IMG/VR virus record: IMGVR_UViG_3300047565_000115
Span: 1-54,945 of that record
Origin: a virus
Lineage: Duplodnaviria > Caudoviricetes
Length of the DNA: 54,945 nucleotides
Direction: 5' to 3' (one strand)
This document shows, piece after piece, positions 1 to 54,945 of the stretch; within the stretch, counting starts at the first letter, position 1, and each line of letters starts with the position of its first letter. The translations under genes were made by a program, and so were the position numbers. The notes under the pieces were generated by a model. That model saw nothing but the letters and a program-made list of their open reading frames with translations. It was not told where the DNA came from and did not search any database.

Positions 1-6
1 GGATTC

Positions 7-29
7 TAACTTTTTAGATGTTACTTTTG
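7..29 (+). promoter_or_regulatory. Bacteroidota -7 promoter element (TACTTTTG, 22-29) overlapped by TAAC-N9-GTTA inverted repeat
   Basis: Matches TAnnTTTG consensus upstream of ORF 54; same operator-like repeat at 3233, 41608 and 49356. Confidence 0.6.
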
Positions 30-53
30 ATTCTAGATTTAAACAATTAGAAA

Positions 54-326
54 ATGAGAACATTAATAACAACAAGTACGCAACAAAAAACAGTAAATGG
101 TATTATGATTAATTTTGTATCAGAATACATATTGGACAATGGTAAAAGTTGTTTTACTTATAAATTGACAGAGGTTGTAGACAATGGTGATTCTTATAAT
201 TATAATTGCTTAGGTTTTAAAACTCTTGAATTTGAATCATGGAATAATTCTTATATTGAAAGAGTTAAAAATGGTAGAATGGTTGAATATACTGATAGTT
301 TATTAAATCATTTGGCAACGAGATAA
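54..326 (+). CDS. Hypothetical protein
   Basis: 90-aa ORF after promoter and TTTAAACAATT A-rich initiation region. Confidence 0.7.
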   Translation: MRTLITTSTQQKTVNGIMINFVSEYILDNGKSCFTYKLTEVVDNGDSYNYNCLGFKTLEFESWNNSYIERVKNGRMVEYTDSLLNHLATR

Positions 327-365
327 AGATTTTTCATAGTGTATGGATTAAGGTTGAATTAGTGA

Positions 366-430
366 CACTACTTTTGACTTTTAGTTGGGAGTAGTGCAAG
401 TTGAGATAAGTCTCAAATAAAGTTCTTGAA
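366..430 (+). promoter_or_regulatory. Twin hairpin + boxA-like element, copy 1
   Basis: Hairpins 366-396 and 401-416 followed by ATAAAGTTCTTGAA. Confidence 0.45.
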
Positions 431-436
431 GGTATT

Positions 437-548
437 GGCTTAGTATGTGGCGGTTACCGTTAGACGCAATAATTCATACACAAACACACTAATGGCCTAG
501 AATTAAAAAAAGCGTGTGTGTACGTACTAAGTTATATTATTAATTCTA
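437..548 (+). ncRNA. Candidate structured RNA (multi-stem, possible pseudoknot)
   Basis: 12-bp stem 437-448/522-533, inner stems 449-461 and 475-481/514-520, crossing pairing 498-505/541-548. Confidence 0.35.
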
Positions 549-595
549 ATTCGGGCACACCATTTGCAAACGGTTAAGTTGTTCGAATACGATAA

Positions 596-643
596 CCCGA
601 TGAAAGTCGGGCAAATGGCAATATTGCCGATAAAAGTTCTTTA
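596..643 (+). promoter_or_regulatory. Twin hairpin + boxA-like element, copy 2
   Basis: GNRA hairpin CCCGAT-GAAA-GTCGGG, hairpin 616-629, then ATAAAAGTTCTTTA. Confidence 0.45.
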
Positions 644-661
644 TTGAGTGAATAAATGGTA

Positions 662-751
662 TTTTGTGTAGCTCATTGGCTAGAGCGTTAGCATTCCGAA
701 AGAGTTAGGCTCTTGTGCTAAAGGTAGGTTGTTCGACTCAACTCACAAAAT
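662..751 (+). tRNA. tRNA-shaped RNA with expanded 24-nt anticodon loop (nominal anticodon TCC/Gly)
   Basis: Acceptor TTTTGTG/CACAAAA, TA, D arm GCTC/GAGC with GG, anticodon stem TTAGC/GCTAA, V loop AGGTA, T arm GGTTG-TTCGACT-CAACT; no encoded CCA. Confidence 0.65.
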
Positions 752-822
752 CTAAATTTATTTATCACTGCCTAATGGCGAGGGTAATATAGATTTTTCA
801 AGCAACATGGGTTAGTATAAAT

Positions 823-851
823 AGAAGTGGGTCATGCTCACTTCTTATTTT
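823..851 (+). terminator. Intrinsic terminator-like hairpin
   Basis: AGAAGTGGG..CTCACTTCT followed by TATTTT. Confidence 0.5.
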
Positions 852-877
852 CAAAAATCAATTAAACAATTAATTAT

Positions 878-1093
878 ATGAAACGATTATTTTTTATTTT
901 AACAGTATTCACTTTGTTTTCTTGTCAAGTTCCACAAAGTGAAAGAACAAAAAAAGTTCAAGAATTGACTAATAATACAAGTGTGTACGACTTAAAAGTT
1001 GTTGTAATTGATGGGTGCGAATATTTACAATATCATACCTACCACTATGATGCCATTACTCACAAAGGAAACTGTAAAAATCATTCAAAATGA
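878..1093 (+). CDS. Small lipoprotein
   Basis: MKR + hydrophobic stretch + lipobox LFSC. Confidence 0.7.
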   Translation: MKRLFFILTVFTLFSCQVPQSERTKKVQELTNNTSVYDLKVVVIDGCEYLQYHTYHYDAITHKGNCKNHSK

Positions 1094-1317
1094 AAAAAGA
1101 ACAACCATTAACTTTATCACAAATCCTTCTAATAGGCTATTTCATTGGCTTAGGGGCGTTAATTATGGTCTTGGGTATAATTGCCTTCTTTAAGTTAAAA
1201 TTGTGGCTTATAGGTGTTATTGTCGGGCTACCTTTGGGAATATGGGGATGTTTAAAGATACACGAGTATTTGTTTGAGGGTGGATTGGAAAGAGACTTTA
1301 TAACAAAGAAGAAATGA
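1090..1317 (+). CDS. Two-TM membrane protein
   Basis: Two hydrophobic helices; ATGA overlap with upstream gene. Confidence 0.7.
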   Translation: MKKEQPLTLSQILLIGYFIGLGALIMVLGIIAFFKLKLWLIGVIVGLPLGIWGCLKIHEYLFEGGLERDFITKKK

Positions 1318-1574
1318 AAATGTATATTGTTGCGTATTCAAGTGGTTCTTATGAAGATTGGAGAGAACATTTAATTTTTGTGACACAAGATAAAGAAAAG
1401 GCTGAAAAGTATATTGAAAAGGCTAATAACTTATTAGTCAAATGTAAAGAGTTTTATGATAAAAAATCAAGTGAAGAATTAGATGCTAATCTTGTAGAGT
1501 TTTTTTTCACGTCAAGAAGTATGGATTTTAACCATGTAAATAGGTTTTACATAAAAGAAATAGAAGTAAGATGA
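1314..1574 (+). CDS. Hypothetical phage protein
   Basis: ATGA-coupled ORF. Confidence 0.7.
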   Translation: MKMYIVAYSSGSYEDWREHLIFVTQDKEKAEKYIEKANNLLVKCKEFYDKKSSEELDANLVEFFFTSRSMDFNHVNRFYIKEIEVR

Positions 1575-1819
1575 AAGCGGTAATTGATTTAGACTGGTTG
1601 GATGCGGAGATAGTTAGATGTGAAGCAGAAGTAATTAACGCTATAAATGAAGACCTTACGACCTCATTTATAGCTGGTGTTGAATATTTAAAATGGGTTC
1701 GCTCCAAGTGTGAGCCAATAGAAGAACCAACGCCACTTAACACAACCTGCGTTAACGAATGGGAGAATCCAGTATATTGTCCTTTGGTAGGATATTGTCA
1801 AAAATGTGAAAATAAATAA
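1571..1819 (+). CDS. Hypothetical protein with Cys-rich C-terminus
   Basis: ATGA-coupled; C..C..CxxC tail. Confidence 0.65.
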   Translation: MKAVIDLDWLDAEIVRCEAEVINAINEDLTTSFIAGVEYLKWVRSKCEPIEEPTPLNTTCVNEWENPVYCPLVGYCQKCENK

Positions 1820-2054
1820 AAAAATGACAAGAGAAGAAGTTTACCTTATAGATACAAGTAATATGGGTTTTAGGTGCAATATTCCTGCTAAAATAATAGG
1901 AATAGAGATGTGTACACCAACTGGATTACCGCCAAGGTTGTGTTATCATTTAAGGTGGAGTGATAGTGTGGAGGACTTTAAGCCACTTTATGAAAAAGAT
2001 TACAAAATAGTAACCTTTGCTGAACTACTAAAAGATAAATACAAAGTGCTTTAG
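1806..2054 (+). CDS. Hypothetical protein
   Basis: ORF in operon; start may be the internal ATG (MTREE). Confidence 0.6.
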   Translation: MKINKKMTREEVYLIDTSNMGFRCNIPAKIIGIEMCTPTGLPPRLCYHLRWSDSVEDFKPLYEKDYKIVTFAELLKDKYKVL

Positions 2055-2101
2055 TTTATAAAATAACCAACAAATAATTTTTTAAATAGAAAAACTTGTT
2101 T

Positions 2102-2268
2102 TAATTTTGTGTTAAGGTATTTCGATTAACAAAGTGGCATTTGCGAAATATAAAATAAGAAAGCGGTTTATTACTGTAAAGATTTTATAGAAAGTTCCGT
2201 TCAAATGTTTTAGTAGTGAGTTATCTTGTCTCACGTGCCAATACTAATTCATATGAGCGGAATTTTTT
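2102..2268 (+). promoter_or_regulatory. Promoter (TAATTTTG 2102-2109) and long structured leader ending in a U-tract
   Basis: Interrupted hairpin 2195-2262 followed by T6, upstream of ATG 2280. Confidence 0.5.
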
Positions 2269-2279
2269 ATTGTATCTTT

Positions 2280-2987
2280 ATGAACCGTATTTATCTAAGA
2301 CATATTGATTTGCTCCTAAAATCGGACAACCGAAATAGAATCTTTTTGGCTTATTTAAAAATTCGTTCAACTTCAAAACAACGTTGTGGAGGCTTTAATT
2401 TATCACAACTAATAGAAACCCTTAAAGTATCAGATACAAGTGCTAGAAAGTCTTTAAAACGACTAATAGGCTATGGTTATGTATCAGAGGTAAAGAAAGG
2501 ACTTTATAAAGTAAACTCATTCAAGGCCTTAGTAGGCGACAACCTCCACGAAAGAATATTTAAGATAACAGAAGAACAATTATTTTCTTATTCGTGGAAA
2601 AACATTAGTCATTTTAGGGCTATGTTAGTAGAGTTAAGAGTTCAGCAAAACAGAAATACAAGAAAGAAATTACGTAAAGGATTTACGATTACAGATAGAC
2701 ATGGAGTAAGGGAGAGGATTAGTAGTCAAAGCAACAAAGAATTTGATACACTCGTTTCGTCAACTTATTCAGCAAAACTAACTGGTAAATCTTACAGTAC
2801 GATATTAAGATATAGAACAAGACAAAACTTGGTTACTTATAGTAAAAGAGTTATTCATACGTTTAAGAGTAGTTCTGATACTGTAAATACTAATTTTAGC
2901 TTAGGCAAAGAGTTTTCTTATGGCAATTTGCTTGTTTTTGTTCCAATATCAACAAGATTTGGGAAGGTTAAACTAAACGGCTATTGA
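2280..2987 (+). CDS. Basic winged-HTH DNA-binding protein
   Basis: LSQLIETLKVSDTSARKSLKRLIGYGYV..KGLYKV wHTH pattern, second HTH-like stretch SAKLTGKSYSTILRY; ATG 2280 preferred over TTG 2226. Confidence 0.6.
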   Translation: MNRIYLRHIDLLLKSDNRNRIFLAYLKIRSTSKQRCGGFNLSQLIETLKVSDTSARKSLKRLIGYGYVSEVKKGLYKVNSFKALVGDNLHERIFKITEEQLFSYSWKNISHFRAMLVELRVQQNRNTRKKLRKGFTITDRHGVRERISSQSNKEFDTLVSSTYSAKLTGKSYSTILRYRTRQNLVTYSKRVIHTFKSSSDTVNTNFSLGKEFSYGNLLVFVPISTRFGKVKLNGY

Positions 2988-3059
2988 GTCTTTAATAATA
3001 TGGTCAAAAGGTTAAAAATAACTGATTATCAATAGATTACATACTAAACATTAAACAAA

Positions 3060-3221
3060 TTGAACAAGAGACAAAGAAAGAAAGCTAAGAAAAAAAGAGT
3101 TAATAAACTTATCATAGAAATGGCAGAATTGTATTTAAGTGGTATGATTGGTGCAAGAAAGTTTTTAATGTCAACATGGGATGAAGAATACCCACCTTAT
3201 CAAACAAAAATAAACCCTTAG
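3060..3221 (+). CDS. Small basic protein (53 aa, not in ORF track)
   Basis: TTG start after TTAAACAAA, MNKRQRKKAKKK..., TAG stop. Confidence 0.5.
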   Translation: MNKRQRKKAKKKRVNKLIIEMAELYLSGMIGARKFLMSTWDEEYPPYQTKINP

Positions 3222-3224
3222 ATA

Positions 3225-3255
3225 TTTGTTTATAACTTTTTTAATGTTATATTTG
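3225..3255 (+). promoter_or_regulatory. Bacteroidota sigma70 promoter with TATAAC-N9-GTTATA operator-like repeat
   Basis: TTTG 3225-3228, 19-nt spacer, TATATTTG 3248-3255. Confidence 0.75.
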
Positions 3256-3279
3256 TGGTATAATTAAACAGTTAAAGAA

Positions 3280-3558
3280 ATGGAATTTTTAGGAACTAAA
3301 GGCAAGTGGAAACAAAATGGATTTGCAGTATTTGTCGGAGAACAAGAGCATATAGGCTCAAATGTTATATGTCGATTCCATAATGGGCTTGAAAGTTATC
3401 AGAAAGAACAACAACAATACAACGCCTTACTAATATCAAAAGCCCCTGATATGCTTGAAATGTTGAAGGAGTTGGCAAATATAAAGTCGTCGTCTTTTAT
3501 TTTAGACGAAATACAAGTTAGAGTAGAACAATTAATAAAAGAAGCGACATCAATATGA
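3280..3558 (+). CDS. Hypothetical phage protein (GTKGKW...NALLISKAPDMLE type)
   Basis: Recognisable common phage accessory motif. Confidence 0.75.
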   Translation: MEFLGTKGKWKQNGFAVFVGEQEHIGSNVICRFHNGLESYQKEQQQYNALLISKAPDMLEMLKELANIKSSSFILDEIQVRVEQLIKEATSI

Positions 3559-4070
3559 AAACAACAGTAGAACACCCCGATGGAACAAAGTTAGTACCAT
3601 TCGAAGGAGGATGGAAGGTAGAGACAGAATTGGTGACTGGCAAATGGTATAAAAGTGGAAAATGCTTATGCTTTTATAAATCAGAAGAAGAACAATACGG
3701 TTTTCATGGTGGATATGGAGATTGGATGGATAAAGCATATTGGATGACTCATTTAGGAAACGCATCTACTCAATGGACTTTAGCAAGCGAAGAAGAAGTA
3801 AAGGAGGCATTGATAAAAGAGGCTGAACGTAGGGGTATAGTTAAAGGAGTTACTCTTGCTAACGTCGGAATAAATAATAAATTCTCTTTTAAATTTCAGC
3901 CTATAACTAATTTTTATCTACACTATACAACTTTATTAGATACAGGCAATGGTTATGCTTTCCATGATGGTCAATGGGCAGAAATTTTAAGCAACCACAA
4001 CGAAAAGATACTTGAAAGAATAGCGACAATAGAAAAGGAGTTGGAACAATTAAAAGCAGAATTGAAATGA
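3555..4070 (+). CDS. Hypothetical protein
   Basis: ATGA-coupled ORF with C-terminal coiled coil. Confidence 0.75.
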   Translation: MKTTVEHPDGTKLVPFEGGWKVETELVTGKWYKSGKCLCFYKSEEEQYGFHGGYGDWMDKAYWMTHLGNASTQWTLASEEEVKEALIKEAERRGIVKGVTLANVGINNKFSFKFQPITNFYLHYTTLLDTGNGYAFHDGQWAEILSNHNEKILERIATIEKELEQLKAELK

Positions 4071-4426
4071 AAATAGAAAACACATTAGAAAATAGAACAA
4101 AGTTTTTTTCTCTTTATTATGGGCAAAAAGTGTTATATATTGGAGGATTAGGATTAGTTGTAATGTGGCTTGGTGGATGGAATTTGAGGCACCCAGATTT
4201 TTTTCTTCAACTCAAACCACTTGAAAGTATAAGTGATAATGATGCAAAATATTTAGGATTTTCAGATAATATTTCGGCAACTACGACTTATTTAAAATCA
4301 CTTGGAAAGGAATTAAAAGAAGCTGACTATCTACGTTCAAAGGGTTATGCTTTACCTTGGATGGATTTAAGTGTAGATGATTTGGTTGAATATGGATGGA
4401 TAAAATTAAGCAATGAATTGAAATGA
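4067..4426 (+). CDS. Hypothetical phage protein
   Basis: LKPLESISD..DYLRSKGYALPW motif; flanked by 13-bp direct repeats. Confidence 0.75.
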   Translation: MKIENTLENRTKFFSLYYGQKVLYIGGLGLVVMWLGGWNLRHPDFFLQLKPLESISDNDAKYLGFSDNISATTTYLKSLGKELKEADYLRSKGYALPWMDLSVDDLVEYGWIKLSNELK

Positions 4427-4854
4427 ATGAACAATTAACACTAAAAGAACTATCGGCTTATTTGCCGTATGATATAAAGGTTTCATATTTTGATGCAGAA
4501 CGAGAATTAATTCAGTTTTGTAAAATTATGGGTTTTAATGGGGATGAATTAACAATATCAGATGGAGAGTATGAATATGTTGTAGGATTTGACGATATAA
4601 AACTTTGCTTACTTCCACTCTCCCACCTCACAAAAGAGATAGAACACAAAGGAGAAAGGTTTGTGCCGATTGATTTTATACAAGATAAGTATTACACTCA
4701 AAATTGGAGTGACCAACTTATAAGGTGCATTGAAGATAATAGATGGGTTTTCCATTTAGACTACTCATTGATTTTACAATTGCACGAATGGCACTTTGAC
4801 ACATTCGGACTACTCGACCTATGTTTGGCGGTTGACAAAACAACAATTAAATAA
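4423..4854 (+). CDS. Hypothetical protein, paralog of 52707..53156
   Basis: LSAYLPY..LLPLSHLT..LHEWHFDTFGL. Confidence 0.75.
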   Translation: MNEQLTLKELSAYLPYDIKVSYFDAERELIQFCKIMGFNGDELTISDGEYEYVVGFDDIKLCLLPLSHLTKEIEHKGERFVPIDFIQDKYYTQNWSDQLIRCIEDNRWVFHLDYSLILQLHEWHFDTFGLLDLCLAVDKTTIK

Positions 4855-4863
4855 ATTAAAACT

Positions 4864-6021
4864 ATGATACTACGCAAAGACTACGTAAAGATAATTAAAG
4901 AGGGCAAAGCACAAGTGGAGGTTGAAAAGACCGAGGAACATAATAAAATGTTGAATATTATTTTTCCATATAGGCATAAACTTCAATCAGATGGTGAAGC
5001 AAGTACAATGTCAAGATACTTTTGGTTAGACCACGACGATAAAAAATACGGTTATTCTTGTAGTTCTAATTTTATTTGCACACTCCCAATAATCCAGGCC
5101 TCCGACATAATCTTAGACAACACTGTAATAAAGGTAGAATCAGAAGAGCATGGTAAAAAGGTTATTGAGTGGTGGAAAGAGCAGGGGGCTATTAATAAAA
5201 TAAATTTATTAGGCAACTCAAATAACTATTATGGTGTACACTATAGAAATATTAGGATGTTTTATCAAGAAGAAATTGAAAGTAAAAAAATAATCACTCT
5301 CCCCGAAACATTCCCTTCTAAGTGGTATTTAAAGATAACTGATTCTAACAAAGAGGTGGCTAATGAGTGGAGAAGGAGTGTGGCTAAAAGTCATCAACAT
5401 ATGGGACTTGCTACCAATAATTTGCTCTTATCTAAACATCATGATGATAGTTCTTGTGGGTTCTTTAATACTTATACGTATTTTAAAAGCAATTATTTTA
5501 ATGAGTATTATTCTGACTATTTAGAACTAACCACCGAACAATTTTTAGAACACATTTACAAACCATTTAAAGCAAAACAAAAAGTATCTAAAATTGTATC
5601 AGAAGTTGTTAAAGAAAAAATTAAACAAGAAAACAAAATGAGAACAATAACTTATCAGCAAGGGCAAGAGATAATAAATATAGCCTGTCAAGATTGGAAA
5701 AAAGAATTAGCTAAAATTTGGGGTCAAAACATTGTTTTAAGAATAGAAATTAAAGTAGAACAAGAATTCTACCAGAGAATGCGTAAGGCTTGCACAAAAG
5801 AGCAACACGAACTATTTGACAAGATATTTGGAAAGGAGAAAGAGGAAATTAATTTGTGGAGCGGAGCAGGTTTGGATGGGTATGATTTATTTAATAAAGG
5901 GTTAAATGATGATGATAGATTTTTAATATCTATTTTGGGTGGCTATGGTGATAGTTTTTATTTACATAATGGTTTTAAATGGGTATTAGATGGTAATATT
6001 TTAAAAGTTGAACACAAGTAA
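4864..6021 (+). CDS. Mosaic hypothetical protein
   Basis: 385-aa ORF with repeated VEKTEEH/VESEEH segments. Confidence 0.7.
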   Translation: MILRKDYVKIIKEGKAQVEVEKTEEHNKMLNIIFPYRHKLQSDGEASTMSRYFWLDHDDKKYGYSCSSNFICTLPIIQASDIILDNTVIKVESEEHGKKVIEWWKEQGAINKINLLGNSNNYYGVHYRNIRMFYQEEIESKKIITLPETFPSKWYLKITDSNKEVANEWRRSVAKSHQHMGLATNNLLLSKHHDDSSCGFFNTYTYFKSNYFNEYYSDYLELTTEQFLEHIYKPFKAKQKVSKIVSEVVKEKIKQENKMRTITYQQGQEIINIACQDWKKELAKIWGQNIVLRIEIKVEQEFYQRMRKACTKEQHELFDKIFGKEKEEINLWSGAGLDGYDLFNKGLNDDDRFLISILGGYGDSFYLHNGFKWVLDGNILKVEHK

Positions 6022-6234
6022 CACACAAAGAATAGAACTTCTTGCAAAGATAGCGGAGAAACGTGGGAGCAATGACAAACTTGATTTGTGGTTGGTGAAA
6101 CATTGGACGAAACAAATAGAGATTTTAAAAGAAAATGAAAGCGGAGGAAAGACTTGAAAAAATATTACTTGACTTAAATATTGGGTTAATAACAGTGCGT
6201 GTCGCAAAAACTAAAATATTAAAACTATTTAAAG

Positions 6235-6657
6235 ATGCGGATTAATTTAGTAAAAACTTCAATGGGTTTAAAGCCTATTGACGATGAAGACATAAGGAAG
6301 CTAAAGAAGATAGAGGAGGGCGAAATAGTAGTTGCGGAATATAAACTTGCAAGGAATTACCGTTTTCATCGCAAGCTATTCGCTTTATTAGACCTTATGT
6401 ATAGCAACGACTGTTTAGAACTAACAAAGGAGCGTTATCGAAAGGAAATGCTTATTTGTTGTGGACACTTTGATACTTACAATAGTTACGATGGTTCAGT
6501 AGTAAGAGAAGCTAAATCTATTTCTTTTGCTTCGATGGATGAAGACTCGTTCAATTCCTTGTATCAAGATATGTTGCAAGTCGCTTGTTTACGATTAAAA
6601 GTCGATGAAGGAACAATAACAGAAGAACTCAAATATACATTAGGTAAATTCTTTTGA
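6235..6657 (+). CDS. DUF1367-family phage protein (NinB-like)
   Basis: RNYRFHRKLFALL and KSISFASMDEDSFNSLY signatures. Confidence 0.75.
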   Translation: MRINLVKTSMGLKPIDDEDIRKLKKIEEGEIVVAEYKLARNYRFHRKLFALLDLMYSNDCLELTKERYRKEMLICCGHFDTYNSYDGSVVREAKSISFASMDEDSFNSLYQDMLQVACLRLKVDEGTITEELKYTLGKFF

Positions 6658-7104
6658 TTTAAGCCACCAAACAACGCCCACAAGACACGATAATACAAAA
6701 GTTGATAGATATGCATATAATACTAAAAACTACTCTTAAAAACTGAAAATTCACACACACTACAAAATAAGAATAAAGTCAAAAATGAAATGACTTTCAA
6801 GTAATCCAAAAATCGTTCAAAAAATTTAGGACTTGCTAATACTTCCTTATATGGGCTAAAAAAAAACAAAAAATATCAACTAAAATTTTAGGTTAACTAA
6901 TTTCTTAGTTGATTATTCTTGTTTAGACTAATTAAAAATAGAATAAATCTTTTTTTATTACACTATTCCAAGAAATTTATATGATTCCAGGGTGTTTTGT
7001 TGTATTATTCTAATAATGATAAAAAGATTTAAAAATAAATATAAAAAAGATTTTGATATTAAATTTTTATACTATTAATTTGCATCACTAAACAATTAAA
7101 CAAA

Positions 7105-7275
7105 ATGAGGACATTAACGGTTAAAAGGCTTAAATCAGAAAAAAAAGAAGTTTATTTTAGTAGTGAATTAAATCAATTATATATCATGATTGATAAAGTT
7201 TTATATGATTGCGATATAGATTTAAAACCCAAAACATCACATAGAATGTCAAAATTAAACCTTATTGTATTATGA
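7105..7275 (+). CDS. Small hypothetical protein (56 aa, not in ORF track)
   Basis: ATG after AAACAATTAAACAAA; stop overlaps ATG of 7272. Confidence 0.55.
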   Translation: MRTLTVKRLKSEKKEVYFSSELNQLYIMIDKVLYDCDIDLKPKTSHRMSKLNLIVL

Positions 7276-7454
7276 AATTATCAGAAAAATTTAAAGAAAA
7301 ATTAATCTATTTTTATATCCTTTTAATCCTTTCATTTATGTTGTTAGGATGCAATGTGAAATTGGCAAAAAGGCAAAAAACTGAAGACGAAAAACAATTA
7401 GAGTTTTTCAAAGAACAAATTAAAATCAAACAATATTATTTAACAAAAATTTAA
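7272..7454 (+). CDS. Small lipoprotein
   Basis: Hydrophobic stretch + lipobox LLGC. Confidence 0.6.
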   Translation: MKLSEKFKEKLIYFYILLILSFMLLGCNVKLAKRQKTEDEKQLEFFKEQIKIKQYYLTKI

Positions 7455-7467
7455 ACAATTATCAATT

Positions 7468-7677
7468 ATGTATGCTCAATTATTTTATTTATCAGAAGAG
7501 GGTAATTCCTATCCACAAACAGAAAGGTTATTAATAGATGATAGTTTAGAAGGCTTGTTAACCATTCCACTGGAGTGCGAAGGGAACAATGCTTATTGGG
7601 AATATTCTCATTTATCAGAGAGGGAATTTTCTCTATTTGGTGGCAATAGTATAGTAGATTTTAATTCAAATATTTAA
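7468..7677 (+). CDS. Small acidic hypothetical protein
   Basis: ORF after TTTAAACAATT motif. Confidence 0.65.
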   Translation: MYAQLFYLSEEGNSYPQTERLLIDDSLEGLLTIPLECEGNNAYWEYSHLSEREFSLFGGNSIVDFNSNI

Positions 7678-7690
7678 ACAATTTACTGAA

Positions 7691-7981
7691 ATGGAAAAAG
7701 ATAGGTTAAATTTTCACTTAGAACAAGCAAAAGGTCGTTTCTCTCATTTTATTAAAAACATCAATAAAATAGAATCACAATGGATTCAATATGTAGGCTT
7801 TGAAATAATAAAAGGGCGTTTATATTTTAAGTTTGAAAGTTCGCAAAATAGCCTTTCTTTTATGGTAGAGGCGGGCTGTCTTATTTCTGATTTAGATAAT
7901 AGTGAATTTACTCTTTTTAATCATGCATCAGAAATATATGACTATTTCAGAACGGTAAAATATTTAATTTTAGACAAATAA
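7691..7981 (+). CDS. Hypothetical protein
   Basis: ORF after TTTAAACAATT motif. Confidence 0.65.
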   Translation: MEKDRLNFHLEQAKGRFSHFIKNINKIESQWIQYVGFEIIKGRLYFKFESSQNSLSFMVEAGCLISDLDNSEFTLFNHASEIYDYFRTVKYLILDK

Positions 7982-8012
7982 CAATTAACAAAAATTTAAA
8001 CAATTAAAACAA

Positions 8013-8840
8013 ATGAAAACAAAATTTAGTAATTCGGAATTAGTACACAAATTTGCAGAACGTAGCCAAAGTAGTGGAGAATCTTGTAATATGTTTTTTA
8101 GAAATACAAATGAAATTTATTCATACGGATACCACTATTTATTGGGGAAATTTATTGACATAAACGGCGAAGCTTGTATCTTAATAGACAATAGGGGCTA
8201 TTCAAATACAACCTCTAAGCATATAAGCCTATTAATTCAAGGGGCAAGGCAATATAAACAGTATTTTACCTTAGATGTTGAATTTCGACACGTTGAAAGT
8301 AGTATTTTAGCTAACTATAAAAATTTGTTGAAAGCCAAAAAGCCTGAATTGTATATTGGTCAAATAATAAGCAAGTTCGAAAGTCTTATTAATTATCCTT
8401 TATTTGATACCAAACTAAAAAAGGACGATAAATTTAAGGCAATTGAAAAAATATATAAATCAGTTTCGTCACCAGAACAAATAGCAAAAGCAAAAGAGGT
8501 ACAAAAAGCAATTGAGTTAAAAGCTAAAAAAGCCGCAACCAAGAAATTAAAGGAGGATTTAAAGAAATTTGAAAACTATGAAATTGACTATCTAAGAAAT
8601 GAGGAAGACTTTTTAAGAATAAGCCAAGACAAAACACAAGTTGAAACCTCACAAAGTGTAAAGGTGGATATAAAAGAGGCAAAAATCCTTTATAGCATGA
8701 TTTTAGCGAATAGGGATATTAAAGGTCATAAAATCGGTAATTATACCGTAATTTCAATAAACGGCACTTTAAAAATTGGCTGTCATCACATTAATATAGA
8801 ATCAATGCACAAAGTAGGAAAACAAATATTAAACTATTAA
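8013..8840 (+). CDS. Hypothetical phage protein
   Basis: 275 aa; IYSYGYHY..YSNTTSKH..GTLKIGCH motifs. Confidence 0.75.
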   Translation: MKTKFSNSELVHKFAERSQSSGESCNMFFRNTNEIYSYGYHYLLGKFIDINGEACILIDNRGYSNTTSKHISLLIQGARQYKQYFTLDVEFRHVESSILANYKNLLKAKKPELYIGQIISKFESLINYPLFDTKLKKDDKFKAIEKIYKSVSSPEQIAKAKEVQKAIELKAKKAATKKLKEDLKKFENYEIDYLRNEEDFLRISQDKTQVETSQSVKVDIKEAKILYSMILANRDIKGHKIGNYTVISINGTLKIGCHHINIESMHKVGKQILNY

Positions 8841-8852
8841 ATAATAATAAAA

Positions 8853-9350
8853 ATGAGCAATTTAATAAGATTAAAACAAATAGAACCGTTTTCGATTAGG
8901 CTTAATTTGTGGCTTAAAAATTGGTTTAAACAACACGAACAATATTTTGAATTTTCGGATTTTGACGATTTCGATTTATACGAACAAAGGGAATATTTGG
9001 AAAGATTAAAAACGAGATTTAGCGAAGAAAGAAAAATAACAGTTTGGTCGGGTTGTTCGGATAATTCAATTTTTGGAGATAGTACTGTAAATACTTATTT
9101 TCGAGCATGGCATGACTATAATCACATAGTGCATAATTTGGATTTTAGTTTTGAATCTGAAAGTTTAGTTTGTAGTATTCAAATGGCGGAACTTCCAAAC
9201 CATTACCATTTTGAAAAATTACTTTTATATGCCGATATTATAGGGCAAAACTTGTATTATAAACAACATAATGAATTTCCAATTAACCAAAGGTTATTTG
9301 TTTTAAACTTCTTAGAAAATCCATTTTTAACCATTAATACAAAATTGTAA
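8853..9350 (+). CDS. Hypothetical protein with putative metal-binding motif
   Basis: FRAWHDYNH..FSFESE..IGQ motif. Confidence 0.7.
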   Translation: MSNLIRLKQIEPFSIRLNLWLKNWFKQHEQYFEFSDFDDFDLYEQREYLERLKTRFSEERKITVWSGCSDNSIFGDSTVNTYFRAWHDYNHIVHNLDFSFESESLVCSIQMAELPNHYHFEKLLLYADIIGQNLYYKQHNEFPINQRLFVLNFLENPFLTINTKL

Positions 9351-9571
9351 TGAAATTAGAAATAAAAGAATCAGAAATAGCTTCGACTATCAAAGAAATA
9401 AGAAAGGCACAAAGGTATAGTATTAAGGATTTCGCCGAAAAATGTAAGTTCCCTAATTATCAATATCTGAGCAACTTAGAAACAGGAATCAAGCCCGCCA
9501 CATTTAAAAGTCTTGCAAAGGTATGCAAAGCGTGTAATTTTGAAATTAGTATCACTATTAAAGGTAAGTAA
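9350..9571 (+). CDS. XRE/HTH_3 transcriptional regulator
   Basis: IKEIRKAQRYSIKDFAEKC..YLSNLETG..TFKSLAKV. Confidence 0.85.
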   Translation: MKLEIKESEIASTIKEIRKAQRYSIKDFAEKCKFPNYQYLSNLETGIKPATFKSLAKVCKACNFEISITIKGK

Positions 9572-9574
9572 AAA

Positions 9575-9922
9575 ATGAAAAAAGAATATTTAAAAAACGA
9601 TAATCAAATATTAAACGAAATATTTAGACGACTAGGATACTTCCAATGTTGGCAATTAAATTACTCTAAATCTTTAATTATTTTAACACCTAGTGAGGCT
9701 AAAAGATTAGTATCAAAGGGGATATTAAAACCAAACAGCAAAGAAGTTGAAAGGGTATCTAATTGGTATTATTTAGATAAAAAAGGTATTGATTTATTTA
9801 AACCAATTACACAAAATAGAAACAAAAAAATATCTCCATTATTAAACGAAAAAATGTTTAATGGATTCCAATTAATAGATTTTAATAAATTAAACATTAA
9901 AGGAAATGAGAAGCAAATATAA
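9575..9922 (+). CDS. Hypothetical protein (possible wHTH)
   Basis: AKRLVSKGIL..WYYLDKKG pattern. Confidence 0.65.
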   Translation: MKKEYLKNDNQILNEIFRRLGYFQCWQLNYSKSLIILTPSEAKRLVSKGILKPNSKEVERVSNWYYLDKKGIDLFKPITQNRNKKISPLLNEKMFNGFQLIDFNKLNIKGNEKQI

Positions 9923-10190
9923 AATTTGTTATGGCATTTGGGGTAGAATGAACTGTTTAATATACTCCTCTGCTTCGTTAGAATTTCCTAAAAACGAGGA
10001 ACAAAGAAAACAAATTGAAATAACTATAAAACAATTAACTGATAATAAAACAGAAAAGAAAGTTTTATACACTAAAAGATTCGGGCATTTTGCAACAAAG
10101 AAAGGTACTGAAATTGTAAAGGAGGTTGATTTTATACTACCTTACCACGAATCAGAAAAGATACTAAATCAGATTAAAAACATAATTTAA
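9906..10190 (+). CDS. Hypothetical protein
   Basis: ORF in operon. Confidence 0.65.
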   Translation: MRSKYKICYGIWGRMNCLIYSSASLEFPKNEEQRKQIEITIKQLTDNKTEKKVLYTKRFGHFATKKGTEIVKEVDFILPYHESEKILNQIKNII

Positions 10191-10202
10191 ACAAATAAAG
10201 AA

Positions 10203-10394
10203 ATGAGAACAGTATATGAATTAAACCAAGACGAATTAAACGAACTAAGATGGGCATATTATGAGCAATTATGCGAAACAAGTCCAGACGTATTGGAAGA
10301 CTGCGATAGTCCAGAAGATATTCCAGAAGATATAATACTTAATCATTATGATGGAATACATTTTGAAGATGAAGACTTTTTTTGTAATATTTAA
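10203..10394 (+). CDS. Small highly acidic protein
   Basis: 63 aa, D/E-rich. Confidence 0.7.
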   Translation: MRTVYELNQDELNELRWAYYEQLCETSPDVLEDCDSPEDIPEDIILNHYDGIHFEDEDFFCNI

Positions 10395-10405
10395 TTAATA
10401 AAGAA

Positions 10406-10639
10406 ATGAGTATTATATTAAGTTTTGAAACCGCAAAAAAGTACCTAATAAATAATAAAGTTTATAAAGGTGCAATTATGACTGATTCTACTAATAAGAC
10501 TATTTATCTAACAATTCCGTATGGTCAAAAAAAAGGAGGTCAAACAAAAATCTATAAAATACCAAGTTTACACAATTGTAATAAACTTATTAATTATTGG
10601 CGTAGAAATGTAGACCAAACAAAAGTTTTTAATTACTAA
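10406..10639 (+). CDS. Hypothetical basic protein
   Basis: Last ORF before terminator. Confidence 0.6.
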   Translation: MSIILSFETAKKYLINNKVYKGAIMTDSTNKTIYLTIPYGQKKGGQTKIYKIPSLHNCNKLINYWRRNVDQTKVFNY

Positions 10640-10645
10640 TCAATT

Positions 10646-10672
10646 AACCTCCACTAAAAAGGAGGTTTTTTT
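10646..10672 (+). terminator. Intrinsic terminator
   Basis: AACCTCC-N8-GGAGGTT followed by T-tract. Confidence 0.8.
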
Positions 10673-10836
10673 ATTATATCTGTACTATGTATCACACAGT
10701 ACCAATAATAACACCTATAAGGCATAGTTAATTAAAAGTAAGTAGATAGGACTAAAATAAAAAAATAATGTATTGTAGGTACTTAAAACAAAGAAATAAG
10801 CGTATGTTTGTTGTCGTTTAATTAAACGAATTATTA

Positions 10837-11238
10837 ATGAACAATACAAAACAAGTAAATTCAAGGTCACTAGCGAACTTAAAACCTATTCAAAAGGGCG
10901 AAGTAAGAAACACAACAGGTATAGCAGGACGTAAAAAAGGGCTTGAAAGGTTGATCAAAGAAGCATTAACATTACAAGACTTAAAGGATATTGTTACCAA
11001 TGTAGCGAAGGAAGCTAAGGAAGGAAATATAAAAGCAGCAGAGTTTATATTTGATAGATTGTATGGTAAACCAACAGTGATGATTGATTTAATAGATTCC
11101 AAGGGTCAAACGTTTATCCAAAACAATTTCAATGTTGAAGTAAAGGGCAAAAGTGAGGATGACTTGAGCCAATTACTCATTGAATTGTCATCCGAGGAAC
11201 AAAATGAAGACGAAGAAAGTAGTGAAAACTTAGAATAA
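10837..11238 (+). CDS. terS: Terminase small subunit
   Basis: SLANLKPIQKGEVRN..GRKKG N-terminus and GNIKAAEFIFDRLYGKP (DUF5681-type); upstream of terL; promoter TATGTTTG at 10803-10810. Confidence 0.7.
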   Translation: MNNTKQVNSRSLANLKPIQKGEVRNTTGIAGRKKGLERLIKEALTLQDLKDIVTNVAKEAKEGNIKAAEFIFDRLYGKPTVMIDLIDSKGQTFIQNNFNVEVKGKSEDDLSQLLIELSSEEQNEDEESSENLE

Positions 11239-11246
11239 TACAATCA

Positions 11247-11274
11247 ATTTAACATAATATAAATTATAGAACAT
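11247..11274 (-). other. dif: dif-like XerC/XerD recombination site
   Basis: Minus strand ATGTTCTATAA-TTTATA-TTATGTTAAAT: canonical XerD arm, 6-bp spacer, XerC-like arm. Confidence 0.8.
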
Positions 11275-11375
11275 ATTATTCTTGGTTTTGTCACAATGTT
11301 AACTACCCCCCAAAAGGGAGTGGTTGGGTCGTTACCTACCCACAAGATAATTTCTAAAATCCAAAAAGTCTTTTC

Positions 11376-11738
11376 ATGAAACATTCATTCATTTTACCCT
11401 TACAAGTGTATCCTTTCGATATATTATTTAGTATTGGTCAAACTGATGCGGAACTACTTGTTCTTTTGTCTAAGTATGGTCTTGATGAATATATTGACGA
11501 GTTTATTCTTTCTAAAACAGTCAGAGGTAGGACAGTAATGTTGCCAAGTAACCAAACAGTTATTCGTTTAAAGTCAAACTATGATGTTGGGGTATTGTGT
11601 CACGAGGTATTCCATGCAGTTAGTTTTATTTTAAGTAAGGTTGGTATTCCATTGGAGGTTATGAAGTCAGACGAGGCTTATGCTTATTTGATTGAGTATG
11701 TTATCAATTGTTTTATAAAAGAGGTAAAGAGGCGATAA
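11376..11738 (+). CDS. HExxH-motif protein (putative zincin-like)
   Basis: CHEVFHAV..EAYAYLIEY. Confidence 0.65.
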   Translation: MKHSFILPLQVYPFDILFSIGQTDAELLVLLSKYGLDEYIDEFILSKTVRGRTVMLPSNQTVIRLKSNYDVGVLCHEVFHAVSFILSKVGIPLEVMKSDEAYAYLIEYVINCFIKEVKRR

Positions 11739-11962
11739 TTTTTTTTATAAATTTTTCAAAGTGTTTTTGTGATACTTCTTTCGAAACAATCATCTAATGG
11801 TAAAACAACGTTTGGGATAGGTAAGAATGGTGTAATAAGTAGTCAAAATATCTTAATAGATAGATAGAGGGACGTTTTGGTTAAATAACTTATTATTAAT
11901 TAGTTACAAGAAAAAAATAACATTTACATACACAAATAAAAACATTTGTAGATACACCTTTC

Positions 11963-11998
11963 TTGCATTATATATACAGATTCACTATATTTGTGAAT
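11963..11998 (+). promoter_or_regulatory. Promoter directly abutting ATG, overlapped by ATTCAC-N7-GTGAAT repeat
   Basis: TTG 11963-11965, 20 nt, TATATTTG 11986-11993, ATG 11997. Confidence 0.6.
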
Positions 11999-12419
11999 GA
12001 TTAGGAAGAAATTTACAAGCCAAACAATTGTTGTTGATGAAGAAGGTGAGGTCAAGGATTCTTCTTTAAAGTCTCATTATTATAACAACCGTAAGGGTGA
12101 AAAGTTTTATATTATGTATAGTGGAATAGAGGAATTGTTTATGGGTATGGAGTCTTCCGAGATTCGTGTGTACGGTTATTTATTAAGGTATAGTAGTGGT
12201 TTGACTTTTCAGTTAAATAAAAGTGAACGTTTGTCTATGGCTGAAAAAACTGGATTAAATGAAAGGACGATTTATAATCTTATACCAAAACTTCTTCAAA
12301 AGAAAATATTATTAAGGGTTAAGAATGATAGATTTATTATGAATCCTGAATTAGTATTTTATGGTGGCAGAGACCCAAGAGATGAATTTTTAATTAAAGT
12401 AAAAAACGGACAAGTATGA
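11997..12419 (+). CDS. RepL-like HTH replication/maintenance or regulatory protein
   Basis: MAEKTGLNERTIYNLIPKLLQKKIL..FIMNPELVFYG matches RepL-type wHTH. Confidence 0.65.
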   Translation: MIRKKFTSQTIVVDEEGEVKDSSLKSHYYNNRKGEKFYIMYSGIEELFMGMESSEIRVYGYLLRYSSGLTFQLNKSERLSMAEKTGLNERTIYNLIPKLLQKKILLRVKNDRFIMNPELVFYGGRDPRDEFLIKVKNGQV

Positions 12420-12640
12420 AAGATGAAATAATTGTTAGTGTAACTATTAATAATAGTAAGTACGAATTTGCGGATATAAAAGAACTTGCTTGTTTTTTTC
12501 AAGAGGTTATTGAAGATTTAGAGACTGATTTCGAAATAGAGACTACTCTACTACAAAGAGAACACGCACTTGAAGTTATGAAATTAAAGTTAGAGATTCG
12601 TGAATTAAAGAAGAAGTTAAAGAATGAGAAAAGAAATTGA
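12416..12640 (+). CDS. Hypothetical coiled-coil protein
   Basis: ATGA-coupled. Confidence 0.65.
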   Translation: MKDEIIVSVTINNSKYEFADIKELACFFQEVIEDLETDFEIETTLLQREHALEVMKLKLEIRELKKKLKNEKRN

Positions 12641-12797
12641 GTTGGTTTTATACGAAATAAAGCATGGTATCTTTCCGCAACCATTTGAAGTTTCTTTTGA
12701 AGAATATATTTTAATTGAGGAAGCGGTTAAAAAGAAGAAAAAGGATTTTGAATTGTTGTATAGTTATATGGATAAATGGAGTAAATTAATAGCATGA
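12624..12797 (+). CDS. Small hypothetical protein (57 aa, not in ORF track)
   Basis: MRKEIELVLY..; stop overlaps terL ATG (ATGA). Confidence 0.55.
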   Translation: MRKEIELVLYEIKHGIFPQPFEVSFEEYILIEEAVKKKKKDFELLYSYMDKWSKLIA

Positions 12798-15268
12798 CAG
12801 AAAAAACCAAAGAGCAAGTTATTAGGGAGGCTAAGATGGAGATTATCCGCTTGCAGTTAGCGAGGTTAAGTATGAAGCACTTTGTTCCACACGTTAACCA
12901 AAACTACAAAGCAGAATGGTTTCATACTTATATCATGTCGAGGTTGGATGCTTTTGAAAGGGGAGAGGTTAATAAGATAATGATTTCACTTCCACCCCAA
13001 ACAGGCAAGGAAATAGCTGATAATGAGCGAGTTATGACAAAAAATGGCTTCAAAAATCATGGCGACTTGGTTATTGGAGATTATGTTTTTGGATTAGATG
13101 GTAAACCTAAGAGGGTTTTAGCTTTATCTGAAAAAGTCCTTAGCACTCATAGGATTACCTTTAGCGACAACACGACTATTGATTGTCACGAGAACCATGA
13201 ATGGGTAGTCTACAAAAAGCGAGGCAATGAATTAGTAAAGTTAGAAACCAAACAAATGATTGATGACTTAACTTTTCAAAACGGAAATAAGAAAAGTTAT
13301 ATGTATTCACTTCCTTTCTTTGAGCCAATAGAAATGGAAGAATCTGATTTACATGTTCATCCTTATTTATTGGGTTTTTGGCTTGGTGATGGTGATAAAA
13401 AGGCAAGCAGGATATGTAAACCAAAAGCAAGTCTCGAAAAGATAATCAACAAGATTAGTTCTCTTGGTTACGAGTGCTCTACGCCATATAAAACAAGCAA
13501 CGATTATGACCTATGGTACACTAATGTTTATGGACTCGTAGGGCTTAATAAACAGATTGGAGTTTATGATAATAAACATATACCCGAACAGTACTTGTTG
13601 GCTTCGAAACAACAAAGGTTAGAACTACTTGCTGGCTTACTTGATAGTGATGGGTGTTGTTACGAGGATATTCGATATAAGAATAGCCAAAGAGTCGACT
13701 TCTCAAATACGAATAAAGGATTAGTTGAAGCAGTAAGATTTATTTGTAATTCCTTTGGGTGGAATACTTATTGGTCAGAAGTTCCACCTACACTAAGTAC
13801 AGGTGGAATACAAGGAAAGCAAATTAATTATAGAGTTCACTTTTCACCGACAGAACCAATACCAACTGTAAGACTAAATATAAGAGGGTGTGCAGTAAAA
13901 AGAAAACGCAAGATAGAAAAGATTGAACCACTTGGCGACAAAGCTACGATGGGTAGATGTATTCAAGTTGAAGATGGTATTTATTTGGTAGGAGAGACTT
14001 TTATTCCAACTCACAACTCCGAGTTAAGCACACGTACCTTTATTCCCTATGCAATAGGCAAGAACCCACGCAGAAAGATAGCAGTAGTAACTTATGGGCA
14101 ACAGTTGTCAAATTCTTTTAATAGAGATATAAAGGCTAATATGATGTCTAAGGAGTACAAGAACCTATTCCCTGATATAGTCTTAGGCACAAGGGCTGGC
14201 GATATGGCTATGTTAGAGAACTCAATGGAGCGTATGGACATAGGCAGGATAGTTGATGGCAAGTTAGTGCGTTCTGATGGTTTTATTAAGACTACTGCCG
14301 TTACTGCCCCCTTGACTGGCACGCCCGTTGATATGCTTGTGATTGACGACTTGTACAAGGACATGGAGGAAGCACAATCGGAAACGGTTAGACAAAGTAG
14401 ATGGGATTGGTGGTTTAGTGTTGCTAACTCACGACTTCATAACGATAGTCAAGTTTTGTTCTTGATGACAAGGTGGCACGAAGATGACCTTGCAGGAAAA
14501 TTATTAAAGACACAAGGTCACGAATGGGAGGTTATAAGGATGCCTTCCTTAAAAGATAACTTCCAAGCCGACTATGACCCACGACAAGAGGGTGAGGCGT
14601 TATACCCTTCGAGACATTCAAGAGAAAGAATGTTGCAGATTAAGAAAGACAACCCAACTACTTTTAATGCTCTTTACCAACAAGACCCTAAGCCACCCGA
14701 AAACTTGTTGGTGTTTGGAGATTGGGGGGAACTTAACGATTGGAAACCACAAGGTACTAAATTCTACGGATTGGATTTGGGATACACCAACGACCCAACT
14801 GCATTAACGGAGATATGGGTAGAGAAAAGGTCGGGACAAAAGCCGATGATATATTTAAGGGAACTAATATACAAAACAGGCTTAAACAATAGAACCCTGA
14901 TGGAACTATTTAAAGCCGTTGGGGTAAAAAAGAACGATATTATAGTTTGCGACACTAACGAGCCTAAGACCCTAAATGAGTTCCGAGAGAATGGCTACAC
15001 TATTCGCAAAGCTATAAAGGGCAAAGACAGTATAAAGGCTGGTATTAGGAAGCTAAAAGAGTTTGACGTAAGATTTAGTAAGGACAGTAGAAACCTTTTG
15101 TATGAGCGAAACAATTACGTGTACGTCATGAGTGGAGGCAGAATAACCGATGTACCTACTACTATCAATAATCATGGAATTGATAGCGTTAGAACGGCCG
15201 TCTACACTATGTTCTACACAGGAAAAAGAACTGGTAACTCAAAAAAAAGAGGGATAAGAAGTGCATAA
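12794..15268 (+). CDS. terL: Terminase large subunit with intein
   Basis: Walker A PPQTGK|S split by intein, Walker B LVIDD, MTRWHEDDLAG, ALYQQDP, nuclease GLDLGYTNDPTA and NHGIDSVR. Confidence 0.95.
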   Translation: MTEKTKEQVIREAKMEIIRLQLARLSMKHFVPHVNQNYKAEWFHTYIMSRLDAFERGEVNKIMISLPPQTGKEIADNERVMTKNGFKNHGDLVIGDYVFGLDGKPKRVLALSEKVLSTHRITFSDNTTIDCHENHEWVVYKKRGNELVKLETKQMIDDLTFQNGNKKSYMYSLPFFEPIEMEESDLHVHPYLLGFWLGDGDKKASRICKPKASLEKIINKISSLGYECSTPYKTSNDYDLWYTNVYGLVGLNKQIGVYDNKHIPEQYLLASKQQRLELLAGLLDSDGCCYEDIRYKNSQRVDFSNTNKGLVEAVRFICNSFGWNTYWSEVPPTLSTGGIQGKQINYRVHFSPTEPIPTVRLNIRGCAVKRKRKIEKIEPLGDKATMGRCIQVEDGIYLVGETFIPTHNSELSTRTFIPYAIGKNPRRKIAVVTYGQQLSNSFNRDIKANMMSKEYKNLFPDIVLGTRAGDMAMLENSMERMDIGRIVDGKLVRSDGFIKTTAVTAPLTGTPVDMLVIDDLYKDMEEAQSETVRQSRWDWWFSVANSRLHNDSQVLFLMTRWHEDDLAGKLLKTQGHEWEVIRMPSLKDNFQADYDPRQEGEALYPSRHSRERMLQIKKDNPTTFNALYQQDPKPPENLLVFGDWGELNDWKPQGTKFYGLDLGYTNDPTALTEIWVEKRSGQKPMIYLRELIYKTGLNNRTLMELFKAVGVKKNDIIVCDTNEPKTLNEFRENGYTIRKAIKGKDSIKAGIRKLKEFDVRFSKDSRNLLYERNNYVYVMSGGRITDVPTTINNHGIDSVRTAVYTMFYTGKRTGNSKKRGIRSA
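13010..14017 (+). mobile_element. Class 3 intein (336 aa) with LAGLIDADG homing endonuclease
   Basis: Begins EIADNERV, block B HENHEW, block F GRCIQV, block G IPTHN|S; PYLLGFWLGDG and LLAGLLDSDG. Confidence 0.9.
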
Positions 15269-15328
15269 GTCAGAAATTTTTTGTATTATTGCAGTTTAAT
15301 TTTTGCAAATATTAAATTTTTTATTATC

Positions 15329-15757
15329 ATGAAAAAACTGCTTTTTATTCTTGCTCTCTTTGTGGGAACATCGGCTATGGCACAATCAACGTATCCGACT
15401 ATCAACCCTAACAAGTTATCTAACCTATTGTCTTTTGTTGGTCATGCGGTGACAGACACGATTACTAACTCTACGGCAGAGTATCAGTACGGTACTGTAA
15501 CAGGGACTAATACTGCTATTACTGTTAGTGTATTATTGACCAAAGGAACAGGTACTCCTGCTGGCACCCTTTATTTTCAAGGCTCTCTTGATGCAACCAA
15601 TTGGAAAACTATCGCATCTGATACAATGACAGATACTGCAACCCAATCATTAATTTATAATCAAGCACCTACTTATTACACGTATTACCGAGTCTATGTG
15701 GCAGCGTCAGGAACGCAAAGTACTTACTTAAATACGAAAGTTCTTGTTAAGAAATAA
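15329..15757 (+). CDS. Signal-peptide-bearing Thr-rich beta protein
   Basis: MKKLLFILALFVGTSAMA|QS Sec signal; FQGSLDATNW motif; ATG 15329 preferred over TTG 15281. Confidence 0.75.
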   Translation: MKKLLFILALFVGTSAMAQSTYPTINPNKLSNLLSFVGHAVTDTITNSTAEYQYGTVTGTNTAITVSVLLTKGTGTPAGTLYFQGSLDATNWKTIASDTMTDTATQSLIYNQAPTYYTYYRVYVAASGTQSTYLNTKVLVKK

Positions 15758-15761
15758 AACT

Positions 15762-15788
15762 AAGCCTCACTCAACAGTGGGGCTTTTT
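15762..15788. terminator. Terminator between convergent genes
   Basis: AAGCCTCACT-CAAC-AGTGGGGCTT + T-tract. Confidence 0.7.
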
Positions 15789-16030
15789 AATTCCTTTACT
15801 ATCTCCTTCCATTGCCAATCACCATTCGACTTATTGTAAATATCTATTAGCTTCTTTAGTGACACCCCACTATTAAATACGGTCACATACTGCCACCAAA
15901 ACACCTTTCCATAAGGTTGTATTCCAAACTTAGTCTTAACCTTCTTCAAGGCGTTTACGCAAGCAATATAATTACTATAATGTCCTAACCTTAAAAGGTC
16001 TTTTGGCTTTATTTCTTCGTTGTTGTCCAT
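15767..16030 (-). CDS. Small protein divergent from the structural operon, probably leaderless
   Basis: Fills a gap; minus-strand TACTTTTG at 16043-16036 just before ATG 16030. Confidence 0.65.
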   Translation of the reverse strand: MDNNEEIKPKDLLRLGHYSNYIACVNALKKVKTKFGIQPYGKVFWWQYVTVFNSGVSLKKLIDIYNKSNGDWQWKEIVKELKSPTVE

Positions 16031-16156
16031 GTTCACAAAAGTAATAAACTATTCACTTATTTAAAAGCCATTTTAATAAAATATTTCTTTAAACGTAGTT
16101 TTGGGTGTTCGGACGAGGGGCAAGTCCATTATTATTAACATAAAAAATTTAACGAT

Positions 16157-16783
16157 ATGGCTTTTGACCCTTTTAAATGTGGTACGGTTGCAAGTTTCCC
16201 AGAGATTTTAGCTGCTGACGTAGCTTGTTCTACTTCGATAGACCAAACACAAAAACTTGCTTTTGTAGAGACTGCTGATATAGCTGCTTTTGATGCTACC
16301 ACTATCCTTGCATCGGCTACTTGGACACCATTGGTTGCAGATAAGAGCATTGTACTTAGTCCATTTGTATCTGACTTCGTAATTACCGCAGGAGACTTCC
16401 AAGAAGAAGCAAACGAAAACAACTTAGATGGCATTCCTCAATATATGGGTAATGGATTCTCGGTAGTAGAGTTTAACTTTAAAGGTGCTGTTCCTGCAAC
16501 AATCGCTAAATTAGACCAATTGACTAACCTAAGTTCAAGAATCGCAGGTATCACTGGTTTACATGTTTACTTCTTGGGAAGAAATTCAAGAATCACTGCT
16601 AAAACAACTGGCGTTGCCATTCCGATTTATAACTTTGCAATCAAAGACTTGGGTTCGGAAGGTAGAAATAAGCCTAATGTTTACGCAGCGAGATTCTACT
16701 TGAAAGAGGACTGGTCTAAAGAGATTAAGACTTTTGACGCATCATTTGACCCAATCGCTACATTGGTTAACCCTGCATCATAA
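16157..16783 (+). CDS. Major structural protein, probable tail tube (B40-8 MP2-like)
   Basis: C..C..QTQKLAF, LSPFV, NLDGIP motifs recalled from B40-8-like phages; high-expression codon bias; promoter TAGTTTTG at 16096-16103. Confidence 0.6.
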   Translation: MAFDPFKCGTVASFPEILAADVACSTSIDQTQKLAFVETADIAAFDATTILASATWTPLVADKSIVLSPFVSDFVITAGDFQEEANENNLDGIPQYMGNGFSVVEFNFKGAVPATIAKLDQLTNLSSRIAGITGLHVYFLGRNSRITAKTTGVAIPIYNFAIKDLGSEGRNKPNVYAARFYLKEDWSKEIKTFDASFDPIATLVNPAS

Positions 16784-17016
16784 TGGCAAAGGCAACAATA
16801 GTAACTTTAGCGTGCAATGGCGTAGATAGAGACTTTGTTATAGATAAAGCAGAGTCTCTATTGAGGTACGAAGCACAAATAAGGCTATCAAATTGGAAAT
16901 TAAAGGACGATAAATATATATTCGAAGATGGAGTTATCAAACGAGCAAATAGTAAGCCTAATCAAAAATCCACTGAATCAGAAGTGGATACGGAGGGCGA
17001 TAACACATCAGAATAG
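16783..17016 (+). CDS. Small hypothetical virion-module protein
   Basis: TAATG coupling; tail overlaps portal start. Confidence 0.65.
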   Translation: MAKATIVTLACNGVDRDFVIDKAESLLRYEAQIRLSNWKLKDDKYIFEDGVIKRANSKPNQKSTESEVDTEGDNTSE

Positions 17017-18706
17017 GCTAAAGTTTCACTCACAAGAAAATATGAGTGAAGAAGAAGCTAAAGAGAATCCTTATTTCAATGAATGGCTAAAAAACGCAAA
17101 GGCAAATCTTTCAGAAGATAAGTTTGCCATGTTCTCGTCTCTTATTGAGTATCCACTTCCTTCAACTGGAGTGGTAGATTCAATAAAAGACCAATACGCT
17201 AAGTTTTTCGAAGCGAAAGACCAGTACTTTGACATTATTACTAAAGATGAATCTTTAAAGAAAGAACTTAAAAGCTACTTGACTTCTATTGGTGAAGAAA
17301 AGTTTTGGAGAGAGCAAGCATTAGACTTGATGTTTTCAAGTGTCAACTCTATTGTACTTGTAAACCTTCCAGTCTTTGATACTGACGAGAATACGACTAA
17401 GCCGTTCTTTGAGATTGTAGAGATAGACATTGTTCACGATGTAAAAACCGAGAACAAGAAACTTGAATACTTAATCTATCGTCACGAAAAGAAAGGAGAT
17501 AAGCAATACTACGTGGTTGTTGACTCCAATTATTACAGGATGTATTGGCAAGATGGTGAAAAGGTTCAAATGGAATCAGAAAGCCTTCATGGACTTGGTG
17601 AAGTTCCTGCTAACTTCTTGTTTCAAGAACCACTTACGAATACTAACGACATTGTAAAAAGAAGCGGTATAAGTAGCGTCTTAGGGAATCTTGACACGTT
17701 CGTAAGGAAATACACCTCTAAGGAGTATCTTGACCTTTATAATTCGTTTCCGATTTATTGGAAGTACGAGGAAGACGAAGACGATGAATTTTTCACCACT
17801 ACCGTTAAAGAAGCGATAGAAGACACTATCAATAATCCGATAGAGGTAGAAAGAATCGCTGCTGGTTTACTTGACGAAAGGAAGAAAAAGAATCGCTTAT
17901 TGGGTGCTGGTACTGTAATAAGTGTTCCTGCCCCTGCCGATAATACCGAACCTGACCTTAGAGACCCAGTAGGTATAATAAGCCCCGACAAGACCTCTCT
18001 TGACTATAATACGTCAGAGGTAGAAAGATTAGAGGACAGAATATACCGAAAGGCAACTGGCAGACCACAAGAAAAAGAGATAGCAGATAGACCAGTTGCA
18101 AGTCAGATACAATCGCAGTACGAAGGAGAAAGAAATGTGTTACTTTGGTTGTCATCTCAATTTTCGTTTTCAAGAGAGTGGCTTGTGGGTACAATATGCA
18201 AAATGTATTCAGACCAAGAAGTTACGGTAACGGCAGACTTCGGTTCAGAGTTCTTTATTGAAGACGAAAAGTCGGTTCTTGAAAACTTCAAGTTATACAA
18301 GGAAGCAGGAGCAAGTCAAGGTGCAATTGGAATGAGAAATGATAGTTTTATTCAAGTGTCTACTAAGGGGAAGCCAGTAGAGCGTGAAAGACTTCAAATT
18401 TTAAAGCATTTAGAGCCTATGCCAACACTTTCATTAGCAGAGGCAATAGAATATGCCACGAGTGACTTTATAGACTTCAAGCAGCTTGATTTAAAGATAA
18501 ACTTTAGTGAGAGAGTAGATAAATTCGAAAGAGAGAACGGTTCAATAATTGCTTATAAGCAAAACGAGCCATTTAGTAAAAAAATAGACGCAATTAAATC
18601 AATATTATATAGTTATGGCAAGGACAAAAAGTTCGACAACGGCCTCGGAAGTAACAAGTCAATGGGGCAACTTGGACAAGGAGCAAAAACAATTACTGCC
18701 AAGTAA
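16928..18706 (+). CDS. Portal protein
   Basis: 592 aa, position before scaffold/capsid, helical composition. Confidence 0.75.
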   Translation: MELSNEQIVSLIKNPLNQKWIRRAITHQNRLKFHSQENMSEEEAKENPYFNEWLKNAKANLSEDKFAMFSSLIEYPLPSTGVVDSIKDQYAKFFEAKDQYFDIITKDESLKKELKSYLTSIGEEKFWREQALDLMFSSVNSIVLVNLPVFDTDENTTKPFFEIVEIDIVHDVKTENKKLEYLIYRHEKKGDKQYYVVVDSNYYRMYWQDGEKVQMESESLHGLGEVPANFLFQEPLTNTNDIVKRSGISSVLGNLDTFVRKYTSKEYLDLYNSFPIYWKYEEDEDDEFFTTTVKEAIEDTINNPIEVERIAAGLLDERKKKNRLLGAGTVISVPAPADNTEPDLRDPVGIISPDKTSLDYNTSEVERLEDRIYRKATGRPQEKEIADRPVASQIQSQYEGERNVLLWLSSQFSFSREWLVGTICKMYSDQEVTVTADFGSEFFIEDEKSVLENFKLYKEAGASQGAIGMRNDSFIQVSTKGKPVERERLQILKHLEPMPTLSLAEAIEYATSDFIDFKQLDLKINFSERVDKFERENGSIIAYKQNEPFSKKIDAIKSILYSYGKDKKFDNGLGSNKSMGQLGQGAKTITAK

Positions 18707-18938
18707 CTTTGACGCATCGAAGCAGTATTTTGTTAAAATGTGGGAAGTAGGTAGAAGTGCAGGACAAGTATTCGTAAGGGACGCTTCGGTTAAGTTCCAA
18801 AGTTTTGACGAAGACACATTTGAGGCTTTCTTTGTACCAGTAGTAGTAAATAAGGTGGAACAACCTTCTACTTATGCAAAGATGGGGTTGAAATGGGAGA
18901 TTCTTCACGACCCGACAATTAAAACAAGCAATATATGA
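18615..18938 (+). CDS. Hypothetical head-module protein
   Basis: Between portal and scaffold; ends ILHDPT. Confidence 0.65.
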   Translation: MARTKSSTTASEVTSQWGNLDKEQKQLLPSNFDASKQYFVKMWEVGRSAGQVFVRDASVKFQSFDEDTFEAFFVPVVVNKVEQPSTYAKMGLKWEILHDPTIKTSNI

Positions 18939-19789
18939 CGTTAGATGAATTAAAGCCTTTATTGGCTGACCAAGAACTACTTACAGGGGTTGTGGGTGTT
19001 CTTAAAGAAAAGGGGTTAGTAGTTAGAACTACACAAGAGGACGCAGAGTTTATCTCTAATTTTGAAAAGAACGCTTTACCTTCTAAGATTGAAGCTGGCG
19101 TTGAAGAAAAAATCAAGTCGAGGATAAGCGAAGTGGCGACCGCAATTGAAAAGGACATATTTGATTCGTCAGGTGTTCCTAAGAACGATGGAGAAAAATA
19201 CTATGACTACGCAAAGAGAGTTGTAGGTTCTCTAAAAGAAAACAAAGGTGGAGACACCGAAAAGTTACTAAGGGATAGATTAGCGATATTCGAACCTAAA
19301 GTACAAGAACTTGAACAACAATTGAGAGAGAAGGATGAACTTGCAAAAGCGGAGATTCTTAATTTCAAGAAAAGTACATTGATAGATAGTGCGACAAGTA
19401 ATCTTCCAATAGCTTACCCTGCTCACTTAACGACAGACGAAGCTAAATTGGAGTATAAGAAAACATTCGAAAGAATAGTAAGGTCAGACTTCGAAACAAA
19501 GTACAAGGCAATTGATAATAATGGTGAAGTAGTATTTTACGAAGGTGACAAACCTCTATTAGATGCTTCCAACGCTTATCAAAAGCCCGAAGCGATAATT
19601 AGAAGTAATTATTCTTACTTTATCGCACCAGAACAACAACCAAAAGGCGGAGTTCCACCAATTAACGGAAAACCGCAAGTAGGCAAAATGTCAGATTCAG
19701 AGTTTGACGCTTTTGCACAACAAAAAGGGCTTGCAGTAGGTAGCCGAGAGTGGGCTAAAGCAAGAAACGAGTCAGTAATATCAGAATAA
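18935..19789 (+). CDS. Capsid scaffolding protein
   Basis: Charged coiled coil, Pro/Gly linker near C-terminus, directly before capsid gene. Confidence 0.65.
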   Translation: MTLDELKPLLADQELLTGVVGVLKEKGLVVRTTQEDAEFISNFEKNALPSKIEAGVEEKIKSRISEVATAIEKDIFDSSGVPKNDGEKYYDYAKRVVGSLKENKGGDTEKLLRDRLAIFEPKVQELEQQLREKDELAKAEILNFKKSTLIDSATSNLPIAYPAHLTTDEAKLEYKKTFERIVRSDFETKYKAIDNNGEVVFYEGDKPLLDASNAYQKPEAIIRSNYSYFIAPEQQPKGGVPPINGKPQVGKMSDSEFDAFAQQKGLAVGSREWAKARNESVISE

Positions 19790-19872
19790 GAAGCTATGGG
19801 ATGGCTTGAATATATAGACATAAGGGGTGTGTCACAACAAAATTTTTTATAAACCTTTTATTAATTATTATC

Positions 19873-20922
19873 ATGGCTGGAATAATAGCAACTGATTTTA
19901 AAAACGCTTTAACCGAATTGGCAAGTGATAGATTCACTATGGCTAACGAAAAGCGTATGCCAATATATGGTGGCTTACAAGCTATCATGGCAGATACGAC
20001 TAATTTGATTACTCCTGCAACAATAGAGAGAGCAAAGAAGTCGGATAGAATGGACGTTGAGATTTCTGTATTGAAGAAATTTACAATGACCAACGTAGAC
20101 GCAGATACTTGTTCACCAAGTGGTGAGGCTTCTGAATCTGATGTAGTAGTACCTACTTACGCTTCTTATGGTTTTGCCGTAAAAGCTAACCCAGAGATTC
20201 ACTACGGAAATAGTGTAGGTTATGCACAAAAATTAGCTTTCGACTTGTTTCAAGGATGGAAGAAAGTTTATGGCAGATTGGACGTGGCAGCTATCGCTAA
20301 ATTGGAAGCAGCGAAACACGCTTTAAGTGGCGTAACTTCTAAGTACTTTGATACTGCTACTGCTGGACTTGCAGAATTAAACGGTGGTCTTGATGCAACA
20401 AGAATCTACGGTTATATGCCTGCTTTTTTGAAGAAGTTGGATATGCAAGGTGGATACTACGAGGTAGCTAACACAGAGGCATTGACTTCTAACTTGCTTG
20501 CTAACGCTTTTGGAGCAGGAAACAACGAGAACAGAGCAGGATTCCAAGGTGGATTGGCTTTGGCTGATAACTTCACTACTTACACTTCTAACAACTTGGC
20601 ATTGTCTTCTGGACTTGACGAGATTAGATATGTATTTGAGCAGGGAACTTTCGGTATGTTGAATTGGAATCGTCCTGCCGTAGTTGCTGGCATGCAAATC
20701 AACGAAGGAGAGACTTGGGGAACAATTACTGACCCTTTCTTCGGTCAAGAGTGGATGGTACACTACAAAAAGTCTTGTACTGACCTTTCAGGAACTTACG
20801 AAGGATTGACTGCTACTATTGGTGAGCATTGGTTGATTTACTCTAACTTCTCATTCTTAGAGGCTTATTCAAGTGATACAACTCAAAGTTGTGTTAAGTT
20901 TGCAGTACCAACTCCTGCTTAA
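19873..20922 (+). CDS. Major capsid protein
   Basis: 349 aa, strong codon bias, follows scaffold, followed by terminator. Confidence 0.75.
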   Translation: MAGIIATDFKNALTELASDRFTMANEKRMPIYGGLQAIMADTTNLITPATIERAKKSDRMDVEISVLKKFTMTNVDADTCSPSGEASESDVVVPTYASYGFAVKANPEIHYGNSVGYAQKLAFDLFQGWKKVYGRLDVAAIAKLEAAKHALSGVTSKYFDTATAGLAELNGGLDATRIYGYMPAFLKKLDMQGGYYEVANTEALTSNLLANAFGAGNNENRAGFQGGLALADNFTTYTSNNLALSSGLDEIRYVFEQGTFGMLNWNRPAVVAGMQINEGETWGTITDPFFGQEWMVHYKKSCTDLSGTYEGLTATIGEHWLIYSNFSFLEAYSSDTTQSCVKFAVPTPA

Positions 20923-20950
20923 TATTTTTAAGAACCTTTTAAAAGCCGTA

Positions 20951-20980
20951 AGGGAAGTGTTTATGGCACTTCCCTTTTTT
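20951..20980 (+). terminator. Intrinsic terminator after capsid gene
   Basis: AGGGAAGTGT-TTATG-GCACTTCCCT + T-tract. Confidence 0.85.
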
Positions 20981-20985
20981 ATATT

Positions 20986-22260
20986 ATGATAGATAACGAA
21001 AGAATTAAGACAGCCTTTTTTGGACTTGTGGGCGTATCACAAACAAGTACCGACTTTCCAAAATTAGATAGCGATATTGTTGCTAATTCGGAATCTATTG
21101 TACTAAACGACTTACACCCTTTCTTTTCCCACGAGAATATTTTTAATTGTGTGAACGGCTTAGATAGGTACGACACACAAGAGGCAAACGTGAGGGCATG
21201 GTCAAGTACTGACGCTTATATAAAAGGTGACTTGGTAAAGGTATCAAATAAAATATTTCGTGCCTTACAAGCAGGAACTAATCACCTCACTACCGATGCT
21301 TTATATTGGGCAGAGACTAATCTTTATTCTAACTACTTTAGAAGAAAGTTAGAGTATGCTTATGTCGAATCGGTAAGACAAGTCATAGACAAAAAAATCG
21401 GTTATAACGCACAAGGCAAAACCGTTGTCAACAATATCGTTTTGTACGATGGAAAAGGTGTTAGCGACCAAGTAGAAAAGAGAGGTCGTTTTGTTGGCTA
21501 TAAGATTAGTGTACTTCGACCAAATATGAAGTTTAAGCTACACAAAATGGCTATTCAGCTATCAGAAGCACAAGAACTTGATATTTATATATTCCAAGCC
21601 AATAACCCTACGGCTATAAGTGTTCAAACGATAGACTTTACTACTCCTTTTAAGATGACAGAGTTTGCTTTAGACGAAGTGACCTTTGGAAGTGAACTAG
21701 AGGGCAACGATTACACTATTGGCTACTATGAGGAAGATTTGGTGGGTTATGCAGTAAAGAGAGATATTGACCTTATTTCACCAAAGGTAGGTTGTTGTAA
21801 CCAATTGTCTTATGGGTACTTTCAGAAGTACAGTCCTTACGTAGACATTAAGCCTATGTACGTGAATAGTGACAACTTGGTAGACAGAGAGCAATCTTGG
21901 TCTTATCAAGAAGAAAACATAATCAACGGCAATAACTTTGGAATGAACATTAACTTTACTGTTCAATGTGACGTTACTGACTTGTTGATTCAACAAAAGA
22001 AACTCTTTAAGACCTTGATAACGCAACAACTTGTGGTGCTTGTTTTAAAGGACTTAATTAACTCCACACGTACAAACACTATGGCAGATAACTTAAGGGG
22101 GTTGGTGCTAACGAATGGCACTATACAGGGCTTTGTGAAGACCGAAGAAGACCGATTAAAGAACAGATTAGATGCAGTGTCGTTAGATATTACAAGTTTA
22201 GATAGCGTTTGTCTCCCTAACGACAGGAGTAGATTCAAAATTAGAACTGGTTCAATGTAA
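20986..22260 (+). CDS. Head completion/adaptor protein with CBM5/12-like insert
   Basis: Position after capsid; AWSSTDAYIKGDLVKVSNKIFRA..YW motif. Confidence 0.6.
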   Translation: MIDNERIKTAFFGLVGVSQTSTDFPKLDSDIVANSESIVLNDLHPFFSHENIFNCVNGLDRYDTQEANVRAWSSTDAYIKGDLVKVSNKIFRALQAGTNHLTTDALYWAETNLYSNYFRRKLEYAYVESVRQVIDKKIGYNAQGKTVVNNIVLYDGKGVSDQVEKRGRFVGYKISVLRPNMKFKLHKMAIQLSEAQELDIYIFQANNPTAISVQTIDFTTPFKMTEFALDEVTFGSELEGNDYTIGYYEEDLVGYAVKRDIDLISPKVGCCNQLSYGYFQKYSPYVDIKPMYVNSDNLVDREQSWSYQEENIINGNNFGMNINFTVQCDVTDLLIQQKKLFKTLITQQLVVLVLKDLINSTRTNTMADNLRGLVLTNGTIQGFVKTEEDRLKNRLDAVSLDITSLDSVCLPNDRSRFKIRTGSM

Positions 22261-22673
22261 TGAATATTTTAAGTACCTTTATTTCTGATAAGTTAGAGCC
22301 TCTAAATATATTGGAGGCTATTGACTTTGCGGTGAAACAACACCACGAAGAATTAGAAGACTTAAACACGATGCAATTGGACAACAACATGGATATGGAG
22401 GGCAAGTCTTTAGGTCGTGGCAAGTTCAAGGTGATTGACTTAAAAAAGACTGGTGATTGGAGACGCAGCCAAAAGGTAACTTCTAACAAGGGAGTAATCG
22501 ACATGACTGCAACGAATTGGAAGACAAGAATACTAATCGAAGGAGAGGGAAGGCAACGAGGCTTCGGTGACGACATATTAGGTATTCCACGAAAAGATAT
22601 TGATAGTGGAGAGGTTAGTGGAATATTATTAGATTCTATTATATTTGAGGTAAAAAGGCAAATAAATGTATAG
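22260..22673 (+). CDS. Neck/tail completion protein
   Basis: DLKKTGDW..ILGI motif and synteny. Confidence 0.55.
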   Translation: MNILSTFISDKLEPLNILEAIDFAVKQHHEELEDLNTMQLDNNMDMEGKSLGRGKFKVIDLKKTGDWRRSQKVTSNKGVIDMTATNWKTRILIEGEGRQRGFGDDILGIPRKDIDSGEVSGILLDSIIFEVKRQINV

Positions 22674-23229
22674 CGAGAAAGAACAAACACCAATAAGTAG
22701 CCCTAAAGGCATAGATAAGGTTATTGCAAATATAAATTTGCAGTTAGGGGATTTGACTTGGCTTACTAAGACTTATCAAAGGGCATGGGTACTAAAAGAC
22801 AGTACCGAAGCACAAAAGTTTGTAGCTAAGATTTATTTGCAGAACGGAGAGTACATCGAACCAATTCCGCAAGACAACGAGATGGGAATATCGGTCGTAA
22901 TGGTAACGTCACCCGAAACAAATCTTATCAATGAACCCAATACGGATACGTTTGAGGCAGAAAAAAGAAGAGATATTGCAATTATCTTTGGGGTTAACCT
23001 AAAAGAGATTGACCCTTTAAAAGATTACGTATTTACCGAGGAACTAAAGGAAGAAGTAGAATTACAACTTGAAAAAGTAGATAGACTACAAGTTAATTCT
23101 TATGTAGACGAGGACTACCGACAAGTATTCGCAGGATTAAATATTACCGAGTTTAACATATTACAATACCCTTATGCAGCTTTTAGATTTAATTGTACCG
23201 TATATTACGGGGGACTCCGTAATTGTTAG
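22666..23229 (+). CDS. Tail terminator-like protein
   Basis: Synteny; QYPYAAFRF C-terminus. Confidence 0.5.
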   Translation: MYSEKEQTPISSPKGIDKVIANINLQLGDLTWLTKTYQRAWVLKDSTEAQKFVAKIYLQNGEYIEPIPQDNEMGISVVMVTSPETNLINEPNTDTFEAEKRRDIAIIFGVNLKEIDPLKDYVFTEELKEEVELQLEKVDRLQVNSYVDEDYRQVFAGLNITEFNILQYPYAAFRFNCTVYYGGLRNC

Positions 23230-23434
23230 TCATGGATTTATTGTGGCGTTCATCGTCACATTAATGTTTAAGTGGAAACTATTCGAAAAATGGAGTTTTT
23301 ATTTTAAATTGAAAGATATTTGTTATTTTTGTTGGTGCTTTTGGTTATCAGTACCTTTTTGCACCTCACTTATTGACTTGATAGTGTGTACAATAGTGGC
23401 TAAATTAATTATAACAATAAATATAGGCGTATGA
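23174..23434 (+). CDS. Small membrane protein with CxxC (CYFCWCFW)
   Basis: Hydrophobic; stop overlaps next ATG; start uncertain. Confidence 0.55.
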   Translation: MQLLDLIVPYITGDSVIVSHGFIVAFIVTLMFKWKLFEKWSFYFKLKDICYFCWCFWLSVPFCTSLIDLIVCTIVAKLIITINIGV

Positions 23435-23793
23435 TATTTTACGATTCAATAAAGGAACTACCTAATTCAAGAAAGATGCTTGCTCAAAAGTACGCTTTGT
23501 GGTCAAGTGGAGTTGGTAATCATATTGATAGCGTAAAAGACAATATTGTACAAGCCCACGCTTTTTTGGGTGCTGAAAAGGTTAAGGACGCAATGGTGTT
23601 CTTGCAAAACGCAGAATTAGGCATAGAAGCCATTTATAGTGAAGAATCATTTGAGGCAAAGGAGTTGGCTTGTTACGTTAAAACGGATGAGGCGTTGACC
23701 GAAGCAAAAATAGAAGAACTTGCTTTTCAGATAGGACAATCAATGACCTATGATGAAATAGAAGAAACTTTGGAGCGTTTAAAAAAAAAGTAG
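23431..23793 (+). CDS. Tail assembly chaperone (gpG-like)
   Basis: Ends in slippery T TTA AAA AAA AAG TAG; upstream of tape measure. Confidence 0.7.
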   Translation: MIFYDSIKELPNSRKMLAQKYALWSSGVGNHIDSVKDNIVQAHAFLGAEKVKDAMVFLQNAELGIEAIYSEESFEAKELACYVKTDEALTEAKIEELAFQIGQSMTYDEIEETLERLKKK

Positions 23794-24155
23794 ATACTGA
23801 ACTTAGGATATATTTTCCTCACAAGTACGAAGACGAGGTTGATATGAACAAAGCAGAGTCTTATAAGACTTTACTAATAAGAGAGGCAGAATATTTAATA
23901 GACCCAAGCGATGAATCAGAGGACAAGTTAAAGAAAGCAAGGTCAACTTATTTAGACTTTCATAAACCCAATATATTTAATCCATTTCATCAAGACAACA
24001 TAGTAAACACATTAGAGTTGAATTATGAAAAGATGATGATAGGATTTGAAGAAAACGGAATAAACGCAAGGTCATACACAGTATTTCAGTTTGAGGTTGC
24101 GATAAAAAAGAACGAGGACGACATAAGTAATATTAAGAGAAGTGAAAATAAATAG
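23778..24155 (+). CDS. -1 frameshift extension of tail chaperone (gpGT-like)
   Basis: -1 frame is open from the slippery site through ORF 23844..24155. Confidence 0.7.
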   Translation, partial: FKKKVDTELRIYFPHKYEDEVDMNKAESYKTLLIREAEYLIDPSDESEDKLKKARSTYLDFHKPNIFNPFHQDNIVNTLELNYEKMMIGFEENGINARSYTVFQFEVAIKKNEDDISNIKRSENK

Positions 24156-24918
24156 TGCTAATTTCTTGACATGGTACAATGCAACAGACGCAGACGTTTT
24201 GCCATTTAATGAGCAAAATTGTGGCTTTGGGCTTGTGGCATGGAATGTGGGAGAGGATATGAGTTTTGTAGTAAACGCAAGCGTAGGACTTCCGTTGTCG
24301 GGTGGATTTACTGTTTCGCTTTGTTCTACTGATAAAACGGTATTATCGTCTTTAGGTTCTATAACTCACTTTACATCAGAAGTTTACGCAGGCAATTACC
24401 TATATGACACAATCGAATGTCCAACCGTTACAGAGGGCTTTTACCTTTTAAAGATAGCGAGTAGTGGCACAACTTTATATTCTAATCCGATATACATCAT
24501 TAATGGGGTGAACGTGGCAAAGACTTCCAAGTTTAAATTTAGACATAAGTTTGCAAAAAATAGCATAGACTACAACGCAACCGAAATGGAGGACTTTTAC
24601 CAAGAGTTTAGATTGTTCTCAAATTTTAATTCTTTGGAGTTCCAACTGACAAAGGACGTTATTAACGACAATGATTCAAATGTACCAAGAGAATATAATC
24701 ACAAGGCAGAATACCAATATAAAGTAAATTTACTAAATTTGTCTTTTGATGAACACCAAGCAGCACACGACATGGTTTCTTGTTCTGAATTATTCATAAA
24801 TGGTATGCCTATGCAAACAGTTGGAGCGTATTCGGCATCAAGGATAAGAAAGGATAATATGAGTGATGGTTCATTCAGCGTAAGTGATTATAATTTAAGA
24901 TATAACAAAAGAGTGTAA
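24142..24918 (+). CDS. Tail protein (distal tail-like)
   Basis: Beta-rich 258 aa in tail module. Confidence 0.5.
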   Translation: MKINSANFLTWYNATDADVLPFNEQNCGFGLVAWNVGEDMSFVVNASVGLPLSGGFTVSLCSTDKTVLSSLGSITHFTSEVYAGNYLYDTIECPTVTEGFYLLKIASSGTTLYSNPIYIINGVNVAKTSKFKFRHKFAKNSIDYNATEMEDFYQEFRLFSNFNSLEFQLTKDVINDNDSNVPREYNHKAEYQYKVNLLNLSFDEHQAAHDMVSCSELFINGMPMQTVGAYSASRIRKDNMSDGSFSVSDYNLRYNKRV

Positions 24919-24955
24919 TTTCACGTAGGGGATAGCGTGGCTAATTTAAGTAGAA

Positions 24956-27900
24956 ATGGCTAATCCAGTTAGACCGAGTGAGATTATAGATATAGAAGGT
25001 CTAAAGCAAGCACTTGTAGACCTTAAAGCTGCTAACAAAGACTACGGTGACAATGCCGAAAAAATGTTAGACGGCTTGGCAAAGCGTGTGGCTGCCTACA
25101 AAAAAGAAATAGAAGATTTAGTTCGTGCCTTATCTGGCAAGAATCCTTCATCAGACTTTACTGAAACTGCAAAAGGCTTAAAAGACTACACTTCGGCATT
25201 AAGTGGATTAGTCGCAGCACAAGAAAGACTAAAGAAGTCAATCGACCTTTCAAACGCAAGCGTTGATGAATTAAAGCAGAGACAAAAAGACCTTACTAAA
25301 GTAACTACAAGTCTTAAAACAGAGACTAACGCCAATACTGACGAGATTCAAGAATACGAAAAGCAACTTAAAGATACGAGTTCTGCCGTAAATCAACTTA
25401 CTTCTACTTTAAAGACTGCCTCAAAGCAAGTTAAAACCGCAAGTGGTTCTTATCAAGAACTTCAACAAAGCCTTACGAATGACGTTATAGCACTAAAAAA
25501 ACTTGAAGGTGCATTTAGTACTACCAATGGAAAGATTGAGGTCAACAAGGCTAAAGTCAAGGAATTAACCGCAGCGATAAAACAAAAGCAAGACGCACTC
25601 AAAGAGGTCGATAAGCAGATGGGTTTTAATCAACGTAACGTTGGTAATTATTCAAGTGCAATGTCTTTCTTAGTGGGTGGTGTTCGTGGTGCTATTGGTT
25701 CATTTGGAACTTGGGGTATAGCTATTATAGCGGTAGGAGAAGCGATGCAAAGTCTTAATTCACTTATACTTGTAGGTGAAGGTCTTAGGAGGTCACAGAT
25801 AGGCGTAGAGAACGTGTCTTCAAGTTCTATGGAGGCAGCAATAAACCTTGACTTCCTTAGAGAAGTAGCAAGTAAATTAGGCTTAGAAATAGAATCTTTA
25901 AATAAGGACTTTAAGTTATTCGCAGGAGCAACCGAAGGTACTGCTTTAGAGGGGGCAAAGACAAGAGAAATTTTTGATGGGATAGCTACGGCTGCTGCTG
26001 CAATGCAACTTACTGTTGATGATGCAAGTGGAATGTTTAGGGCTTTCTCGCAAATGATTTCTAAGAACACCTTGCAAAGTGAGGAATTAAAAGGACAACT
26101 TGCAGAAAGGCTTCCAAGTGCTATTCGTTTGACCGCAGACGCTTTAGGTATAACTACCGAGAAGTTGTTTGAACAAATGAAGTTGGGTAAGGTAATGGCT
26201 GCCGATGTATTACCTTTACTTGCTAAGAAGTTTCAAGAAGTTTATGGTACAGAAGCACTAAAGAACGCAGAGACCCTAACTGGTTCTACCGCAAGGCTTA
26301 GTAACGCTTGGAAGGAATTAATTAATTCTGATACAGGCGGTTTTAGGTCGTTTCTTACGTTCTTTTACAACAAAATGGCTGACTTGCTTACTCTTGCAAG
26401 GGAGTATAATATGTTAGGCACAATGATTAGTGGCATGGCAAAAGTAGGACAAGACCCTAATCAAAAGAAAGCAATATCAGAAAAGAAGGCTGATTTTGCA
26501 TCTAAAGACTTTCAAGGTCGTGCAAAGGATATTGCTACCCAACAAGGCGTAATGAGAAACGCTATTGGAGTGGAGGAAAAGGCTATTCAAGTACGACTTC
26601 TTAATGATATGCTTATTCTTCACAGAGAGCAAACTAAAAGAGAGGTAGAACTAAGAAAAACGGCTGCTGATGGTAAAGCAAAAATTGACAAGGAGGCATC
26701 AGAAAAGGCTGCAAAAGAAGCGGAAAAAGCTGCTAATCAAAAACTAATTAACGACCGTAAGCAATATCAAATTGAGTTAAGGGAGAATCAAGCAAACGAA
26801 AAGAACACTTTGGGTATGCTTGAAGTCTCAATGTTGAAGGGATTGATTACGGAGCAACAATACAACGACCAACGTTATCAAATTGCCGATGCCTTTACTA
26901 ATCAGAGAATAGCACTTACTGATAAATACATTAAGCTAAACGGCAAGTTAGAAGAAGAACTTAGAGACGATGAAGCAAGGAATAACGCTGACCTTCAACA
27001 AAATCAAATTGAGTTCCTAAAACTAAAGGCTTCTCAATTGCGTGACTATTACAAGCAGATTAAAGACGACCTAATCAATTCGTTTACTGGAATTAAAGGT
27101 TCTATTCAAGCTGACATATCGCAGTCAGAATCGGGTAATCGTGGTGCAGTAAATGTAGATAGGATTTCTTTAGAGAAGGAAAAGATTAAAAACTCTTATA
27201 ATCAGTTTGGTCAAGATAAAGCAAGTAGAGCTACTGAAATGGAATTAAGGTCTCTTGGACTTGACTTGAAAGAGACTCAAATGAATCTCAATAACTTGTT
27301 GGGCATTTACAATGAGTACTATGGGAAACTTGCACAAGAGAAGAAGATAGCAATAGACAAGATTAATGCATCTGACGCTACTGAACTTGAAAAAGAAAGA
27401 CAAAAAAAAGAAATTGAGTTCGAATACAGTAAAAGGTATATGGACTTATCTACTGACTACAAGGACAAGAGTGCTGATAAGCAGAAGGAGATTAGCAATA
27501 TCTTGACTGACGTAGAACTTGCCAATGCGGAACTTGTAGCCCAAAAGCAAAAGGAACTCTTTGATAAAAGAATGGAGATGCTTGAAAGTGGCTTACAGAT
27601 AGCTATGCAGATAGAGCAAAGTATCAATCAAGTTCTTGATGCACAAGCCGACAATAGGATGCGTAAACTTGAAAAACAAAAAGAATATGAACTTTCGCTT
27701 GCAGGGGATAATGCAGAGGCTAAAAAAGCCATTGAGTCCAATTATCAGAAAAAGATGGATGAAGAACGCAAGAAAAGGGATAAGAGAGAGAAAATGAGTA
27801 CTATTTTTGAGATAATACTCAATAACCAATTAGCAAAAGTAAAAGCATTAGCTTCGGGTAATATTGCACAATTATTCTTGGCAGGAATAGTGGGACAGAT

Positions 27901-28381
27901 AGCCTTAGCGACCGCAATAGCTACACCACTTCCTGAATATGCAAAAGGAAAAAGAAAAGGAGATTCTTACGAGGGATTAGCGGTAGTAGGAGAGAAAGGT
28001 TCAGAAATAGTAGAGCGTGATGGAAAAATGACTTTAGCAGATAAGGCTACGGTAACTTACGTTGACCCAAAAACAAGGGTTTATACCGCAAGCGAAACAC
28101 GTAATATCCTAAAGAGCAAATACACCGAGAATATCTCTAAGGAAATGGATTATAACTCCAAGTACCTAAAGGGTTCATCAAGGGTTGAGCAAATGAAAAT
28201 GGCATTTAATAGTACATTTAAATCTAATGATTTATCTTTGCTTAAAACAAGCCTTTCAAGTGGAATAGAAGATGGTTTTGAGAAAGCAAATATAACCATT
28301 AATAACACTGATGGCAGTTCAGCGAGATACAGAAAAGGAAGTAGGATAACTGATATAACTAAAAGGACTTACGCAAGATGA
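24956..28381 (+). CDS. Tape measure protein
   Basis: 1141 aa helical; FSQMISKNTLQSEELKGQLAERLP tape-measure domain; YAKG..VVGEKGSE C-terminal motif. Confidence 0.92.
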   Translation: MANPVRPSEIIDIEGLKQALVDLKAANKDYGDNAEKMLDGLAKRVAAYKKEIEDLVRALSGKNPSSDFTETAKGLKDYTSALSGLVAAQERLKKSIDLSNASVDELKQRQKDLTKVTTSLKTETNANTDEIQEYEKQLKDTSSAVNQLTSTLKTASKQVKTASGSYQELQQSLTNDVIALKKLEGAFSTTNGKIEVNKAKVKELTAAIKQKQDALKEVDKQMGFNQRNVGNYSSAMSFLVGGVRGAIGSFGTWGIAIIAVGEAMQSLNSLILVGEGLRRSQIGVENVSSSSMEAAINLDFLREVASKLGLEIESLNKDFKLFAGATEGTALEGAKTREIFDGIATAAAAMQLTVDDASGMFRAFSQMISKNTLQSEELKGQLAERLPSAIRLTADALGITTEKLFEQMKLGKVMAADVLPLLAKKFQEVYGTEALKNAETLTGSTARLSNAWKELINSDTGGFRSFLTFFYNKMADLLTLAREYNMLGTMISGMAKVGQDPNQKKAISEKKADFASKDFQGRAKDIATQQGVMRNAIGVEEKAIQVRLLNDMLILHREQTKREVELRKTAADGKAKIDKEASEKAAKEAEKAANQKLINDRKQYQIELRENQANEKNTLGMLEVSMLKGLITEQQYNDQRYQIADAFTNQRIALTDKYIKLNGKLEEELRDDEARNNADLQQNQIEFLKLKASQLRDYYKQIKDDLINSFTGIKGSIQADISQSESGNRGAVNVDRISLEKEKIKNSYNQFGQDKASRATEMELRSLGLDLKETQMNLNNLLGIYNEYYGKLAQEKKIAIDKINASDATELEKERQKKEIEFEYSKRYMDLSTDYKDKSADKQKEISNILTDVELANAELVAQKQKELFDKRMEMLESGLQIAMQIEQSINQVLDAQADNRMRKLEKQKEYELSLAGDNAEAKKAIESNYQKKMDEERKKRDKREKMSTIFEIILNNQLAKVKALASGNIAQLFLAGIVGQIALATAIATPLPEYAKGKRKGDSYEGLAVVGEKGSEIVERDGKMTLADKATVTYVDPKTRVYTASETRNILKSKYTENISKEMDYNSKYLKGSSRVEQMKMAFNSTFKSNDLSLLKTSLSSGIEDGFEKANITINNTDGSSARYRKGSRITDITKRTYAR

Positions 28382-30909
28382 ATTTAGCTTTATTAGAAGA
28401 TGGTAGTGCAACACCCGAATATGGCTTGGCTAATATTCAAAGGAAGTACTATCTAATAACTCCTACGACCACTTATGAGATACCTAAGCCCGATGGGTGG
28501 ACTGGGCTTGACAAGACGTTTAAACGTAGTTTAGAATGGCATGGGTTTCTTTTTGAAGGGGCAGAGAACCATATTATAAAGTTTCACCAAGACGAAGGTA
28601 AGCAGATACTTGAAGATATGTACACTACATACGGTCAGGATGCCTACGTGCTTATTCGTGAAATGGTAGAACTTGATTCAGAAGAAGCCATTCAGTACGA
28701 GGGGAGACTTGATTTTAACAAGTGGAAATACGGTGACAATACAGTAGAAGTTGGAGTTGAAAGAAAAGGCGTAGAGGCACTTATTCAAAGCAGATGGGAT
28801 ACGAAGGTTTCTCTAAACGACAACAACAGTATAGATGGAGTAACAATAACATCACTAAAGCCCGAATACAAGGCAGTAGCGTTTCACTCTAAGGCTTTAC
28901 TTTTGGAGTACCAAAACATAAATACCGACTTGGAAGTAATTGATTGGACTGATTTAGAGTCTACATCGAAAGATTTCTATATTCAATTCAATACTCAAAA
29001 CCCGCAAAAGGACGAGATACAACAAAGTTTTCATTATCCGATGGGGGTTAGTGTTAACTCTCCTTCGAGTAACGCTACTTATTTATTTAAGAATAGCGTA
29101 GCAGGGAATTTCACATTTGACCTTCAATTTGAATTTCAATTTAAGGCTGATATTTTAGAGAAGCTAATTAACATAACAAATCCAGAGTTTACCTATTACG
29201 CTTGGTCTTTATTTCTTAGAATTGGAGACTTAGATATAGAACTTGATTCTACTGCTTACAGTATAGATACGGAAGACGTAGATAAGATTCTTAACTTGAC
29301 TTACAGTGGAACACACTACGTAAACACAAACGTAAACGTGTATTTGTATTGTAAGTTTTTCTTTACTACAAGTAATTCTAATTACAGAGGTATTCAGTAT
29401 TACATGAAGAACATTAATACTTCAATAAGTATTGAGGCACTTACAAGTACTACTGGAAACTTTGGATACGGCTTTGAAACAAAAGAAACACTAAACTATA
29501 TCGTTGGAAGTTTAACGGGTGGAGATATAAATTTAGTTTCTGACTTTTATACAAGCGAATGTGGTAATACTAAGTTGTTGAGTGGAGGTTTACTTTTAAG
29601 GTACTTGAACGGCATATCAACTGTTCCAGAGTTGCCAACAATGACAACATCTATGGCGGAGATAATGAAGTCGCTTCATGCCGTTGATGGAATAGGTTTT
29701 GGATACGAATACGATGGTGTTGACCAAGTAATAAGAATCGAACCATTAGAATACTTTTATCAAGACGTTGAAATAATATCACTTAATGAGGAATTAGTAT
29801 TAGATACATATTCAGAAGATGTGGCAGTAGACCTTGTGTATTCTGATGTTCAAGTAGGTTTTACAAAGTATCCAAAAGAGGATACCTATGGTAAGGATGA
29901 ATTTAACACCGAACACGACTACAAGACACCAATAAAGTATCACACAAATAATTACGATATAAGAAGTTCATATATTGGAAGCGGATACATAATTGAGAAC
30001 CAAAGACGTAAACCACTACTGACAGAGAGTAAAGAATCAACAGATTATGACGATGATAACTTTTTTGTTTGTGTAGAAACGGGAACAAACTTTACATTGA
30101 ATGATATTGAGTGTAGGTTTAGAGAGCCTTATATATTTTCTACGGGCGAAGAAGGGGAAGTTATTGACCCAATACCCGTAGACCCTAATAATAGTTTTTT
30201 AAGTGACTATGGCAACCAAATAGTTGTAGGTTCTGAAATAGTAATAAGTGGCACAGTTAGTAATAACGGAACGTTTACAGTGGTATCCGTTGAGTTTATT
30301 GCTTCGATGAATACCTACGTAGTTAACGTGGTTGAACATATTACAGAAGAATATCCAGTAGTTTGCGATATAGAAGTAGTTAGCGTAGGATACGTTTCGG
30401 AAAAAGATACTTTATTTACCACAACCAACTTAATTGATTCTGCCACTTCGTATAACCTTAGGATAAACCCTAAGTACAATCTTTTAAATCATGCAAAATG
30501 GATTAATGGAGGCTTAAAATATAAGGGTGGTTCAGAGAAATTGCAATGTAAAAAAGTAGTTCAAAACGAGACTTTTAGTATAGATAGAACACTTGCAGAG
30601 ACTTGTATAAGAAATGATTCTGCAAGGGCTACTTATACGATGAAAGAAGACATAGTATTGAATAACTTTGCAGAAAAAGATTATATCTTTAGCCCCGAAA
30701 GAATAACTATTCAAGCATATCTGCAACCCGAACAAGTTAAGTATATTATTAATTGTCATAGGGGCTTAGTAACAGGTAAAGAATACGGTTTTATTACGAT
30801 AGTAAATCCACGGGGCGAAGAAATTGAGTGTTGGCTTGAAAGAATGACAGAGTTAGAAAATGGACAAACGATGAAGGTAGAACTTTCGTTTATTAAAAAA
30901 AAAACTTGA
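28378..30909 (+). CDS. Tail tip/hub protein
   Basis: 843 aa directly after tape measure; PDGW..FKRSLEWHG N-terminus. Confidence 0.65.
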   Translation: MNLALLEDGSATPEYGLANIQRKYYLITPTTTYEIPKPDGWTGLDKTFKRSLEWHGFLFEGAENHIIKFHQDEGKQILEDMYTTYGQDAYVLIREMVELDSEEAIQYEGRLDFNKWKYGDNTVEVGVERKGVEALIQSRWDTKVSLNDNNSIDGVTITSLKPEYKAVAFHSKALLLEYQNINTDLEVIDWTDLESTSKDFYIQFNTQNPQKDEIQQSFHYPMGVSVNSPSSNATYLFKNSVAGNFTFDLQFEFQFKADILEKLINITNPEFTYYAWSLFLRIGDLDIELDSTAYSIDTEDVDKILNLTYSGTHYVNTNVNVYLYCKFFFTTSNSNYRGIQYYMKNINTSISIEALTSTTGNFGYGFETKETLNYIVGSLTGGDINLVSDFYTSECGNTKLLSGGLLLRYLNGISTVPELPTMTTSMAEIMKSLHAVDGIGFGYEYDGVDQVIRIEPLEYFYQDVEIISLNEELVLDTYSEDVAVDLVYSDVQVGFTKYPKEDTYGKDEFNTEHDYKTPIKYHTNNYDIRSSYIGSGYIIENQRRKPLLTESKESTDYDDDNFFVCVETGTNFTLNDIECRFREPYIFSTGEEGEVIDPIPVDPNNSFLSDYGNQIVVGSEIVISGTVSNNGTFTVVSVEFIASMNTYVVNVVEHITEEYPVVCDIEVVSVGYVSEKDTLFTTTNLIDSATSYNLRINPKYNLLNHAKWINGGLKYKGGSEKLQCKKVVQNETFSIDRTLAETCIRNDSARATYTMKEDIVLNNFAEKDYIFSPERITIQAYLQPEQVKYIINCHRGLVTGKEYGFITIVNPRGEEIECWLERMTELENGQTMKVELSFIKKKT

Positions 30910-31018
30910 CTGAATCTGCTATGGGAGATTGTTCTGTTTATTCAGAATATAGTTTTAGTGATTTTGAGTTAGGAGGTTTTGAAAGGTGGGTAGAAAAATG
31001 TAGATTTGAACAATTCGT

Positions 31019-34000
31019 ATGATAGAGAACATACTTCCAGAGGACACCCTTGAAACGGGTTTTAGGACAAAGGCAAATAACGCTTTTGACGAAATAATCA
31101 ATGACGACCCTTTCATTGAGGCAGGAGTCGTTAAATTCCCCAAGCATGGTGGAAGTGAATGGGTTATGGATTTATCCTCTTTGTACTACACCAAAGACCA
31201 AGTGCTTGACCAAATAGCACCCTATGACCAATATGCAACTGAATCGTTAGCAGGAAGGGTATTAAGGGCTACCTTTGATATGTTGGCTATCGGAACTGAT
31301 ACCACAAGATATGTGAGTACGGCAGGGGCTAAATGGATGATAGAAAACACCGCTACGCTTGTTGACGACTACACGATTGGAATACATAATTTTGAATTTG
31401 GTAACGTATATTTAAAGGCTGATGGAAACACTAACGTAGGTGTAAATGTTTATGATGGAACAGACGCAATTATAGCTTCAATCAATAGTGAGGATACGGG
31501 GTGGAAGTTATTGTCGGAGCAAAACGAATACACTGCTAACTTTGACTTTGCTAACCTTGTCGCAGATGTAAATATAGACCTAAACAACCTTGCGACAACA
31601 AGTTTAAGTGGTAGTTGGAATTTAGACGGCAACGCCCTAACCGCCTCCAAAGGCTTAGGCACAACAACGGCACAAGATTGGACGTTGATACATGAAAGCG
31701 ACACGATAGCAACAATAAAGAGCGGTGGGTTATACTTATCTGAAAATAGTATAATTGGACTAAGATCAGATACCTATGAATATGCAATTCAATATAGAGA
31801 TTTAGATTTTAGGTTAATTGGAAGTAATGATTCGAGTGTACAAAGGTTATTTTCATTTGGTCACTATACATCAAATATTACGTCAGGAACTTGGAACTCA
31901 AGAGCTACAATAAATTCATATACTGGTGGTGGTACGTTTTTAGGCAATGTAGGTGTAGTTAATGCAAGTCCATCTACTTATTTATCAGTAGGTACGGTTT
32001 CTTCCGCATTAGTGACTGAGTCTGGTACACAATCCATAACTGCATCAACTAATGCTTTTTTCCCTTTCTCTGCCGAAAGTAGTCAAACACAAGGCTCTGG
32101 GTCAGGTTCTTTTATAGCTACATATCAAAACGGAGGGTCAGTAATGCTATCAGGAGCGAGACTTGGAGGATTTACAATTGGTGGTGCTGCTTCATCGACT
32201 AAATTAGTTAGAACCATTGCTATAACTGGCTTTGCGGAGGAAAATTGGGTTGACAATTCTGCTTATGGCTCTTATATCCAATTCGCAACGTCTTCTTTAG
32301 GAGCGACACCAAGAACAGAAAAGATGAGGCTAACTGCTAACGGAAATTTAGGAATCTCCACCACTACCCCATCCGAAAAACTCGAAGTCAACGGCAAAGT
32401 AAAAGCCACAACGGGAATATTCACCGACTTAACCGCAAACTACGTACCAAAGCACACAAGCGGAGGATTGGCGAATAGTTTGATTTATGATAATGGAACG
32501 AATATAGGTATTAGAACTGCTACATCTTACGCATCGCTTCATGTAACTTATGCACAAGGCACAGAGGGTTATACTGCTCTGGGGACTTCTGCGACTGGTA
32601 GGTCGATGATGATTAGTAATTCAAATCCATTATACGGATTACATATTGGCGTTTCTTCTGATGGTAATTCATGGATACAAGCGGGAAGGAGAGATAATAC
32701 AACTGCTTATAATTTAATACTACAACATGAAGGTGGGAGGTTAGGAGTTGGAACAACGACACCTAATGTATTTACAGAAATATCTTCTACTGATGCAGGT
32801 GTATCATTTAGGGTAAACTCGGCAAATGCAGCAATAACATCGGGTAATTATTCAGAAATTCAGCTTTGTGATAATAGTTCAGTTCGGTCATATTGGAGGA
32901 ATTTAAGAGACGGTTCGGGTGCTACTATATTTAGTTATAATGACCATATAAGATTCCAACAAGGCAGTACTGAATATATGAGGCTTACCTTGGGAGGTAA
33001 TTTGGGTATAGGGGTCAATCCTTCGTATAAACTTGACGTATCAGGAACAGGACATTTTACAGGAGCAGTAACATTCGACACGGTTCCAAGTTCATTACAA
33101 GATGCTACGACTTCGAATCATTTGGTTAGGTATTCACAATGGATAGCTGCAACTGCAATTAAGTATTTACCAACGGCAGTAAAAACGGTTTCTTTAACTA
33201 ATATTACATTATCAGGAACGCAAACTGTTAATGGTGTAGCTTTGATTGCTACGGATAGAATTTTAGTCGCAGGTCAAACAGCAGGGGCAGAAAATGGCGT
33301 TTATGTGGTAGCTGCTGGTTCATGGACAAGAGCAACGGATAGTGATACAGATGGGGAGTTAAGAGGATATATCGTAAGTGTTTCAAATGGCACTTATGCA
33401 GGATACAAATACATAAATACCAACGCAAGTACTATAACGGTAGGAACAACGGCAATAACTTATTCAGAGTTTTCTAATAACATTGAGATAGACCCCGTAT
33501 TTACTGCATGGAGAGATACTACAAGAACTGCTAATACTTTTTGGGCTACTCCTAATGGTTCAAATGGTGTAGCAACTTGGAGGGCTTTAGTCGCTGCGGA
33601 TGTTCCAACTTTGAATCAGTCAACAACTGGAAGTGCTGCAACTTTGACTACTACAAGAACAATAGCTTTGAGTGGTGATGCTACGTGGTCGGTTAGCTTC
33701 AATGGTAGTGCTAATGTCACAAGTGCTTTGACTTTAGCAACGGTGAACAGTAACGTTGGAACTTTCCGAAGTGTGACAGTAAACGCAAAAGGATTAGTAA
33801 CCGCAGCGACAAATCCAACTACTTTATCGGGGTATGGGATAACGGATGTTTATACAAAAACAGAAGTATATACGCAAACAGAAAGTGATGGATTATTTGT
33901 TCATTTGATAGGAGATGAGGAAATTGATGGAATCAAGGAGTTTTACGATGAAATAAAAGTAAAAAGTAACCAAGTACACTTAACCAGCGATTTCTTAAAT

Positions 34001-36049
34001 AGAGGTGGAATCGTTGCGTCTTATGGGGTGCTTAGTAATAAACTAGGTGCAGGTGGTTTAATATTAGACGTAAAAAGCACTGGTGGACTTTACTTTAGGG
34101 CAGATACAACACGTAAAGGTCTATTTGATACCAATGGATTAATTTTATCAAGTAGCTTAGGTAATAGCGATGTACCAACAGAAAGGTTAGATGTAAGAGG
34201 CAATATCCGTTATGACACTTTACTAAAACCAAACAATATTGCTGGTACAAATGGACAATTCTTAGGTACAAGTGGCACACAAGATGTTTGGACTACTCTT
34301 ACAACTTCTCATATATCAAATCTTAGTTCTTATACGGGTTTTGATTCACGATATTTCACCGAAACAGAAGCTAATGGGCGTTTTGTCGATTTTGACACCG
34401 ACCAAAATATCAATGGTATAAAATCTTTTGCAGACCACATAAATATAGGGGGTTCATTTTATGGAGAGGGGATATATAATATTAGTGGTACAAATAGAAC
34501 ATTTGCGAAAATAAGTAGTGATATTGGGTTGGTTTTAAATGCGGGTACAAGGGGGATGCATTTTGCAGAAGAAGAAACGGTCTATATGACCACAAGGACT
34601 GCTGGCGTATTAATTGGAACTGCTTTAAATAAAAATACTTTTGCAAGTGAAAAACTTCAAGTTAACGGTAATATTAGGTATAACACACTTTTAAAGCCTA
34701 ACAACGTAGCAGGAACAAACGGTCAAGTACTTGGAACTAATGGAACGCAAGATTCATGGGTGACTTTAAGCACTCCATATATTTCAGACTTAAATTCTTA
34801 TGCAAGTTTCATAAACTACTATACCAAGACCGCAACGGATACCTTGTTAAGTGGCAAGCAAGATGCATTACCAAGTGGAACAAGCGGACAGTTTTTAGTA
34901 AAAGATTCGGCAGGGAACTTAAACTTCATGGACTTAAAAATAAGACCAATTGGATTAAGTTTAGAGCGTATTGGAGTAGGTAACACCGATAACTATTTAG
35001 GAGAGCAACCTCATTTCTTATTCAAGGACAAGAGGCATATTCAAATAGCAAGAATAACTGACACGACAAAACAACTGAATCTTGGTTTAGTTAAAAAGTC
35101 TAATAACGGATTTATTGAGCAAGTAGGTGGTAGTTTGAATATTACTGCAACTGGGGGCTTGTATATGACCGATTTTGCAAGCCCAAATAGACCCTTGTCG
35201 ATGCTTACAATAGATTCATTAGGAAAACTATCAGTAAGTTCAATTGCAGGCGGTGGAGCGGTTCAATCGAGCCTCACAAGTACACACGTAGGGTTTGGGG
35301 TTAACAATGTTTTAAGTAGTTCGGCAAACTTCACATTTTTATCGGATAGGTATTTACACTTTACAGGAGCAAGTGCAAACGTAAATATAGGAGCGACAAG
35401 TTCGGGTACTGCTGGTTTTCTTGAATCGGTTAATGGAAACTTATTATTGCAAGCAAGTTCTACGTTTGGGGTAGTTGTTGACGATGGATTCTTTCAAGTA
35501 AACGACCTCGCAGGAACAGGTACACGAATGGTTGTTGCGGATTCAAGCGGTGTTTTAAGTACTCAAACAATTCCGAGCGGTGGAAGTAGTCAAGATATTG
35601 ACGATGTTTTAACGGTTGGGAATATAGTCGCAGAGCAATCTCTTATTTTTAATAATACCACAAGTGATTATTTGACCCTCAATAACGCATCAGGAACTTT
35701 AAAAGGTAGCCTATCACTTGATGGTGGTTTGTATTTAGTATCAAGTGGGGTGGCTTTAGATGTGATTGGAGATACTGCATTGAGATTATTATCTGATGGA
35801 GAAATTAATATAGGTTATTCAAACACGACTGGTATTATTAACCTTCAAGGGATGCCATTTAATTTCAATGAGGAATCACAAAATCACACAGGAACAGCAA
35901 GTGGAAGCCAATGGGGAAGTGGATTCAACCAAGGAGCACCACAAGCAGGAGATAGAATGTTATTCTATTTTGATGGAACAAGATGGGTTCCAAGTCATAT
36001 ACATACATACGCAGGAGCAGGAGGTAAAACATATTTAACAATAGATTAA
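31019..36049 (+). CDS. Long mosaic tail fibre
   Basis: 1676 aa G/S/T-rich; GNLGIxTTTP repeats, LSGTQTVNGV..NGVYVV..WTRATD domain, SVTVNAKGLVTAATNPTTLSGYGITD motif. Confidence 0.9.
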   Translation: MIENILPEDTLETGFRTKANNAFDEIINDDPFIEAGVVKFPKHGGSEWVMDLSSLYYTKDQVLDQIAPYDQYATESLAGRVLRATFDMLAIGTDTTRYVSTAGAKWMIENTATLVDDYTIGIHNFEFGNVYLKADGNTNVGVNVYDGTDAIIASINSEDTGWKLLSEQNEYTANFDFANLVADVNIDLNNLATTSLSGSWNLDGNALTASKGLGTTTAQDWTLIHESDTIATIKSGGLYLSENSIIGLRSDTYEYAIQYRDLDFRLIGSNDSSVQRLFSFGHYTSNITSGTWNSRATINSYTGGGTFLGNVGVVNASPSTYLSVGTVSSALVTESGTQSITASTNAFFPFSAESSQTQGSGSGSFIATYQNGGSVMLSGARLGGFTIGGAASSTKLVRTIAITGFAEENWVDNSAYGSYIQFATSSLGATPRTEKMRLTANGNLGISTTTPSEKLEVNGKVKATTGIFTDLTANYVPKHTSGGLANSLIYDNGTNIGIRTATSYASLHVTYAQGTEGYTALGTSATGRSMMISNSNPLYGLHIGVSSDGNSWIQAGRRDNTTAYNLILQHEGGRLGVGTTTPNVFTEISSTDAGVSFRVNSANAAITSGNYSEIQLCDNSSVRSYWRNLRDGSGATIFSYNDHIRFQQGSTEYMRLTLGGNLGIGVNPSYKLDVSGTGHFTGAVTFDTVPSSLQDATTSNHLVRYSQWIAATAIKYLPTAVKTVSLTNITLSGTQTVNGVALIATDRILVAGQTAGAENGVYVVAAGSWTRATDSDTDGELRGYIVSVSNGTYAGYKYINTNASTITVGTTAITYSEFSNNIEIDPVFTAWRDTTRTANTFWATPNGSNGVATWRALVAADVPTLNQSTTGSAATLTTTRTIALSGDATWSVSFNGSANVTSALTLATVNSNVGTFRSVTVNAKGLVTAATNPTTLSGYGITDVYTKTEVYTQTESDGLFVHLIGDEEIDGIKEFYDEIKVKSNQVHLTSDFLNRGGIVASYGVLSNKLGAGGLILDVKSTGGLYFRADTTRKGLFDTNGLILSSSLGNSDVPTERLDVRGNIRYDTLLKPNNIAGTNGQFLGTSGTQDVWTTLTTSHISNLSSYTGFDSRYFTETEANGRFVDFDTDQNINGIKSFADHINIGGSFYGEGIYNISGTNRTFAKISSDIGLVLNAGTRGMHFAEEETVYMTTRTAGVLIGTALNKNTFASEKLQVNGNIRYNTLLKPNNVAGTNGQVLGTNGTQDSWVTLSTPYISDLNSYASFINYYTKTATDTLLSGKQDALPSGTSGQFLVKDSAGNLNFMDLKIRPIGLSLERIGVGNTDNYLGEQPHFLFKDKRHIQIARITDTTKQLNLGLVKKSNNGFIEQVGGSLNITATGGLYMTDFASPNRPLSMLTIDSLGKLSVSSIAGGGAVQSSLTSTHVGFGVNNVLSSSANFTFLSDRYLHFTGASANVNIGATSSGTAGFLESVNGNLLLQASSTFGVVVDDGFFQVNDLAGTGTRMVVADSSGVLSTQTIPSGGSSQDIDDVLTVGNIVAEQSLIFNNTTSDYLTLNNASGTLKGSLSLDGGLYLVSSGVALDVIGDTALRLLSDGEINIGYSNTTGIINLQGMPFNFNEESQNHTGTASGSQWGSGFNQGAPQAGDRMLFYFDGTRWVPSHIHTYAGAGGKTYLTID

Positions 36050-37956
36050 TGGCACAAGTAAGACGAATTATTGACAATGTTTTAATTACCTATCCATTTG
36101 ATTTAACACATCAAGGGATAGATGGTCAAGTGGTAGTTGATGACCTTGGAGAAGGGAATCAAGTTTACTTTAAATACGGAGTAAACACCGATATTGCAAA
36201 CGATGTAACTGAAATAGTTACCCATATTAGTATGGCGGATTTTTACTCTTTGAATCTAACATCAACCGACCCCGAAGGAGTTGACCCCGATGCACCTTTG
36301 CCAGAATTAGAAATTACAAGAAAACCGAATTTCTACGTTACTGATGAAGATTATAAAACTTTTATATCGGGTGGTACTTATGATGGAGAAACAAGGATAA
36401 AACTTTACATTACCAATAATGATGAAAATTTCGATGTTGAATTTTCAACTTTCTTTCATGGTTCATTAAGTGGTACTGCTGGTGCGTATAGTCCTAATAC
36501 ATGGGCTACAATAGATAGAGAAACTGATGGAACTTATTATTTGATACTTCCAAGCAATGACGATACAGTCCCAACTCCACAACCTTTTTGGGGTAGATTT
36601 GTTGGCAATACCGTTTATGAATTTGGGGCTTATATAACATATAGAACTAATGGAGACGACCCTTCTGGAACAACTGGAGGTGGTGGTGGTGGCACAATTG
36701 GAAGCGGTGATGTAGTTACAAGAGCAGATTATCCGATGGGAATAACCGTTTGGGGATTCTTTGCAGGAAAGGACATAAACAGACCAAATGATGCACCTGC
36801 TTCGAAAACACACTACGCCGAAATGAGCGCTATGAGTGGAAAAGATGGGAGTGGTAACTATAAGTATAGACATCAAAGACCTTTTTATGCTTATGATATT
36901 CAACCTACACAAGTAGGAGTGCCGATATGGTCAAGTGTTGCAAGAGAACATATTATTGAGAATAGATATGCAGATACCGATTGGGATTTAGATGAAGATG
37001 GAATGAAAGTTTGCAACGACTACCTTATTAGGTCGGGTTTGCAGTTTTGGAATTTCACTTACTATGCAAATACATATCAAGGGGCAAGATTTAGAAACCT
37101 ATTTGAAAACCTTTCTTTAGTAGATAAAAGAGGAGTTAAGGCTTGTTATACTATTGGACAATTGGGTGGAGACAGAAACGCTTATTTGATACCACACCCA
37201 ACAACGGGGATACCTTATCCCGACCCGACCAACGATTACACGATAAATTTAAATTATATCGTTGATAAAATGGCAGAATCTTGGTATTTAAAGATTGATG
37301 GAAAGCCAGTAGTTATCTACTTTAATACAGAAGAAGCTACTATAAAAGACATTCAAAATTTGCGTAGTGCTTATGGTGGTGCTATGTATGAGGTTTATAT
37401 GACCGCAGGAATGGATAATGATATGTCTTTGGTAAATAGTCAAGGATTGAGAGCAAAGACTTGGTATTATCAAACCAACAACAATGCTAACGGAGACCAC
37501 GATTTACAAACTGTAACAAATGATATTTATAATAACCTTGTAAATATCGCAGATGCTCAAATCGCAGCGGATACCGATAAAGACATTTGCCCTTCGTTTA
37601 CTTTGGCTTTAGATTCAAGAGCAAGGAACGAATATCCAGGCGATACTGTATCCGTAAACAACGCAGGAAGTGCTTATTATGCAAGTTTGAACATTGCTTA
37701 CAATGCCGATAAATTTAACGGTTATTATGAGCCAGCTTCAAACGCTGAAATTGCAGATATGATAAACAAGGCTTTGGCGTTAAAAACAACTTATGGTTCG
37801 AGGTGTAGAATGGCTATATTTAGCACATGGGACGAGTTGAGTGAGGGGGGTAGTAGCTGCCTTTGCCCTCGAAGAAGTGCTGCTTGGAATAATAATGCAA
37901 GTTACACAATAGACGACTATGTAGTAGCACAGTTCGAAAGTATTTTAAACCCGTAA
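36049..37956 (+). CDS. Putative virion-associated glycoside hydrolase (GH99/GH71/WbsX-like)
   Basis: YLKIDGKPVV and FSTWDELSEG motifs; poly-Gly linker after N-terminal domain; TAATG coupled to fibre. Confidence 0.6.
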   Translation: MAQVRRIIDNVLITYPFDLTHQGIDGQVVVDDLGEGNQVYFKYGVNTDIANDVTEIVTHISMADFYSLNLTSTDPEGVDPDAPLPELEITRKPNFYVTDEDYKTFISGGTYDGETRIKLYITNNDENFDVEFSTFFHGSLSGTAGAYSPNTWATIDRETDGTYYLILPSNDDTVPTPQPFWGRFVGNTVYEFGAYITYRTNGDDPSGTTGGGGGGTIGSGDVVTRADYPMGITVWGFFAGKDINRPNDAPASKTHYAEMSAMSGKDGSGNYKYRHQRPFYAYDIQPTQVGVPIWSSVAREHIIENRYADTDWDLDEDGMKVCNDYLIRSGLQFWNFTYYANTYQGARFRNLFENLSLVDKRGVKACYTIGQLGGDRNAYLIPHPTTGIPYPDPTNDYTINLNYIVDKMAESWYLKIDGKPVVIYFNTEEATIKDIQNLRSAYGGAMYEVYMTAGMDNDMSLVNSQGLRAKTWYYQTNNNANGDHDLQTVTNDIYNNLVNIADAQIAADTDKDICPSFTLALDSRARNEYPGDTVSVNNAGSAYYASLNIAYNADKFNGYYEPASNAEIADMINKALALKTTYGSRCRMAIFSTWDELSEGGSSCLCPRRSAAWNNNASYTIDDYVVAQFESILNP

Positions 37957-37985
37957 TAAAGTAAAACAATATTGTAAAAAGTAAT

Positions 37986-38438
37986 ATGAAAATAGAGAAA
38001 ATATCAGAAAAAGCATTAGAGTTCATAGCAGAACACGAAGGGTTAAGATTAAAGGCTTATCTATGCCCATCCTCGGTGTTCACTATCGGCTACGGAACGA
38101 CACGCTACCCTAATGGAAGCAAAGTTAAAATTGGTGACGAAATAACCAAAGATGATGCTTTTAAGTTATTAAAGCACGATGTTGCTAAGTTTGAACTTGC
38201 AGTTGACGCAATGACAACAGATAAAGTAAATCAAAATCAATTCGATGCATTAGTTTCTTTTGCTTATAACTTAGGTAGTGATGCTTTGAAAAAATCTACT
38301 TTATTAAAAGTTGTAAACGCTAACCCAAACGATGTAAGAATAAAAAAAGAGTTCCAAAAGTGGGTTTACGCAGATGGTAAAAAGTTAGGGGGCTTAATCA
38401 AAAGGCGACAAGACGAAGCTAATTTATATTTTAGTTAA
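37986..38438 (+). CDS. Endolysin, GH24 lysozyme
   Basis: HEGLRLKAYLC..TIGYGTT, QNQFDALVSFAYNLG, GLIKRRQDE. Confidence 0.95.
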   Translation: MKIEKISEKALEFIAEHEGLRLKAYLCPSSVFTIGYGTTRYPNGSKVKIGDEITKDDAFKLLKHDVAKFELAVDAMTTDKVNQNQFDALVSFAYNLGSDALKKSTLLKVVNANPNDVRIKKEFQKWVYADGKKLGGLIKRRQDEANLYFS

Positions 38439-38514
38439 AACAATTTAAAGTAATTTTAAACATTAGTACAAAATAATTATTTAAATTTGCTAAAATTAAA
38501 CAAAAATATACTAT

Positions 38515-38931
38515 ATGACGAATTCGGAACTTCTTGGAGTATTAAACTTTGCTACTGATATTGAGAACGCTCACTACGACAAAGAAAGTAAATACAACGC
38601 AGATAACCTTTTATTAGCTTGTTTAGCACGTAATCAAAGAATGTTGTCGGCGGTTTCAAAAGAAAGAGACGCAATAGACGAAGATATTAAAAATATCTTT
38701 AAGAAAGAAAACGACTTTGACGAAAAGAACCAAGATAAAGCGTATATAGACGATATTAACGCTAAGTACAGAGAGTTTAGAAAAGCACCCGAAAATGTTC
38801 AATCGCTTGTTGACTTCTTAAACAAAGAATCACATATTGAGTTGTACAAAATAAGATTAGATGTTGATACAATACAGTTTCCGAAAGGCGACCGAGATTT
38901 AATTGAGAAATATTTTATAATAACGGAATGA
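38515..38931 (+). CDS. Hypothetical helical protein
   Basis: Own promoter-like TAAATTTG at 38482-38489. Confidence 0.7.
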   Translation: MTNSELLGVLNFATDIENAHYDKESKYNADNLLLACLARNQRMLSAVSKERDAIDEDIKNIFKKENDFDEKNQDKAYIDDINAKYREFRKAPENVQSLVDFLNKESHIELYKIRLDVDTIQFPKGDRDLIEKYFIITE

Positions 38932-39377
38932 AAGACGACTTATTAAATATAGTCCTTTGGAAAGGATACGCTTTAGTTGGGTTAATGTTAGGTAATGTTT
39001 TCATATTTCCTAATCTAAGTTTAGAGTTGGGTGTATTAGGTAGTATCGGTCAATTTATGATGATATTATGTACCTACGTGTATTTAACAAAGAACAACAA
39101 AAAAAGAAATGTACCTCCATTGTTTTATATTGCTACGGCGGTATTAGCTTTCTTTTTAGCTTTATTCTTTTCAGAACCTATTCACGATTGGCTACACAAT
39201 AATTCAATATTTGGTTTTAAAATTAGACCTTCCACAACAGTTGTAGCATTAATTTGGGGAGCAATAAGTGAATATACTTATGAGTTTGTTGATTTGGTTA
39301 TTAATCAGACCAAGAAAATTGTTCCTATGTTTTTTAAATGGGCTTCTAATAGATTAGATAAGGATGAAAAAAATTGA
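38928..39377 (+). CDS. Multi-TM membrane protein (holin candidate)
   Basis: Four hydrophobic segments, charged C-terminus, near lysin. Confidence 0.6.
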   Translation: MKDDLLNIVLWKGYALVGLMLGNVFIFPNLSLELGVLGSIGQFMMILCTYVYLTKNNKKRNVPPLFYIATAVLAFFLALFFSEPIHDWLHNNSIFGFKIRPSTTVVALIWGAISEYTYEFVDLVINQTKKIVPMFFKWASNRLDKDEKN

Positions 39378-39615
39378 GCAACATAGTAGTTTTATAGGTC
39401 AGATTATACCACCATTGGTACTTATATTAGTCTTTGGTGCAGTTTTATTATGGCAATATAAGAATAGGGTTGAGAAATCAATTATCGTGGCTAAGGAACA
39501 AGTTTTGCAAGGTGTTGACCTAAGTAATGATAGTTCTGTTTTGGCTACTAATAAGCAGTTAAAAGCATTGAGTACTGATAAAGGATTAGATAGTTTGATT
39601 AACAATATAAAATAA
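39364..39615 (+). CDS. Single-TM membrane protein
   Basis: N-terminal TM helix. Confidence 0.65.
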   Translation: MKKIEQHSSFIGQIIPPLVLILVFGAVLLWQYKNRVEKSIIVAKEQVLQGVDLSNDSSVLATNKQLKALSTDKGLDSLINNIK

Positions 39616-39621
39616 AATATC

Positions 39622-39783
39622 ATGTGTGCAACGAGTGGTAAGATTGAAGTTAAGTTATACGTAACACCCGAAGAATTGATTGAGTTGGGTAAATTCTTGA
39701 AAAAGAAAAGTGGTGATATAGTGTTAAAAACACTTGATGACGATGGAGAAGATAGACCAAAGCAGAAACCACCTAACGAGTGA
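39622..39783 (+). CDS. 53-aa peptide (not in ORF track)
   Basis: MCATSGKIEVKLYVTPEEL..DDDGEDRPKQKPPNE; stop overlaps GTG of next gene. Confidence 0.6.
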   Translation: MCATSGKIEVKLYVTPEELIELGKFLKKKSGDIVLKTLDDDGEDRPKQKPPNE

Positions 39784-40169
39784 GATTTAGTAAAATAGCG
39801 ACAGTATTGTATCTTTGTTTAAAGTTAATCTTTAATCGAAGTTATGAAGGGCAAGAATGGCTTAACACATTGTATTATGTTGTTGAGCCACTTTGCTTTA
39901 CTTTAGTTCTTTTAGATTTATATACTTTGCACTTTATCTTTGAGACTGTTTTTTGGGTTGCTTTGTCGTCTTTTATTAGGCAATTGGCAATTTATTTAGG
40001 ATATTGGCAGTATAATTTTATTGGAAGAAAGTATTTTGTTGAATACTTCTTTTTGTTTGGAATAATAATAACCACATTACGACATGGAATTTATCGTATC
40101 AGGAAAAATACTAAGTTGGATAAGTTGCTTAATAATGTTGTATTGTGGCTTAGAACTTTTTCAAGATAA
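39780..40169 (+). CDS. Multi-TM membrane protein
   Basis: About four hydrophobic aromatic-rich helices; GTGA coupling. Confidence 0.65.
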   Translation: MRFSKIATVLYLCLKLIFNRSYEGQEWLNTLYYVVEPLCFTLVLLDLYTLHFIFETVFWVALSSFIRQLAIYLGYWQYNFIGRKYFVEYFFLFGIIITTLRHGIYRIRKNTKLDKLLNNVVLWLRTFSR

Positions 40170-40377
40170 CATAGCAGAGACAAAGTTGTTTATTGAGCAA
40201 CAAACGGCTACAATCAAAAGGAATAAAGAAATAATATTAGTCGTTATTTTGTTGATGGGTGCGGTTATTAACGGATGGAAGTTATACGAAAAGATTCTAA
40301 TGGACAAGGAAAAAAGAAGGGCATTAAGATTAGATAATGATTTAAAAGAAAAAGAACTTAAAAATGAAAATCCTTAG
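40084..40377 (+). CDS. Two-TM holin-like protein
   Basis: Two TMs plus charged C-terminal tail. Confidence 0.55.
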   Translation: MEFIVSGKILSWISCLIMLYCGLELFQDNIAETKLFIEQQTATIKRNKEIILVVILLMGAVINGWKLYEKILMDKEKRRALRLDNDLKEKELKNENP

Positions 40378-40792
40378 TTTAATATTCGGTAAAACAATAA
40401 AGTCCATTACTTCACGTATTGGAATACTTTTAGTTTTAGGTACTGCATGGTATTTGTATGATAAGTACACGGACGCGACACAGGGCTTTGAGCGTGTTAA
40501 AATAGAATTATCTAAGGTATCTACCGATAATAAAGAATTAATGGCTTACAACGGTCTTTTGATAGCTAAAAACGATTCTTTAAAATATGCTAAGAGTGTA
40601 GATAGTACGAATTTCCTAATAAGAGAAAAAGGTTATCAGTCTATTATATCACAACAACAAAAGAAAATAAAAGAATTAGATAATACAATCAATCACTTTC
40701 TTGAAATTGCACCATGCAAAAGAGAGGTAGAGGTAAAAGATGGAAACCCTTTCAAGAAGAATAAGAAAGAGTGGATATTGGTCGATTGTTGA
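40364..40792 (+). CDS. Spanin-like protein (TM + coiled coil)
   Basis: N-terminal TM, coiled coil, two C-terminal Cys; last gene of lysis cassette. Confidence 0.5.
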   Translation: MKILSLIFGKTIKSITSRIGILLVLGTAWYLYDKYTDATQGFERVKIELSKVSTDNKELMAYNGLLIAKNDSLKYAKSVDSTNFLIREKGYQSIISQQQKKIKELDNTINHFLEIAPCKREVEVKDGNPFKKNKKEWILVDC

Positions 40793-40841
40793 AAGAATCT
40801 ACGGAGGTAATTCTCCATATTTAATTGTTTAATGCAAACAG

Positions 40842-40876
40842 AATAGCCTTTTCCTTTGGATTAGGTTATTTTTTTT
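40842..40876 (+). terminator. Terminator ending late operon
   Basis: AATAGCCT..AGGTTATT + T-tract. Confidence 0.55.
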
Positions 40877-40925
40877 ATATATTTGTGTCGCAATATTGCA
40901 TAAAACCATTGAAAAATAAAGAATA

Positions 40926-41126
40926 ATGGTCGTTTACTACAATAAGAAAGATTTAGTGTCTTTCGGAAACTACTTACTTAGCCCACATCGTAGGGCGTTA
41001 TTTGCTTCACATCCAGATTTAGGAGAAAAAAACTTAGAAGAGCGACTTTCGCAAGTTAATCATTCTGATATAGAGAATTGGAAATACACTTTAGACCAAT
41101 TAAAACATACTAAACATGAAGACTAA
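40926..41126 (+). CDS. Hypothetical phage protein
   Basis: YNKKDLVSFGNYLLS..VNHSDIENW; TATATTTG promoter element upstream. Confidence 0.7.
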   Translation: MVVYYNKKDLVSFGNYLLSPHRRALFASHPDLGEKNLEERLSQVNHSDIENWKYTLDQLKHTKHED

Positions 41127-41279
41127 TAAGGTTAGAAAGTGTAGGGTATGTAACTCTGAAAAGAAAGTATTTTCTTTAAAAAAAAATGTTCTACGGGTTT
41201 AAAAATGAAATATATGTAGGGGCGTATTTTGAAATTATTTATTATTGTGACAATCATTTGCCTAAATCAAATAAATAAA

Positions 41280-41513
41280 ATGGAAAAACCAAGTGTAGAC
41301 TTATCGGATTTTTTGACCAACACTTTTGAGGTGGGTCAGTTTATTAAATTAAGGACGTGGACAACTCATAGATTGAAAATAATTGACAAAGGCTCAATAT
41401 ATTTCATTATTGAACACGAAGATAGAACGTTGGGTTGGCGTGAAATTGATTGTGATTGGATATTGTCAGGAAATCAAGAAGATTGGGGAACAGAAATATC
41501 TTTTATGGATTAA
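41280..41513 (+). CDS. Hypothetical protein
   Basis: ATG at 41280 (MEKPS) after A-rich tract preferred over TTG 41229. Confidence 0.55.
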   Translation: MEKPSVDLSDFLTNTFEVGQFIKLRTWTTHRLKIIDKGSIYFIIEHEDRTLGWREIDCDWILSGNQEDWGTEISFMD

Positions 41514-41544
41514 AATATAACATTTTGACTATTTGTTGATTACT

Positions 41545-41574
41545 AACCACGACTTATTTTAGGTTGTGGTTTTT
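41545..41574 (+). terminator. Intrinsic terminator
   Basis: AACCACGACTT..AGGTTGTGGTT + T-tract. Confidence 0.75.
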
Positions 41575-41599
41575 ATTTTGTAAAGTTTTTAATAAAATG

Positions 41600-41630
41600 T
41601 TTGTTTATAACATTTAAATAGTTACATTTG
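41600..41630 (+). promoter_or_regulatory. Bacteroidota promoter with TAAC-N9-GTTA repeat
   Basis: TTTG 41600-41603, 19 nt, TACATTTG 41623-41630. Confidence 0.75.
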
Positions 41631-41652
41631 CATAAGAAAACAATTAAATAAG

Positions 41653-42069
41653 ATGAAAACATTTAGAACTTTTAACATAAAAGATACGGCCTTTTACTGT
41701 AAACGAGGCAGTATAAACTACAAAAGTGGTTCAGTCAAAGAAATAAAACATAACGAATTAATATTTTCATTTGATGGAGCAGGTAGTAATTATGCAACAG
41801 TTGTGGGTGATTCCTTGGATAAAACAATAGCAATACATGAACATAGAAACTATAAAGAATATGATGTTATTATTTTTTCTTTAGAATCAGAAGCGATAAG
41901 ATATTGTAAGACAAATTTATTAAAAGAACTTAGAGATAAGATAGATAAGGCTAAAAAGTTTATCCAAGACGTTATAGACTTTAGGCTTGAAAATATTGAG
42001 CATTTGAATAATCAGTGGATAGAATGTGAAATATTTAAACTTCAAAAACAAGAAAAGGAAGTATTATGA
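41653..42069 (+). CDS. Hypothetical protein
   Basis: First ORF after promoter. Confidence 0.7.
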   Translation: MKTFRTFNIKDTAFYCKRGSINYKSGSVKEIKHNELIFSFDGAGSNYATVVGDSLDKTIAIHEHRNYKEYDVIIFSLESEAIRYCKTNLLKELRDKIDKAKKFIQDVIDFRLENIEHLNNQWIECEIFKLQKQEKEVL

Positions 42070-42386
42070 CAAATCAAGAACTACAAATCTGCGTTAATGG
42101 CATCCTTTTCGCATTAGAAGAAAATTTATGGAACTACGAGTTAACGGTAAACTACTACGATAAGATTACGATTACCCATCCCGAAATAAGTAATATTACT
42201 TTGCCAAGTGAAGACGTAAGTAGTATAACTAAGCCACGAGACTTGGCTAAGGTTATTTGGGGTTTAGTTGACCAAATTATTCAAAACGGTGACGAGTGGT
42301 TGGAGCAAGAAAAAGATTATTGGGTAAATTTAAAAGAAAATCAACAAGAAAATAATTGGGAATCAAAACGAGATTATAAAGATTAA
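42066..42386 (+). CDS. Hypothetical acidic protein
   Basis: ATGA-coupled. Confidence 0.7.
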   Translation: MTNQELQICVNGILFALEENLWNYELTVNYYDKITITHPEISNITLPSEDVSSITKPRDLAKVIWGLVDQIIQNGDEWLEQEKDYWVNLKENQQENNWESKRDYKD

Positions 42387-42391
42387 ATAAA

Positions 42392-42646
42392 ATGAAAGTA
42401 ATATTTAATACCAATATTGATAAGTATAAAACAAATTGTTTTCCTACAAACTTAGAAATTCCACCAAGAATAGGTGAAACTGTTTTAGTGACAGAAGTTT
42501 TTAGTGACTTTTATAATAAACAAGGATTACCACTAAGAATGCAAGTTGTTGATGTGAATTGGATTAATAAAGGAGTTATTTGTGAATTATGGTATAAAGA
42601 AATAGATGTGGAATCTTGTAAGTTAAAAGGTATTGAACTTTTTTAA
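42392..42646 (+). CDS. Hypothetical protein
   Basis: PPRIGETV..VVDVNW pattern. Confidence 0.7.
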   Translation: MKVIFNTNIDKYKTNCFPTNLEIPPRIGETVLVTEVFSDFYNKQGLPLRMQVVDVNWINKGVICELWYKEIDVESCKLKGIELF

Positions 42647-42818
42647 AATTAATTAAAACTATGAAACAACAAGAAATACACGCTGGTAGAATATTGATAC
42701 TTTTAATAGTAGCATATTTCTTTGAAGAAAGATTCCCTTTTATTGCTTTGTTTTTATCTACAATAGCAATAGTAATAACTTTTGTAAAAATTAATAATAC
42801 AATTAAACAAGAAAACAA

Positions 42819-43229
42819 ATGAAAGATTTTAAAGTAGGGGATAAGGTAATTGTTGTTAAAACAGATTATCCACAAAACGTACCAATAGGAACTAAGGGAG
42901 TAGTTTCTTCATTAGCTGGTAATTTCCCACGAATTAAAGTTGGTTGTAATTATGAATGGATTTTTAGTCCTAAAGAACTTGAATTAATATACTCCGAATC
43001 TACCACCAAGAAAATAAAACAATCACTTCTAAGGCTTTATTTATCTGATACTAATAAAACTATCAAGTCAGAAAAGATAATCGACTACGTTAAACAAGAG
43101 ATAGGCACAGAGTATATATTTGGTGATACAATCCTAAGGGCGTTAAGGCAATTGAGACAAGATGGCAAATTAGATTACATTATTGATGGAGCAAAGCAAG
43201 ATAGAAACTATAAATTTAAGGCGGTATGA
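42819..43229 (+). CDS. SH3/KOW-like + wHTH-like protein
   Basis: FKVGDKVIV..IGTKGVV; DTILRALRQLRQDGKLDY. Confidence 0.6.
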   Translation: MKDFKVGDKVIVVKTDYPQNVPIGTKGVVSSLAGNFPRIKVGCNYEWIFSPKELELIYSESTTKKIKQSLLRLYLSDTNKTIKSEKIIDYVKQEIGTEYIFGDTILRALRQLRQDGKLDYIIDGAKQDRNYKFKAV

Positions 43230-43549
43230 AAACAAAACAATTTAGGTTGCTATTCCTTGCAGTTCTTAGCCAATGTTTTATTGATAATATTGAAGATGGA
43301 ATCGGTGAATTTAAAAAAGCAGATAAGAATTTCGCCAAAACGTTTTCTAATAGGCTTATGTCGATAATGAACAAGGATTTTGGAAGTTCAATAGCCGTTC
43401 ATCAACTTGTTGATTTGACTATATGGATTGAAGATATGTTTTACATTATGACACAAATGGGAGAACTTGACGATGAAAAGACAAGGGAGATTCAAGATGA
43501 TTGGGAAAAGTTTTTAAGTGTTCATGAATTAAAAACATTGAAAAGATAA
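43226..43549 (+). CDS. Hypothetical protein
   Basis: ATGA-coupled. Confidence 0.65.
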   Translation: MKTKQFRLLFLAVLSQCFIDNIEDGIGEFKKADKNFAKTFSNRLMSIMNKDFGSSIAVHQLVDLTIWIEDMFYIMTQMGELDDEKTREIQDDWEKFLSVHELKTLKR

Positions 43550-43722
43550 TGTATATAACCAAATGCACAAATTCAACGTGTGACGTACGAAATAATTGTT
43601 TTCGATGGATTCACCACCAAGTAAATTAAATCAATTATATCAAGCGTTTGAGTCATTAAATGGTAAGTGTGAATACTTTAAAGTAATCCCAGAAAGGTTC
43701 GTAGGGAAGAAACGATTAGAGA

Positions 43723-43938
43723 ATGTGTAATAAACATAAATATCAATCCAAACGTGAGGCTAATATTCAACTAAAGAGTATTAAAACAACCTCCAAGCGT
43801 GACAAAGTGCCACAACGTAGCTACTTTTGCGTTGAGTGTGATTGTTATCATATCACCGCAACAAAGGAAGAAAGAAGCGAGAGTGTAGAGTTTAGAAGTA
43901 CAAAAGAAGGAAGATTAAGAAAATTTAAGTTGAAATGA
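43723..43938 (+). CDS. Small Zn-binding protein
   Basis: CNKHKY..RSYFCVECDCYHIT. Confidence 0.7.
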   Translation: MCNKHKYQSKREANIQLKSIKTTSKRDKVPQRSYFCVECDCYHITATKEERSESVEFRSTKEGRLRKFKLK

Positions 43939-44345
43939 AATCTAAAGAAGTAATTCAGTACGAATGTGATTTTTGCAGTAAAAAACTATTGCATAAGGGA
44001 TATATGAAAAGACACGAAAATGAGTGTAATTCTAATCCGCAAAATAAAAGACCTTGTTACGATTGTGTGAATCTTGGAAGAAAAGAAATTGAATATGATA
44101 CTGGTATTACAAATTATCAAGATGGAAAGTCTATATTTAGAGAGGTAGAAACTTTTTATTGCAAGGTAAAAGATATGCTTTTAATTTCTCCAAAAGTAAG
44201 GGCTGTAAATAGCAGAAAAAAAAGTAATATCGAGTTTGTTTATATTGGAGACAAGGAGGTGCAACAATTTGACATGCCAAAAGAATGTAAAGAACAAAAG
44301 GAGTTAAGTCGTTCAATAAGTGACCCTTTTGAATGGGAGATATAA
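43935..44345 (+). CDS. Zn-finger protein
   Basis: YECDFCSKK..MKRHENEC..PCYDC. Confidence 0.7.
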   Translation: MKSKEVIQYECDFCSKKLLHKGYMKRHENECNSNPQNKRPCYDCVNLGRKEIEYDTGITNYQDGKSIFREVETFYCKVKDMLLISPKVRAVNSRKKSNIEFVYIGDKEVQQFDMPKECKEQKELSRSISDPFEWEI

Positions 44346-44518
44346 TGAAACCATGCCGACATTGCACTTCCACAACCAACGGATACTACACCGATAAGTC
44401 ACGAACGTGTCGAAGGTGTACCGATGCTAAACTAACGGAGAAGAACCGCGACAAGGCTTTATCTTTAGGCTTTGCAAACTTTTATCAGTATTTGAAATTT
44501 AAACATTATTTCGTATGA
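44345..44518 (+). CDS. Small CxxC..CxxC protein
   Basis: MKPCRHC..CRRC; TAATG coupling at 44345. Confidence 0.6.
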   Translation: MKPCRHCTSTTNGYYTDKSRTCRRCTDAKLTEKNRDKALSLGFANFYQYLKFKHYFV

Positions 44519-44730
44519 AAAAGATACTACTTTTGCTAACGCTAATTTCTTGTGAAAAAGAAAGCGTTGTTAAGTGCTACACTTGTAGCCAAAATGTAAT
44601 GGTTAACTACAACGACACTTTTAGAAAGTTTAGAGAGTGTGGAACGTCTGCAATTGAGATTGAAGGGTTTCACAATAAACCTGAAAGGAATGGTAGTAGC
44701 GTAAGGACAAAATGTTATTTGGAAAAATAA
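44515..44730 (+). CDS. Small Cys-rich lipoprotein
   Basis: MKKILLLLTLISC lipobox; CYTC..C..C. Confidence 0.7.
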   Translation: MKKILLLLTLISCEKESVVKCYTCSQNVMVNYNDTFRKFRECGTSAIEIEGFHNKPERNGSSVRTKCYLEK

Positions 44731-44778
44731 AGTTGTGAAAAGTTTTTGATTGTAAATTATTTTACGTAATATTGTGTT

Positions 44779-44937
44779 ATGAAAGCAACAGAAAAAGTGC
44801 TTATGAAAATTTCAAGTGGGAAATCTACTAAAGTTGAAGTAGCAGAAACACTTGGAATATCAAGACCAACATTAGACAAAAGGATAACTAATGGAAGTTG
44901 GAAAAAAGGTGAACTTAAAATTATAGAATCACTATGA
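44779..44937 (+). CDS. Cro-like HTH protein (52 aa, not in ORF track)
   Basis: TKVEVAETLGISRPTLDKRI; heads replication operon. Confidence 0.8.
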   Translation: MKATEKVLMKISSGKSTKVEVAETLGISRPTLDKRITNGSWKKGELKIIESL

Positions 44938-44972
44938 TTTTTTTTCTTTAAAATTGTAAAAAAATTGACATT

Positions 44973-45305
44973 ATGGCTTTTATTGGAGAAAAAGATGGTA
45001 AGTATAAAGTGTATTTATTATACAATAATGATGAACCAATTTATATAGGAATGACATCGAATATTTATAGCAGAATTGTTTGTCACAAGTGTACAAGGAA
45101 GTTTACTCATTACGCCATACTTGCCTCATTTAAAAATAAACAAGACGCTTTGTTTACAGAAAGGACGTTGATAAAGTTTATTTCATTTTGTGATTTAAGT
45201 TTTGAAAATGGCAAATATGTAAATTACAAACCACGAAAGGTTTCAATTGAAGAACATGGTATAGATTATATAAGGAAAATTAAAGAACAAAATGGCAAGA
45301 AGTGA
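44973..45305 (+). CDS. GIY-YIG nuclease-family protein
   Basis: KVYLL..IYIGMTSNIYSRIVCH..ALFTERTLI. Confidence 0.8.
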   Translation: MAFIGEKDGKYKVYLLYNNDEPIYIGMTSNIYSRIVCHKCTRKFTHYAILASFKNKQDALFTERTLIKFISFCDLSFENGKYVNYKPRKVSIEEHGIDYIRKIKEQNGKK

Positions 45306-46227
45306 ATTAAATACAGTATCTTATTTTCCTTTGTATTGCGATGAAGGTCAAAAAATGTTTTACATTGAGGAAACTTATGGTAATGATGGTTTTTCTACTT
45401 TTATAAAGATATTAAGAGAATTAGCAAAAACAGAATATCATTATTTGGACTTATCAAAACCAACGTCTTTAATGTTTCTATCTGCTAAATGTAAAGTAGG
45501 TAAAGACTTGCTAAATGCTATAATTACAGACCTTGTAGAACTTGGTAAATTCGATAAAGAATTATGGGAATCAGCAAAAATAATCTGGTGTCAAGACTTT
45601 ATAAATAGTATTCAAGATGCCTATAAAAAGAGAAATAACAACTGTATAAACAGAAGTTCATTACTTGAACTTTTATACTCAAAAAGTATACTTATTCGAC
45701 CAAAAAGTAACCCTAAACAATCAAAAGTTATAAGTGAAGGTGTCGATAATCCACAAATAAAAGAAGAGTATATAAAAGAAGAAGAAAACAAAGAATATAT
45801 TTTTGAATCTCTATGGAAAGATTACCCAAATAAAGACAATAAGAAAAAAGCTAAAGAAAAGTTTTTAAAGTTAGATGATAAAGACATTGAATTAGTTAAA
45901 ATACATTTGCCAATGTTTTCTATTACTAAAAAGTTTGCAACTTATAATCATCCTCAACTTGTGGTTTATTTAAATCAAGAAAGGTATAAAGATGAAGTTA
46001 ATAGTGGAGGTATTCAATCCGAAAGAAAACTATTAAGGCTTCCGCAAGAGTATGAAAACTATATGGGTATGGAACTTGGATTATTGTTATCAAGAATAAA
46101 GATACAAAGAGGGATTGAGTATATGCCTGATATAACAAAAGAGCAATACAACTCTTTACCGAGAGATTCTTTCAATATGTACGATTCATTAATAAAAAGC
46201 AACAACTGTAAAATAATAGAAGAGTAA
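45292..46227 (+). CDS. Replication initiator (DUF4373/Lin1244-like N-terminus)
   Basis: YFPL..IEETYGNDGF..ILREL; FESLWKDYPNKDNKKKA..YLNQERYKDE C-terminal domain. Confidence 0.8.
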   Translation: MARSELNTVSYFPLYCDEGQKMFYIEETYGNDGFSTFIKILRELAKTEYHYLDLSKPTSLMFLSAKCKVGKDLLNAIITDLVELGKFDKELWESAKIIWCQDFINSIQDAYKKRNNNCINRSSLLELLYSKSILIRPKSNPKQSKVISEGVDNPQIKEEYIKEEENKEYIFESLWKDYPNKDNKKKAKEKFLKLDDKDIELVKIHLPMFSITKKFATYNHPQLVVYLNQERYKDEVNSGGIQSERKLLRLPQEYENYMGMELGLLLSRIKIQRGIEYMPDITKEQYNSLPRDSFNMYDSLIKSNNCKIIEE

Positions 46228-47894
46228 TGGTCACGATAAACGAAAGAGTGGTATATGAAAGGGGAGAAGAACCTAAATTGTCGTACCATGAAATTGACGA
46301 TGTTTTAAACGGTATTAAAAACCCAAAGGAAAAAGATTTAATTTTAAAAATACGTTCTTTAGAGTCAAAATCAGAACGTGACGAGTTGAAAAAAAATCTT
46401 AGGGGTATAATGTTTTCGGGTGTTTTTTGGGGAAGAAATGACGCTGATTGTGTAGAACATAGTGGATTTATTTGTTTAGACTTTGACAAGTTAGGAGAGA
46501 AATTAGAAACCTATAAAGATAAGATAAAAACTTCTGAATATACTTATTCTGTATTTGATAGCCCAAGTGGAAATGGATTAAAAATAATTGTTAAGATTCC
46601 CCCTTCGTTAGATGAACATACTGATTATTTTTATGGGTTAGAGGATTATTATGATTCAGAGTTTTTTGATAAAACTTCAAGAAATTTATCAAGAATCTGC
46701 TTTATATCATACGACCCAAACATTTACATAAACAAAGATTCTAAGGTTTTTGATAGAAAAAGAAAACAGAAGGAGGTTATTTATACTACAAATGAAACTA
46801 TAAATAAACTTTTAAAATGGTGGAACGAGAAATATGGTTTAGTAAGTGGTAATAGAAATAATAATTGTTTTGTTTTAGCAAGTGCATTTAATCGTTACGG
46901 CATAGTTAAAGAACTTGCTATGGATACGATGCTAAAGTTTGAACAAAAAGACTTTAGAGCGTATGAGATAAAGGGGACAGTAAATAGTGCATACCAAAAG
47001 AAAGATTTATTTGGAACGCAACACTTTAGCAATTTAAACGAAAACGATGCTATTGATGTAAGTTTTATACTTACTGGTCAAAGAATGGATATGTCAGATA
47101 TGTTTGCAAAGACATTTATTGATATTGACAAACCAATAGCACAGCCACCAGTTTTAGTAAGTATAGGTAGTCACTTTTATAAAGGTAACTCATTTCCTAC
47201 AAGAATGGCAACAGAGGGTAACATATCAGTAATTATGGGCGAATCAAAGTCAAAGAAAACATTTTTTAAGTCTTTAGTTACTGCATCGTATATCGGTGGT
47301 GACACTTACAAGTATTCAGGTGATATGGTAGGTCACAGAGAGAATGACAAGTACGTGATTGACATAGACACGGAACAATCTGAATTTGATGCACAGAGGG
47401 TATTTAAAAGAGTTCAAGATTTAGTAGGTGCAAGCGTTAGCGATTTTTATAAACCATTTTCAATGCGTGGTTTTGATGGGCATGAAATAATAATGTTTAT
47501 TGACTATCTACTTTATGAAAGTGAATTTAAGAATAATGTTGGGTGGTTGTCAATAGATGGTATAGCAGATTTAATTGACGATGCTAACGATATTAAACAA
47601 AGTAAGCAAGTGGTTACCAAAGTTATGAAATGGACAAAAGAGCAAAAGTGTCACGTCAATACAATTATTCATACAAATGCAGGTTCTGAAAAGCCGACTG
47701 GCCATTTAGGTAGTTTTTTATTAAAAAAGGCTGAAACAATATGCAGTCTTAAAAAAGACGATGAAATGACAATAGCGTCTTTCCCTTACACAAGAGGGCA
47801 TTCTATAAAGTCATTCCCTTATTATGTTGATAATGATTGGATGCCAGTAGTAGTTGGAAGTAAAAAAGACAGTAACAATAAAATAAATTTTTAA
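46227..47894 (+). CDS. Primase-helicase fusion (BT4734/VirE-N + PriCT + AAA)
   Basis: HSGFICLDFD, SPSGNGLK, SRICFISYDP; GNRNN; GESKSKKT, IDTEQ, IDGIADL, GHLGS. Confidence 0.85.
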   Translation: MVTINERVVYERGEEPKLSYHEIDDVLNGIKNPKEKDLILKIRSLESKSERDELKKNLRGIMFSGVFWGRNDADCVEHSGFICLDFDKLGEKLETYKDKIKTSEYTYSVFDSPSGNGLKIIVKIPPSLDEHTDYFYGLEDYYDSEFFDKTSRNLSRICFISYDPNIYINKDSKVFDRKRKQKEVIYTTNETINKLLKWWNEKYGLVSGNRNNNCFVLASAFNRYGIVKELAMDTMLKFEQKDFRAYEIKGTVNSAYQKKDLFGTQHFSNLNENDAIDVSFILTGQRMDMSDMFAKTFIDIDKPIAQPPVLVSIGSHFYKGNSFPTRMATEGNISVIMGESKSKKTFFKSLVTASYIGGDTYKYSGDMVGHRENDKYVIDIDTEQSEFDAQRVFKRVQDLVGASVSDFYKPFSMRGFDGHEIIMFIDYLLYESEFKNNVGWLSIDGIADLIDDANDIKQSKQVVTKVMKWTKEQKCHVNTIIHTNAGSEKPTGHLGSFLLKKAETICSLKKDDEMTIASFPYTRGHSIKSFPYYVDNDWMPVVVGSKKDSNNKINF

Positions 47895-47898
47895 AATT

Positions 47899-48123
47899 AT
47901 GGTAGAAATAAATGGAACGTACTATGCAAAAAGTACAATTATGAAAATTAGTGAAATATTCAAAAATAAAGATAGTTTTTATTTTGAGGTTATAATTAGT
48001 ACCCCTTACGACCCATTGTCAAATTATAAAACGGAAAAAATACGTTCAGGCGGAGATAACACAGGAGTAAGTGAATATGTACTAAATTTAAAATATAGTA
48101 GCATTTTGAAAGAATTAAAATAA
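47899..48123 (+). CDS. Hypothetical protein
   Basis: ORF in operon. Confidence 0.6.
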   Translation: MVEINGTYYAKSTIMKISEIFKNKDSFYFEVIISTPYDPLSNYKTEKIRSGGDNTGVSEYVLNLKYSSILKELK

Positions 48124-48131
48124 ATAAAATC

Positions 48132-48323
48132 ATGGAAAAACAAATAGGCAGTATTGAAATTGTAAAGTACTACTACGCAATGTTTCAAAGTCAACCAAAG
48201 ATAATTATCGAAATGGTTAAGCTATTAGACGAAGAAGGCAAATACATTAAGTTTGCCAAAATGAAAGACGTAGTAGATATTTTACATTTGTATCCAGTAA
48301 CATTTAAACAAAAAGAACAATGA
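48132..48323 (+). CDS. Hypothetical protein
   Basis: ORF in operon. Confidence 0.65.
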   Translation: MEKQIGSIEIVKYYYAMFQSQPKIIIEMVKLLDEEGKYIKFAKMKDVVDILHLYPVTFKQKEQ

Positions 48324-48551
48324 TACAAGTAACGAAATGTAAATGTGGTAAAATATTTGCAGCGTGTGCAGAACCCAATTGTTACACTGATGCAGAATAT
48401 CAAAGAGAAGTTAGAAAAGATATTAAAAGAGGGTGCACCGTAGAAATGGTTGCGAGTGGTACATGGTCTTTTGAGGAATGTACGTGTGAAAAGACTACTA
48501 CCCAAATAGACAAAAATCAATTATCTTTATTTTAAACAAAAAGAACAATGA
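48303..48551 (+). repeat. 21-bp exact direct repeat TTTAAACAAAAAGAACAATGA (48303-48323, 48531-48551)
   Basis: Both copies contain a start codon and bracket ORF 48320..48535. Confidence 0.85.
48320..48535 (+). CDS. Cys-rich protein ending in QLSLF
   Basis: CKCG..CTC; C-terminal beta-clamp motif. Confidence 0.7.
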   Translation: MIQVTKCKCGKIFAACAEPNCYTDAEYQREVRKDIKRGCTVEMVASGTWSFEECTCEKTTTQIDKNQLSLF

Positions 48552-48745
48552 CAAACGACAATCCAAGATACTCACTATTTGCTCATTTACACAAAGAGCA
48601 TAATTTAATACTACACGATAGCGAAATAGACGAGATAATAAATATTTCGACAAAAGCTCTTTTAGAGGGCATAATCTCCGAATGGCACGAAAGCAAGTTT
48701 CAAAAGGAGTTGATAGAAATAATTAGAGAACGATTAAATGAATAA
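48548..48745 (+). CDS. Hypothetical protein
   Basis: ORF in operon. Confidence 0.65.
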   Translation: MTNDNPRYSLFAHLHKEHNLILHDSEIDEIINISTKALLEGIISEWHESKFQKELIEIIRERLNE

Positions 48746-49082
48746 CAAAGTGAAAACAAAAGAAGAATTAAAAAGACTAAAAGACGAATGTAGAGACAAA
48801 GTTGTAACTATTCGTGAGCAAGTAAGAAGCAAATTAATCGAAAAGAACCTCGGCAAGACTAGAGAGCAAAGAGAATTTAATGAAATTGAATATTTAGATT
48901 CTATTGTCTCCTTATTAGATTATGGCTACACAGAAGAAAAACTCATAGAGTGGAGGTCACAACTTCAATCTAAAATCGACCTGATTAAATCAAGGAATCC
49001 AGAACCAAGTGAATTTGACACTGACGAAACCTTGAAAAAGAAAATACAAGAACACGAAAAAGCCACAACAAAGCTAAATTAG
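48738..49082 (+). CDS. Hypothetical coiled-coil protein
   Basis: ORF in operon. Confidence 0.65.
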   Translation: MNNKVKTKEELKRLKDECRDKVVTIREQVRSKLIEKNLGKTREQREFNEIEYLDSIVSLLDYGYTEEKLIEWRSQLQSKIDLIKSRNPEPSEFDTDETLKKKIQEHEKATTKLN

Positions 49083-49119
49083 TTTCTCAAATTAAAAACA
49101 TTGATTTTATCTTAAACTA

Positions 49120-49326
49120 ATGCACCCTTACCAAGCAATAAAACAAATAACACAAGGGAACTATCAATTAAGTAGTAGTTCTCCTTTGACCGAAGTTAAG
49201 TCATTGATTGTACTTATTTATCACTACAAGCCTACTAAGGAAGAAAGGGTATTTTTAAAAGATAGGGCAATAGAGCATTTGAAGAAATGGAAAGACGATT
49301 TAATTCTCGGTGGTTGTAAAAAGTAA
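49120..49326 (+). CDS. Hypothetical protein
   Basis: ORF in operon. Confidence 0.55.
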   Translation: MHPYQAIKQITQGNYQLSSSSPLTEVKSLIVLIYHYKPTKEERVFLKDRAIEHLKKWKDDLILGGCKK

Positions 49327-49347
49327 AAAAAATAATTAAAATAAATA

Positions 49348-49378
49348 TTGTTTATTAACTTTTTTAGTGTTACATTTG
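49348..49378 (+). promoter_or_regulatory. Bacteroidota promoter with TAAC-N9-GTTA repeat
   Basis: TTG 49348-49350, 20 nt, TACATTTG 49371-49378. Confidence 0.7.
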
Positions 49379-49514
49379 TATAATTAAACGATTAAATAAA
49401 TGAATAATATTAAAAGCCTCGTTTTAAGCCATACAACGCACGATAATCCACAAGACAATAAAACTATCATAAATTAATTTAAAACCTCTTAGAAACAATA
49501 AAACAACGCTTAAA

Positions 49515-49772
49515 ATGGAAGCAAAGAAAGCTCATAAGGTACAAAACACGAATGGAGTAAAGGGTAACAGGACTGTTCCGAAAGAGAATTTTGTTAACCG
49601 TCATAAGAAGTCAACTCCAAAAGGAGTGATTGACACAAGGATAGTAAAAGTTGAAATTAGATTGGTACACCCAAGAAGAAGTGTAATGGTAAAGACTATT
49701 GAAATGTATCAAATTGAAGCAGAGCGTAGCAAATGGGCTAAAGATGGGTGGGAACTTTTTATAAACAATTGA
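49515..49772 (+). CDS. Hypothetical basic protein
   Basis: ORF downstream of promoter. Confidence 0.6.
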   Translation: MEAKKAHKVQNTNGVKGNRTVPKENFVNRHKKSTPKGVIDTRIVKVEIRLVHPRRSVMVKTIEMYQIEAERSKWAKDGWELFINN

Positions 49773-49947
49773 CATGAGAATTATAAACGGAATTTCTCTT
49801 TTCGTTTGTGGTGGAATATTCATCGAACTTTCTAACCACGTAAACTATTCATTAGTTTCAGATTTATACTTAGTCATTGGTATTATATCAATGGCTTCAG
49901 GATGTACTCAAATATTTTTAAAACATAATAAAACAAAAAAGTAAAAC

Positions 49948-50259
49948 ATGGGAGCATTAGCAAACATTTATTTAAAAGAGGAGATTCTTGAAACTCTCCT
50001 AAAAACGGTAAGAACAAAAAAAGAAAAAGGTGTTTCTATCGCTATTTCTATTAACAATGAGACAAATGATTACGGTCAGAATGTATCGGGTTATGTTTCT
50101 CAAACAAAAGAACAAAGAGAATCAAAAGCTAAAAAGTTCTACGTTGGCAACGGTTCTGTTGTGTGGACTGATGGAGTTGTAAAAGTTGCTGATAAAGTAG
50201 ATTCTGCAAAGCCAAAAGCAACTGGCACTACTGATGATTTTCAAGATTTACCATTCTGA
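49948..50259 (+). CDS. Putative single-stranded DNA-binding protein
   Basis: NDYGQNV..SQTKEQRE..YVGNG and acidic DDFQDLPF tail; next to ERF. Confidence 0.7.
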   Translation: MGALANIYLKEEILETLLKTVRTKKEKGVSIAISINNETNDYGQNVSGYVSQTKEQRESKAKKFYVGNGSVVWTDGVVKVADKVDSAKPKATGTTDDFQDLPF

Positions 50260-50272
50260 TAGTCAATAAGTT

Positions 50273-50773
50273 ATGAAAAATATATTAAAAGCATTATCAG
50301 AGTTTCAGTCTGAGTGTCCAATTATTCATAAATCAACGCAAGGTTATGGATATACATTTGCAGACTTACCAACTATATTTCCAATAATTAACCCTTTGTT
50401 AAAAAAGAACGGTTTAGCTTATTCACAACCTATCGTTGGTAAATGCGTAAGAACTATTCTTTGTCATTTAGAAAGTGGTGAAATTATAGAAAGTGATACT
50501 GATATTCCGCAAGGAGTTGTATTAAAAGGAATGAATGAATTTCAAGTATTAGGTTCTGCTATAACATATATCCGCAGATATGCTTTAGGTTCTATGTTGG
50601 GTATTATTACAGATAAGGATACGGATGCCTCAGGAGAGCAAGCTAAAAAGAAGCCTACTATAACCGCAGAAAGGTTTGAGAAAGCCTTACTTGCTATTGG
50701 TGAAGGAAAAGCTACAAAAGAAGATTTAGAGAAGTTTGAACTAACGGCAGAACAAAGAGCAAGATTAACCTAA
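50273..50773 (+). CDS. erf: ERF-family ssDNA annealing protein
   Basis: GSAITYIRRYAL..DTDA signature. Confidence 0.9.
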   Translation: MKNILKALSEFQSECPIIHKSTQGYGYTFADLPTIFPIINPLLKKNGLAYSQPIVGKCVRTILCHLESGEIIESDTDIPQGVVLKGMNEFQVLGSAITYIRRYALGSMLGIITDKDTDASGEQAKKKPTITAERFEKALLAIGEGKATKEDLEKFELTAEQRARLT

Positions 50774-50813
50774 ACCAACGCCCGATTCTTAGGAGTCGGG
50801 CTAATTAAACAAA

Positions 50814-51125
50814 ATGAAATACATAGAAAGTTCAGAATGTTATGCTATCATATATGAAGCATTGATGACTTATGGAAATGAAAAACAACTTGATATGGTT
50901 GTGGAGGAATCAGTAGAACTTATAGTTTCTATCAATAAACTAAAAAGGAATGGAATTTTACGTGAAAAGAAAAACGTATTAACTGAAATAGCGGATGTTT
51001 ATGTAATGTTAGAACAATTAAAACTTATTGCAGACGTAAGCGAGGTTGAGTTAGAAAATGAAATATATTCTAAGGTTAATAGGTTGAAAGATAGATTACG
51101 TTCAATAAAAACATATACAAAATGA
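50814..51125 (+). CDS. MazG-like nucleotide pyrophosphohydrolase
   Basis: EESVELI..EIADVYVMLEQL. Confidence 0.8.
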   Translation: MKYIESSECYAIIYEALMTYGNEKQLDMVVEESVELIVSINKLKRNGILREKKNVLTEIADVYVMLEQLKLIADVSEVELENEIYSKVNRLKDRLRSIKTYTK

Positions 51126-51313
51126 AAACAGATATATTTAAAGACCTTGTGCCATTGTTAAAAATGGATACGCAAGAGTTATCAGAACTTGCCAAAGATA
51201 TTGTAAGGGAAAATCAAGATACAATGAATAAAATAGCTATTCAATTTTTGTTTGATAAAATTAATCAATTAGGTATCAAAGTTTTAAACGAATACAAAAA
51301 TGAAAATATTTAA
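51122..51313 (+). CDS. Hypothetical protein
   Basis: ATGA-coupled. Confidence 0.6.
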   Translation: MKTDIFKDLVPLLKMDTQELSELAKDIVRENQDTMNKIAIQFLFDKINQLGIKVLNEYKNENI

Positions 51314-52076
51314 AGCACATTGTAGTTCACTTGGTACAGTAATGCAATTAACCTCGCTTACCGACAACCAACTCCAAAAGATAGCAGAGTATTCTTTAAA
51401 AGATAAGTTAACAGAAAAGCAAAGTGAAGAATTAAAAACTCTTACTTATAGACGTGATAACCCTGAACTAATGGAAGGTGCAAAAACCTTGCTTCGTGAT
51501 TGGTACGCTTATCAGATAGGCTTAGATAAAGGTAAACAATTTCTAAAAGAAACACAGAAGGGGGTGGTTATGGAGGATACCACCATTGAACTTTTAGACG
51601 ATGTTATCTTTGGTAGTCAAGGATTAGTCAAGAACAATGAATTTTTTAATAACGACTTTATTCAAGGCACACCAGATGTTATTGGTGACGACTTTATTGT
51701 GGATGCTAAAAGCCCTTGGGATAGTAAGACGTTTTATAAGAAGTTAATCGAAAGTGTTGATAACGATTACATTTGGCAAATAAAGGGCTACTGTGTGCTT
51801 AAAAACAAGTCACGTGGCATATTGGGTTACGGCTTAGTAAATACGCCCACCTACGCTTGTTTAATGGCTTCATATCAAGGTAAACCATTCGAGCAGTTAG
51901 AGTTTGAATCTACCTATGAACATATCGAAGAAAGCCAAAGGGTTATTGGTTACGAGATACCAATATTAGAAAGTGACGAAGCAATGATTGAGCAATCAAT
52001 TTTAAAGTGTCGTGACTACTTAGTATGGTACGATAGTTTAGTAAAGTCAAAACTTGGAACAGTGAATAATTTTTAA
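51300..52076 (+). CDS. YqaJ/lambda-exonuclease-like PD-(D/E)xK nuclease
   Basis: KGVVME, GTPDV..DAKSPW, YIWQIKGY; near ERF. Confidence 0.8.
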   Translation: MKIFKAHCSSLGTVMQLTSLTDNQLQKIAEYSLKDKLTEKQSEELKTLTYRRDNPELMEGAKTLLRDWYAYQIGLDKGKQFLKETQKGVVMEDTTIELLDDVIFGSQGLVKNNEFFNNDFIQGTPDVIGDDFIVDAKSPWDSKTFYKKLIESVDNDYIWQIKGYCVLKNKSRGILGYGLVNTPTYACLMASYQGKPFEQLEFESTYEHIEESQRVIGYEIPILESDEAMIEQSILKCRDYLVWYDSLVKSKLGTVNNF

Positions 52077-52098
52077 ACAATTAAAGCAGAATTTTAAA

Positions 52099-52359
52099 AT
52101 GGCAATAACATTTACTAAAGGCGATATAATTGTTGAAGATATAAGTGTGGGAGATATTCACTATGAATTTGAATATGGATTTTGCATAAAAAGCAAAGTC
52201 ATTTCATTACCAAGTAGAGATAACGATGGGTATTGGACATGGAAAAGTGAAAACACAAATACAGGTAAGGAAATACAATATGGAGTACGTGAAGGAATGA
52301 GCCACTATGCACCTAATTTATATTCATATGAGGCATATTTAGGGTATAAATATATTTAA
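52099..52359 (+). CDS. Hypothetical protein
   Basis: ORF after TTTAAACAATT motif. Confidence 0.7.
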   Translation: MAITFTKGDIIVEDISVGDIHYEFEYGFCIKSKVISLPSRDNDGYWTWKSENTNTGKEIQYGVREGMSHYAPNLYSYEAYLGYKYI

Positions 52360-52416
52360 CTCAAAACACTTGCAAATTAACTTTAAAAATATTACTTTTA
52401 CACAAAAAAACAATAA

Positions 52417-52707
52417 ATGAATATAAAAGATAGGGCAGAACTTGATTTTGAAATCACCGCACCGTTGGTGTGGCTTGCTCCAAAAATAAACAAAGGGTAC
52501 GTTTGGCTCGTACACTTGAAGAACGGTAGTAAAAAACTTGCTTTAACGCAAAAGACAAGAAACGAGATAATCAAGTGGGAGGATATTTGGATTAGAATGT
52601 CGGAACAAGAAAAACAAGACATTAGAGGTATTTATTCTATGAAAAAGACTTATGGGAAGTTATCAAAAAAAGGGAAGTGGCAATTTTTAAAAGAAATTAA
52701 AGAGTAA
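52417..52707 (+). CDS. Hypothetical protein
   Basis: After degenerate promoter/operator at 52370-52400. Confidence 0.65.
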   Translation: MNIKDRAELDFEITAPLVWLAPKINKGYVWLVHLKNGSKKLALTQKTRNEIIKWEDIWIRMSEQEKQDIRGIYSMKKTYGKLSKKGKWQFLKEIKE

Positions 52708-53156
52708 TGGAATTAGAAATTAAACACTTAGCACCGTATTTGCCCTATAGAATAGATGCAGAAATGTTAGACTACAAGATTGACTATGTAGGAAAACAAT
52801 TTGACACAATTATTGGTGTAGAACAATGGAGTAAGAATGGCGTATATTGGTCTGCCATAACTGTTGGTGGTTCTAAGCCAAATATAAGGAGTGTTAAACC
52901 CATACTTAGACCATTATCTAGCCTAACTGAATTAATGGCGAATCAAGACGTTAGTTATGTTTCTTATTTGTGGAATGAAATTATCGCTACTGATGATGAC
53001 TCTTTTGATAAGGATGATTTTTATGAAAACTGCTGTCTTTGTTCAGTTAATTATTTACCAATAATTGTTATTGACAAGTTACTTGAATGGAAGTTTGATA
53101 TTTTCGACCTTATTACAAATAATTTGGCAATTGATATAAATACGATAAAGCTATGA
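52707..53156 (+). CDS. Hypothetical protein, paralog of 4423..4854
   Basis: LAPYLPY..KPILRPLSSLT..LLEWKFDIFDL. Confidence 0.75.
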   Translation: MELEIKHLAPYLPYRIDAEMLDYKIDYVGKQFDTIIGVEQWSKNGVYWSAITVGGSKPNIRSVKPILRPLSSLTELMANQDVSYVSYLWNEIIATDDDSFDKDDFYENCCLCSVNYLPIIVIDKLLEWKFDIFDLITNNLAIDINTIKL

Positions 53157-53380
53157 CACCCGAACAACTCCAAGAATTAAAAGAAAAAGCCGAACTATGG
53201 GATAATTTATCGCCAATTTTAAAAACAATTCATGGTAGTAAATTTTATAGACCCAATGGCACAAGCACAATAGAGAATATTAGTAATTCATCAAGCCACA
53301 TTGGGCTATTGGAGACAGAATTTAACGAAAGTCTTTGTAGTTGTCACATGGAGAAATGTCAATGCTTACATATTCAATAA
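53153..53380 (+). CDS. Hypothetical protein
   Basis: ATGA-coupled; ELKEKAELWD. Confidence 0.6.
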   Translation: MTPEQLQELKEKAELWDNLSPILKTIHGSKFYRPNGTSTIENISNSSSHIGLLETEFNESLCSCHMEKCQCLHIQ

Positions 53381-53614
53381 CCGATACTCTTTAAGTGAAT
53401 CATTAAAACTTCTATCATTATGTGCTTTTTCGTGACATGTTCTACATAAAGCAATAAGGTTAGTCGGGTGGTCTTGCAAGTGTTTTGTTTTTGAGCCAAA
53501 TTTTGAACGTGGCGTTAAGTGGTGTATTTCACAAGATAAGCCTCCACAAGATTCGCACAAAGGAGTATTAAAAGGTTTAAAGTATTCTAAATAATTTTTA
53601 ACGTGATTTTGCAT
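53366..53614 (-). CDS. HNH endonuclease
   Basis: CESCG..EIHHL..NLIALCRTCHEKAH; ATG at 53614 preferred. Confidence 0.85.
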   Translation of the reverse strand: MQNHVKNYLEYFKPFNTPLCESCGGLSCEIHHLTPRSKFGSKTKHLQDHPTNLIALCRTCHEKAHNDRSFNDSLKEYRLLNM

Positions 53615-53936
53615 GAGAGTAAATATTAAGCCTTTAAGTAATAATGAAAGTTGGACGGGTCGCAGGTTTAAATCACAAAAGTACAAGGTTTACGAAAAAC
53701 AATTGCTTTTAATTTTGCCTAAAATTATTATACCAGATGGTAAGTTGCAAATAAACTACATTGTGGGGTATAGTAATAAAATGAGTGACGTTGATAATTT
53801 CGTTAAAAATTTCCAAGATATTTTAAGTAAAAAATATGGTTTTAATGACAATATGGTTTATCGTTTAGAAGTTGACAAGGTAATCACAAAGAAAGGAGAA
53901 GAATTTATAGATTTTGAAATTAAACAATTAACATGA
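53613..53936 (+). CDS. rusA: RusA-like Holliday junction resolvase
   Basis: KPLSNN..SDVDNFVKNFQDIL..FNDNMV. Confidence 0.8.
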   Translation: MRVNIKPLSNNESWTGRRFKSQKYKVYEKQLLLILPKIIIPDGKLQINYIVGYSNKMSDVDNFVKNFQDILSKKYGFNDNMVYRLEVDKVITKKGEEFIDFEIKQLT

Positions 53937-54145
53937 CCCTAAACAAAATAACAACTCAATTAGAATCTATTGGCAGATTCTTAGAAAGAGAGTATCATAA
54001 CAAGCCTTTACCGTTAAAAGACAAGGAAATGGTACTAAAAGACTTCGGAGTGAGTGAGAAGGCATTTGATAAGGTGTTTTTGCACTTTTGTAGCTTGAAT
54101 CGTGGAACAAAAATTAAGGGTAGAAAAATTAAACAAGCAAAATGA
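53933..54145 (+). CDS. Hypothetical protein
   Basis: ATGA-coupled. Confidence 0.6.
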   Translation: MTLNKITTQLESIGRFLEREYHNKPLPLKDKEMVLKDFGVSEKAFDKVFLHFCSLNRGTKIKGRKIKQAK

Positions 54146-54390
54146 AAAAACTTATATTGTTATTTGCCTCATGTGCCTTTTTATCTTGTAGTGGAGACAT
54201 TGGATACAAAAATAAAAAACACGCTTATATTATATCAAAATCAGATGATAATAACTGGACAACATCGGCACAAGTTTATGCAGATAGTTTTTATTTTGTT
54301 GCACCTAATCATATTGAGTTTTATCTAAATGGTAAAAAGTCTAATTTAAGGGGTGAAATGATAAAAGTTTTTAGTACTGATATTTATTGA
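54142..54390 (+). CDS. Small lipoprotein
   Basis: MKKLILLFASCAFLSC lipobox. Confidence 0.65.
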   Translation: MKKLILLFASCAFLSCSGDIGYKNKKHAYIISKSDDNNWTTSAQVYADSFYFVAPNHIEFYLNGKKSNLRGEMIKVFSTDIY

Positions 54391-54707
54391 TGACAAAAGA
54401 AAATACAATAAAAGTTAAAATCATGGAAAGAAGAATATATTTAAAAATAGAGAAATTGCAAATATTTGGCATATTACTATCTATTGAGATTTGCAAAATA
54501 AATGAACTTGAATTAGTTCTTCGCGGATATACGGCTAATACAGAAAAGCCAAAGATTGTTATGGTAGCCCATTTACGATTTTGGCAATCTATTTTGCACC
54601 CACGAAGAATCTTTAAGTATGTAAAGCAAATAGTCAAGAAAGTAAAAGACTATGAAGAATTTACTAAAAGACAAATAATTAAAGACTTAATAAAAAGTGT
54701 TGAGTAA
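54387..54707 (+). CDS. Hypothetical protein
   Basis: Coupled ORF. Confidence 0.6.
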   Translation: MMTKENTIKVKIMERRIYLKIEKLQIFGILLSIEICKINELELVLRGYTANTEKPKIVMVAHLRFWQSILHPRRIFKYVKQIVKKVKDYEEFTKRQIIKDLIKSVE

Positions 54708-54945
54708 TGACCAAAGAAACTCCACTAACCCAAGAGCAAGAGAATGAGTTTACTTTGAACCGATTAGGTTATTACTGTAAGGTCAGAAGCGTTTGGAGTC
54801 AAACTAAAAAGAAGAATGACTTTAAGTTTGACATCATAAAATACGAGAACGATAAGGAAGTTTTAATACAAGCTGGCAGGAAACTTTTTTCGTGCGGTGA
54901 ACTTGAAGCAATAAAGCAAAGAGACAGTATAATAGAATATTATTT
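54707..54945 (+). CDS. Hypothetical protein running off the window end
   Basis: TAATG coupling; MTKETPLTQEQ.. open to the last base. Confidence 0.6.
   Translation, partial: MTKETPLTQEQENEFTLNRLGYYCKVRSVWSQTKKKNDFKFDIIKYENDKEVLIQAGRKLFSCGELEAIKQRDSIIEYY

Follow-up and report, generated by a model that had tools for sequence, protein, structure and literature searches.

The DNA analysed here (the window, 54,945 bases) spans an entire IMG/VR virus record, for which completeness is estimated at 52%. Its region 327-877 carries two copies of a unit in which a hairpin (H1), a 4-nt linker, a short second hairpin (H2), an A-rich spacer and the word GTTCTT(T) follow one another, and each copy stands 9-20 nt ahead of a compact folded RNA: the predicted structured RNA S1, and then a tRNA-Arg-like RNA. 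From sequence comparison, we estimate at about one in two the probability that the units are a phage-borne Nus/boxA module resembling the leaders of rRNA (rrn) operons. The likeness of the word to host leaders and the conservation of the unit in a related contig speak for a boxA-like element, as the original prediction had proposed, whereas the window's own words are weak boxA sites by PWM and nhmmer.

The window encodes terminase, portal, tape measure, lysozyme, primase, ERF and RusA proteins, and all of its large ORFs lie on the + strand. Its portal matches 79 phage records, all with Bacteroidota hosts, at less than 31% identity. The window probably represents a siphovirus-like phage of Bacteroidota-type bacteria.

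Twin-hairpin units in the window and in its relatives

Two units of the same architecture had been claimed by the original prediction, and both direct reading and a scripted pair table bore this out (Table 1). The GNRA cap that it had assigned to the first hairpin of unit 2 was found as the GAAA loop at 596-611. The units do lie at the proposed positions, 366-430 and 596-643; their true extent is longer on the 5' and 3' sides. A 5' flank, TTAAG(G)TTG..AAT, is common to both window units, and their 3' ends run to ..ATTGG and ..ATTGAGTGAATAAATGG. The whole of 327-877 folds better than 100 of 100 shuffles (z -3.61). A T-arm-like sequence, GTTGTTCGAAT, was seen at 577-587.

Table 1. Features of the RNA locus of the window and units of the related contig L002
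Feature	Position	Strand	Remarks
Truncated canonical promoter copy	1..29	+	-7 box TACTTTTG at 22-29; window 1-50 aligns with the promoter family
ORF of 90 aa without known family	54..326	+	Unlike the ORF at the matching place in L002
Unit 1, conserved 5' flank TTAAGGTTGAAT..	348..365	+	12-mer recurs in L002 at 4045
Unit 1, hairpin H1	366..396	+	14 nested pairs, G-U counted; present in every fold
Unit 1, linker and hairpin H2	397..416	+	CAAG (397-400); H2 401-416, 6 pairs, loop TAAG
Unit 1, A-rich spacer and boxA-like word	417..436	+	ATAAA, then GTTCTTGAAGGTATTGG; GTTCTTG from 422
Structured RNA S1	437..533	+	Long irregular hairpin or three-way junction; fold prediction
Unit 2, conserved 5' part	556..595	+	Small hairpin with loop ..TTGCAAAC.., then single-stranded word ATACGATAA
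Unit 2, hairpin H1	596..611	+	GAAA loop, 6 pairs
Unit 2, linker and hairpin H2	612..629	+	CAAA (612-615); H2 616-629, 5 pairs
Unit 2, spacer, boxA-like word and 3' end	630..661	+	ATAAAA, then GTTCTTTA (636-643), then ATTGAGTGAATAAATGG
tRNA-like gene	662..752	+	76-nt tRNA-Arg (anticodon CCG at 696-698) once the hairpin insert of 15 nt at 701-715 is left out
Trailer with words common to L002	753..822	+	AAATTTATTT at 754, GAGGGTA at 780
Intrinsic-terminator-like hairpin with T-rich tail	823..851	+	10 pairs (823-845); the only one found in the scan of 1-1500
First ORF past the RNA locus	878..1093	+	Would need terminator read-through
L002 unit 0	3446-3500		H1 3446-3474, CCAG, H2 3479-3492, AGAAA, GTACATTGAAAATAT
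L002 unit 1	3920-3965		H1 3920-3935 (GAAA loop), CAAA, H2 3940-3951 (GAAA loop), ATAAA, GTAATTTGAAAT
L002 third unit	4067-4130		H1 4067-4097, CTTA, H2 4102-4115 (GAAA loop), then GTTCTTTGTATTGAGTG

A search with the window protein encoded at 2226-2987 yielded a single related contig, L002 (57 kb), with 78% identity in the neighbouring protein. Upstream of the gene at 2226-2987, blastn detected no likeness between the window and L002. By eye and by script, L002 3415-4380 holds the unit plan three times. Every one of these units precedes a compact RNA, and the L002 locus closes with a terminator-like hairpin before the next ORF. The original prediction had staked itself on the architecture being conserved in relatives, and in L002 it is conserved, in three units.

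The 5' flanks are swapped between the two phages: TTAAGGTTGAAT precedes window unit 1 and the L002 third unit, and TTGCAAAC..ATACGATAA is found ahead of both window unit 2 and L002 unit 1, where the two words recur at 3889 and 3910. A near copy of the unit 1 flank (GATTAAGGATTG) sits ahead of L002 unit 0, and AGTTCTTT..ATTGAGTG.AT.TA.AATGG is common to window unit 2 and the L002 third unit. Perfect TAnnTTTG boxes also occur within two H1 hairpins, that of window unit 1 (at 369) and that of the L002 third unit (at 4077); their distance from any TTG is unusual (12 nt, or 15 and 23 nt).

A MAFFT alignment of four units was not structure-consistent, and pairs were therefore tabulated by script. 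When window unit 2 was compared with L002 unit 1, all 21 of 21 cells paired and 5 of the 11 pairs were changed on both sides; with the partners slid by 1-3 columns as a control, only 14-55% of cells paired. Stem sequences differ among all five units, and the single-stranded linker, spacer and word are their best-conserved parts. The five units are homologous copies, and their common likeness does not amount to five independent observations.

A loose descriptor scan of the window and L002 gave five matches on the + strands and four on the - strands, compared with 0.77 per run in shuffles. Four of the five + strand matches are known units; window unit 1 was missed because its word has one T fewer. 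A covariance model, the kind of check that had been proposed, was made from two units; apart from these two sequences it gave no significant match and no further copies in the window or L002, with window unit 1 at 11 bits (E 8.5). Wider searches returned no match for 300-900 among 50,697 phage records (blastn, distant mode) or for the small flanking proteins in viral contigs. A search with AGTTCTTT..ATTGAGTG gave at least 119 stretches, about the chance expectation by a rough estimate, and the L002 contig was not among the matches listed; a short extra blastn match to these loci (L114) was rejected as coding sequence.

Further candidates were inspected and set aside. The pattern ATACGATAA..GAAA..GGCAAATG occurred at three loci, namely the L002 contig and two near-identical unrelated contigs without the hairpin. 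The pattern TTAAGGTTGAAT..AGTTCTT occurred at 47 loci, the sole real one being again the L002 contig. The longer word in metagenome contigs gave seven loci with no hairpins or tRNA, which by eye were unrelated and mostly coding. One contig (L144) has two hairpins and AAAAAGTTCTTC before a portal-like ORF; it was judged a chance match, given its other composition and no further common word.

Contigs from four freshwater DNA runs were compared with window 200-1400. The likeness of these metagenome relatives to the window stops at the word, at 427, 634 and 642. A variant at the unit 1 word carries GTTCTTTAAGAT instead of the 417-436 sequence, and in one variant H1 of unit 1 is followed by a different H2 (GAAA-capped, 4 pairs) and ATAAAGTTCTTTAAGAT, with an intact core. 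Past 634 one variant reads GTAATTTGAGAT, which is the variant word of L002 unit 1; past 642 one variant has a different tRNA-like start; and one shows an insertion of 111 letters between 634 and 640. Joints where related phages exchange RNA cargo are thus marked by the units.

The boxA-like word in rRNA leaders and before other stable RNAs

Comparison with Bacteroidota rrn leaders, another proposed check, supports calling the word boxA-like. We collected 121 loci with the 5' end of Bacteroidota-type 16S genes, about ten of them with other MAG labels; 105 had a leader of at least 250 nt. A word of the type G[TA]TC[TA]TT[GA] is found in 90 of these 105 leaders. The form G[TC]TCTTT[GA] accounts for 55 leaders, and GTTCATTGA, GATCTTTGA or similar for 35 of the remaining 50. 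The leader profile consists of an A-rich run, then GTTCTTTGAA, then ..(A/T)TTGA.., and many leaders have one or two hairpins upstream of the word, which lies 60-100 nt downstream of the promoter. Three leaders with Chitinophagaceae or Sphingobacteriaceae labels (L207, L216 and L236) show a promoter, two hairpins, AAAA and GTTCTTTGAAAG in this order. The Bacteroidota leader word matches both published forms: AUGAUCUUUGAAA, which follows a hairpin in B. subtilis rrn leaders (parts of PMC13753749), and the gamma-proteobacterial boxA consensus GYTCTTTAANA (parts of PMC5725501).

The closest unit is L002 unit 0: its AAAGTACATTGAAAATAT has 17 of 18 bases in common with an 18-mer from the rrn leader of a Polaribacter. 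Across both strands of L002 and the window, no other site comes within a distance of 2. In a comparison of seed sites by edit distance, of which only the ranks were used, all five unit words fell within the best 137 of 2258 sites, with the window words in tiers 2 and 3 and that of unit 2 in the second-best tier. The word of window unit 1 differs from a leader word (GTTCTTTGAAGGTATTG, in L287) by one missing T, and is one T short of the invariant TTT; in the word of window unit 2, U replaces an A that 96% of leaders carry. L002 unit 1 and the metagenome variant read GTAATTTGA, with changes at two positions that are 94-97% conserved in leaders.

Scored with the leader PWM, the unit words of the window and L002 reach 5.8-10.0 bits (8.8 bits for window unit 1), against a leader median of 23.1 bits and a shuffled-window maximum of 13.2 on average, and chance sites in coding regions outscore the units. 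Window unit 2 is absent from the six best + strand PWM sites. An nhmmer search with the rrn boxA profile gave the window words E values of 0.99 (unit 2) and 5.4, with 6.6 also obtained, and coding chance sites ranked higher. Both words of the window thus match boxA weakly, and neither is significant alone.

The host-type word also occurs before other stable RNAs. AAAGTWCATTGAAAATAT was found at 32 loci in viral contigs. It adjoins tmRNA at eight of these in two groups, four loci with one sequence (114 bits) and four with a second (65 bits), the tmRNA starting 7-8 nt past the word. It lies 11 nt ahead of a permuted tmRNA at two loci, 6 nt ahead of tRNA-Asn inside a six-tRNA array at one, and 250 nt ahead of a tRNA-Arg(tct) with a 101-nt insert at one. 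One of the 32 loci is the L002 contig, and the rest, judged by eye, fall in sequence that looks coding or has no explanation. Five Flavobacteriaceae genomes together contain AGTTCATTGAAA 19 times, compared with six for the reversed control. Rfam was run on 17 of the 19 loci: two precede 16S, 13 are without an RNA family, one lies 160 nt ahead of tmRNA, behind a promoter and a Flavo-1 hairpin, and one is near tRNAs, yet upstream of their promoter.

The probable transcript and its RNA cargo

Canonical Bacteroidota-type promoters (TTTG-N19-TAnnTTTG) occur in the window at about 3248, 41623 and 49371; the only canonical promoter upstream of the terminator is the truncated copy at the window start. 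The window end most likely joins the window start, because its last 243 bases (54701-54943) are homologous, at 60% on the protein level, to the ORF upstream of the L002 locus. The promoter at 1-29 is likely the start of a transcript that would run through the ORF at 54-326 into the RNA locus. No ORF of at least 30 amino acids is present within 327-877 on either strand, and this region is probably the untranslated middle of a phage transcript. There is no TAnnTTTG box between 369 and 1229, so none between the terminator and the ORF at 878, and the ORFs from 878 therefore appear to depend on polymerases from 1-29 passing the terminator. Read-through of the hairpin at 823-845 is plausible. In a metagenome relative both arms of this terminator are much changed and, by hand reading, still pair. 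L002 has the same layout: canonical promoter, RNA locus, terminator, then ORFs.

The original prediction had placed a structured RNA after each unit, at 437-548 and 662-751. The second proved to be a tRNA-like gene, whereas the fold of the first, taken alone, was no better than those of shuffles (z -0.96, 437-548). The predicted closing stem of S1 begins 9-10 nt past the boxA-like word. Rfam gave no match to S1 at E up to 10, and at the equivalent place L002 has an unrelated 64-nt hairpin.

The sequence 662-752 matches the Rfam tRNA family (RF00005) with 45.5 bits, compared with a gathering score of 29 (E 1.9e-8); a whole-window gathering run with default filters did not list it. In the Infernal alignment the anticodon loop has 21 letters where the model has 4, and a 7-nt anticodon loop, UUCCGAA, arises only with 701-715 removed; hence the term tRNA-like. 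ARAGORN reads the gene as Ser(cga) without introns and, with the -i option, as Arg(ccg) with a 15-nt intron. In a metagenome relative C696T is the sole difference among those listed in 662-752, giving UCG, which is still Arg. In L002, at a relaxed threshold only, ARAGORN finds two more: a tRNA-Pro(tgg), whose insert of 10 nt lies at 37/38, and a tRNA-like gene interrupted by about 120 nt.

Among the 4227 families of Rfam 15, only tRNA was found in window 250-950 at E up to 10, and nothing relevant in L002 2900-4500 at E up to 5. Rfam 15 should cover GOLLD, ROOL and Flavo-1, and also skipping-rope, DUF2693-FD and salivarius-1, which mimic tRNA. The RNase P-like words at L002 3790-3840 were rejected, as Rfam gave no match there. 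Also dropped, on comparison by eye only, were ribozyme classes, CRISPR-repeat mimics, integron attC sites and retron RNA.

The anticodon-loop inserts measure 15 nt in the window tRNA-Arg(CCG), 10 nt in the L002 tRNA-Pro(UGG)-like gene and about 120 nt in the third tRNA-like gene, in L002, and the tRNA-Arg(UCU) with a 101-nt insert lies in another boxA-bearing viral contig. One could suppose that the cargo is the purpose of the locus: a Nus-loaded, rrn-style transcript would make tRNA genes with anticodon loops interrupted at position 37/38 or next to it, as a new kind of intron or as decoys. We regard this as improbable. Inserts of 10 and 15 nt are far too short for group I self-splicing. If the idea were true, the inserts would be an undescribed kind of intron in bacterial viruses with an unknown cut-and-join activity; alternatively, the insert-bearing tRNAs would be masked look-alikes, decoys for host anticodon nucleases. 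A literature search on short introns in phage tRNAs, covering main texts, found only a review of group I introns.

Candidate function, alternative readings and known systems

The units are best explained as an rrn-leader-like Nus/boxA module, with the word GT[T/A][C/A][T/A]TT[G/A]A, often followed by ..ATTGA.., behind an A-rich spacer of 5-6 nt. In this model, transcription from the promoter at 1-29 through the 90-aa ORF would carry the twin hairpins and the word into RNA, and the transcribed word would bind host NusB-S10. NusB-S10, together with NusA and NusG, would turn RNA polymerase into an rrn-type antitermination complex. The modified polymerase would withstand Rho across 550 nt of ribosome-free RNA, the complex would aid folding of the cargo RNAs, and a fraction of polymerases would pass the terminator at 823-845 into the ORFs from 878 onward. 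We infer transcription as drawn, Nus binding and the effect on termination from the sequence. As described in parts of PMC13753749, boxA alone suffices to prompt the rrn antitermination complex, which blocks Rho and interferes with intrinsic termination. The rrn complex is mainly anti-Rho, and the model is at its weakest where polymerase has to get past an intrinsic terminator of 10 pairs.

If true, this would mean that the phage borrows the rRNA machinery (boxA and Nus factors) for its own folded untranslated RNAs and downstream genes, and that it needs no N- or Q-type protein of its own. It would represent a third phage antitermination route, beside the protein-dependent nut/qut and the RNA-only put systems. 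Hairpins with a host-type boxA would also be a sequence flag for unknown phage RNA genes; in the present analysis the boxA flag brought up phage tmRNAs and, besides these, a tmRNA in permuted form, an array of tRNAs and tRNAs with inserts. Among the main texts covered by our literature search, no paper was found on boxA ahead of phage RNA genes. Pfam detected no N, Q, RNA ligase or RNA polymerase family among 63 proteins scanned, and PHROGs no N- or Q-like protein among 21 window proteins scanned, which agrees with the original prediction, where no N-like gene had been recognised. N-like proteins are small and easily missed.

The breakpoints at the word (427, 634 and 642) and the 5' unit halves swapped between window and L002 would also fit a processing-and-shuffling cassette, in which the hairpins and the AU-rich word are recognition and protection signals for RNases (RNase E/G, III or P) that set the ends of the cargo RNAs, the word is a homology patch for cargo exchange between phages and termination is unaffected. 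The same leader with a different tRNA-like start in one variant, the 111-nt insertion in another and the cargo stems that begin 9-20 nt past the word agree with such a cassette, which we consider rather unlikely: it leaves unexplained the close likeness of L002 unit 0 to the host rrn boxA (17/18) and the presence of the host word ahead of tmRNA and tRNA genes in unrelated viral contigs. It is not exclusive of antitermination, as rrn leaders do both. The distance between word and cargo bears equally on a terminator-promoter cassette, in which the hairpins would end the upstream transcript and GTnnTTTG would be an unusual -7 box (cf. TAnnTTTG) for each small RNA. Cargo RNAs start 9-20 nt past the word, tmRNAs 7-8 nt past it in other viral contigs, and the variable pair of letters in the word (TC or AA) falls on the nn positions of TAnnTTTG. 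The phage's recognisable promoters, however, are of the canonical form; the units have no conserved -33 element, their hairpins are without T tails, and host rrn leaders carry the word well downstream of a real promoter. The perfect TAnnTTTG boxes inside H1 at window 369 and L002 4077 could be cited for this cassette, but their spacing is odd, and we find it an unlikely explanation.

Two further readings are less likely still. Twin hairpins acting directly on RNA polymerase without Nus factors, as in HK022, with the word being incidental, would account for two adjacent hairpins upstream of a terminator and for the failure to recognise an N- or Q-like protein among the proteins scanned. Such a put-like RNA is hard to reconcile with the lack of stem sequence conservation between copies and with the single-stranded linker, spacer and word being the most conserved parts, and we give it very little weight. 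It is similarly very improbable that the units no longer have a function and are what is left of a tRNA cluster after decay or of a host leader that the phage captured. The straying of the window words from the host consensus and the T-arm-like sequence at 577-587 could be signs of decay, but compensatory changes keep the structure, five copies and the metagenome variants have retained the architecture, and the region folds better than all of its shuffles.

Among known systems, the promoter-stem-loop (PeSL) cassettes found in T4-type phages contain early promoters of the sigma-70 type and lie on either side of small ORFs. They are likewise short repeated regulatory cassettes that bracket small cargo and mark shuffling joints, whereas the cargo of the units described here is RNA and the unit has no canonical promoter. 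The HK022 put RNA consists of two adjacent hairpins upstream of terminators. It shares only the number of hairpins with our units, which have a 4-nt linker, stems of variable sequence and conservation in their single-stranded parts; the Rfam scans brought up no put model. The nut site of lambda is also a phage signal with a boxA-like word and a GNRA-type capped hairpin. Lambda nut has boxA ahead of boxB and requires N; in the units the hairpins come first and the word after, and no N-like gene was recognised. A lambda-type nut site was rejected on this reversed order and on the lack of an N or Q family among the proteins scanned.

Outside rRNA operons, boxA also precedes suhB (parts of PMC13753749) and CRISPR operons (parts of PMC13753749 and PMC5725501). 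The gamma-proteobacterial suhB and CRISPR sites thus resemble the phage element in standing outside rRNA operons, but they are chromosomal and have the exact host consensus, whereas the phage element is duplicated and diverged. The rrn leader or spacer (boxB hairpin, boxA and boxC, with NusA, NusB, S10, NusG, SuhB and S4) has the same order as the units: hairpin or hairpins, A-rich run, boxA-type word and structured untranslated RNA. A boxB-like hairpin stands just upstream of the word in all of the units, as two hairpins in 5 of 5. The units differ from the rrn arrangement in being phage-borne, in having a small RNA (S1) and a tRNA-like RNA as cargo, and in lying between protein-coding ORFs; the window carries degenerate words, every unit has two hairpins joined by a linker fixed at 4 nt, and Nus binding is putative. 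In rRNA operons boxA is repeated ahead of 16S and 23S (parts of PMC13753749), and in the phage locus the word is likewise repeated before each RNA.

Promoters and ends of the window

The canonical Bacteroidota promoters of the window belong to a family of the form TTTG-N19-TAnnTTTG, followed by ..ATAATTAAAC.ATTAA, of which further members and a truncated copy are also listed in the table. Perfect TAnnTTTG boxes were additionally detected inside H1, the first hairpin of the twin-hairpin and boxA-like units, both in window unit 1 and in unit 2 of L002, the 57-kb related contig. The positions of these two boxes are not homologous, and the spacing from them to any TTG is odd; they possibly represent chance matches or internal promoters. 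At the 3' end of the window, an ORF that runs off the contig (54701-54943) is homologous to an L002 ORF upstream of the RNA locus. Taken with window 1-29, this end indicates that the window is probably almost an entire genome in circularly permuted form, although its completeness was estimated at 52%.

tRNA-like genes with inserts

The tRNA-Arg(CCG)-like gene of the window carries a short hairpin insert in its anticodon loop; a group I intron would need far greater length. In a metagenome relative, C696T changes the anticodon to UCG, again specifying Arg. Other insert-bearing tRNA-like genes adjoin boxA-type words in L002 and in L304, a viral contig of 139 kb that is not related. In L002, the first tRNA-like gene is separated from unit 1 by a structured-looking stretch of ~145 nt (3725-3870) with hairpins, GGAAGGAAAGTCC and AACCTGCTTAGCC, which has no match in Rfam.

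Promoters, TAnnTTTG boxes, tRNA-like genes and tmRNA loci
Feature	Location	Remarks
Canonical promoters	window 3219-3255, 41594-41630, 49342-49378	TTTG-N19-TAnnTTTG
Further family members	window near 40878, 11986, 9535	
Truncated family copy	window 1-29	
TAnnTTTG in H1, unit 1	window 369-376	perfect
TAnnTTTG in H1, unit 2	L002 4077-4084	perfect
tRNA-Arg(CCG)-like	window 662-752	15-nt insert, 701-715
tRNA-like	L002 3515-3724	insert ~120 nt; ARAGORN, relaxed threshold only
tRNA-like	L002 4149-4235	10-nt insert; ARAGORN, relaxed threshold only
tRNA-Arg(tct)	L304 73-249, - strand	101-nt insert; default threshold; Rfam 52 bits
tmRNA, viral	L307 110-518	= L301, L309, L317
tmRNA, viral	L308 501-906	= L315, L322, L331
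tmRNA, viral	L306 248-518	= L310

Host-type boxA words and stable RNA leaders

The viral-contig loci that carry the host-type boxA word include tmRNA genes, one of them permuted, some on contigs of 270-290 kb. In every group of these loci, a promoter or hairpin and the host-type boxA word lie directly 5' of the tmRNA. Four loci in a single Myroides-labelled genome (L340, L344, L348 and L350; G002:C1:3196635-3197618) are copies of AGTTCATTGAAA at an exact spacing of 324 nt, a tandem repeat with no Rfam family. The Rfam element Flavo-1 was found in an Arenibacter-labelled genome (L337 1322-1700) as a long hairpin within the tmRNA leader, where the order is TAnnTTTG promoter, Flavo-1 hairpin and boxA-type word. 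Flavo-1 may be a leader element of a stable RNA, rather than a free small RNA.

What the first reader, a model, noticed from the sequence alone, without database searches (positions are those of the whole stretch)
662..751. tRNA-shaped RNA with a 17-nt hairpin inserted in the anticodon loop
Seen: all canonical arms are intact (7-bp acceptor, U8, D arm with GG, 5-nt V loop, TTCGACT T loop), but the anticodon loop is 24 nt and contains a sub-hairpin AAGAGT-TAG-GCTCTT (700-714). Removing 17 nt after G698 (position 37/38, the canonical archaeal/eukaryotic intron site) would leave a TCC (Gly) anticodon with U73, though the acceptor stem lacks the G1-C72/C2-G71 Gly identity pairs. Such short introns are not a normal bacterial feature. 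Inference: a tRNA mimic, for example a decoy for anticodon nucleases or an RNase P/Z processing signal for the neighbouring RNAs, rather than random decay, since every stem is preserved.
Basis: partly seen in the sequence, partly recalled or inferred. Interest (0 to 1): 0.75.

Follow-up and report, generated by a model that had tools for sequence, protein, structure and literature searches.

The report
Phage tRNA gene split by hairpin
A freshwater phage carries one well-formed transfer-RNA gene whose anticodon loop is interrupted by a tiny hairpin, a design seen before in other phages and still unexplained, so it is either a tRNA that must be cut and rejoined or a tRNA look-alike with another job.

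Summary
Window 662-751 matches the Rfam tRNA model (45.5 bits, E 1.6e-8). All four arms are intact. The anticodon loop is 24 nt and holds a 6-bp hairpin at 700-714.

It is probably not decay. A relative in another study's run keeps 661-729 without gaps (4 changes) while its upstream flank is unlike. I also found the same design in two Mu-like Flavobacterium prophage contigs. They share the window's D arm and have a CUG triplet, a 39-nt loop and a hairpin starting after nucleotide 37, with compensating changes in the acceptor and T stems.

In both families, removing the hairpin plus two 3' bases leaves exactly seven loop bases: UCC with U73 here, and CUG with U1-A72 and G73 in one prophage copy.

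There is no bulge-helix-bulge motif, ribozyme or splicing endonuclease. The host genus has RtcB ligase. I recovered no RNA data and no insert-free homologue.

Best reading, 0.4: a hairpin mini-intron in a Gly(UCC)-type pre-tRNA. The main rival is a non-decoding tRNA mimic.

This scan has already noted similar hairpin-split phage tRNAs on other DNA. The closest case in print is the 'enigmatic introns' of Lak megaphages.

The parts
662..751 (+). tRNA-shaped gene, 90 nt including discriminator T751; no CCA encoded
   Evidence: RF00005 45.5 bits, E 1.6e-8, model 1-71; ARAGORN 662-752; MFE cloverleaf
662..668 (+). acceptor stem 5' strand; pairs with 744-750 (7 Watson-Crick pairs, starting U1-A72, U2-A71, U3-A70)
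671..686 (+). D arm (4-bp stem, 8-nt loop with GG). Together with 669-670 and 687-689 it is identical over 22 nt to the tRNA-like gene of a Flavobacterium Mu-like prophage contig
688..721 (+). anticodon arm: 5-bp stem 688-692/717-721 enclosing the 24-nt loop 693-716
   Evidence: arm alone -9.9 kcal/mol; 8 of 200 shuffles as good
695..697 (+). UCC triplet at positions 34-36 of the standard register, preceded by U33 (694) and followed by G37 (698)
   Evidence: sequence and register of the Rfam alignment
700..716 (+). proposed insert: 6-bp hairpin 700-705/709-714 with UAG loop, plus two 3' bases (715-716). Removing it leaves the 7-nt loop 693-699. Removing 699-715 is an equally sized alternative
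   Evidence: the same 'hairpin + 2' arithmetic holds in L011
727..743 (+). T arm (5-bp stem, first pair G.U; loop TTCGACT)
643..751 (+). swappable cassette: 19-nt spacer plus the tRNA-like gene. In run X3 a minor contig (depth 5.09 against 13.2) shares 603-642 and 752-781 but has about 99 other letters in place of these 109
   Evidence: tables 5 and 8 (records 3 and 4). The letters of the minor form were not shown
823..852 (+). intrinsic-terminator-like hairpin (10 pairs) and T-rich tail, 72 nt after the tRNA-like gene. It closes the non-coding stretch 327-877
   Evidence: 1 found; shuffles mean 0.7
327..642 (+). upstream non-coding, hairpin-rich region (context only; it is the subject of other first-reader notes). 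Conserved in runs X5 and X7 independently of the tRNA cassette
   Evidence: X7 piece 374-634, 9 changes; X5 piece 342-423, 2 changes; folds not better than shuffles

Best explanation
The gene encodes a precursor of a decoding tRNA, most likely Gly(UCC) reading GGA/GGG. Its anticodon loop is interrupted just after the anticodon by a protein-dependent 'hairpin mini-intron' of 17 nt: a 6-bp hairpin plus two bases.

Shown here:
- a complete tRNA body with the usual tertiary-contact bases;
- the position of the insert;
- a 7-nt loop with U33, UCC and G37 once the hairpin plus two bases is removed;
- retention of the insert in one relative;
- recurrence of the same design, with a different triplet, in unrelated Flavobacterium prophages.

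Inferred:
- The transcript is trimmed by RNase P and RNase Z and receives CCA.
- An unidentified host endonuclease cuts at the base of the hairpin. The anticodon stem and hairpin stack into one helix of about 13 bp with the anticodon in a 5' bulge.
- A host ligase such as RtcB rejoins the halves.
- The mature tRNA then supplies a codon that the phage uses heavily.

No step of the cutting and joining is demonstrated.
For: Body:
- Full-length tRNA model match. U8, A14, G18-G19, A21, G26, the 5-nt variable loop and the T-loop TTCGA are all present.

Loop arithmetic:
- 7 + 2 unpaired bases flank the hairpin here, and 6 + 3 flank it in the prophage gene L011:7393-7497. Removing the hairpin plus the next two bases therefore leaves exactly 7 bases in both.

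Triplet and identity bases:
- UCC with discriminator U73 here. By recalled textbook knowledge U73 is typical of bacterial tRNA-Gly.
- CUG with U1-A72 and G73 in G002, the Gln pattern (recalled).

Codon use:
- GGA is 323 of 923 Gly codons: 21.8 per 1000 overall and 26.5 per 1000 in structural genes.
- CGG, which ARAGORN's Arg(ccg) reading would serve, is 4 of 14,824 codons.

Selection:
- Run X5 holds 661-729 with 4 changes and 0 gaps, beside 148 upstream letters that do not fit the window.
- G002 and G744 share 49 of 58 body positions. Acceptor pair 4 goes UA to CG, and T-stem pairs 1-3 go GU/CG/GC to AU/UA/CG. Loop length is identical (39), with 30 of 39 loop letters the same.

Enzymes:
- RtcB is encoded in 3 of 3 genomes that carry such genes.

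Precedent:
- Lak megaphage tRNAs contain unexplained introns (PMC6784885; passages read).
Against: - No RNA evidence exists, and I found no homologue without the insert.
- No bulge-helix-bulge motif and no ribozyme match.
- No splicing-endonuclease domain in the window or in 3 carrier genomes.
- No RNA ligase in the window (Pfam on 40 ORFs). CheckV rates the record only 52% complete.
- A 6-bp stem is shorter than the substrates I recall for bacterial RNase III.
- The acceptor stem lacks the G1-C72, C2-G71 and G3-C70 pairs expected for Gly.
- Position 37 would be G, which is unusual next to C36 (recalled).
- In G744 the base after CUG is U, so no splice of this kind gives a purine at position 37, and its discriminator is U rather than G.
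- The G744 hairpin has uncompensated changes at both ends of the stem.
- The splice site is ambiguous. Other 17-nt deletions would give UCU, UUU or CUU.
- The hairpin is not thermodynamically exceptional.
Confidence: 0.4

Rival explanations
1. It is a non-decoding tRNA mimic. The RNA is processed like a tRNA and is stable, but it keeps the hairpin. The lengthened anticodon arm keeps it off the ribosome, and the bulged anticodon bases let it bind or distract a tRNA-specific factor. That factor could be a host anticodon nuclease of a defence system, a modification enzyme or a synthetase.
For: - The tRNA body is intact while the loop cannot decode as it stands.
- The insert is kept without length change in the relative in X5 and between G002 and G744, where stem-edge changes are not compensated. 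That looks more like a sequence constraint than a pure structure constraint.
- The cassette 643-751 is exchanged among closely related phages, which is typical of accessory or counter-defence loci (inference).
- No splicing machinery was found.
- Recalled: engineered 'tRNA scaffolds' that carry a foreign hairpin in place of the anticodon loop are processed and accumulate in bacteria. Such an RNA would therefore be stable.
Against: - Nothing identifies a partner.
- A decoy has no need for the insert to leave exactly 7 loop bases in two families.
- A nuclease that reads a 7-nt loop may not recognise a 5-nt bulge.
- I found no defence or counter-defence gene next to it.
Confidence: 0.27
2. It is a processing punctuation mark. 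The tRNA shape serves only as an RNase P/RNase Z cleavage signal that sets the 3' end of the upstream mRNA or structured RNA (54-642). The anticodon arm is free to vary.
For: - It lies at the end of a 550-nt non-coding, hairpin-rich stretch. No terminator was predicted between 327 and 823, and one follows at 823-845.
- tRNA-like 3'-end signals are known elsewhere (recalled: mascRNA; phage T4 stable RNAs in the tRNA cluster).
Against: - The D arm, anticodon stem and U33-NNN-R37 context are all kept, although RNase P and RNase Z need mainly the acceptor/T domain (recalled).
- The upstream region and the tRNA cassette occur apart. X7 keeps 374-634 and then diverges, while X5 has the tRNA with an unlike upstream flank.
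- In the Mu-like prophages the gene follows directly on a protein gene, with no structured RNA upstream.
Confidence: 0.12
3. It is a pseudo-tRNA: a once-functional phage tRNA gene inactivated by a small palindromic insertion and not yet deleted.
For: - Single copy, and no direct homologue was fetched from any collection.
- The hairpin is not beyond chance.
- The acceptor stem is unusually A/U-rich.
- The locus is replaceable (minor form in X3).
Against: - All stems are intact.
- The tRNA part is far better conserved than its flank in X5.
- The sister family keeps the insert and shows compensating changes.
- Phage genomes purge dead DNA quickly (general knowledge).
Confidence: 0.1
4. It is an ordinary decoding tRNA that needs no splicing: either ARAGORN's class II tRNA-Ser(CGA) with a long variable arm, or an Arg(CCG) with a shifted stem.
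For: ARAGORN default call Ser(cga). ARAGORN with introns allowed: Arg(ccg) with a 15-nt intron.
Against: - The Ser fold scores -12.9 kcal/mol against -23.2 for the cloverleaf with hairpin, and its anticodon stem has an A.A mismatch and two G.U pairs.
- The Arg register needs two bases between the D and anticodon stems and a 6-nt variable loop, and it still needs an intron.
- CGG is 4 of 14,824 codons.
- The Rfam model puts the extra bases in the anticodon loop.
Confidence: 0.03

Closest known systems
'Enigmatic' introns in tRNA genes of Lak megaphages (Devoto et al. 2019, PMC6784885; abstract and passages read, supplements closed)
   Same: A phage of Bacteroidota. The tRNA genes are too long for bacterial-mode predictors. 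The insert lies in the anticodon loop and is conserved in sequence among relatives. No mechanism is known.
   Different: Lak phages are about 540 kb with up to 35 tRNAs. This is a 55-kb siphophage record with one tRNA gene. The paper describes at least one insert large enough to look like a tRNA itself, whereas this one is a bare 15-17-nt hairpin. I could not compare sequences because Table S6 was not readable.
Archaeal/eukaryotic protein-spliced tRNA introns at 37/38 (bulge-helix-bulge; EndA/Sen plus RtcB)
   Same: Position immediately after nucleotide 37, short length, and too small to self-splice. An RtcB ligase is available in the presumed host genus.
   Different: There are no two 3-nt bulges spaced by a 4-bp helix. 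Here one 5-nt bulge sits on the 5' strand and the 3' strand is continuous. No EndA domain is present in the window or in 3 carrier genomes.
Bacterial group I introns in tRNA anticodon loops (for example cyanobacterial tRNA-Leu(UAA); recalled)
   Same: A bacterial-world tRNA gene interrupted in the anticodon loop.
   Different: Those are self-splicing ribozymes of about 200-300 nt. This insert is 17 nt, and no Rfam intron or ribozyme model matches.
Non-decoding tRNA-shaped RNAs (phage T4 stable RNAs rnaC/rnaD, mascRNA-type 3'-end signals, engineered tRNA scaffolds; all recalled)
   Same: A tRNA body that cellular processing enzymes should accept, with an anticodon region unable to decode as transcribed.
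   Different: Here the loop still holds U33, a sensible triplet and a purine 37, and the insert is removable to exactly 7 bases.
Sister genes found here: G002:C41:7393-7497 (L011) and G744:C76 (L065:1014-1119, minus strand), in Mu-like Flavobacterium prophage contigs
   Same: 22 identical letters across the D arm, and the same G26-UU and AGGU variable loop. The hairpin has a 6-bp core stem and starts right after nucleotide 37. Nine unpaired loop bases, U1-A72 and no CCA.
   Different: The triplet is CUG, not UCC. The insert is 32 nt with a large apical loop. The acceptor, anticodon and T stems have different sequences. The phage type differs: transposable Mu-like against a siphophage with ERF, RusA and primase.

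Membership tests
tRNA (Rfam RF00005) | Score at or above the curated gathering score, with all four arms aligned | tested here: met
   45.5 bits against 29, model positions 1-71. Not reported in whole-window scans because of speed filters.
tRNA (Rfam RF00005) | 7-nt anticodon loop that can present an anticodon on the ribosome | tested here: not met
   The loop is 24 nt with an internal hairpin. This would be met only after removal of 17 nt.
tRNA (Rfam RF00005) | Expressed, CCA-tailed, aminoacylated | not testable with these tools
   No RNA run was available.
tRNA-Gly identity (bacterial; features recalled) | C35, C36 and U73 | tested here: met
   C696, C697 and T751, in the register.
tRNA-Gly identity (bacterial; features recalled) | G1-C72, C2-G71, G3-C70 | tested here: not met
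   The pairs are U-A, U-A, U-A.
Bulge-helix-bulge (archaeal/eukaryotic) tRNA intron | Insert at 37/38 | tested here: met
   The extra letters start after G698 or A699 in the standard register. The exact junction is ambiguous by one base.
Bulge-helix-bulge (archaeal/eukaryotic) tRNA intron | Two 3-nt bulges on opposite strands separated by a 4-bp helix | tested here: not met
   The MFE and the arm-only fold show a single 5-nt bulge on the 5' strand, no bulge on the 3' strand, and a 6-bp helix capped by a 3-nt loop.
Bulge-helix-bulge (archaeal/eukaryotic) tRNA intron | Splicing endonuclease (tRNA_int_endo, PF01974) in the virus or host | tested here: not met
   0 of 1 (window) and 0 of 3 carrier genomes. 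The control rang in 4 archaea only. The true host of the window's phage is unknown.
Group I intron in tRNA | Ribozyme core of about 200 nt or more | tested here: not met
   17 nt, and no Rfam match besides tRNA at E up to 10 in 300-900.
Lak-type 'enigmatic' phage tRNA introns | Phage tRNA gene that is recognisable only when an anticodon-loop insert is allowed | tested here: met
   ARAGORN with introns allowed finds a 15-nt intron, and Infernal places 21 extra letters in the loop.
Lak-type 'enigmatic' phage tRNA introns | The same tRNA occurs with and without the insert in related phages | tested here: inconclusive
   I fetched no insert-free homologue. The only relative seen (X5) keeps the insert. 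The minor form in X3 differs by 10 nt, not 17, and its letters were not shown.
Lak-type 'enigmatic' phage tRNA introns | Sequence relationship to the published Lak inserts | not tested
Class II tRNA-Ser (ARAGORN default call) | Stable anticodon stem plus long variable-arm hairpin | tested here: not met
   That fold scores -12.9 kcal/mol against -23.2. Its stem has a mismatch and two wobble pairs.

The most novel reading that the evidence does not exclude
Flavobacterium-type bacteria, or their phages, have a protein-based way of splicing tRNA that is unrelated to the archaeal/eukaryotic endonuclease. A minimal hairpin set after nucleotide 37 would stack on the anticodon stem, be cut out as 'hairpin plus a 2-nt 3' overhang' by a host RNA endonuclease, and the halves would be sealed by host RtcB. 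One bolder version: the cutter is a defence anticodon nuclease, so the phage tRNA matures only when the host tries to shut translation down.
Probability: 0.3. Interest if true: 0.85.

Novelty: new variant of a known kind. Interest (0 to 1): 0.6.

Why it matters
Bacteria and their viruses are held to have no protein-dependent tRNA splicing. The only published hint, the Lak megaphage introns of 2019, concerns uncultured 540-kb phages and has stayed unexplained.

This case shows the same puzzle reduced to a 15-17-nt hairpin in a small phage. The sister genes lie in Mu-like prophages of Flavobacterium, a genus with easily grown, genetically tractable species. That makes the question testable with a Northern blot or an amber-suppressor version of the gene.

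If the RNA is not spliced, it is instead a conserved natural 'tRNA scaffold', which matters for phage-host conflicts over tRNA. There is also a practical point: standard annotation mis-calls or misses these genes. ARAGORN gave Ser or Arg, and Infernal's default filters gave nothing.

Tried and rejected
Direct homologues. None was fetched.
- Viral contigs, DNA patterns taken from the tRNA, its hairpin, its T arm and the upstream region: no hits. One search gave 3 hits for the 17-mer, all in coding DNA with no tRNA nearby.
- Metagenome contigs: one search gave none. The protein route with ORF 2226-2987 gave 232 pattern hits and 0 relatives.
- Genome contigs: one search gave none. One search gave 5 hits, one of which produced the sister gene.
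- Protein routes in viral contigs: one search gave one distant phage (L002) with no tRNA. One search gave none.
- The neighbouring 90-aa protein has only itself in the protein collection.
- BLAST of the tRNA against 50,697 phage records gave only D-arm fragments at E 3-10.
- BLAST against 401 Flavobacteriaceae genomes gave 22 partial hits of 30 nt or less. I ran ARAGORN on 9 of those loci, and 5 were tRNA-Ala(GGC).
- BLAST against 401 Flavobacterium genomes hit 1 genome, on the D arm of G002 only.

RNA evidence. No RNA holder was listed by the look-up of sequencing runs, so expression and splicing could not be examined.

Hairpin as a repeat or antisense element.
- No second copy in the window: 2 matches at up to 3 mismatches against 2.06 expected.
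- Complementary 9- and 10-mers elsewhere in the window are at chance level: 3 and 1 found, against shuffle means of 4.44 and 0.92.

Other motifs. By inspection of the sequence, it is not a kink-turn and it lacks a hammerhead core. No Rfam ribozyme matched.

Neighbouring stretches. 551-600 and 437-548 do not fold better than shuffles (64 and 38 of 200). I did not pursue them.

Census for similar genes. The pattern matched in 57 of 401 Flavobacteriaceae genomes. I read the listed strings by eye.
- Only G002 and G187 are tRNA-model genes with enlarged anticodon loops (confirmed).
- Four (G167, G027, G258, G384) look like a different, long-variable-arm tRNA-like family.
- The rest are ordinary tRNAs followed by a chance GTTCRA, or fragments. 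I did not check each one.
- The pattern sees only tRNAs with a GCTC/GAGC D stem, so it undercounts.

The G187 gene has no relative in 151 genomes and was set aside.

Literature. Searches (listings and abstracts), and passages, gave no mechanism or further report beyond Lak phages. PMC7162821 has no occurrence of 'intron'. Supplements were closed, so Lak intron sequences and lengths could not be compared.
Full report
WHAT IS THERE

The window is a 54,945-bp IMG/VR virus record that CheckV rates 52% complete. It has about 30-40% G+C, and all long ORFs lie on the + strand.

Its large terminase is 39% identical to those of Porphyromonas and Bacteroides siphophages. It also encodes a primase-type protein, ERF, RusA, a small GIY-YIG protein, a lysozyme and a RepL-like protein. 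Near-identical DNA occurs in freshwater metagenome runs. I read it as a tailed phage of a freshwater member of the Bacteroidota.

At 662-751 the sequence forms a complete cloverleaf.
- The Rfam tRNA model aligns over all 71 positions at 45.5 bits (gathering score 29), E 1.6e-8 in a 601-base search. It places the surplus letters in the anticodon loop.
- The MFE fold is the same cloverleaf at -23.2 kcal/mol. The anticodon stem is extended by two pairs, UCCGA (695-699) forms a 5-nt bulge, and a 6-bp hairpin at 700-714 stacks on top.
- U8, A14, GG in the D loop, A21, G26, a 5-nt variable loop and a TTCGA T loop are all present.
- The discriminator is U, and no CCA is encoded.

Two cautions apply. 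The hairpin by itself is not statistically remarkable: 19 of 200 shuffles of the loop fold as well, and 8 of 200 for the whole arm. Also, whole-window Infernal scans miss the gene because of speed filters.

It is the only tRNA-type gene that ARAGORN finds in the window. A second call at 46552-46684, made at a lowered threshold with introns allowed, lies inside the primase gene. I take it for a false positive.

COMPETING GENE CALLS

ARAGORN's default call is a class II tRNA-Ser(CGA). That fold is worth only -12.9 kcal/mol against -23.2, and its anticodon stem is poor.

With introns allowed, ARAGORN calls Arg(CCG) with a 15-nt intron. That needs a shifted register, and the phage uses CGG 4 times in 14,824 codons.

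In the standard register the triplet is UCC, with U33 before it and G37 after it. GGA is 323 of 923 glycine codons and is more frequent in the structural genes. Other 17-nt deletions would give UCU, UUU or CUU, so the identity rests on where any cut is made. U73 favours Gly. The U-A, U-A, U-A start of the acceptor stem does not.

RELATIVES

No collection scan returned a direct homologue (listed under Tried and rejected). The only direct comparative evidence comes from laying contigs of four public DNA runs on window 1-2500.
- Run X5, from a different study, has a contig piece covering 661-729. That is the 5' two-thirds of the gene and includes the whole hairpin. It carries 4 changed letters and no gap, and the 148 letters upstream do not fit the window. 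One listed change, G691T, lies in the anticodon stem. Whether its partner 718 changed was not shown.
- Run X3, which may be the source sample, has two contigs that share 603-642 and 752-781. The major one (depth 13.2) is the window's form. The minor one (depth 5.09) has about 99 other letters in place of 643-751.
- Run X7 follows the upstream region to 634 and then diverges.

So 643-751 behaves as an exchangeable cassette whose right edge is the tRNA's last base. The tRNA with its insert is conserved better than its surroundings.

From the 30-letter loose end that one search prints for X5 before position 770, I infer weakly that another form of the cassette may hold a tRNA with the same T stem, a different acceptor stem and again a U discriminator. 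I could not check this.

A SISTER FAMILY

A scan of 185,579 species genomes for the 19-letter D arm gave 5 hits. One is a normal tRNA-Val, one is a tRNA-like remnant that ARAGORN did not call, two are chance matches, and one is informative.

The informative hit is on a 37-kb contig of a Flavobacterium MAG. That contig encodes a MuB-like ATPase, DUF3164, Mu F and a Mu-type portal, so it is a Mu-like transposable phage. At L011:7393-7497 it carries a 105-nt tRNA-model gene (56.1 bits) that ARAGORN misses.
- It shares 22 consecutive letters with the window's gene across the D arm, plus G26-UU and an AGGU variable loop.
- Its acceptor, anticodon and T stems are different.
- Its anticodon loop is 39 nt: UUCUGG, then a hairpin with a 6-bp core stem and a large loop, then UCG.

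BLAST over 401 Flavobacterium genomes found one full-length homologue, G744, at 82% identity over 121 nt, again in Mu-like surroundings.

Between the two copies:
- 49 of 58 body positions agree.
- Four stem pairs changed while keeping the pairing: acceptor pair 4, and T-stem pairs 1-3.
- Loop length is identical.
- 30 of 39 loop letters agree.

This shows selection on the tRNA fold and on keeping the insert. Against a simple intron reading, G744 has U rather than G after CUG, U rather than G as discriminator, and two uncompensated changes at the ends of the hairpin stem.

A census with a D-arm/T-loop pattern that allows 40-70 letters in between matched in 57 of 401 Flavobacteriaceae genomes. 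By my reading of the matched strings, only G002 and one unrelated singleton, G187, are true anticodon-loop insertions. G187 is a tRNA-Ala-like gene with G3.U70, an encoded CCA and a UUCG hairpin, and it lies beside the tmRNA gene. Such genes are therefore rare but recurrent.

WHAT THE TWO FAMILIES HAVE IN COMMON

In both families the hairpin begins right after nucleotide 37, or one base later.

In both, the 3' strand of the hairpin runs straight into the 3' strand of the anticodon stem. The two helices can therefore stack, with the anticodon bases in a small bulge on the 5' strand.

In both, nine loop bases lie outside the hairpin: 7 + 2 in the window and 6 + 3 in L011. Removing the hairpin plus its next two bases leaves exactly seven. 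The remainder is AUUCCGA here and UUCUGGG in G002.

The excised piece would be a hairpin with a 2-nt 3' overhang. That is the end geometry of double-strand-specific RNases (recalled), although a 6-bp stem is far shorter than their usual substrates.

The triplets left behind agree with the discriminator bases: UCC with U73, and CUG with U1-A72 and G73 in G002.

MACHINERY
- The structure is not a bulge-helix-bulge.
- No ribozyme model matches.
- The splicing-endonuclease domain is absent from the window and from the three carrier genomes, while the control rings in four archaea.
- The window has no RtcB or Rnl-type ligase, and Pfam found none in 40 ORFs.
- RtcB is present in all three carrier genomes, twice in two of them.

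A ligase is therefore available in the likely host genus. A cutter is not identified.

VERDICT

The feature is real, and I rate decay as unlikely (0.10).

I put 0.40 on a protein-spliced hairpin mini-intron in a Gly(UCC)-type pre-tRNA and 0.27 on a stable, non-decoding tRNA mimic. I put 0.12 on a pure RNase P/Z processing signal, 0.10 on a pseudogene and 0.03 on ARAGORN's unspliced readings.

The intron reading is preferred because of the 'seven bases left' arithmetic in two families and the match between triplet and discriminator. It remains unproven and has real difficulties: no cutter, G744's U37, the non-Gly acceptor stem and no insert-free twin.

RELATION TO EARLIER WORK

In print I found only the Lak megaphage report of 'enigmatic' tRNA introns (PMC6784885, passages) and a methods remark in a later Lak paper (PMC8346664).

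This scan's own notes list many hairpin-split tRNAs in large phages. They gave me the pointer to the Lak paper and the RNase III and ligase idea. They are unchecked AI notes, and I do not count them as evidence.

What is new here:
- the very small insert;
- the small phage with a single tRNA gene and no ligase of its own;
- the exchangeable cassette;
- the sister genes in Mu-like prophages of a culturable genus.

Noticed in passing
window 643-751 (runs X3, X5, X7): The tRNA-like gene and its 19-nt leader form an exchangeable cassette. A minor contig in X3 has about 99 unlike letters in their place between identical flanks. X7 diverges after 634. X5 carries the tRNA with a different upstream flank that still holds the motif ATTGAGTGAAT (window 643-653).
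   Followed up: partly
L042:1486-1575 (minus strand; G187:C1): A tRNA-Ala-like gene (G3.U70, A73, CCA encoded; RF00005 48.6 bits) has its anticodon loop replaced by 26 nt containing a UUCG-capped hairpin. It lies about 530 nt from the tmRNA gene and next to tRNA-Met and tRNA-Tyr. No relative was found in 151 family genomes.
   Followed up: partly
matched strings of G167, G027, G258 and G384: Four Flavobacteriaceae genomes carry tRNA-like genes with a normal-looking anticodon arm followed by a very long insert that shares the motifs ACTTT(T)CGC and AAAGTTCC. This looks like the 'giant variable arm' tRNA-like family noted earlier by this scan.
   Followed up: no
window 1-54945: Infernal with default or 'evalue' filters over the whole window reports no tRNA, although the same gene scores 45.5 bits in a 601-base search. 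ARAGORN missed the two prophage genes altogether. Insert-bearing tRNAs are probably under-counted in routine annotation.
   Followed up: yes
This is probably a false positive.
   Followed up: no
L013 (G002:C14:34000-38500): A tight cluster of low-scoring tRNA genes (Leu-tag, Pro-tgg, His-gtg, Asp-gtc; RF00005 33-52 bits) lies in the same Flavobacterium MAG. It may be phage-derived.
   Followed up: no
window 12794-15268: The 824-aa terminase ORF aligns to phage terminases only over residues 6-639 or 16-695.
   Followed up: no
window 44973-45305: A small (110 aa) GIY-YIG-domain protein, homing-endonuclease-like, lies just upstream of the replication genes.
   Followed up: no

What the first reader, a model, noticed from the sequence alone, without database searches (positions are those of the whole stretch)
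11247..11274. dif-like XerC/D site in an integrase-less tailed phage, next to terS and a RepL-like gene
Seen: the minus strand reads ATGTTCTATAA-TTTATA-TTATGTTAAAT, 8 bp after the terS stop. Known: TTATGTTAAAT is the canonical XerD arm of dif (E. coli GGTGCGCATAA-TGTATA-TTATGTTAAAT); the spacer here differs at one position and the XerC arm keeps the inner ATAA. I see no tyrosine or serine recombinase in the window. Inference: this ~55-kb siphovirus borrows host XerCD, either to integrate at chromosomal dif (an IMEX lifestyle best known from filamentous and small ssDNA phages) or to resolve dimers of a circular episome. The RepL-like gene 0.7 kb away fits the episome option.
Basis: partly seen in the sequence, partly recalled or inferred. 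Interest (0 to 1): 0.85.

Follow-up and report, generated by a model that had tools for sequence, protein, structure and literature searches.

The report
Host dif site in tailed phage
A 55-kb tailed phage of freshwater Bacteroidota with no recombinase of its own carries a full-length copy of its hosts' chromosome-untangling site (dif), so it very probably borrows the host XerC/XerD enzymes for its own DNA.

Summary
The 28-mer is real (11247-11274, minus strand) and is not a chance look-alike. Its inner 21 bases are the exact core of the chromosomal dif site of Bacteroidota. That core was found in at least 120 species genomes, 103 of them titled Bacteroidota. It occurs once per genome, and GC and AT skew flip sign at it. 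The phage's outer XerC arm also fits the Bacteroidota consensus. Two diverged relatives in other metagenomes show no listed change in the site while the neighbouring gene drifts. At least four other lineages of tailed phages without a tyrosine recombinase carry the same core in non-coding gaps. Three of them have GGGNAGGG (FtsK guide) motifs aimed at the XerD arm.

No tyrosine or serine recombinase, ParA, XafT or FtsK-gamma was found in the window. The record is incomplete (CheckV 52%). No integrated relative was found, and the site is a perfect dif, not the degenerate kind typical of integrating elements.

Best reading: a working XerCD (probably FtsK-dependent) site used on the phage's own circular DNA. 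Integration at host dif is the main rival. The terS label is unproven.

This scan has noted the same phenomenon on other Bacteroidota phages. My five literature searches found no tailed-phage case in print.

The parts
11247..11274 (-). Complete dif-type site. XerC arm 11274-11264 (ATGTTCTATAA), spacer 11263-11258 (TTTATA), XerD arm 11257-11247 (TTATGTTAAAT).
   Evidence: Searches give the sequence. Searches show identity with the chromosomal dif of Bacteroidota. One search gives the statistics. One search shows it is kept in two relatives and shared with other abundant contigs. One search shows it is the only site above 12 bits in the window (36.0 bits; next best 11.3).
11225..11289 (.). Extended imperfect palindrome around the site: arms 11225-11240 and 11274-11289, 88% complementary. 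It lies inside the block 11223-11300, where the two relatives show no listed change except at 11246.
   Evidence: inverted repeat I6; 13 of 15 matched, shuffle maximum 10; hairpin -14.9 kcal/mol, z -3.4, 1 of 200 shuffles as good. for conservation. Not a general feature of the other phage sites.
11334..11341 (-). GGGTAGGT, a 7-of-8 match to the FtsK guide motif GGGNAGGG. It lies on the XerC side and points at the site. The window has no perfect motif anywhere.
10837..11238 (+). That function is not shown.
   Evidence: weak PHROG hits and a DUF5681 hit below cut-off. (nearest Atlas clusters are DUF5681 viral proteins).
11376..11738 (+). 120-aa HExxH protein (phrog_1365). It is an accessory insert: both relatives lack it, with 16-17 other bases in its place.
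   Evidence: joints 11375/11735 and 11375/11736.
11997..12419 (+). 140-aa RepL-like winged-helix protein behind a TAnnTTTG-type promoter box. It may be a replication initiator or the true small terminase.
   Evidence: PF05732, 26.6 bits, cut-off 20.3; weak HTH_36 hit. for the sequence.
12794..15268 (+). Large terminase carrying an intein. It marks the start of the packaging and structural module 1.5 kb downstream of the site.
   Evidence: a relative skips 1008 bases between 13005 and 14014.

Best explanation
The 28-mer is a working copy of the host phylum's dif site. Host XerC and XerD bind its two arms and recombine two copies of it, most likely by the ordinary FtsK-activated, XerD-first route used for chromosome dimers.

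The phage uses this on its own circular DNA. It turns dimers and multimers, which its own Erf/exonuclease/NinB recombination genes would create, back into monomers. That lets the genome be inherited by dividing cells during a plasmid-like, carrier or pseudolysogenic phase without a recombinase or partition system of its own. In logic this is a ColE1 cer or P1 lox that is a full chromosomal dif served entirely by the host.

Shown:
- The site equals the host dif.
- It is conserved in relatives.
- It recurs in other tailed phage lineages that lack a tyrosine recombinase.
- In several of those lineages FtsK guide motifs are aimed at the XerD arm.

Inferred:
- XerC/XerD binding and recombination.
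- FtsK dependence in this particular phage.
- The circular persistent phase.

I put about 0.85 on 'real Xer substrate' and about 0.5 on 'its job is to keep the phage's own DNA monomeric'.
For: 1. Identity with the host site.
By title, 103 of the 120 are Bacteroidota.
- There is one exact copy per genome in 5 of 5 genomes.
- GC and AT skew flip from plus to minus at it in both complete chromosomes tested. Pooled GC skew over the 120 loci is +0.050 on one side and -0.049 on the other.
- 38 of 401 sampled Bacteroidota genomes hold the phage 28-mer at up to 3 mismatches, each exactly once. The reversed-pattern control found 0 of 401.
- A Flavobacteriales MAG (L089) matches 27 of 28 bases.

2. Not chance. 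The expectation is 2.3e-6 per window, and the XerC arm is better than 77% of true chromosomal sites.

3. Conservation.
- Two roughly 90%-alike relatives from other studies show no listed change in 11247-11274.
- One of them shows 20 listed changes in 11118-11222.
- 23 of the 26 differences in that piece are listed.

4. In the same metagenomes, other contigs of much higher summed depth match only about 11239-11279 and have unlike flanks on both sides (58 of 72 in X1; 281 of 298 in X3). This is as expected of bacterial dif sites.

5. Recurrence.
- 71 IMG/VR contigs hold the 21-mer.
- 28 are one G001-like group. G001 is 34,021 bp, has a 289-bp terminal repeat and is 100% complete by CheckV.
- G016, G017 and G422, and separately G433 and G454, are further tailed lineages with the site in long non-coding gaps.
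- 1 of 50 records searched has PF00589.

6. FtsK guides.
- 33 of 71 contigs have perfect GGGNAGGG motifs up to about 200 bases beyond the XerD arm, aimed at it. These are all 28 G001-like contigs plus G433, G454 and three others.
- 0 of 71 have one within 250 bases in the other orientation.
- The motif and its role are as described in PMC5357621 (passages read).

7. Orientation. In the window, G016, G017 and G422 all or nearly all genes and the G-rich strand are on plus, and the site is on minus. Motifs with up to 1 mismatch (29:12, 21:1, 23:5, 31:6) would therefore lead FtsK to the XerD side.

8. The site is a perfect dif. From established knowledge of IMEX elements, partly seen in PMC6744903 (passages), that suits FtsK-driven resolution. 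An element integrated between two perfect sites would be excised.
Against: - Nothing shows a circular persistent form of this phage.
- No ParA was found.
- There is no relative among 72,556 plasmids.
- All genes lie on one strand and no repressor module was identified, a layout also common in purely lytic phages.
- The window has no perfect GGGNAGGG at all, so FtsK involvement here rests on analogy and on 1-mismatch motifs that follow the G-rich coding strand anyway.
- A control G-rich motif is as polar around chromosomal dif as GGGNAGGG. The FtsK motif of Bacteroidota is therefore not established.
- Lytic packaging needs concatemers, so monomerisation has no obvious use in a purely lytic cycle.
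- No binding or recombination was tested.
Confidence: 0.5

Rival explanations
1. IMEX-type lysogeny. Host XerCD recombines the phage site with the chromosomal dif, so the phage integrates there without its own integrase. Because the site is perfect, this would probably be reversible, a hop-on, hop-off way of hitch-hiking on the chromosome.
For: - No recombinase in the window.
- The site matches host dif in both arms and the spacer.
- Small integrase-less phages of Bacteroidota are reported to integrate at dif-like sites: PMC3091885 and PMC9719478 (passages read).
- Microviruses are 7 of the 14 strong matches to the site among GenBank phages.
- No partition gene was found, which an integrating phage would not need.
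Against: - No integrated relative was found. The portal pattern scan of genome contigs gave none. 0 of 401 Bacteroidota genomes matched the portal profile. 0 of 401 matched the G001 portal. No window or G001 protein, and only two weak hits from seven other phage genomes, lie beside 120 chromosomal dif sites.
- Contigs in four runs bridge the site inside phage DNA, and none of the listed pieces is a phage-host hybrid.
- The non-Mu tailed contigs with the site that I examined are classed as free (linear or terminally repeated), not as proviruses.
- A prophage between two perfect dif sites should be excised by FtsK-XerCD at division (established knowledge; compare).
- Guide motifs aimed at the XerD arm in other lineages point to the FtsK route, which known IMEXs avoid.
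Confidence: 0.25
2. A lox-like cyclisation site. The site lies next to the packaging genes, so it would fall inside the terminal redundancy of headful-packaged DNA. Host XerCD would then circularise the injected genome, as Cre-lox can for P1 (recalled, not checked in a paper).
For: - The site sits just upstream of the packaging module in the window, G001, G431, G016 and G017.
- The phage has no recombinase for this of its own.
Against: - In G422 the site follows the tail genes instead.
- In G433 and G454 it sits in divergent gaps whose relation to packaging is unknown.
- Septum-bound FtsK is an unlikely helper for freshly injected DNA.
- The phage has Erf, exonuclease and NinB for homologous cyclisation.
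- Neither pac sites nor DNA ends are known. One search used contigs, which cannot show ends.
Confidence: 0.08
3. A passenger or a different kind of element. It could be a captured piece of host DNA with no present use, or a palindromic terminator or regulatory site that merely coincides with dif.
For: - The site lies within a longer palindrome that folds well as RNA right after an ORF stop.
- The whole block 11223-11300 is conserved, not only the 28-mer.
Against: - The chance expectation is 2.3e-6.
- The site is kept unchanged in relatives while neighbouring codons drift.
- It recurs in at least four other tailed lineages with unrelated flanks.
- Co-evolving guide motifs lie beside it in three of them.
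- No U-run follows the hairpin.
Confidence: 0.1

Closest known systems
Chromosomal and chromid dif with XerC/XerD and KOPS-guided FtsK (E. coli dif; Vibrio cholerae dif1/dif2; review PMC5357621, passages read; predictions for 19 Bacteroidetes in PMC3025954, passages read)
   Same: It has the 28-bp 11-6-11 layout. The 21-base core is identical to the dif of many Bacteroidota, and the XerC arm lies within their consensus. There is one copy per replicon. In sister phage lineages guide motifs are aimed at the XerD arm.
   Different: It sits on a 55-kb tailed-phage genome. There is no skew switch at it and no perfect guide motif in this window. The replicon is not known to be maintained in dividing cells.
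IMEX attachment sites: CTX, VGJ and TLC phages of Vibrio (PMC6744903, PMC4246890); Bacteroidales microvirus proviruses (PMC3091885); Flavobacterium phage PhiCjT23 (PMC9719478); dif-type double-jelly-roll phages (PMC12715192)
   Same: A virus with no recombinase of its own carries a look-alike of the host dif and depends on host XerCD.
   Different: Those viruses are small non-tailed ssDNA or double-jelly-roll elements. They are found integrated between dif and a dif-like repeat, usually with an imperfect arm or spacer and an FtsK-independent route. Here the phage is tailed, the site is perfect, no integrated form was found, and no XafT (DUF3653) is present.
Plasmid multimer-resolution sites cer (ColE1) and psi (pSC101)
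   Same: Host XerCD acts on an extrachromosomal circle to keep it monomeric. No partition system is needed.
   Different: By recalled knowledge (one abstract seen), cer and psi have diverged cores, about 200 bp of accessory sequence bound by PepA with ArgR or ArcA, and do not use FtsK. Here the core is the chromosomal one and no accessory region is known.
P1 loxP-Cre, and the Xer-like recombinases of plasmid prophages (PMC8026635, passages read)
   Same: A tailed phage with a single recombination site that serves dimer resolution, and in P1 cyclisation (recalled), of a circular prophage.
   Different: Those phages encode their own tyrosine recombinase and partition proteins. This one has neither and would rely wholly on the host.

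Membership tests
dif (XerC/XerD dimer-resolution site) | 28 bp made of two 11-bp partly palindromic arms around a 6-bp spacer | tested here: met
   By my reading of the sequence, 7 of 11 arm positions are mutually complementary.
dif (XerC/XerD dimer-resolution site) | Matches the dif of the host lineage | tested here: met
   The 21-base core is identical in at least 120 genomes, 103 of them Bacteroidota-titled. The XerC arm lies within the consensus. 27 of 28 bases match L089. 38 of 401 genomes match at up to 3 mismatches, against 0 for the control.
dif (XerC/XerD dimer-resolution site) | Single copy per replicon | tested here: met
   One site of 36.0 bits; the next best is 11.3 bits. One match at up to 3 mismatches.
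dif (XerC/XerD dimer-resolution site) | Lies at the replication terminus, where the skew changes sign | tested here: not met
   GC skew is positive along the whole window. In the bacterial genomes the criterion is met. A small replicon that may replicate in one direction need not show it.
dif (XerC/XerD dimer-resolution site) | FtsK guide motifs polarised toward the site | tested here: inconclusive
   There is no perfect GGGNAGGG in the window. One 7-of-8 motif points at the XerC side. Motifs with up to 1 mismatch favour the strand that leads to the XerD side by 29:12, but that strand is G-rich anyway. The criterion is clearly met in the G001-like, G433 and G454 phages.
dif (XerC/XerD dimer-resolution site) | Bound and recombined by XerC/XerD | not testable with these tools
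   Needs EMSA and recombination assays.
IMEX attachment site | The element has no recombinase of its own | tested here: inconclusive
   No PF00589 or PF00239 in six frames, and no transposase among the ORFs scanned. But the record is 52% complete by CheckV and cut at an ORF.
IMEX attachment site | Integrated copies flanked by dif and a dif-like repeat | tested here: not met
   None was found in those searched. No listed contig piece is a phage-host hybrid.
IMEX attachment site | Imperfect arm or spacer, or an activator such as XafT, that escapes FtsK-driven excision | tested here: not met
   The site is full consensus. No DUF3653 and no FtsK_gamma.
Plasmid resolution site (cer/psi type) | Xer core on an autonomously replicating circle | tested here: inconclusive
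   A RepL-like ORF, a replication initiator and a primase-helicase are present. No ParA and no plasmid relative. Circular carriage is not shown.
Plasmid resolution site (cer/psi type) | Accessory sequences for PepA/ArgR/ArcA beside the XerC arm | not tested
   No model of such sites for Bacteroidota was at hand. The flanks are not shared between phage lineages.

The most novel reading that the evidence does not exclude
Several unrelated lineages of apparently 'lytic', recombinase-less tailed phages of Bacteroidota, this one included, have a hidden persistent phase. In it the circular phage genome behaves like a mini-chromosome. It carries the host's own dif, and in some lineages a compact FtsK-guide-plus-dif cassette. 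At cell division it is monomerised, or shuttled reversibly in and out of the chromosomal dif, entirely by host XerCD-FtsK. A dif site would then be a sequence marker of carrier-state or pseudolysogenic phages that integrase-based lifestyle predictors miss.
Probability: 0.4. Interest if true: 0.85.

Novelty: new variant of a known kind. Interest (0 to 1): 0.7.

Why it matters
Exploitation of host Xer by viruses is known for small non-tailed phages that integrate at dif. A full, perfect host dif on large tailed phages that lack any recombinase would extend this to the dominant class of phages. In sister lineages it is coupled to FtsK guide motifs, which points to a use other than classical integration.

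It offers a simple and testable explanation for how some Bacteroidota phages could persist in dividing cells without integrase or partition genes. It gives a sequence marker for such lifestyles in metagenomes. It also gives a handle on host assignment, because the phage site mirrors the host dif.

As a by-product, the data give a consensus for one widespread dif type of Bacteroidota and show that skew polarity converges on it.

Tried and rejected
Relatives by protein. Single-protein scans of IMG/VR with the two flanking ORFs and with the portal found nothing. The portal alignment A1 found nothing in viral, metagenome or genome contigs.

The exact 28-mer is in no other IMG/VR contig.

Proviruses that first looked like integrase-less elements at dif (G011-G015, G018-G020, G436, G437). 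G011 encodes a Mu-type transposase and a MuB-like protein, and the other nine records are its kin by tblastn. Their dif has a XerC arm identical to that of a Pseudoalteromonas genome. I dropped them as support.

PWM hits of 15-16 bits in G016 are gene-start motifs, not second dif sites.

The flanking inverted repeat is not shared by the other phage sites.

GGGNAGGG polarity around chromosomal dif is real, but a control motif is equally polar. I therefore do not claim it as the Bacteroidota FtsK motif.

Searches for XafT (DUF3653), ParA (PF01656) and FtsK_gamma in the window were empty; ParA and FtsK_gamma were also empty in G001, G016, G433 and G454.

The blastn search of GenBank phages with the site returned mostly AT-rich noise until filtered at E <= 0.1.

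Literature. Five searches and passages of eight papers showed no tailed phage with a host dif. This is not proof of absence. The dif sequences of Bacteroidetes in PMC3025954, PMC3091885 and PMC9719478 are in figures or supplements that I could not see, and they may already give the consensus derived here.

The small shares of X5 and X6 were laid. Habitat is not inferred from them.

Full report
THE OBSERVATION

The minus strand of 11247-11274 reads ATGTTCTATAA-TTTATA-TTATGTTAAAT. It starts 8 bases after the stop of ORF 10837-11238, inside a 137-base gap before ORF 11376-11738.

- The XerD arm alone is expected 0.29 times.
- ATAA-N6-arm with one mismatch allowed is expected 0.10 times.

WHAT THE WINDOW IS

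The window is a whole IMG/VR record. It is classed linear, with CheckV completeness 52%, and its last ORF is cut by the end of the record. All sizeable ORFs lie on the plus strand.

The genes identified are:
- Replication initiator, primase-helicase, Erf, exonuclease and NinB.
- Large terminase with an intein.
- Portal, head proteins and an endolysin; long ORFs between the head genes and the endolysin look like tail genes by size and position but were not scanned.

The closest terminases in GenBank phages belong to Porphyromonas and Bacteroides phages, at 35-39% identity. A TAnnTTTG box precedes ORF 11997. The DNA is held by freshwater metagenomes.

No tyrosine or serine recombinase is found in six frames. 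Nor are DUF3653/XafT, ParA or an FtsK gamma domain.

The RepL-like ORF 11997-12419 passes the Pfam cut-off.

THE SITE IS THE HOST PHYLUM'S DIF

I scanned one genome for each of 185,579 species with the 21 bases ATAATTTATATTATGTTAAAT.

By title, 103 of the 120 are Bacteroidota, spread over Flavobacteriales, Cytophagales, Chitinophagales, Sphingobacteriales and Bacteroidales. The other 17 are beta- or gamma-proteobacteria, unclassified or odd bins.

Evidence that this is the real chromosomal dif:
- Five of five genomes tested hold exactly one exact copy. The control pattern gave 0. One genome has two further 2-mismatch copies on other contigs.
- In two complete chromosomes, GC and AT skew change from plus to minus at the site.
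- Pooled over the 120 loci, GC skew is +0.050 on one side and -0.049 on the other.
- G-rich octamers, including GGGNAGGG, converge on the site: 40:3 on the left and 6:54 on the right. A control octamer is equally polar.

The outer XerC arm in these 120 sites has the consensus T-T-G-T-C/T-C-T. The phage's A-T-G-T-T-C-T uses the first or second commonest base at every position. It scores above 77% of the true sites, with a background probability of 0.0012.

One Flavobacteriales MAG (L089) matches the phage site at 27 of 28 bases. In an even sample of 401 Bacteroidota genomes, 38 hold the phage 28-mer at up to 3 mismatches, each exactly once. The control gave 0 of 401.

A Markov model of the window expects the 21-mer 2.3e-6 times. 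Chance is excluded.

CONSERVATION AND INDEPENDENT SIGHTINGS

I laid the contigs of four runs on 6000-18000.

Near-identical phage contigs bridge the site in two samples, so the record is not a chimera.

Two diverged relatives from other studies (X5 record 19 and X6 record 23) cover the site. No difference is listed inside 11247-11274, nor in 11223-11300 apart from 11246. By contrast, X6 shows 20 listed changes in 11118-11222. 23 of the 26 differences in that piece are listed, so at most three are unaccounted for.

Both relatives lack ORF 11376-11738. One lacks the terminase intein.

Separately, several other contigs of much higher summed depth match only about 11239-11279 and run on unlike on both sides (58 of 72 in X1; 281 of 298 in X3). 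They carry T at 11246, which corresponds to the commonest base next to chromosomal XerD arms. These are best read as dif sites of abundant bacteria in the same water.

THE SAME THING IN OTHER TAILED PHAGES

71 IMG/VR contigs hold the 21-mer.

The G001-like group accounts for 28 of them. G001 is 34,021 bp, has a 289-bp terminal repeat and is 100% complete by CheckV. It has no PF00589. Its site lies in the 719-bp divergent gap just upstream of a 172-aa terS-like gene, the terminase and the portal. G431 is a distant member of this group.

Other lineages are:
- G016 and G017 are both about 39.5 kb and 100% complete. G016 has every listed ORF, and G017 most of them, on the plus strand. The perfect consensus site lies on the minus strand, in gaps of 0.7-1.0 kb ahead of the packaging genes, the same layout as the window. 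G016 shares primase and exonuclease relatives with the window.
- G422 is kin of G016 and G017, but its site follows the tail genes.
- G433 (64 kb) and G454 (62 kb) carry the site in divergent gaps.
- G446 (GC 46%) has three tandem sites with a proteobacterial-type XerC arm.

Of the 50 records searched, one, a 10.8-kb provirus, has a tyrosine recombinase. 21 of the 71 were not searched.

Ten further records are Mu-like: G011 carries a transposase and the other nine are its kin by tblastn. I do not count them.

Among GenBank phages, strong matches (E <= 0.1) are 14 records: seven microviruses, six Lak megaphages and one Pseudoalteromonas phage.

FTSK GUIDES

In all 28 G001-like contigs, one to four perfect GGGNAGGG motifs lie 10-60 bases beyond the XerD arm, on the strand that points at it. 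In G001 these two are the only such motifs in the genome.

G433, G454 and three further contigs show the same within about 200 bases. None of the 71 contigs has a motif in the other orientation within 250 bases.

The review PMC5357621 (passages read) gives GGGNAGGG as the motif that loads FtsK and directs it to dif, where its gamma domain activates XerD.

The window itself has no perfect motif. It has one 7-of-8 motif on the XerC side. Motifs with up to 1 mismatch favour the plus strand by 29:12, which would lead FtsK to the XerD side because the site is on the minus strand. The same geometry holds in G016, G017 and G422. The plus strand is G-rich anyway, so this is only suggestive.

HOW IT MOST LIKELY WORKS

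That the site is a substrate of host XerC/XerD is strongly supported by sequence, conservation and recurrence, but it is not tested. What it is for remains inferred.

Points against integration:
- No integrated relative was found in any search, and no listed contig piece is a phage-host hybrid.
- The non-Mu tailed contigs I examined are classed as free, not as proviruses.
- The site is perfect, so a prophage between two such sites should be excised by FtsK-XerCD.
- In sister lineages the site is wired to FtsK, the route of dimer resolution.

Points against a stable plasmid prophage:
- No ParA.
- No plasmid relatives.
- A gene layout that is also common in purely lytic phages.

I therefore favour use on the phage's own circular DNA during some phase in dividing cells (about 0.5). 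Reversible integration at host dif is the main rival (about 0.25). Lox-like cyclisation and 'passenger or other element' trail behind.

COMPARISON WITH WHAT IS KNOWN

By sequence, the site is a member of the dif family. It fails the terminus-skew criterion, as a small replicon may.

It works like cer/psi or P1 lox in logic. It differs from cer/psi in having a chromosomal core. It differs from lox, and from the plasmid prophages described in PMC8026635, in having no recombinase of its own.

It shares the 'borrow host Xer' idea with IMEX phages but fails two of their defining features.

My five literature searches found no tailed phage with a host dif. Earlier notes of this scan (e1-5931245, e1-6090161, e1-6080507, e1-6010760) describe the same phenomenon on other Bacteroidota phages. 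I read them only after reaching my own view. They are unchecked AI notes, and they mean this window is a further member of a class the scan has already met.

VERDICT

The Xer-site reading is supported. The integration reading is not supported. The episome-type reading is favoured but unproven. The terS label is unproven. Interest 0.7.

Noticed in passing
window 13006-14013 (inside terminase ORF 12794-15268): A relative in run X5 skips exactly 1008 bases here, so an intein-free terminase allele exists. This fits the Hint and LAGLIDADG hits and gives the intein borders.
   Followed up: partly
window 11376-11735: The 120-aa HExxH ORF (phrog_1365) is absent from both diverged relatives, with 16-17 unrelated bases in its place. 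It is an accessory gene inserted about 100 bases from the dif site, not at it.
   Followed up: partly
G011-G015, G018-G020, G436, G437 (loci L230-L246, L251-L254, L261-L263, L272-L273): Ten Mu-like records (G011 with transposase and MuB-like genes, the others its kin; GC about 42%) carry a dif whose XerC arm, in six of them, is identical to that of a Pseudoalteromonas genome. In the six records I measured it lies about 310-430 bases beyond the F-like head gene. Their gene order looks like a Mu genome with one arm inverted. G011 has a second dif-like 28-mer exactly at the other end of the record.
   Followed up: partly
G446:9040-9171 (locus L264): Three tandem, same-strand dif-type sites lie within 132 bases in a 38-kb phage contig (GC 46%, proteobacterial-type XerC arms).
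   Followed up: no
G001-like contigs, 10-60 bases beyond the XerD arm (for example L222; L126-L192): The number of tandem GGGTAGGG-type motifs beside the site varies from 1 to 4 between otherwise 90-100% identical phages. The genes just left of the site are also swapped between members: an amidoligase plus amidotransferase pair in some, a relative of window ORF 8013-8840 (phrog_7247) in others.
   Followed up: partly
Prevotella Lak megaphages (hits H128-H133): 540-kb Lak phages hold a 26-base, 92% match to the site. Large circular phage genomes may also carry a dif.
   Followed up: no
G016:11655-12388 (locus L247): The 0.7-kb gap that holds the dif also holds iteron-like direct repeats (TTGTTAATCCC-type units and TATTTTAAGCTA twice). 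This suggests that an origin and the dif share one non-coding hub.
   Followed up: no
window 4423-4854 and 52707-53156: Two paralogous ORFs of the same PHROG (phrog_10841) lie near opposite ends of the record. No terminal repeat was found.
   Followed up: no
G010 contigs C4 and C9 (loci L198, L199): A Dyadobacter genome has two extra 2-mismatch dif cores on other contigs (564 kb and 70 kb). These may be resolution sites of secondary replicons or plasmids.
   Followed up: no
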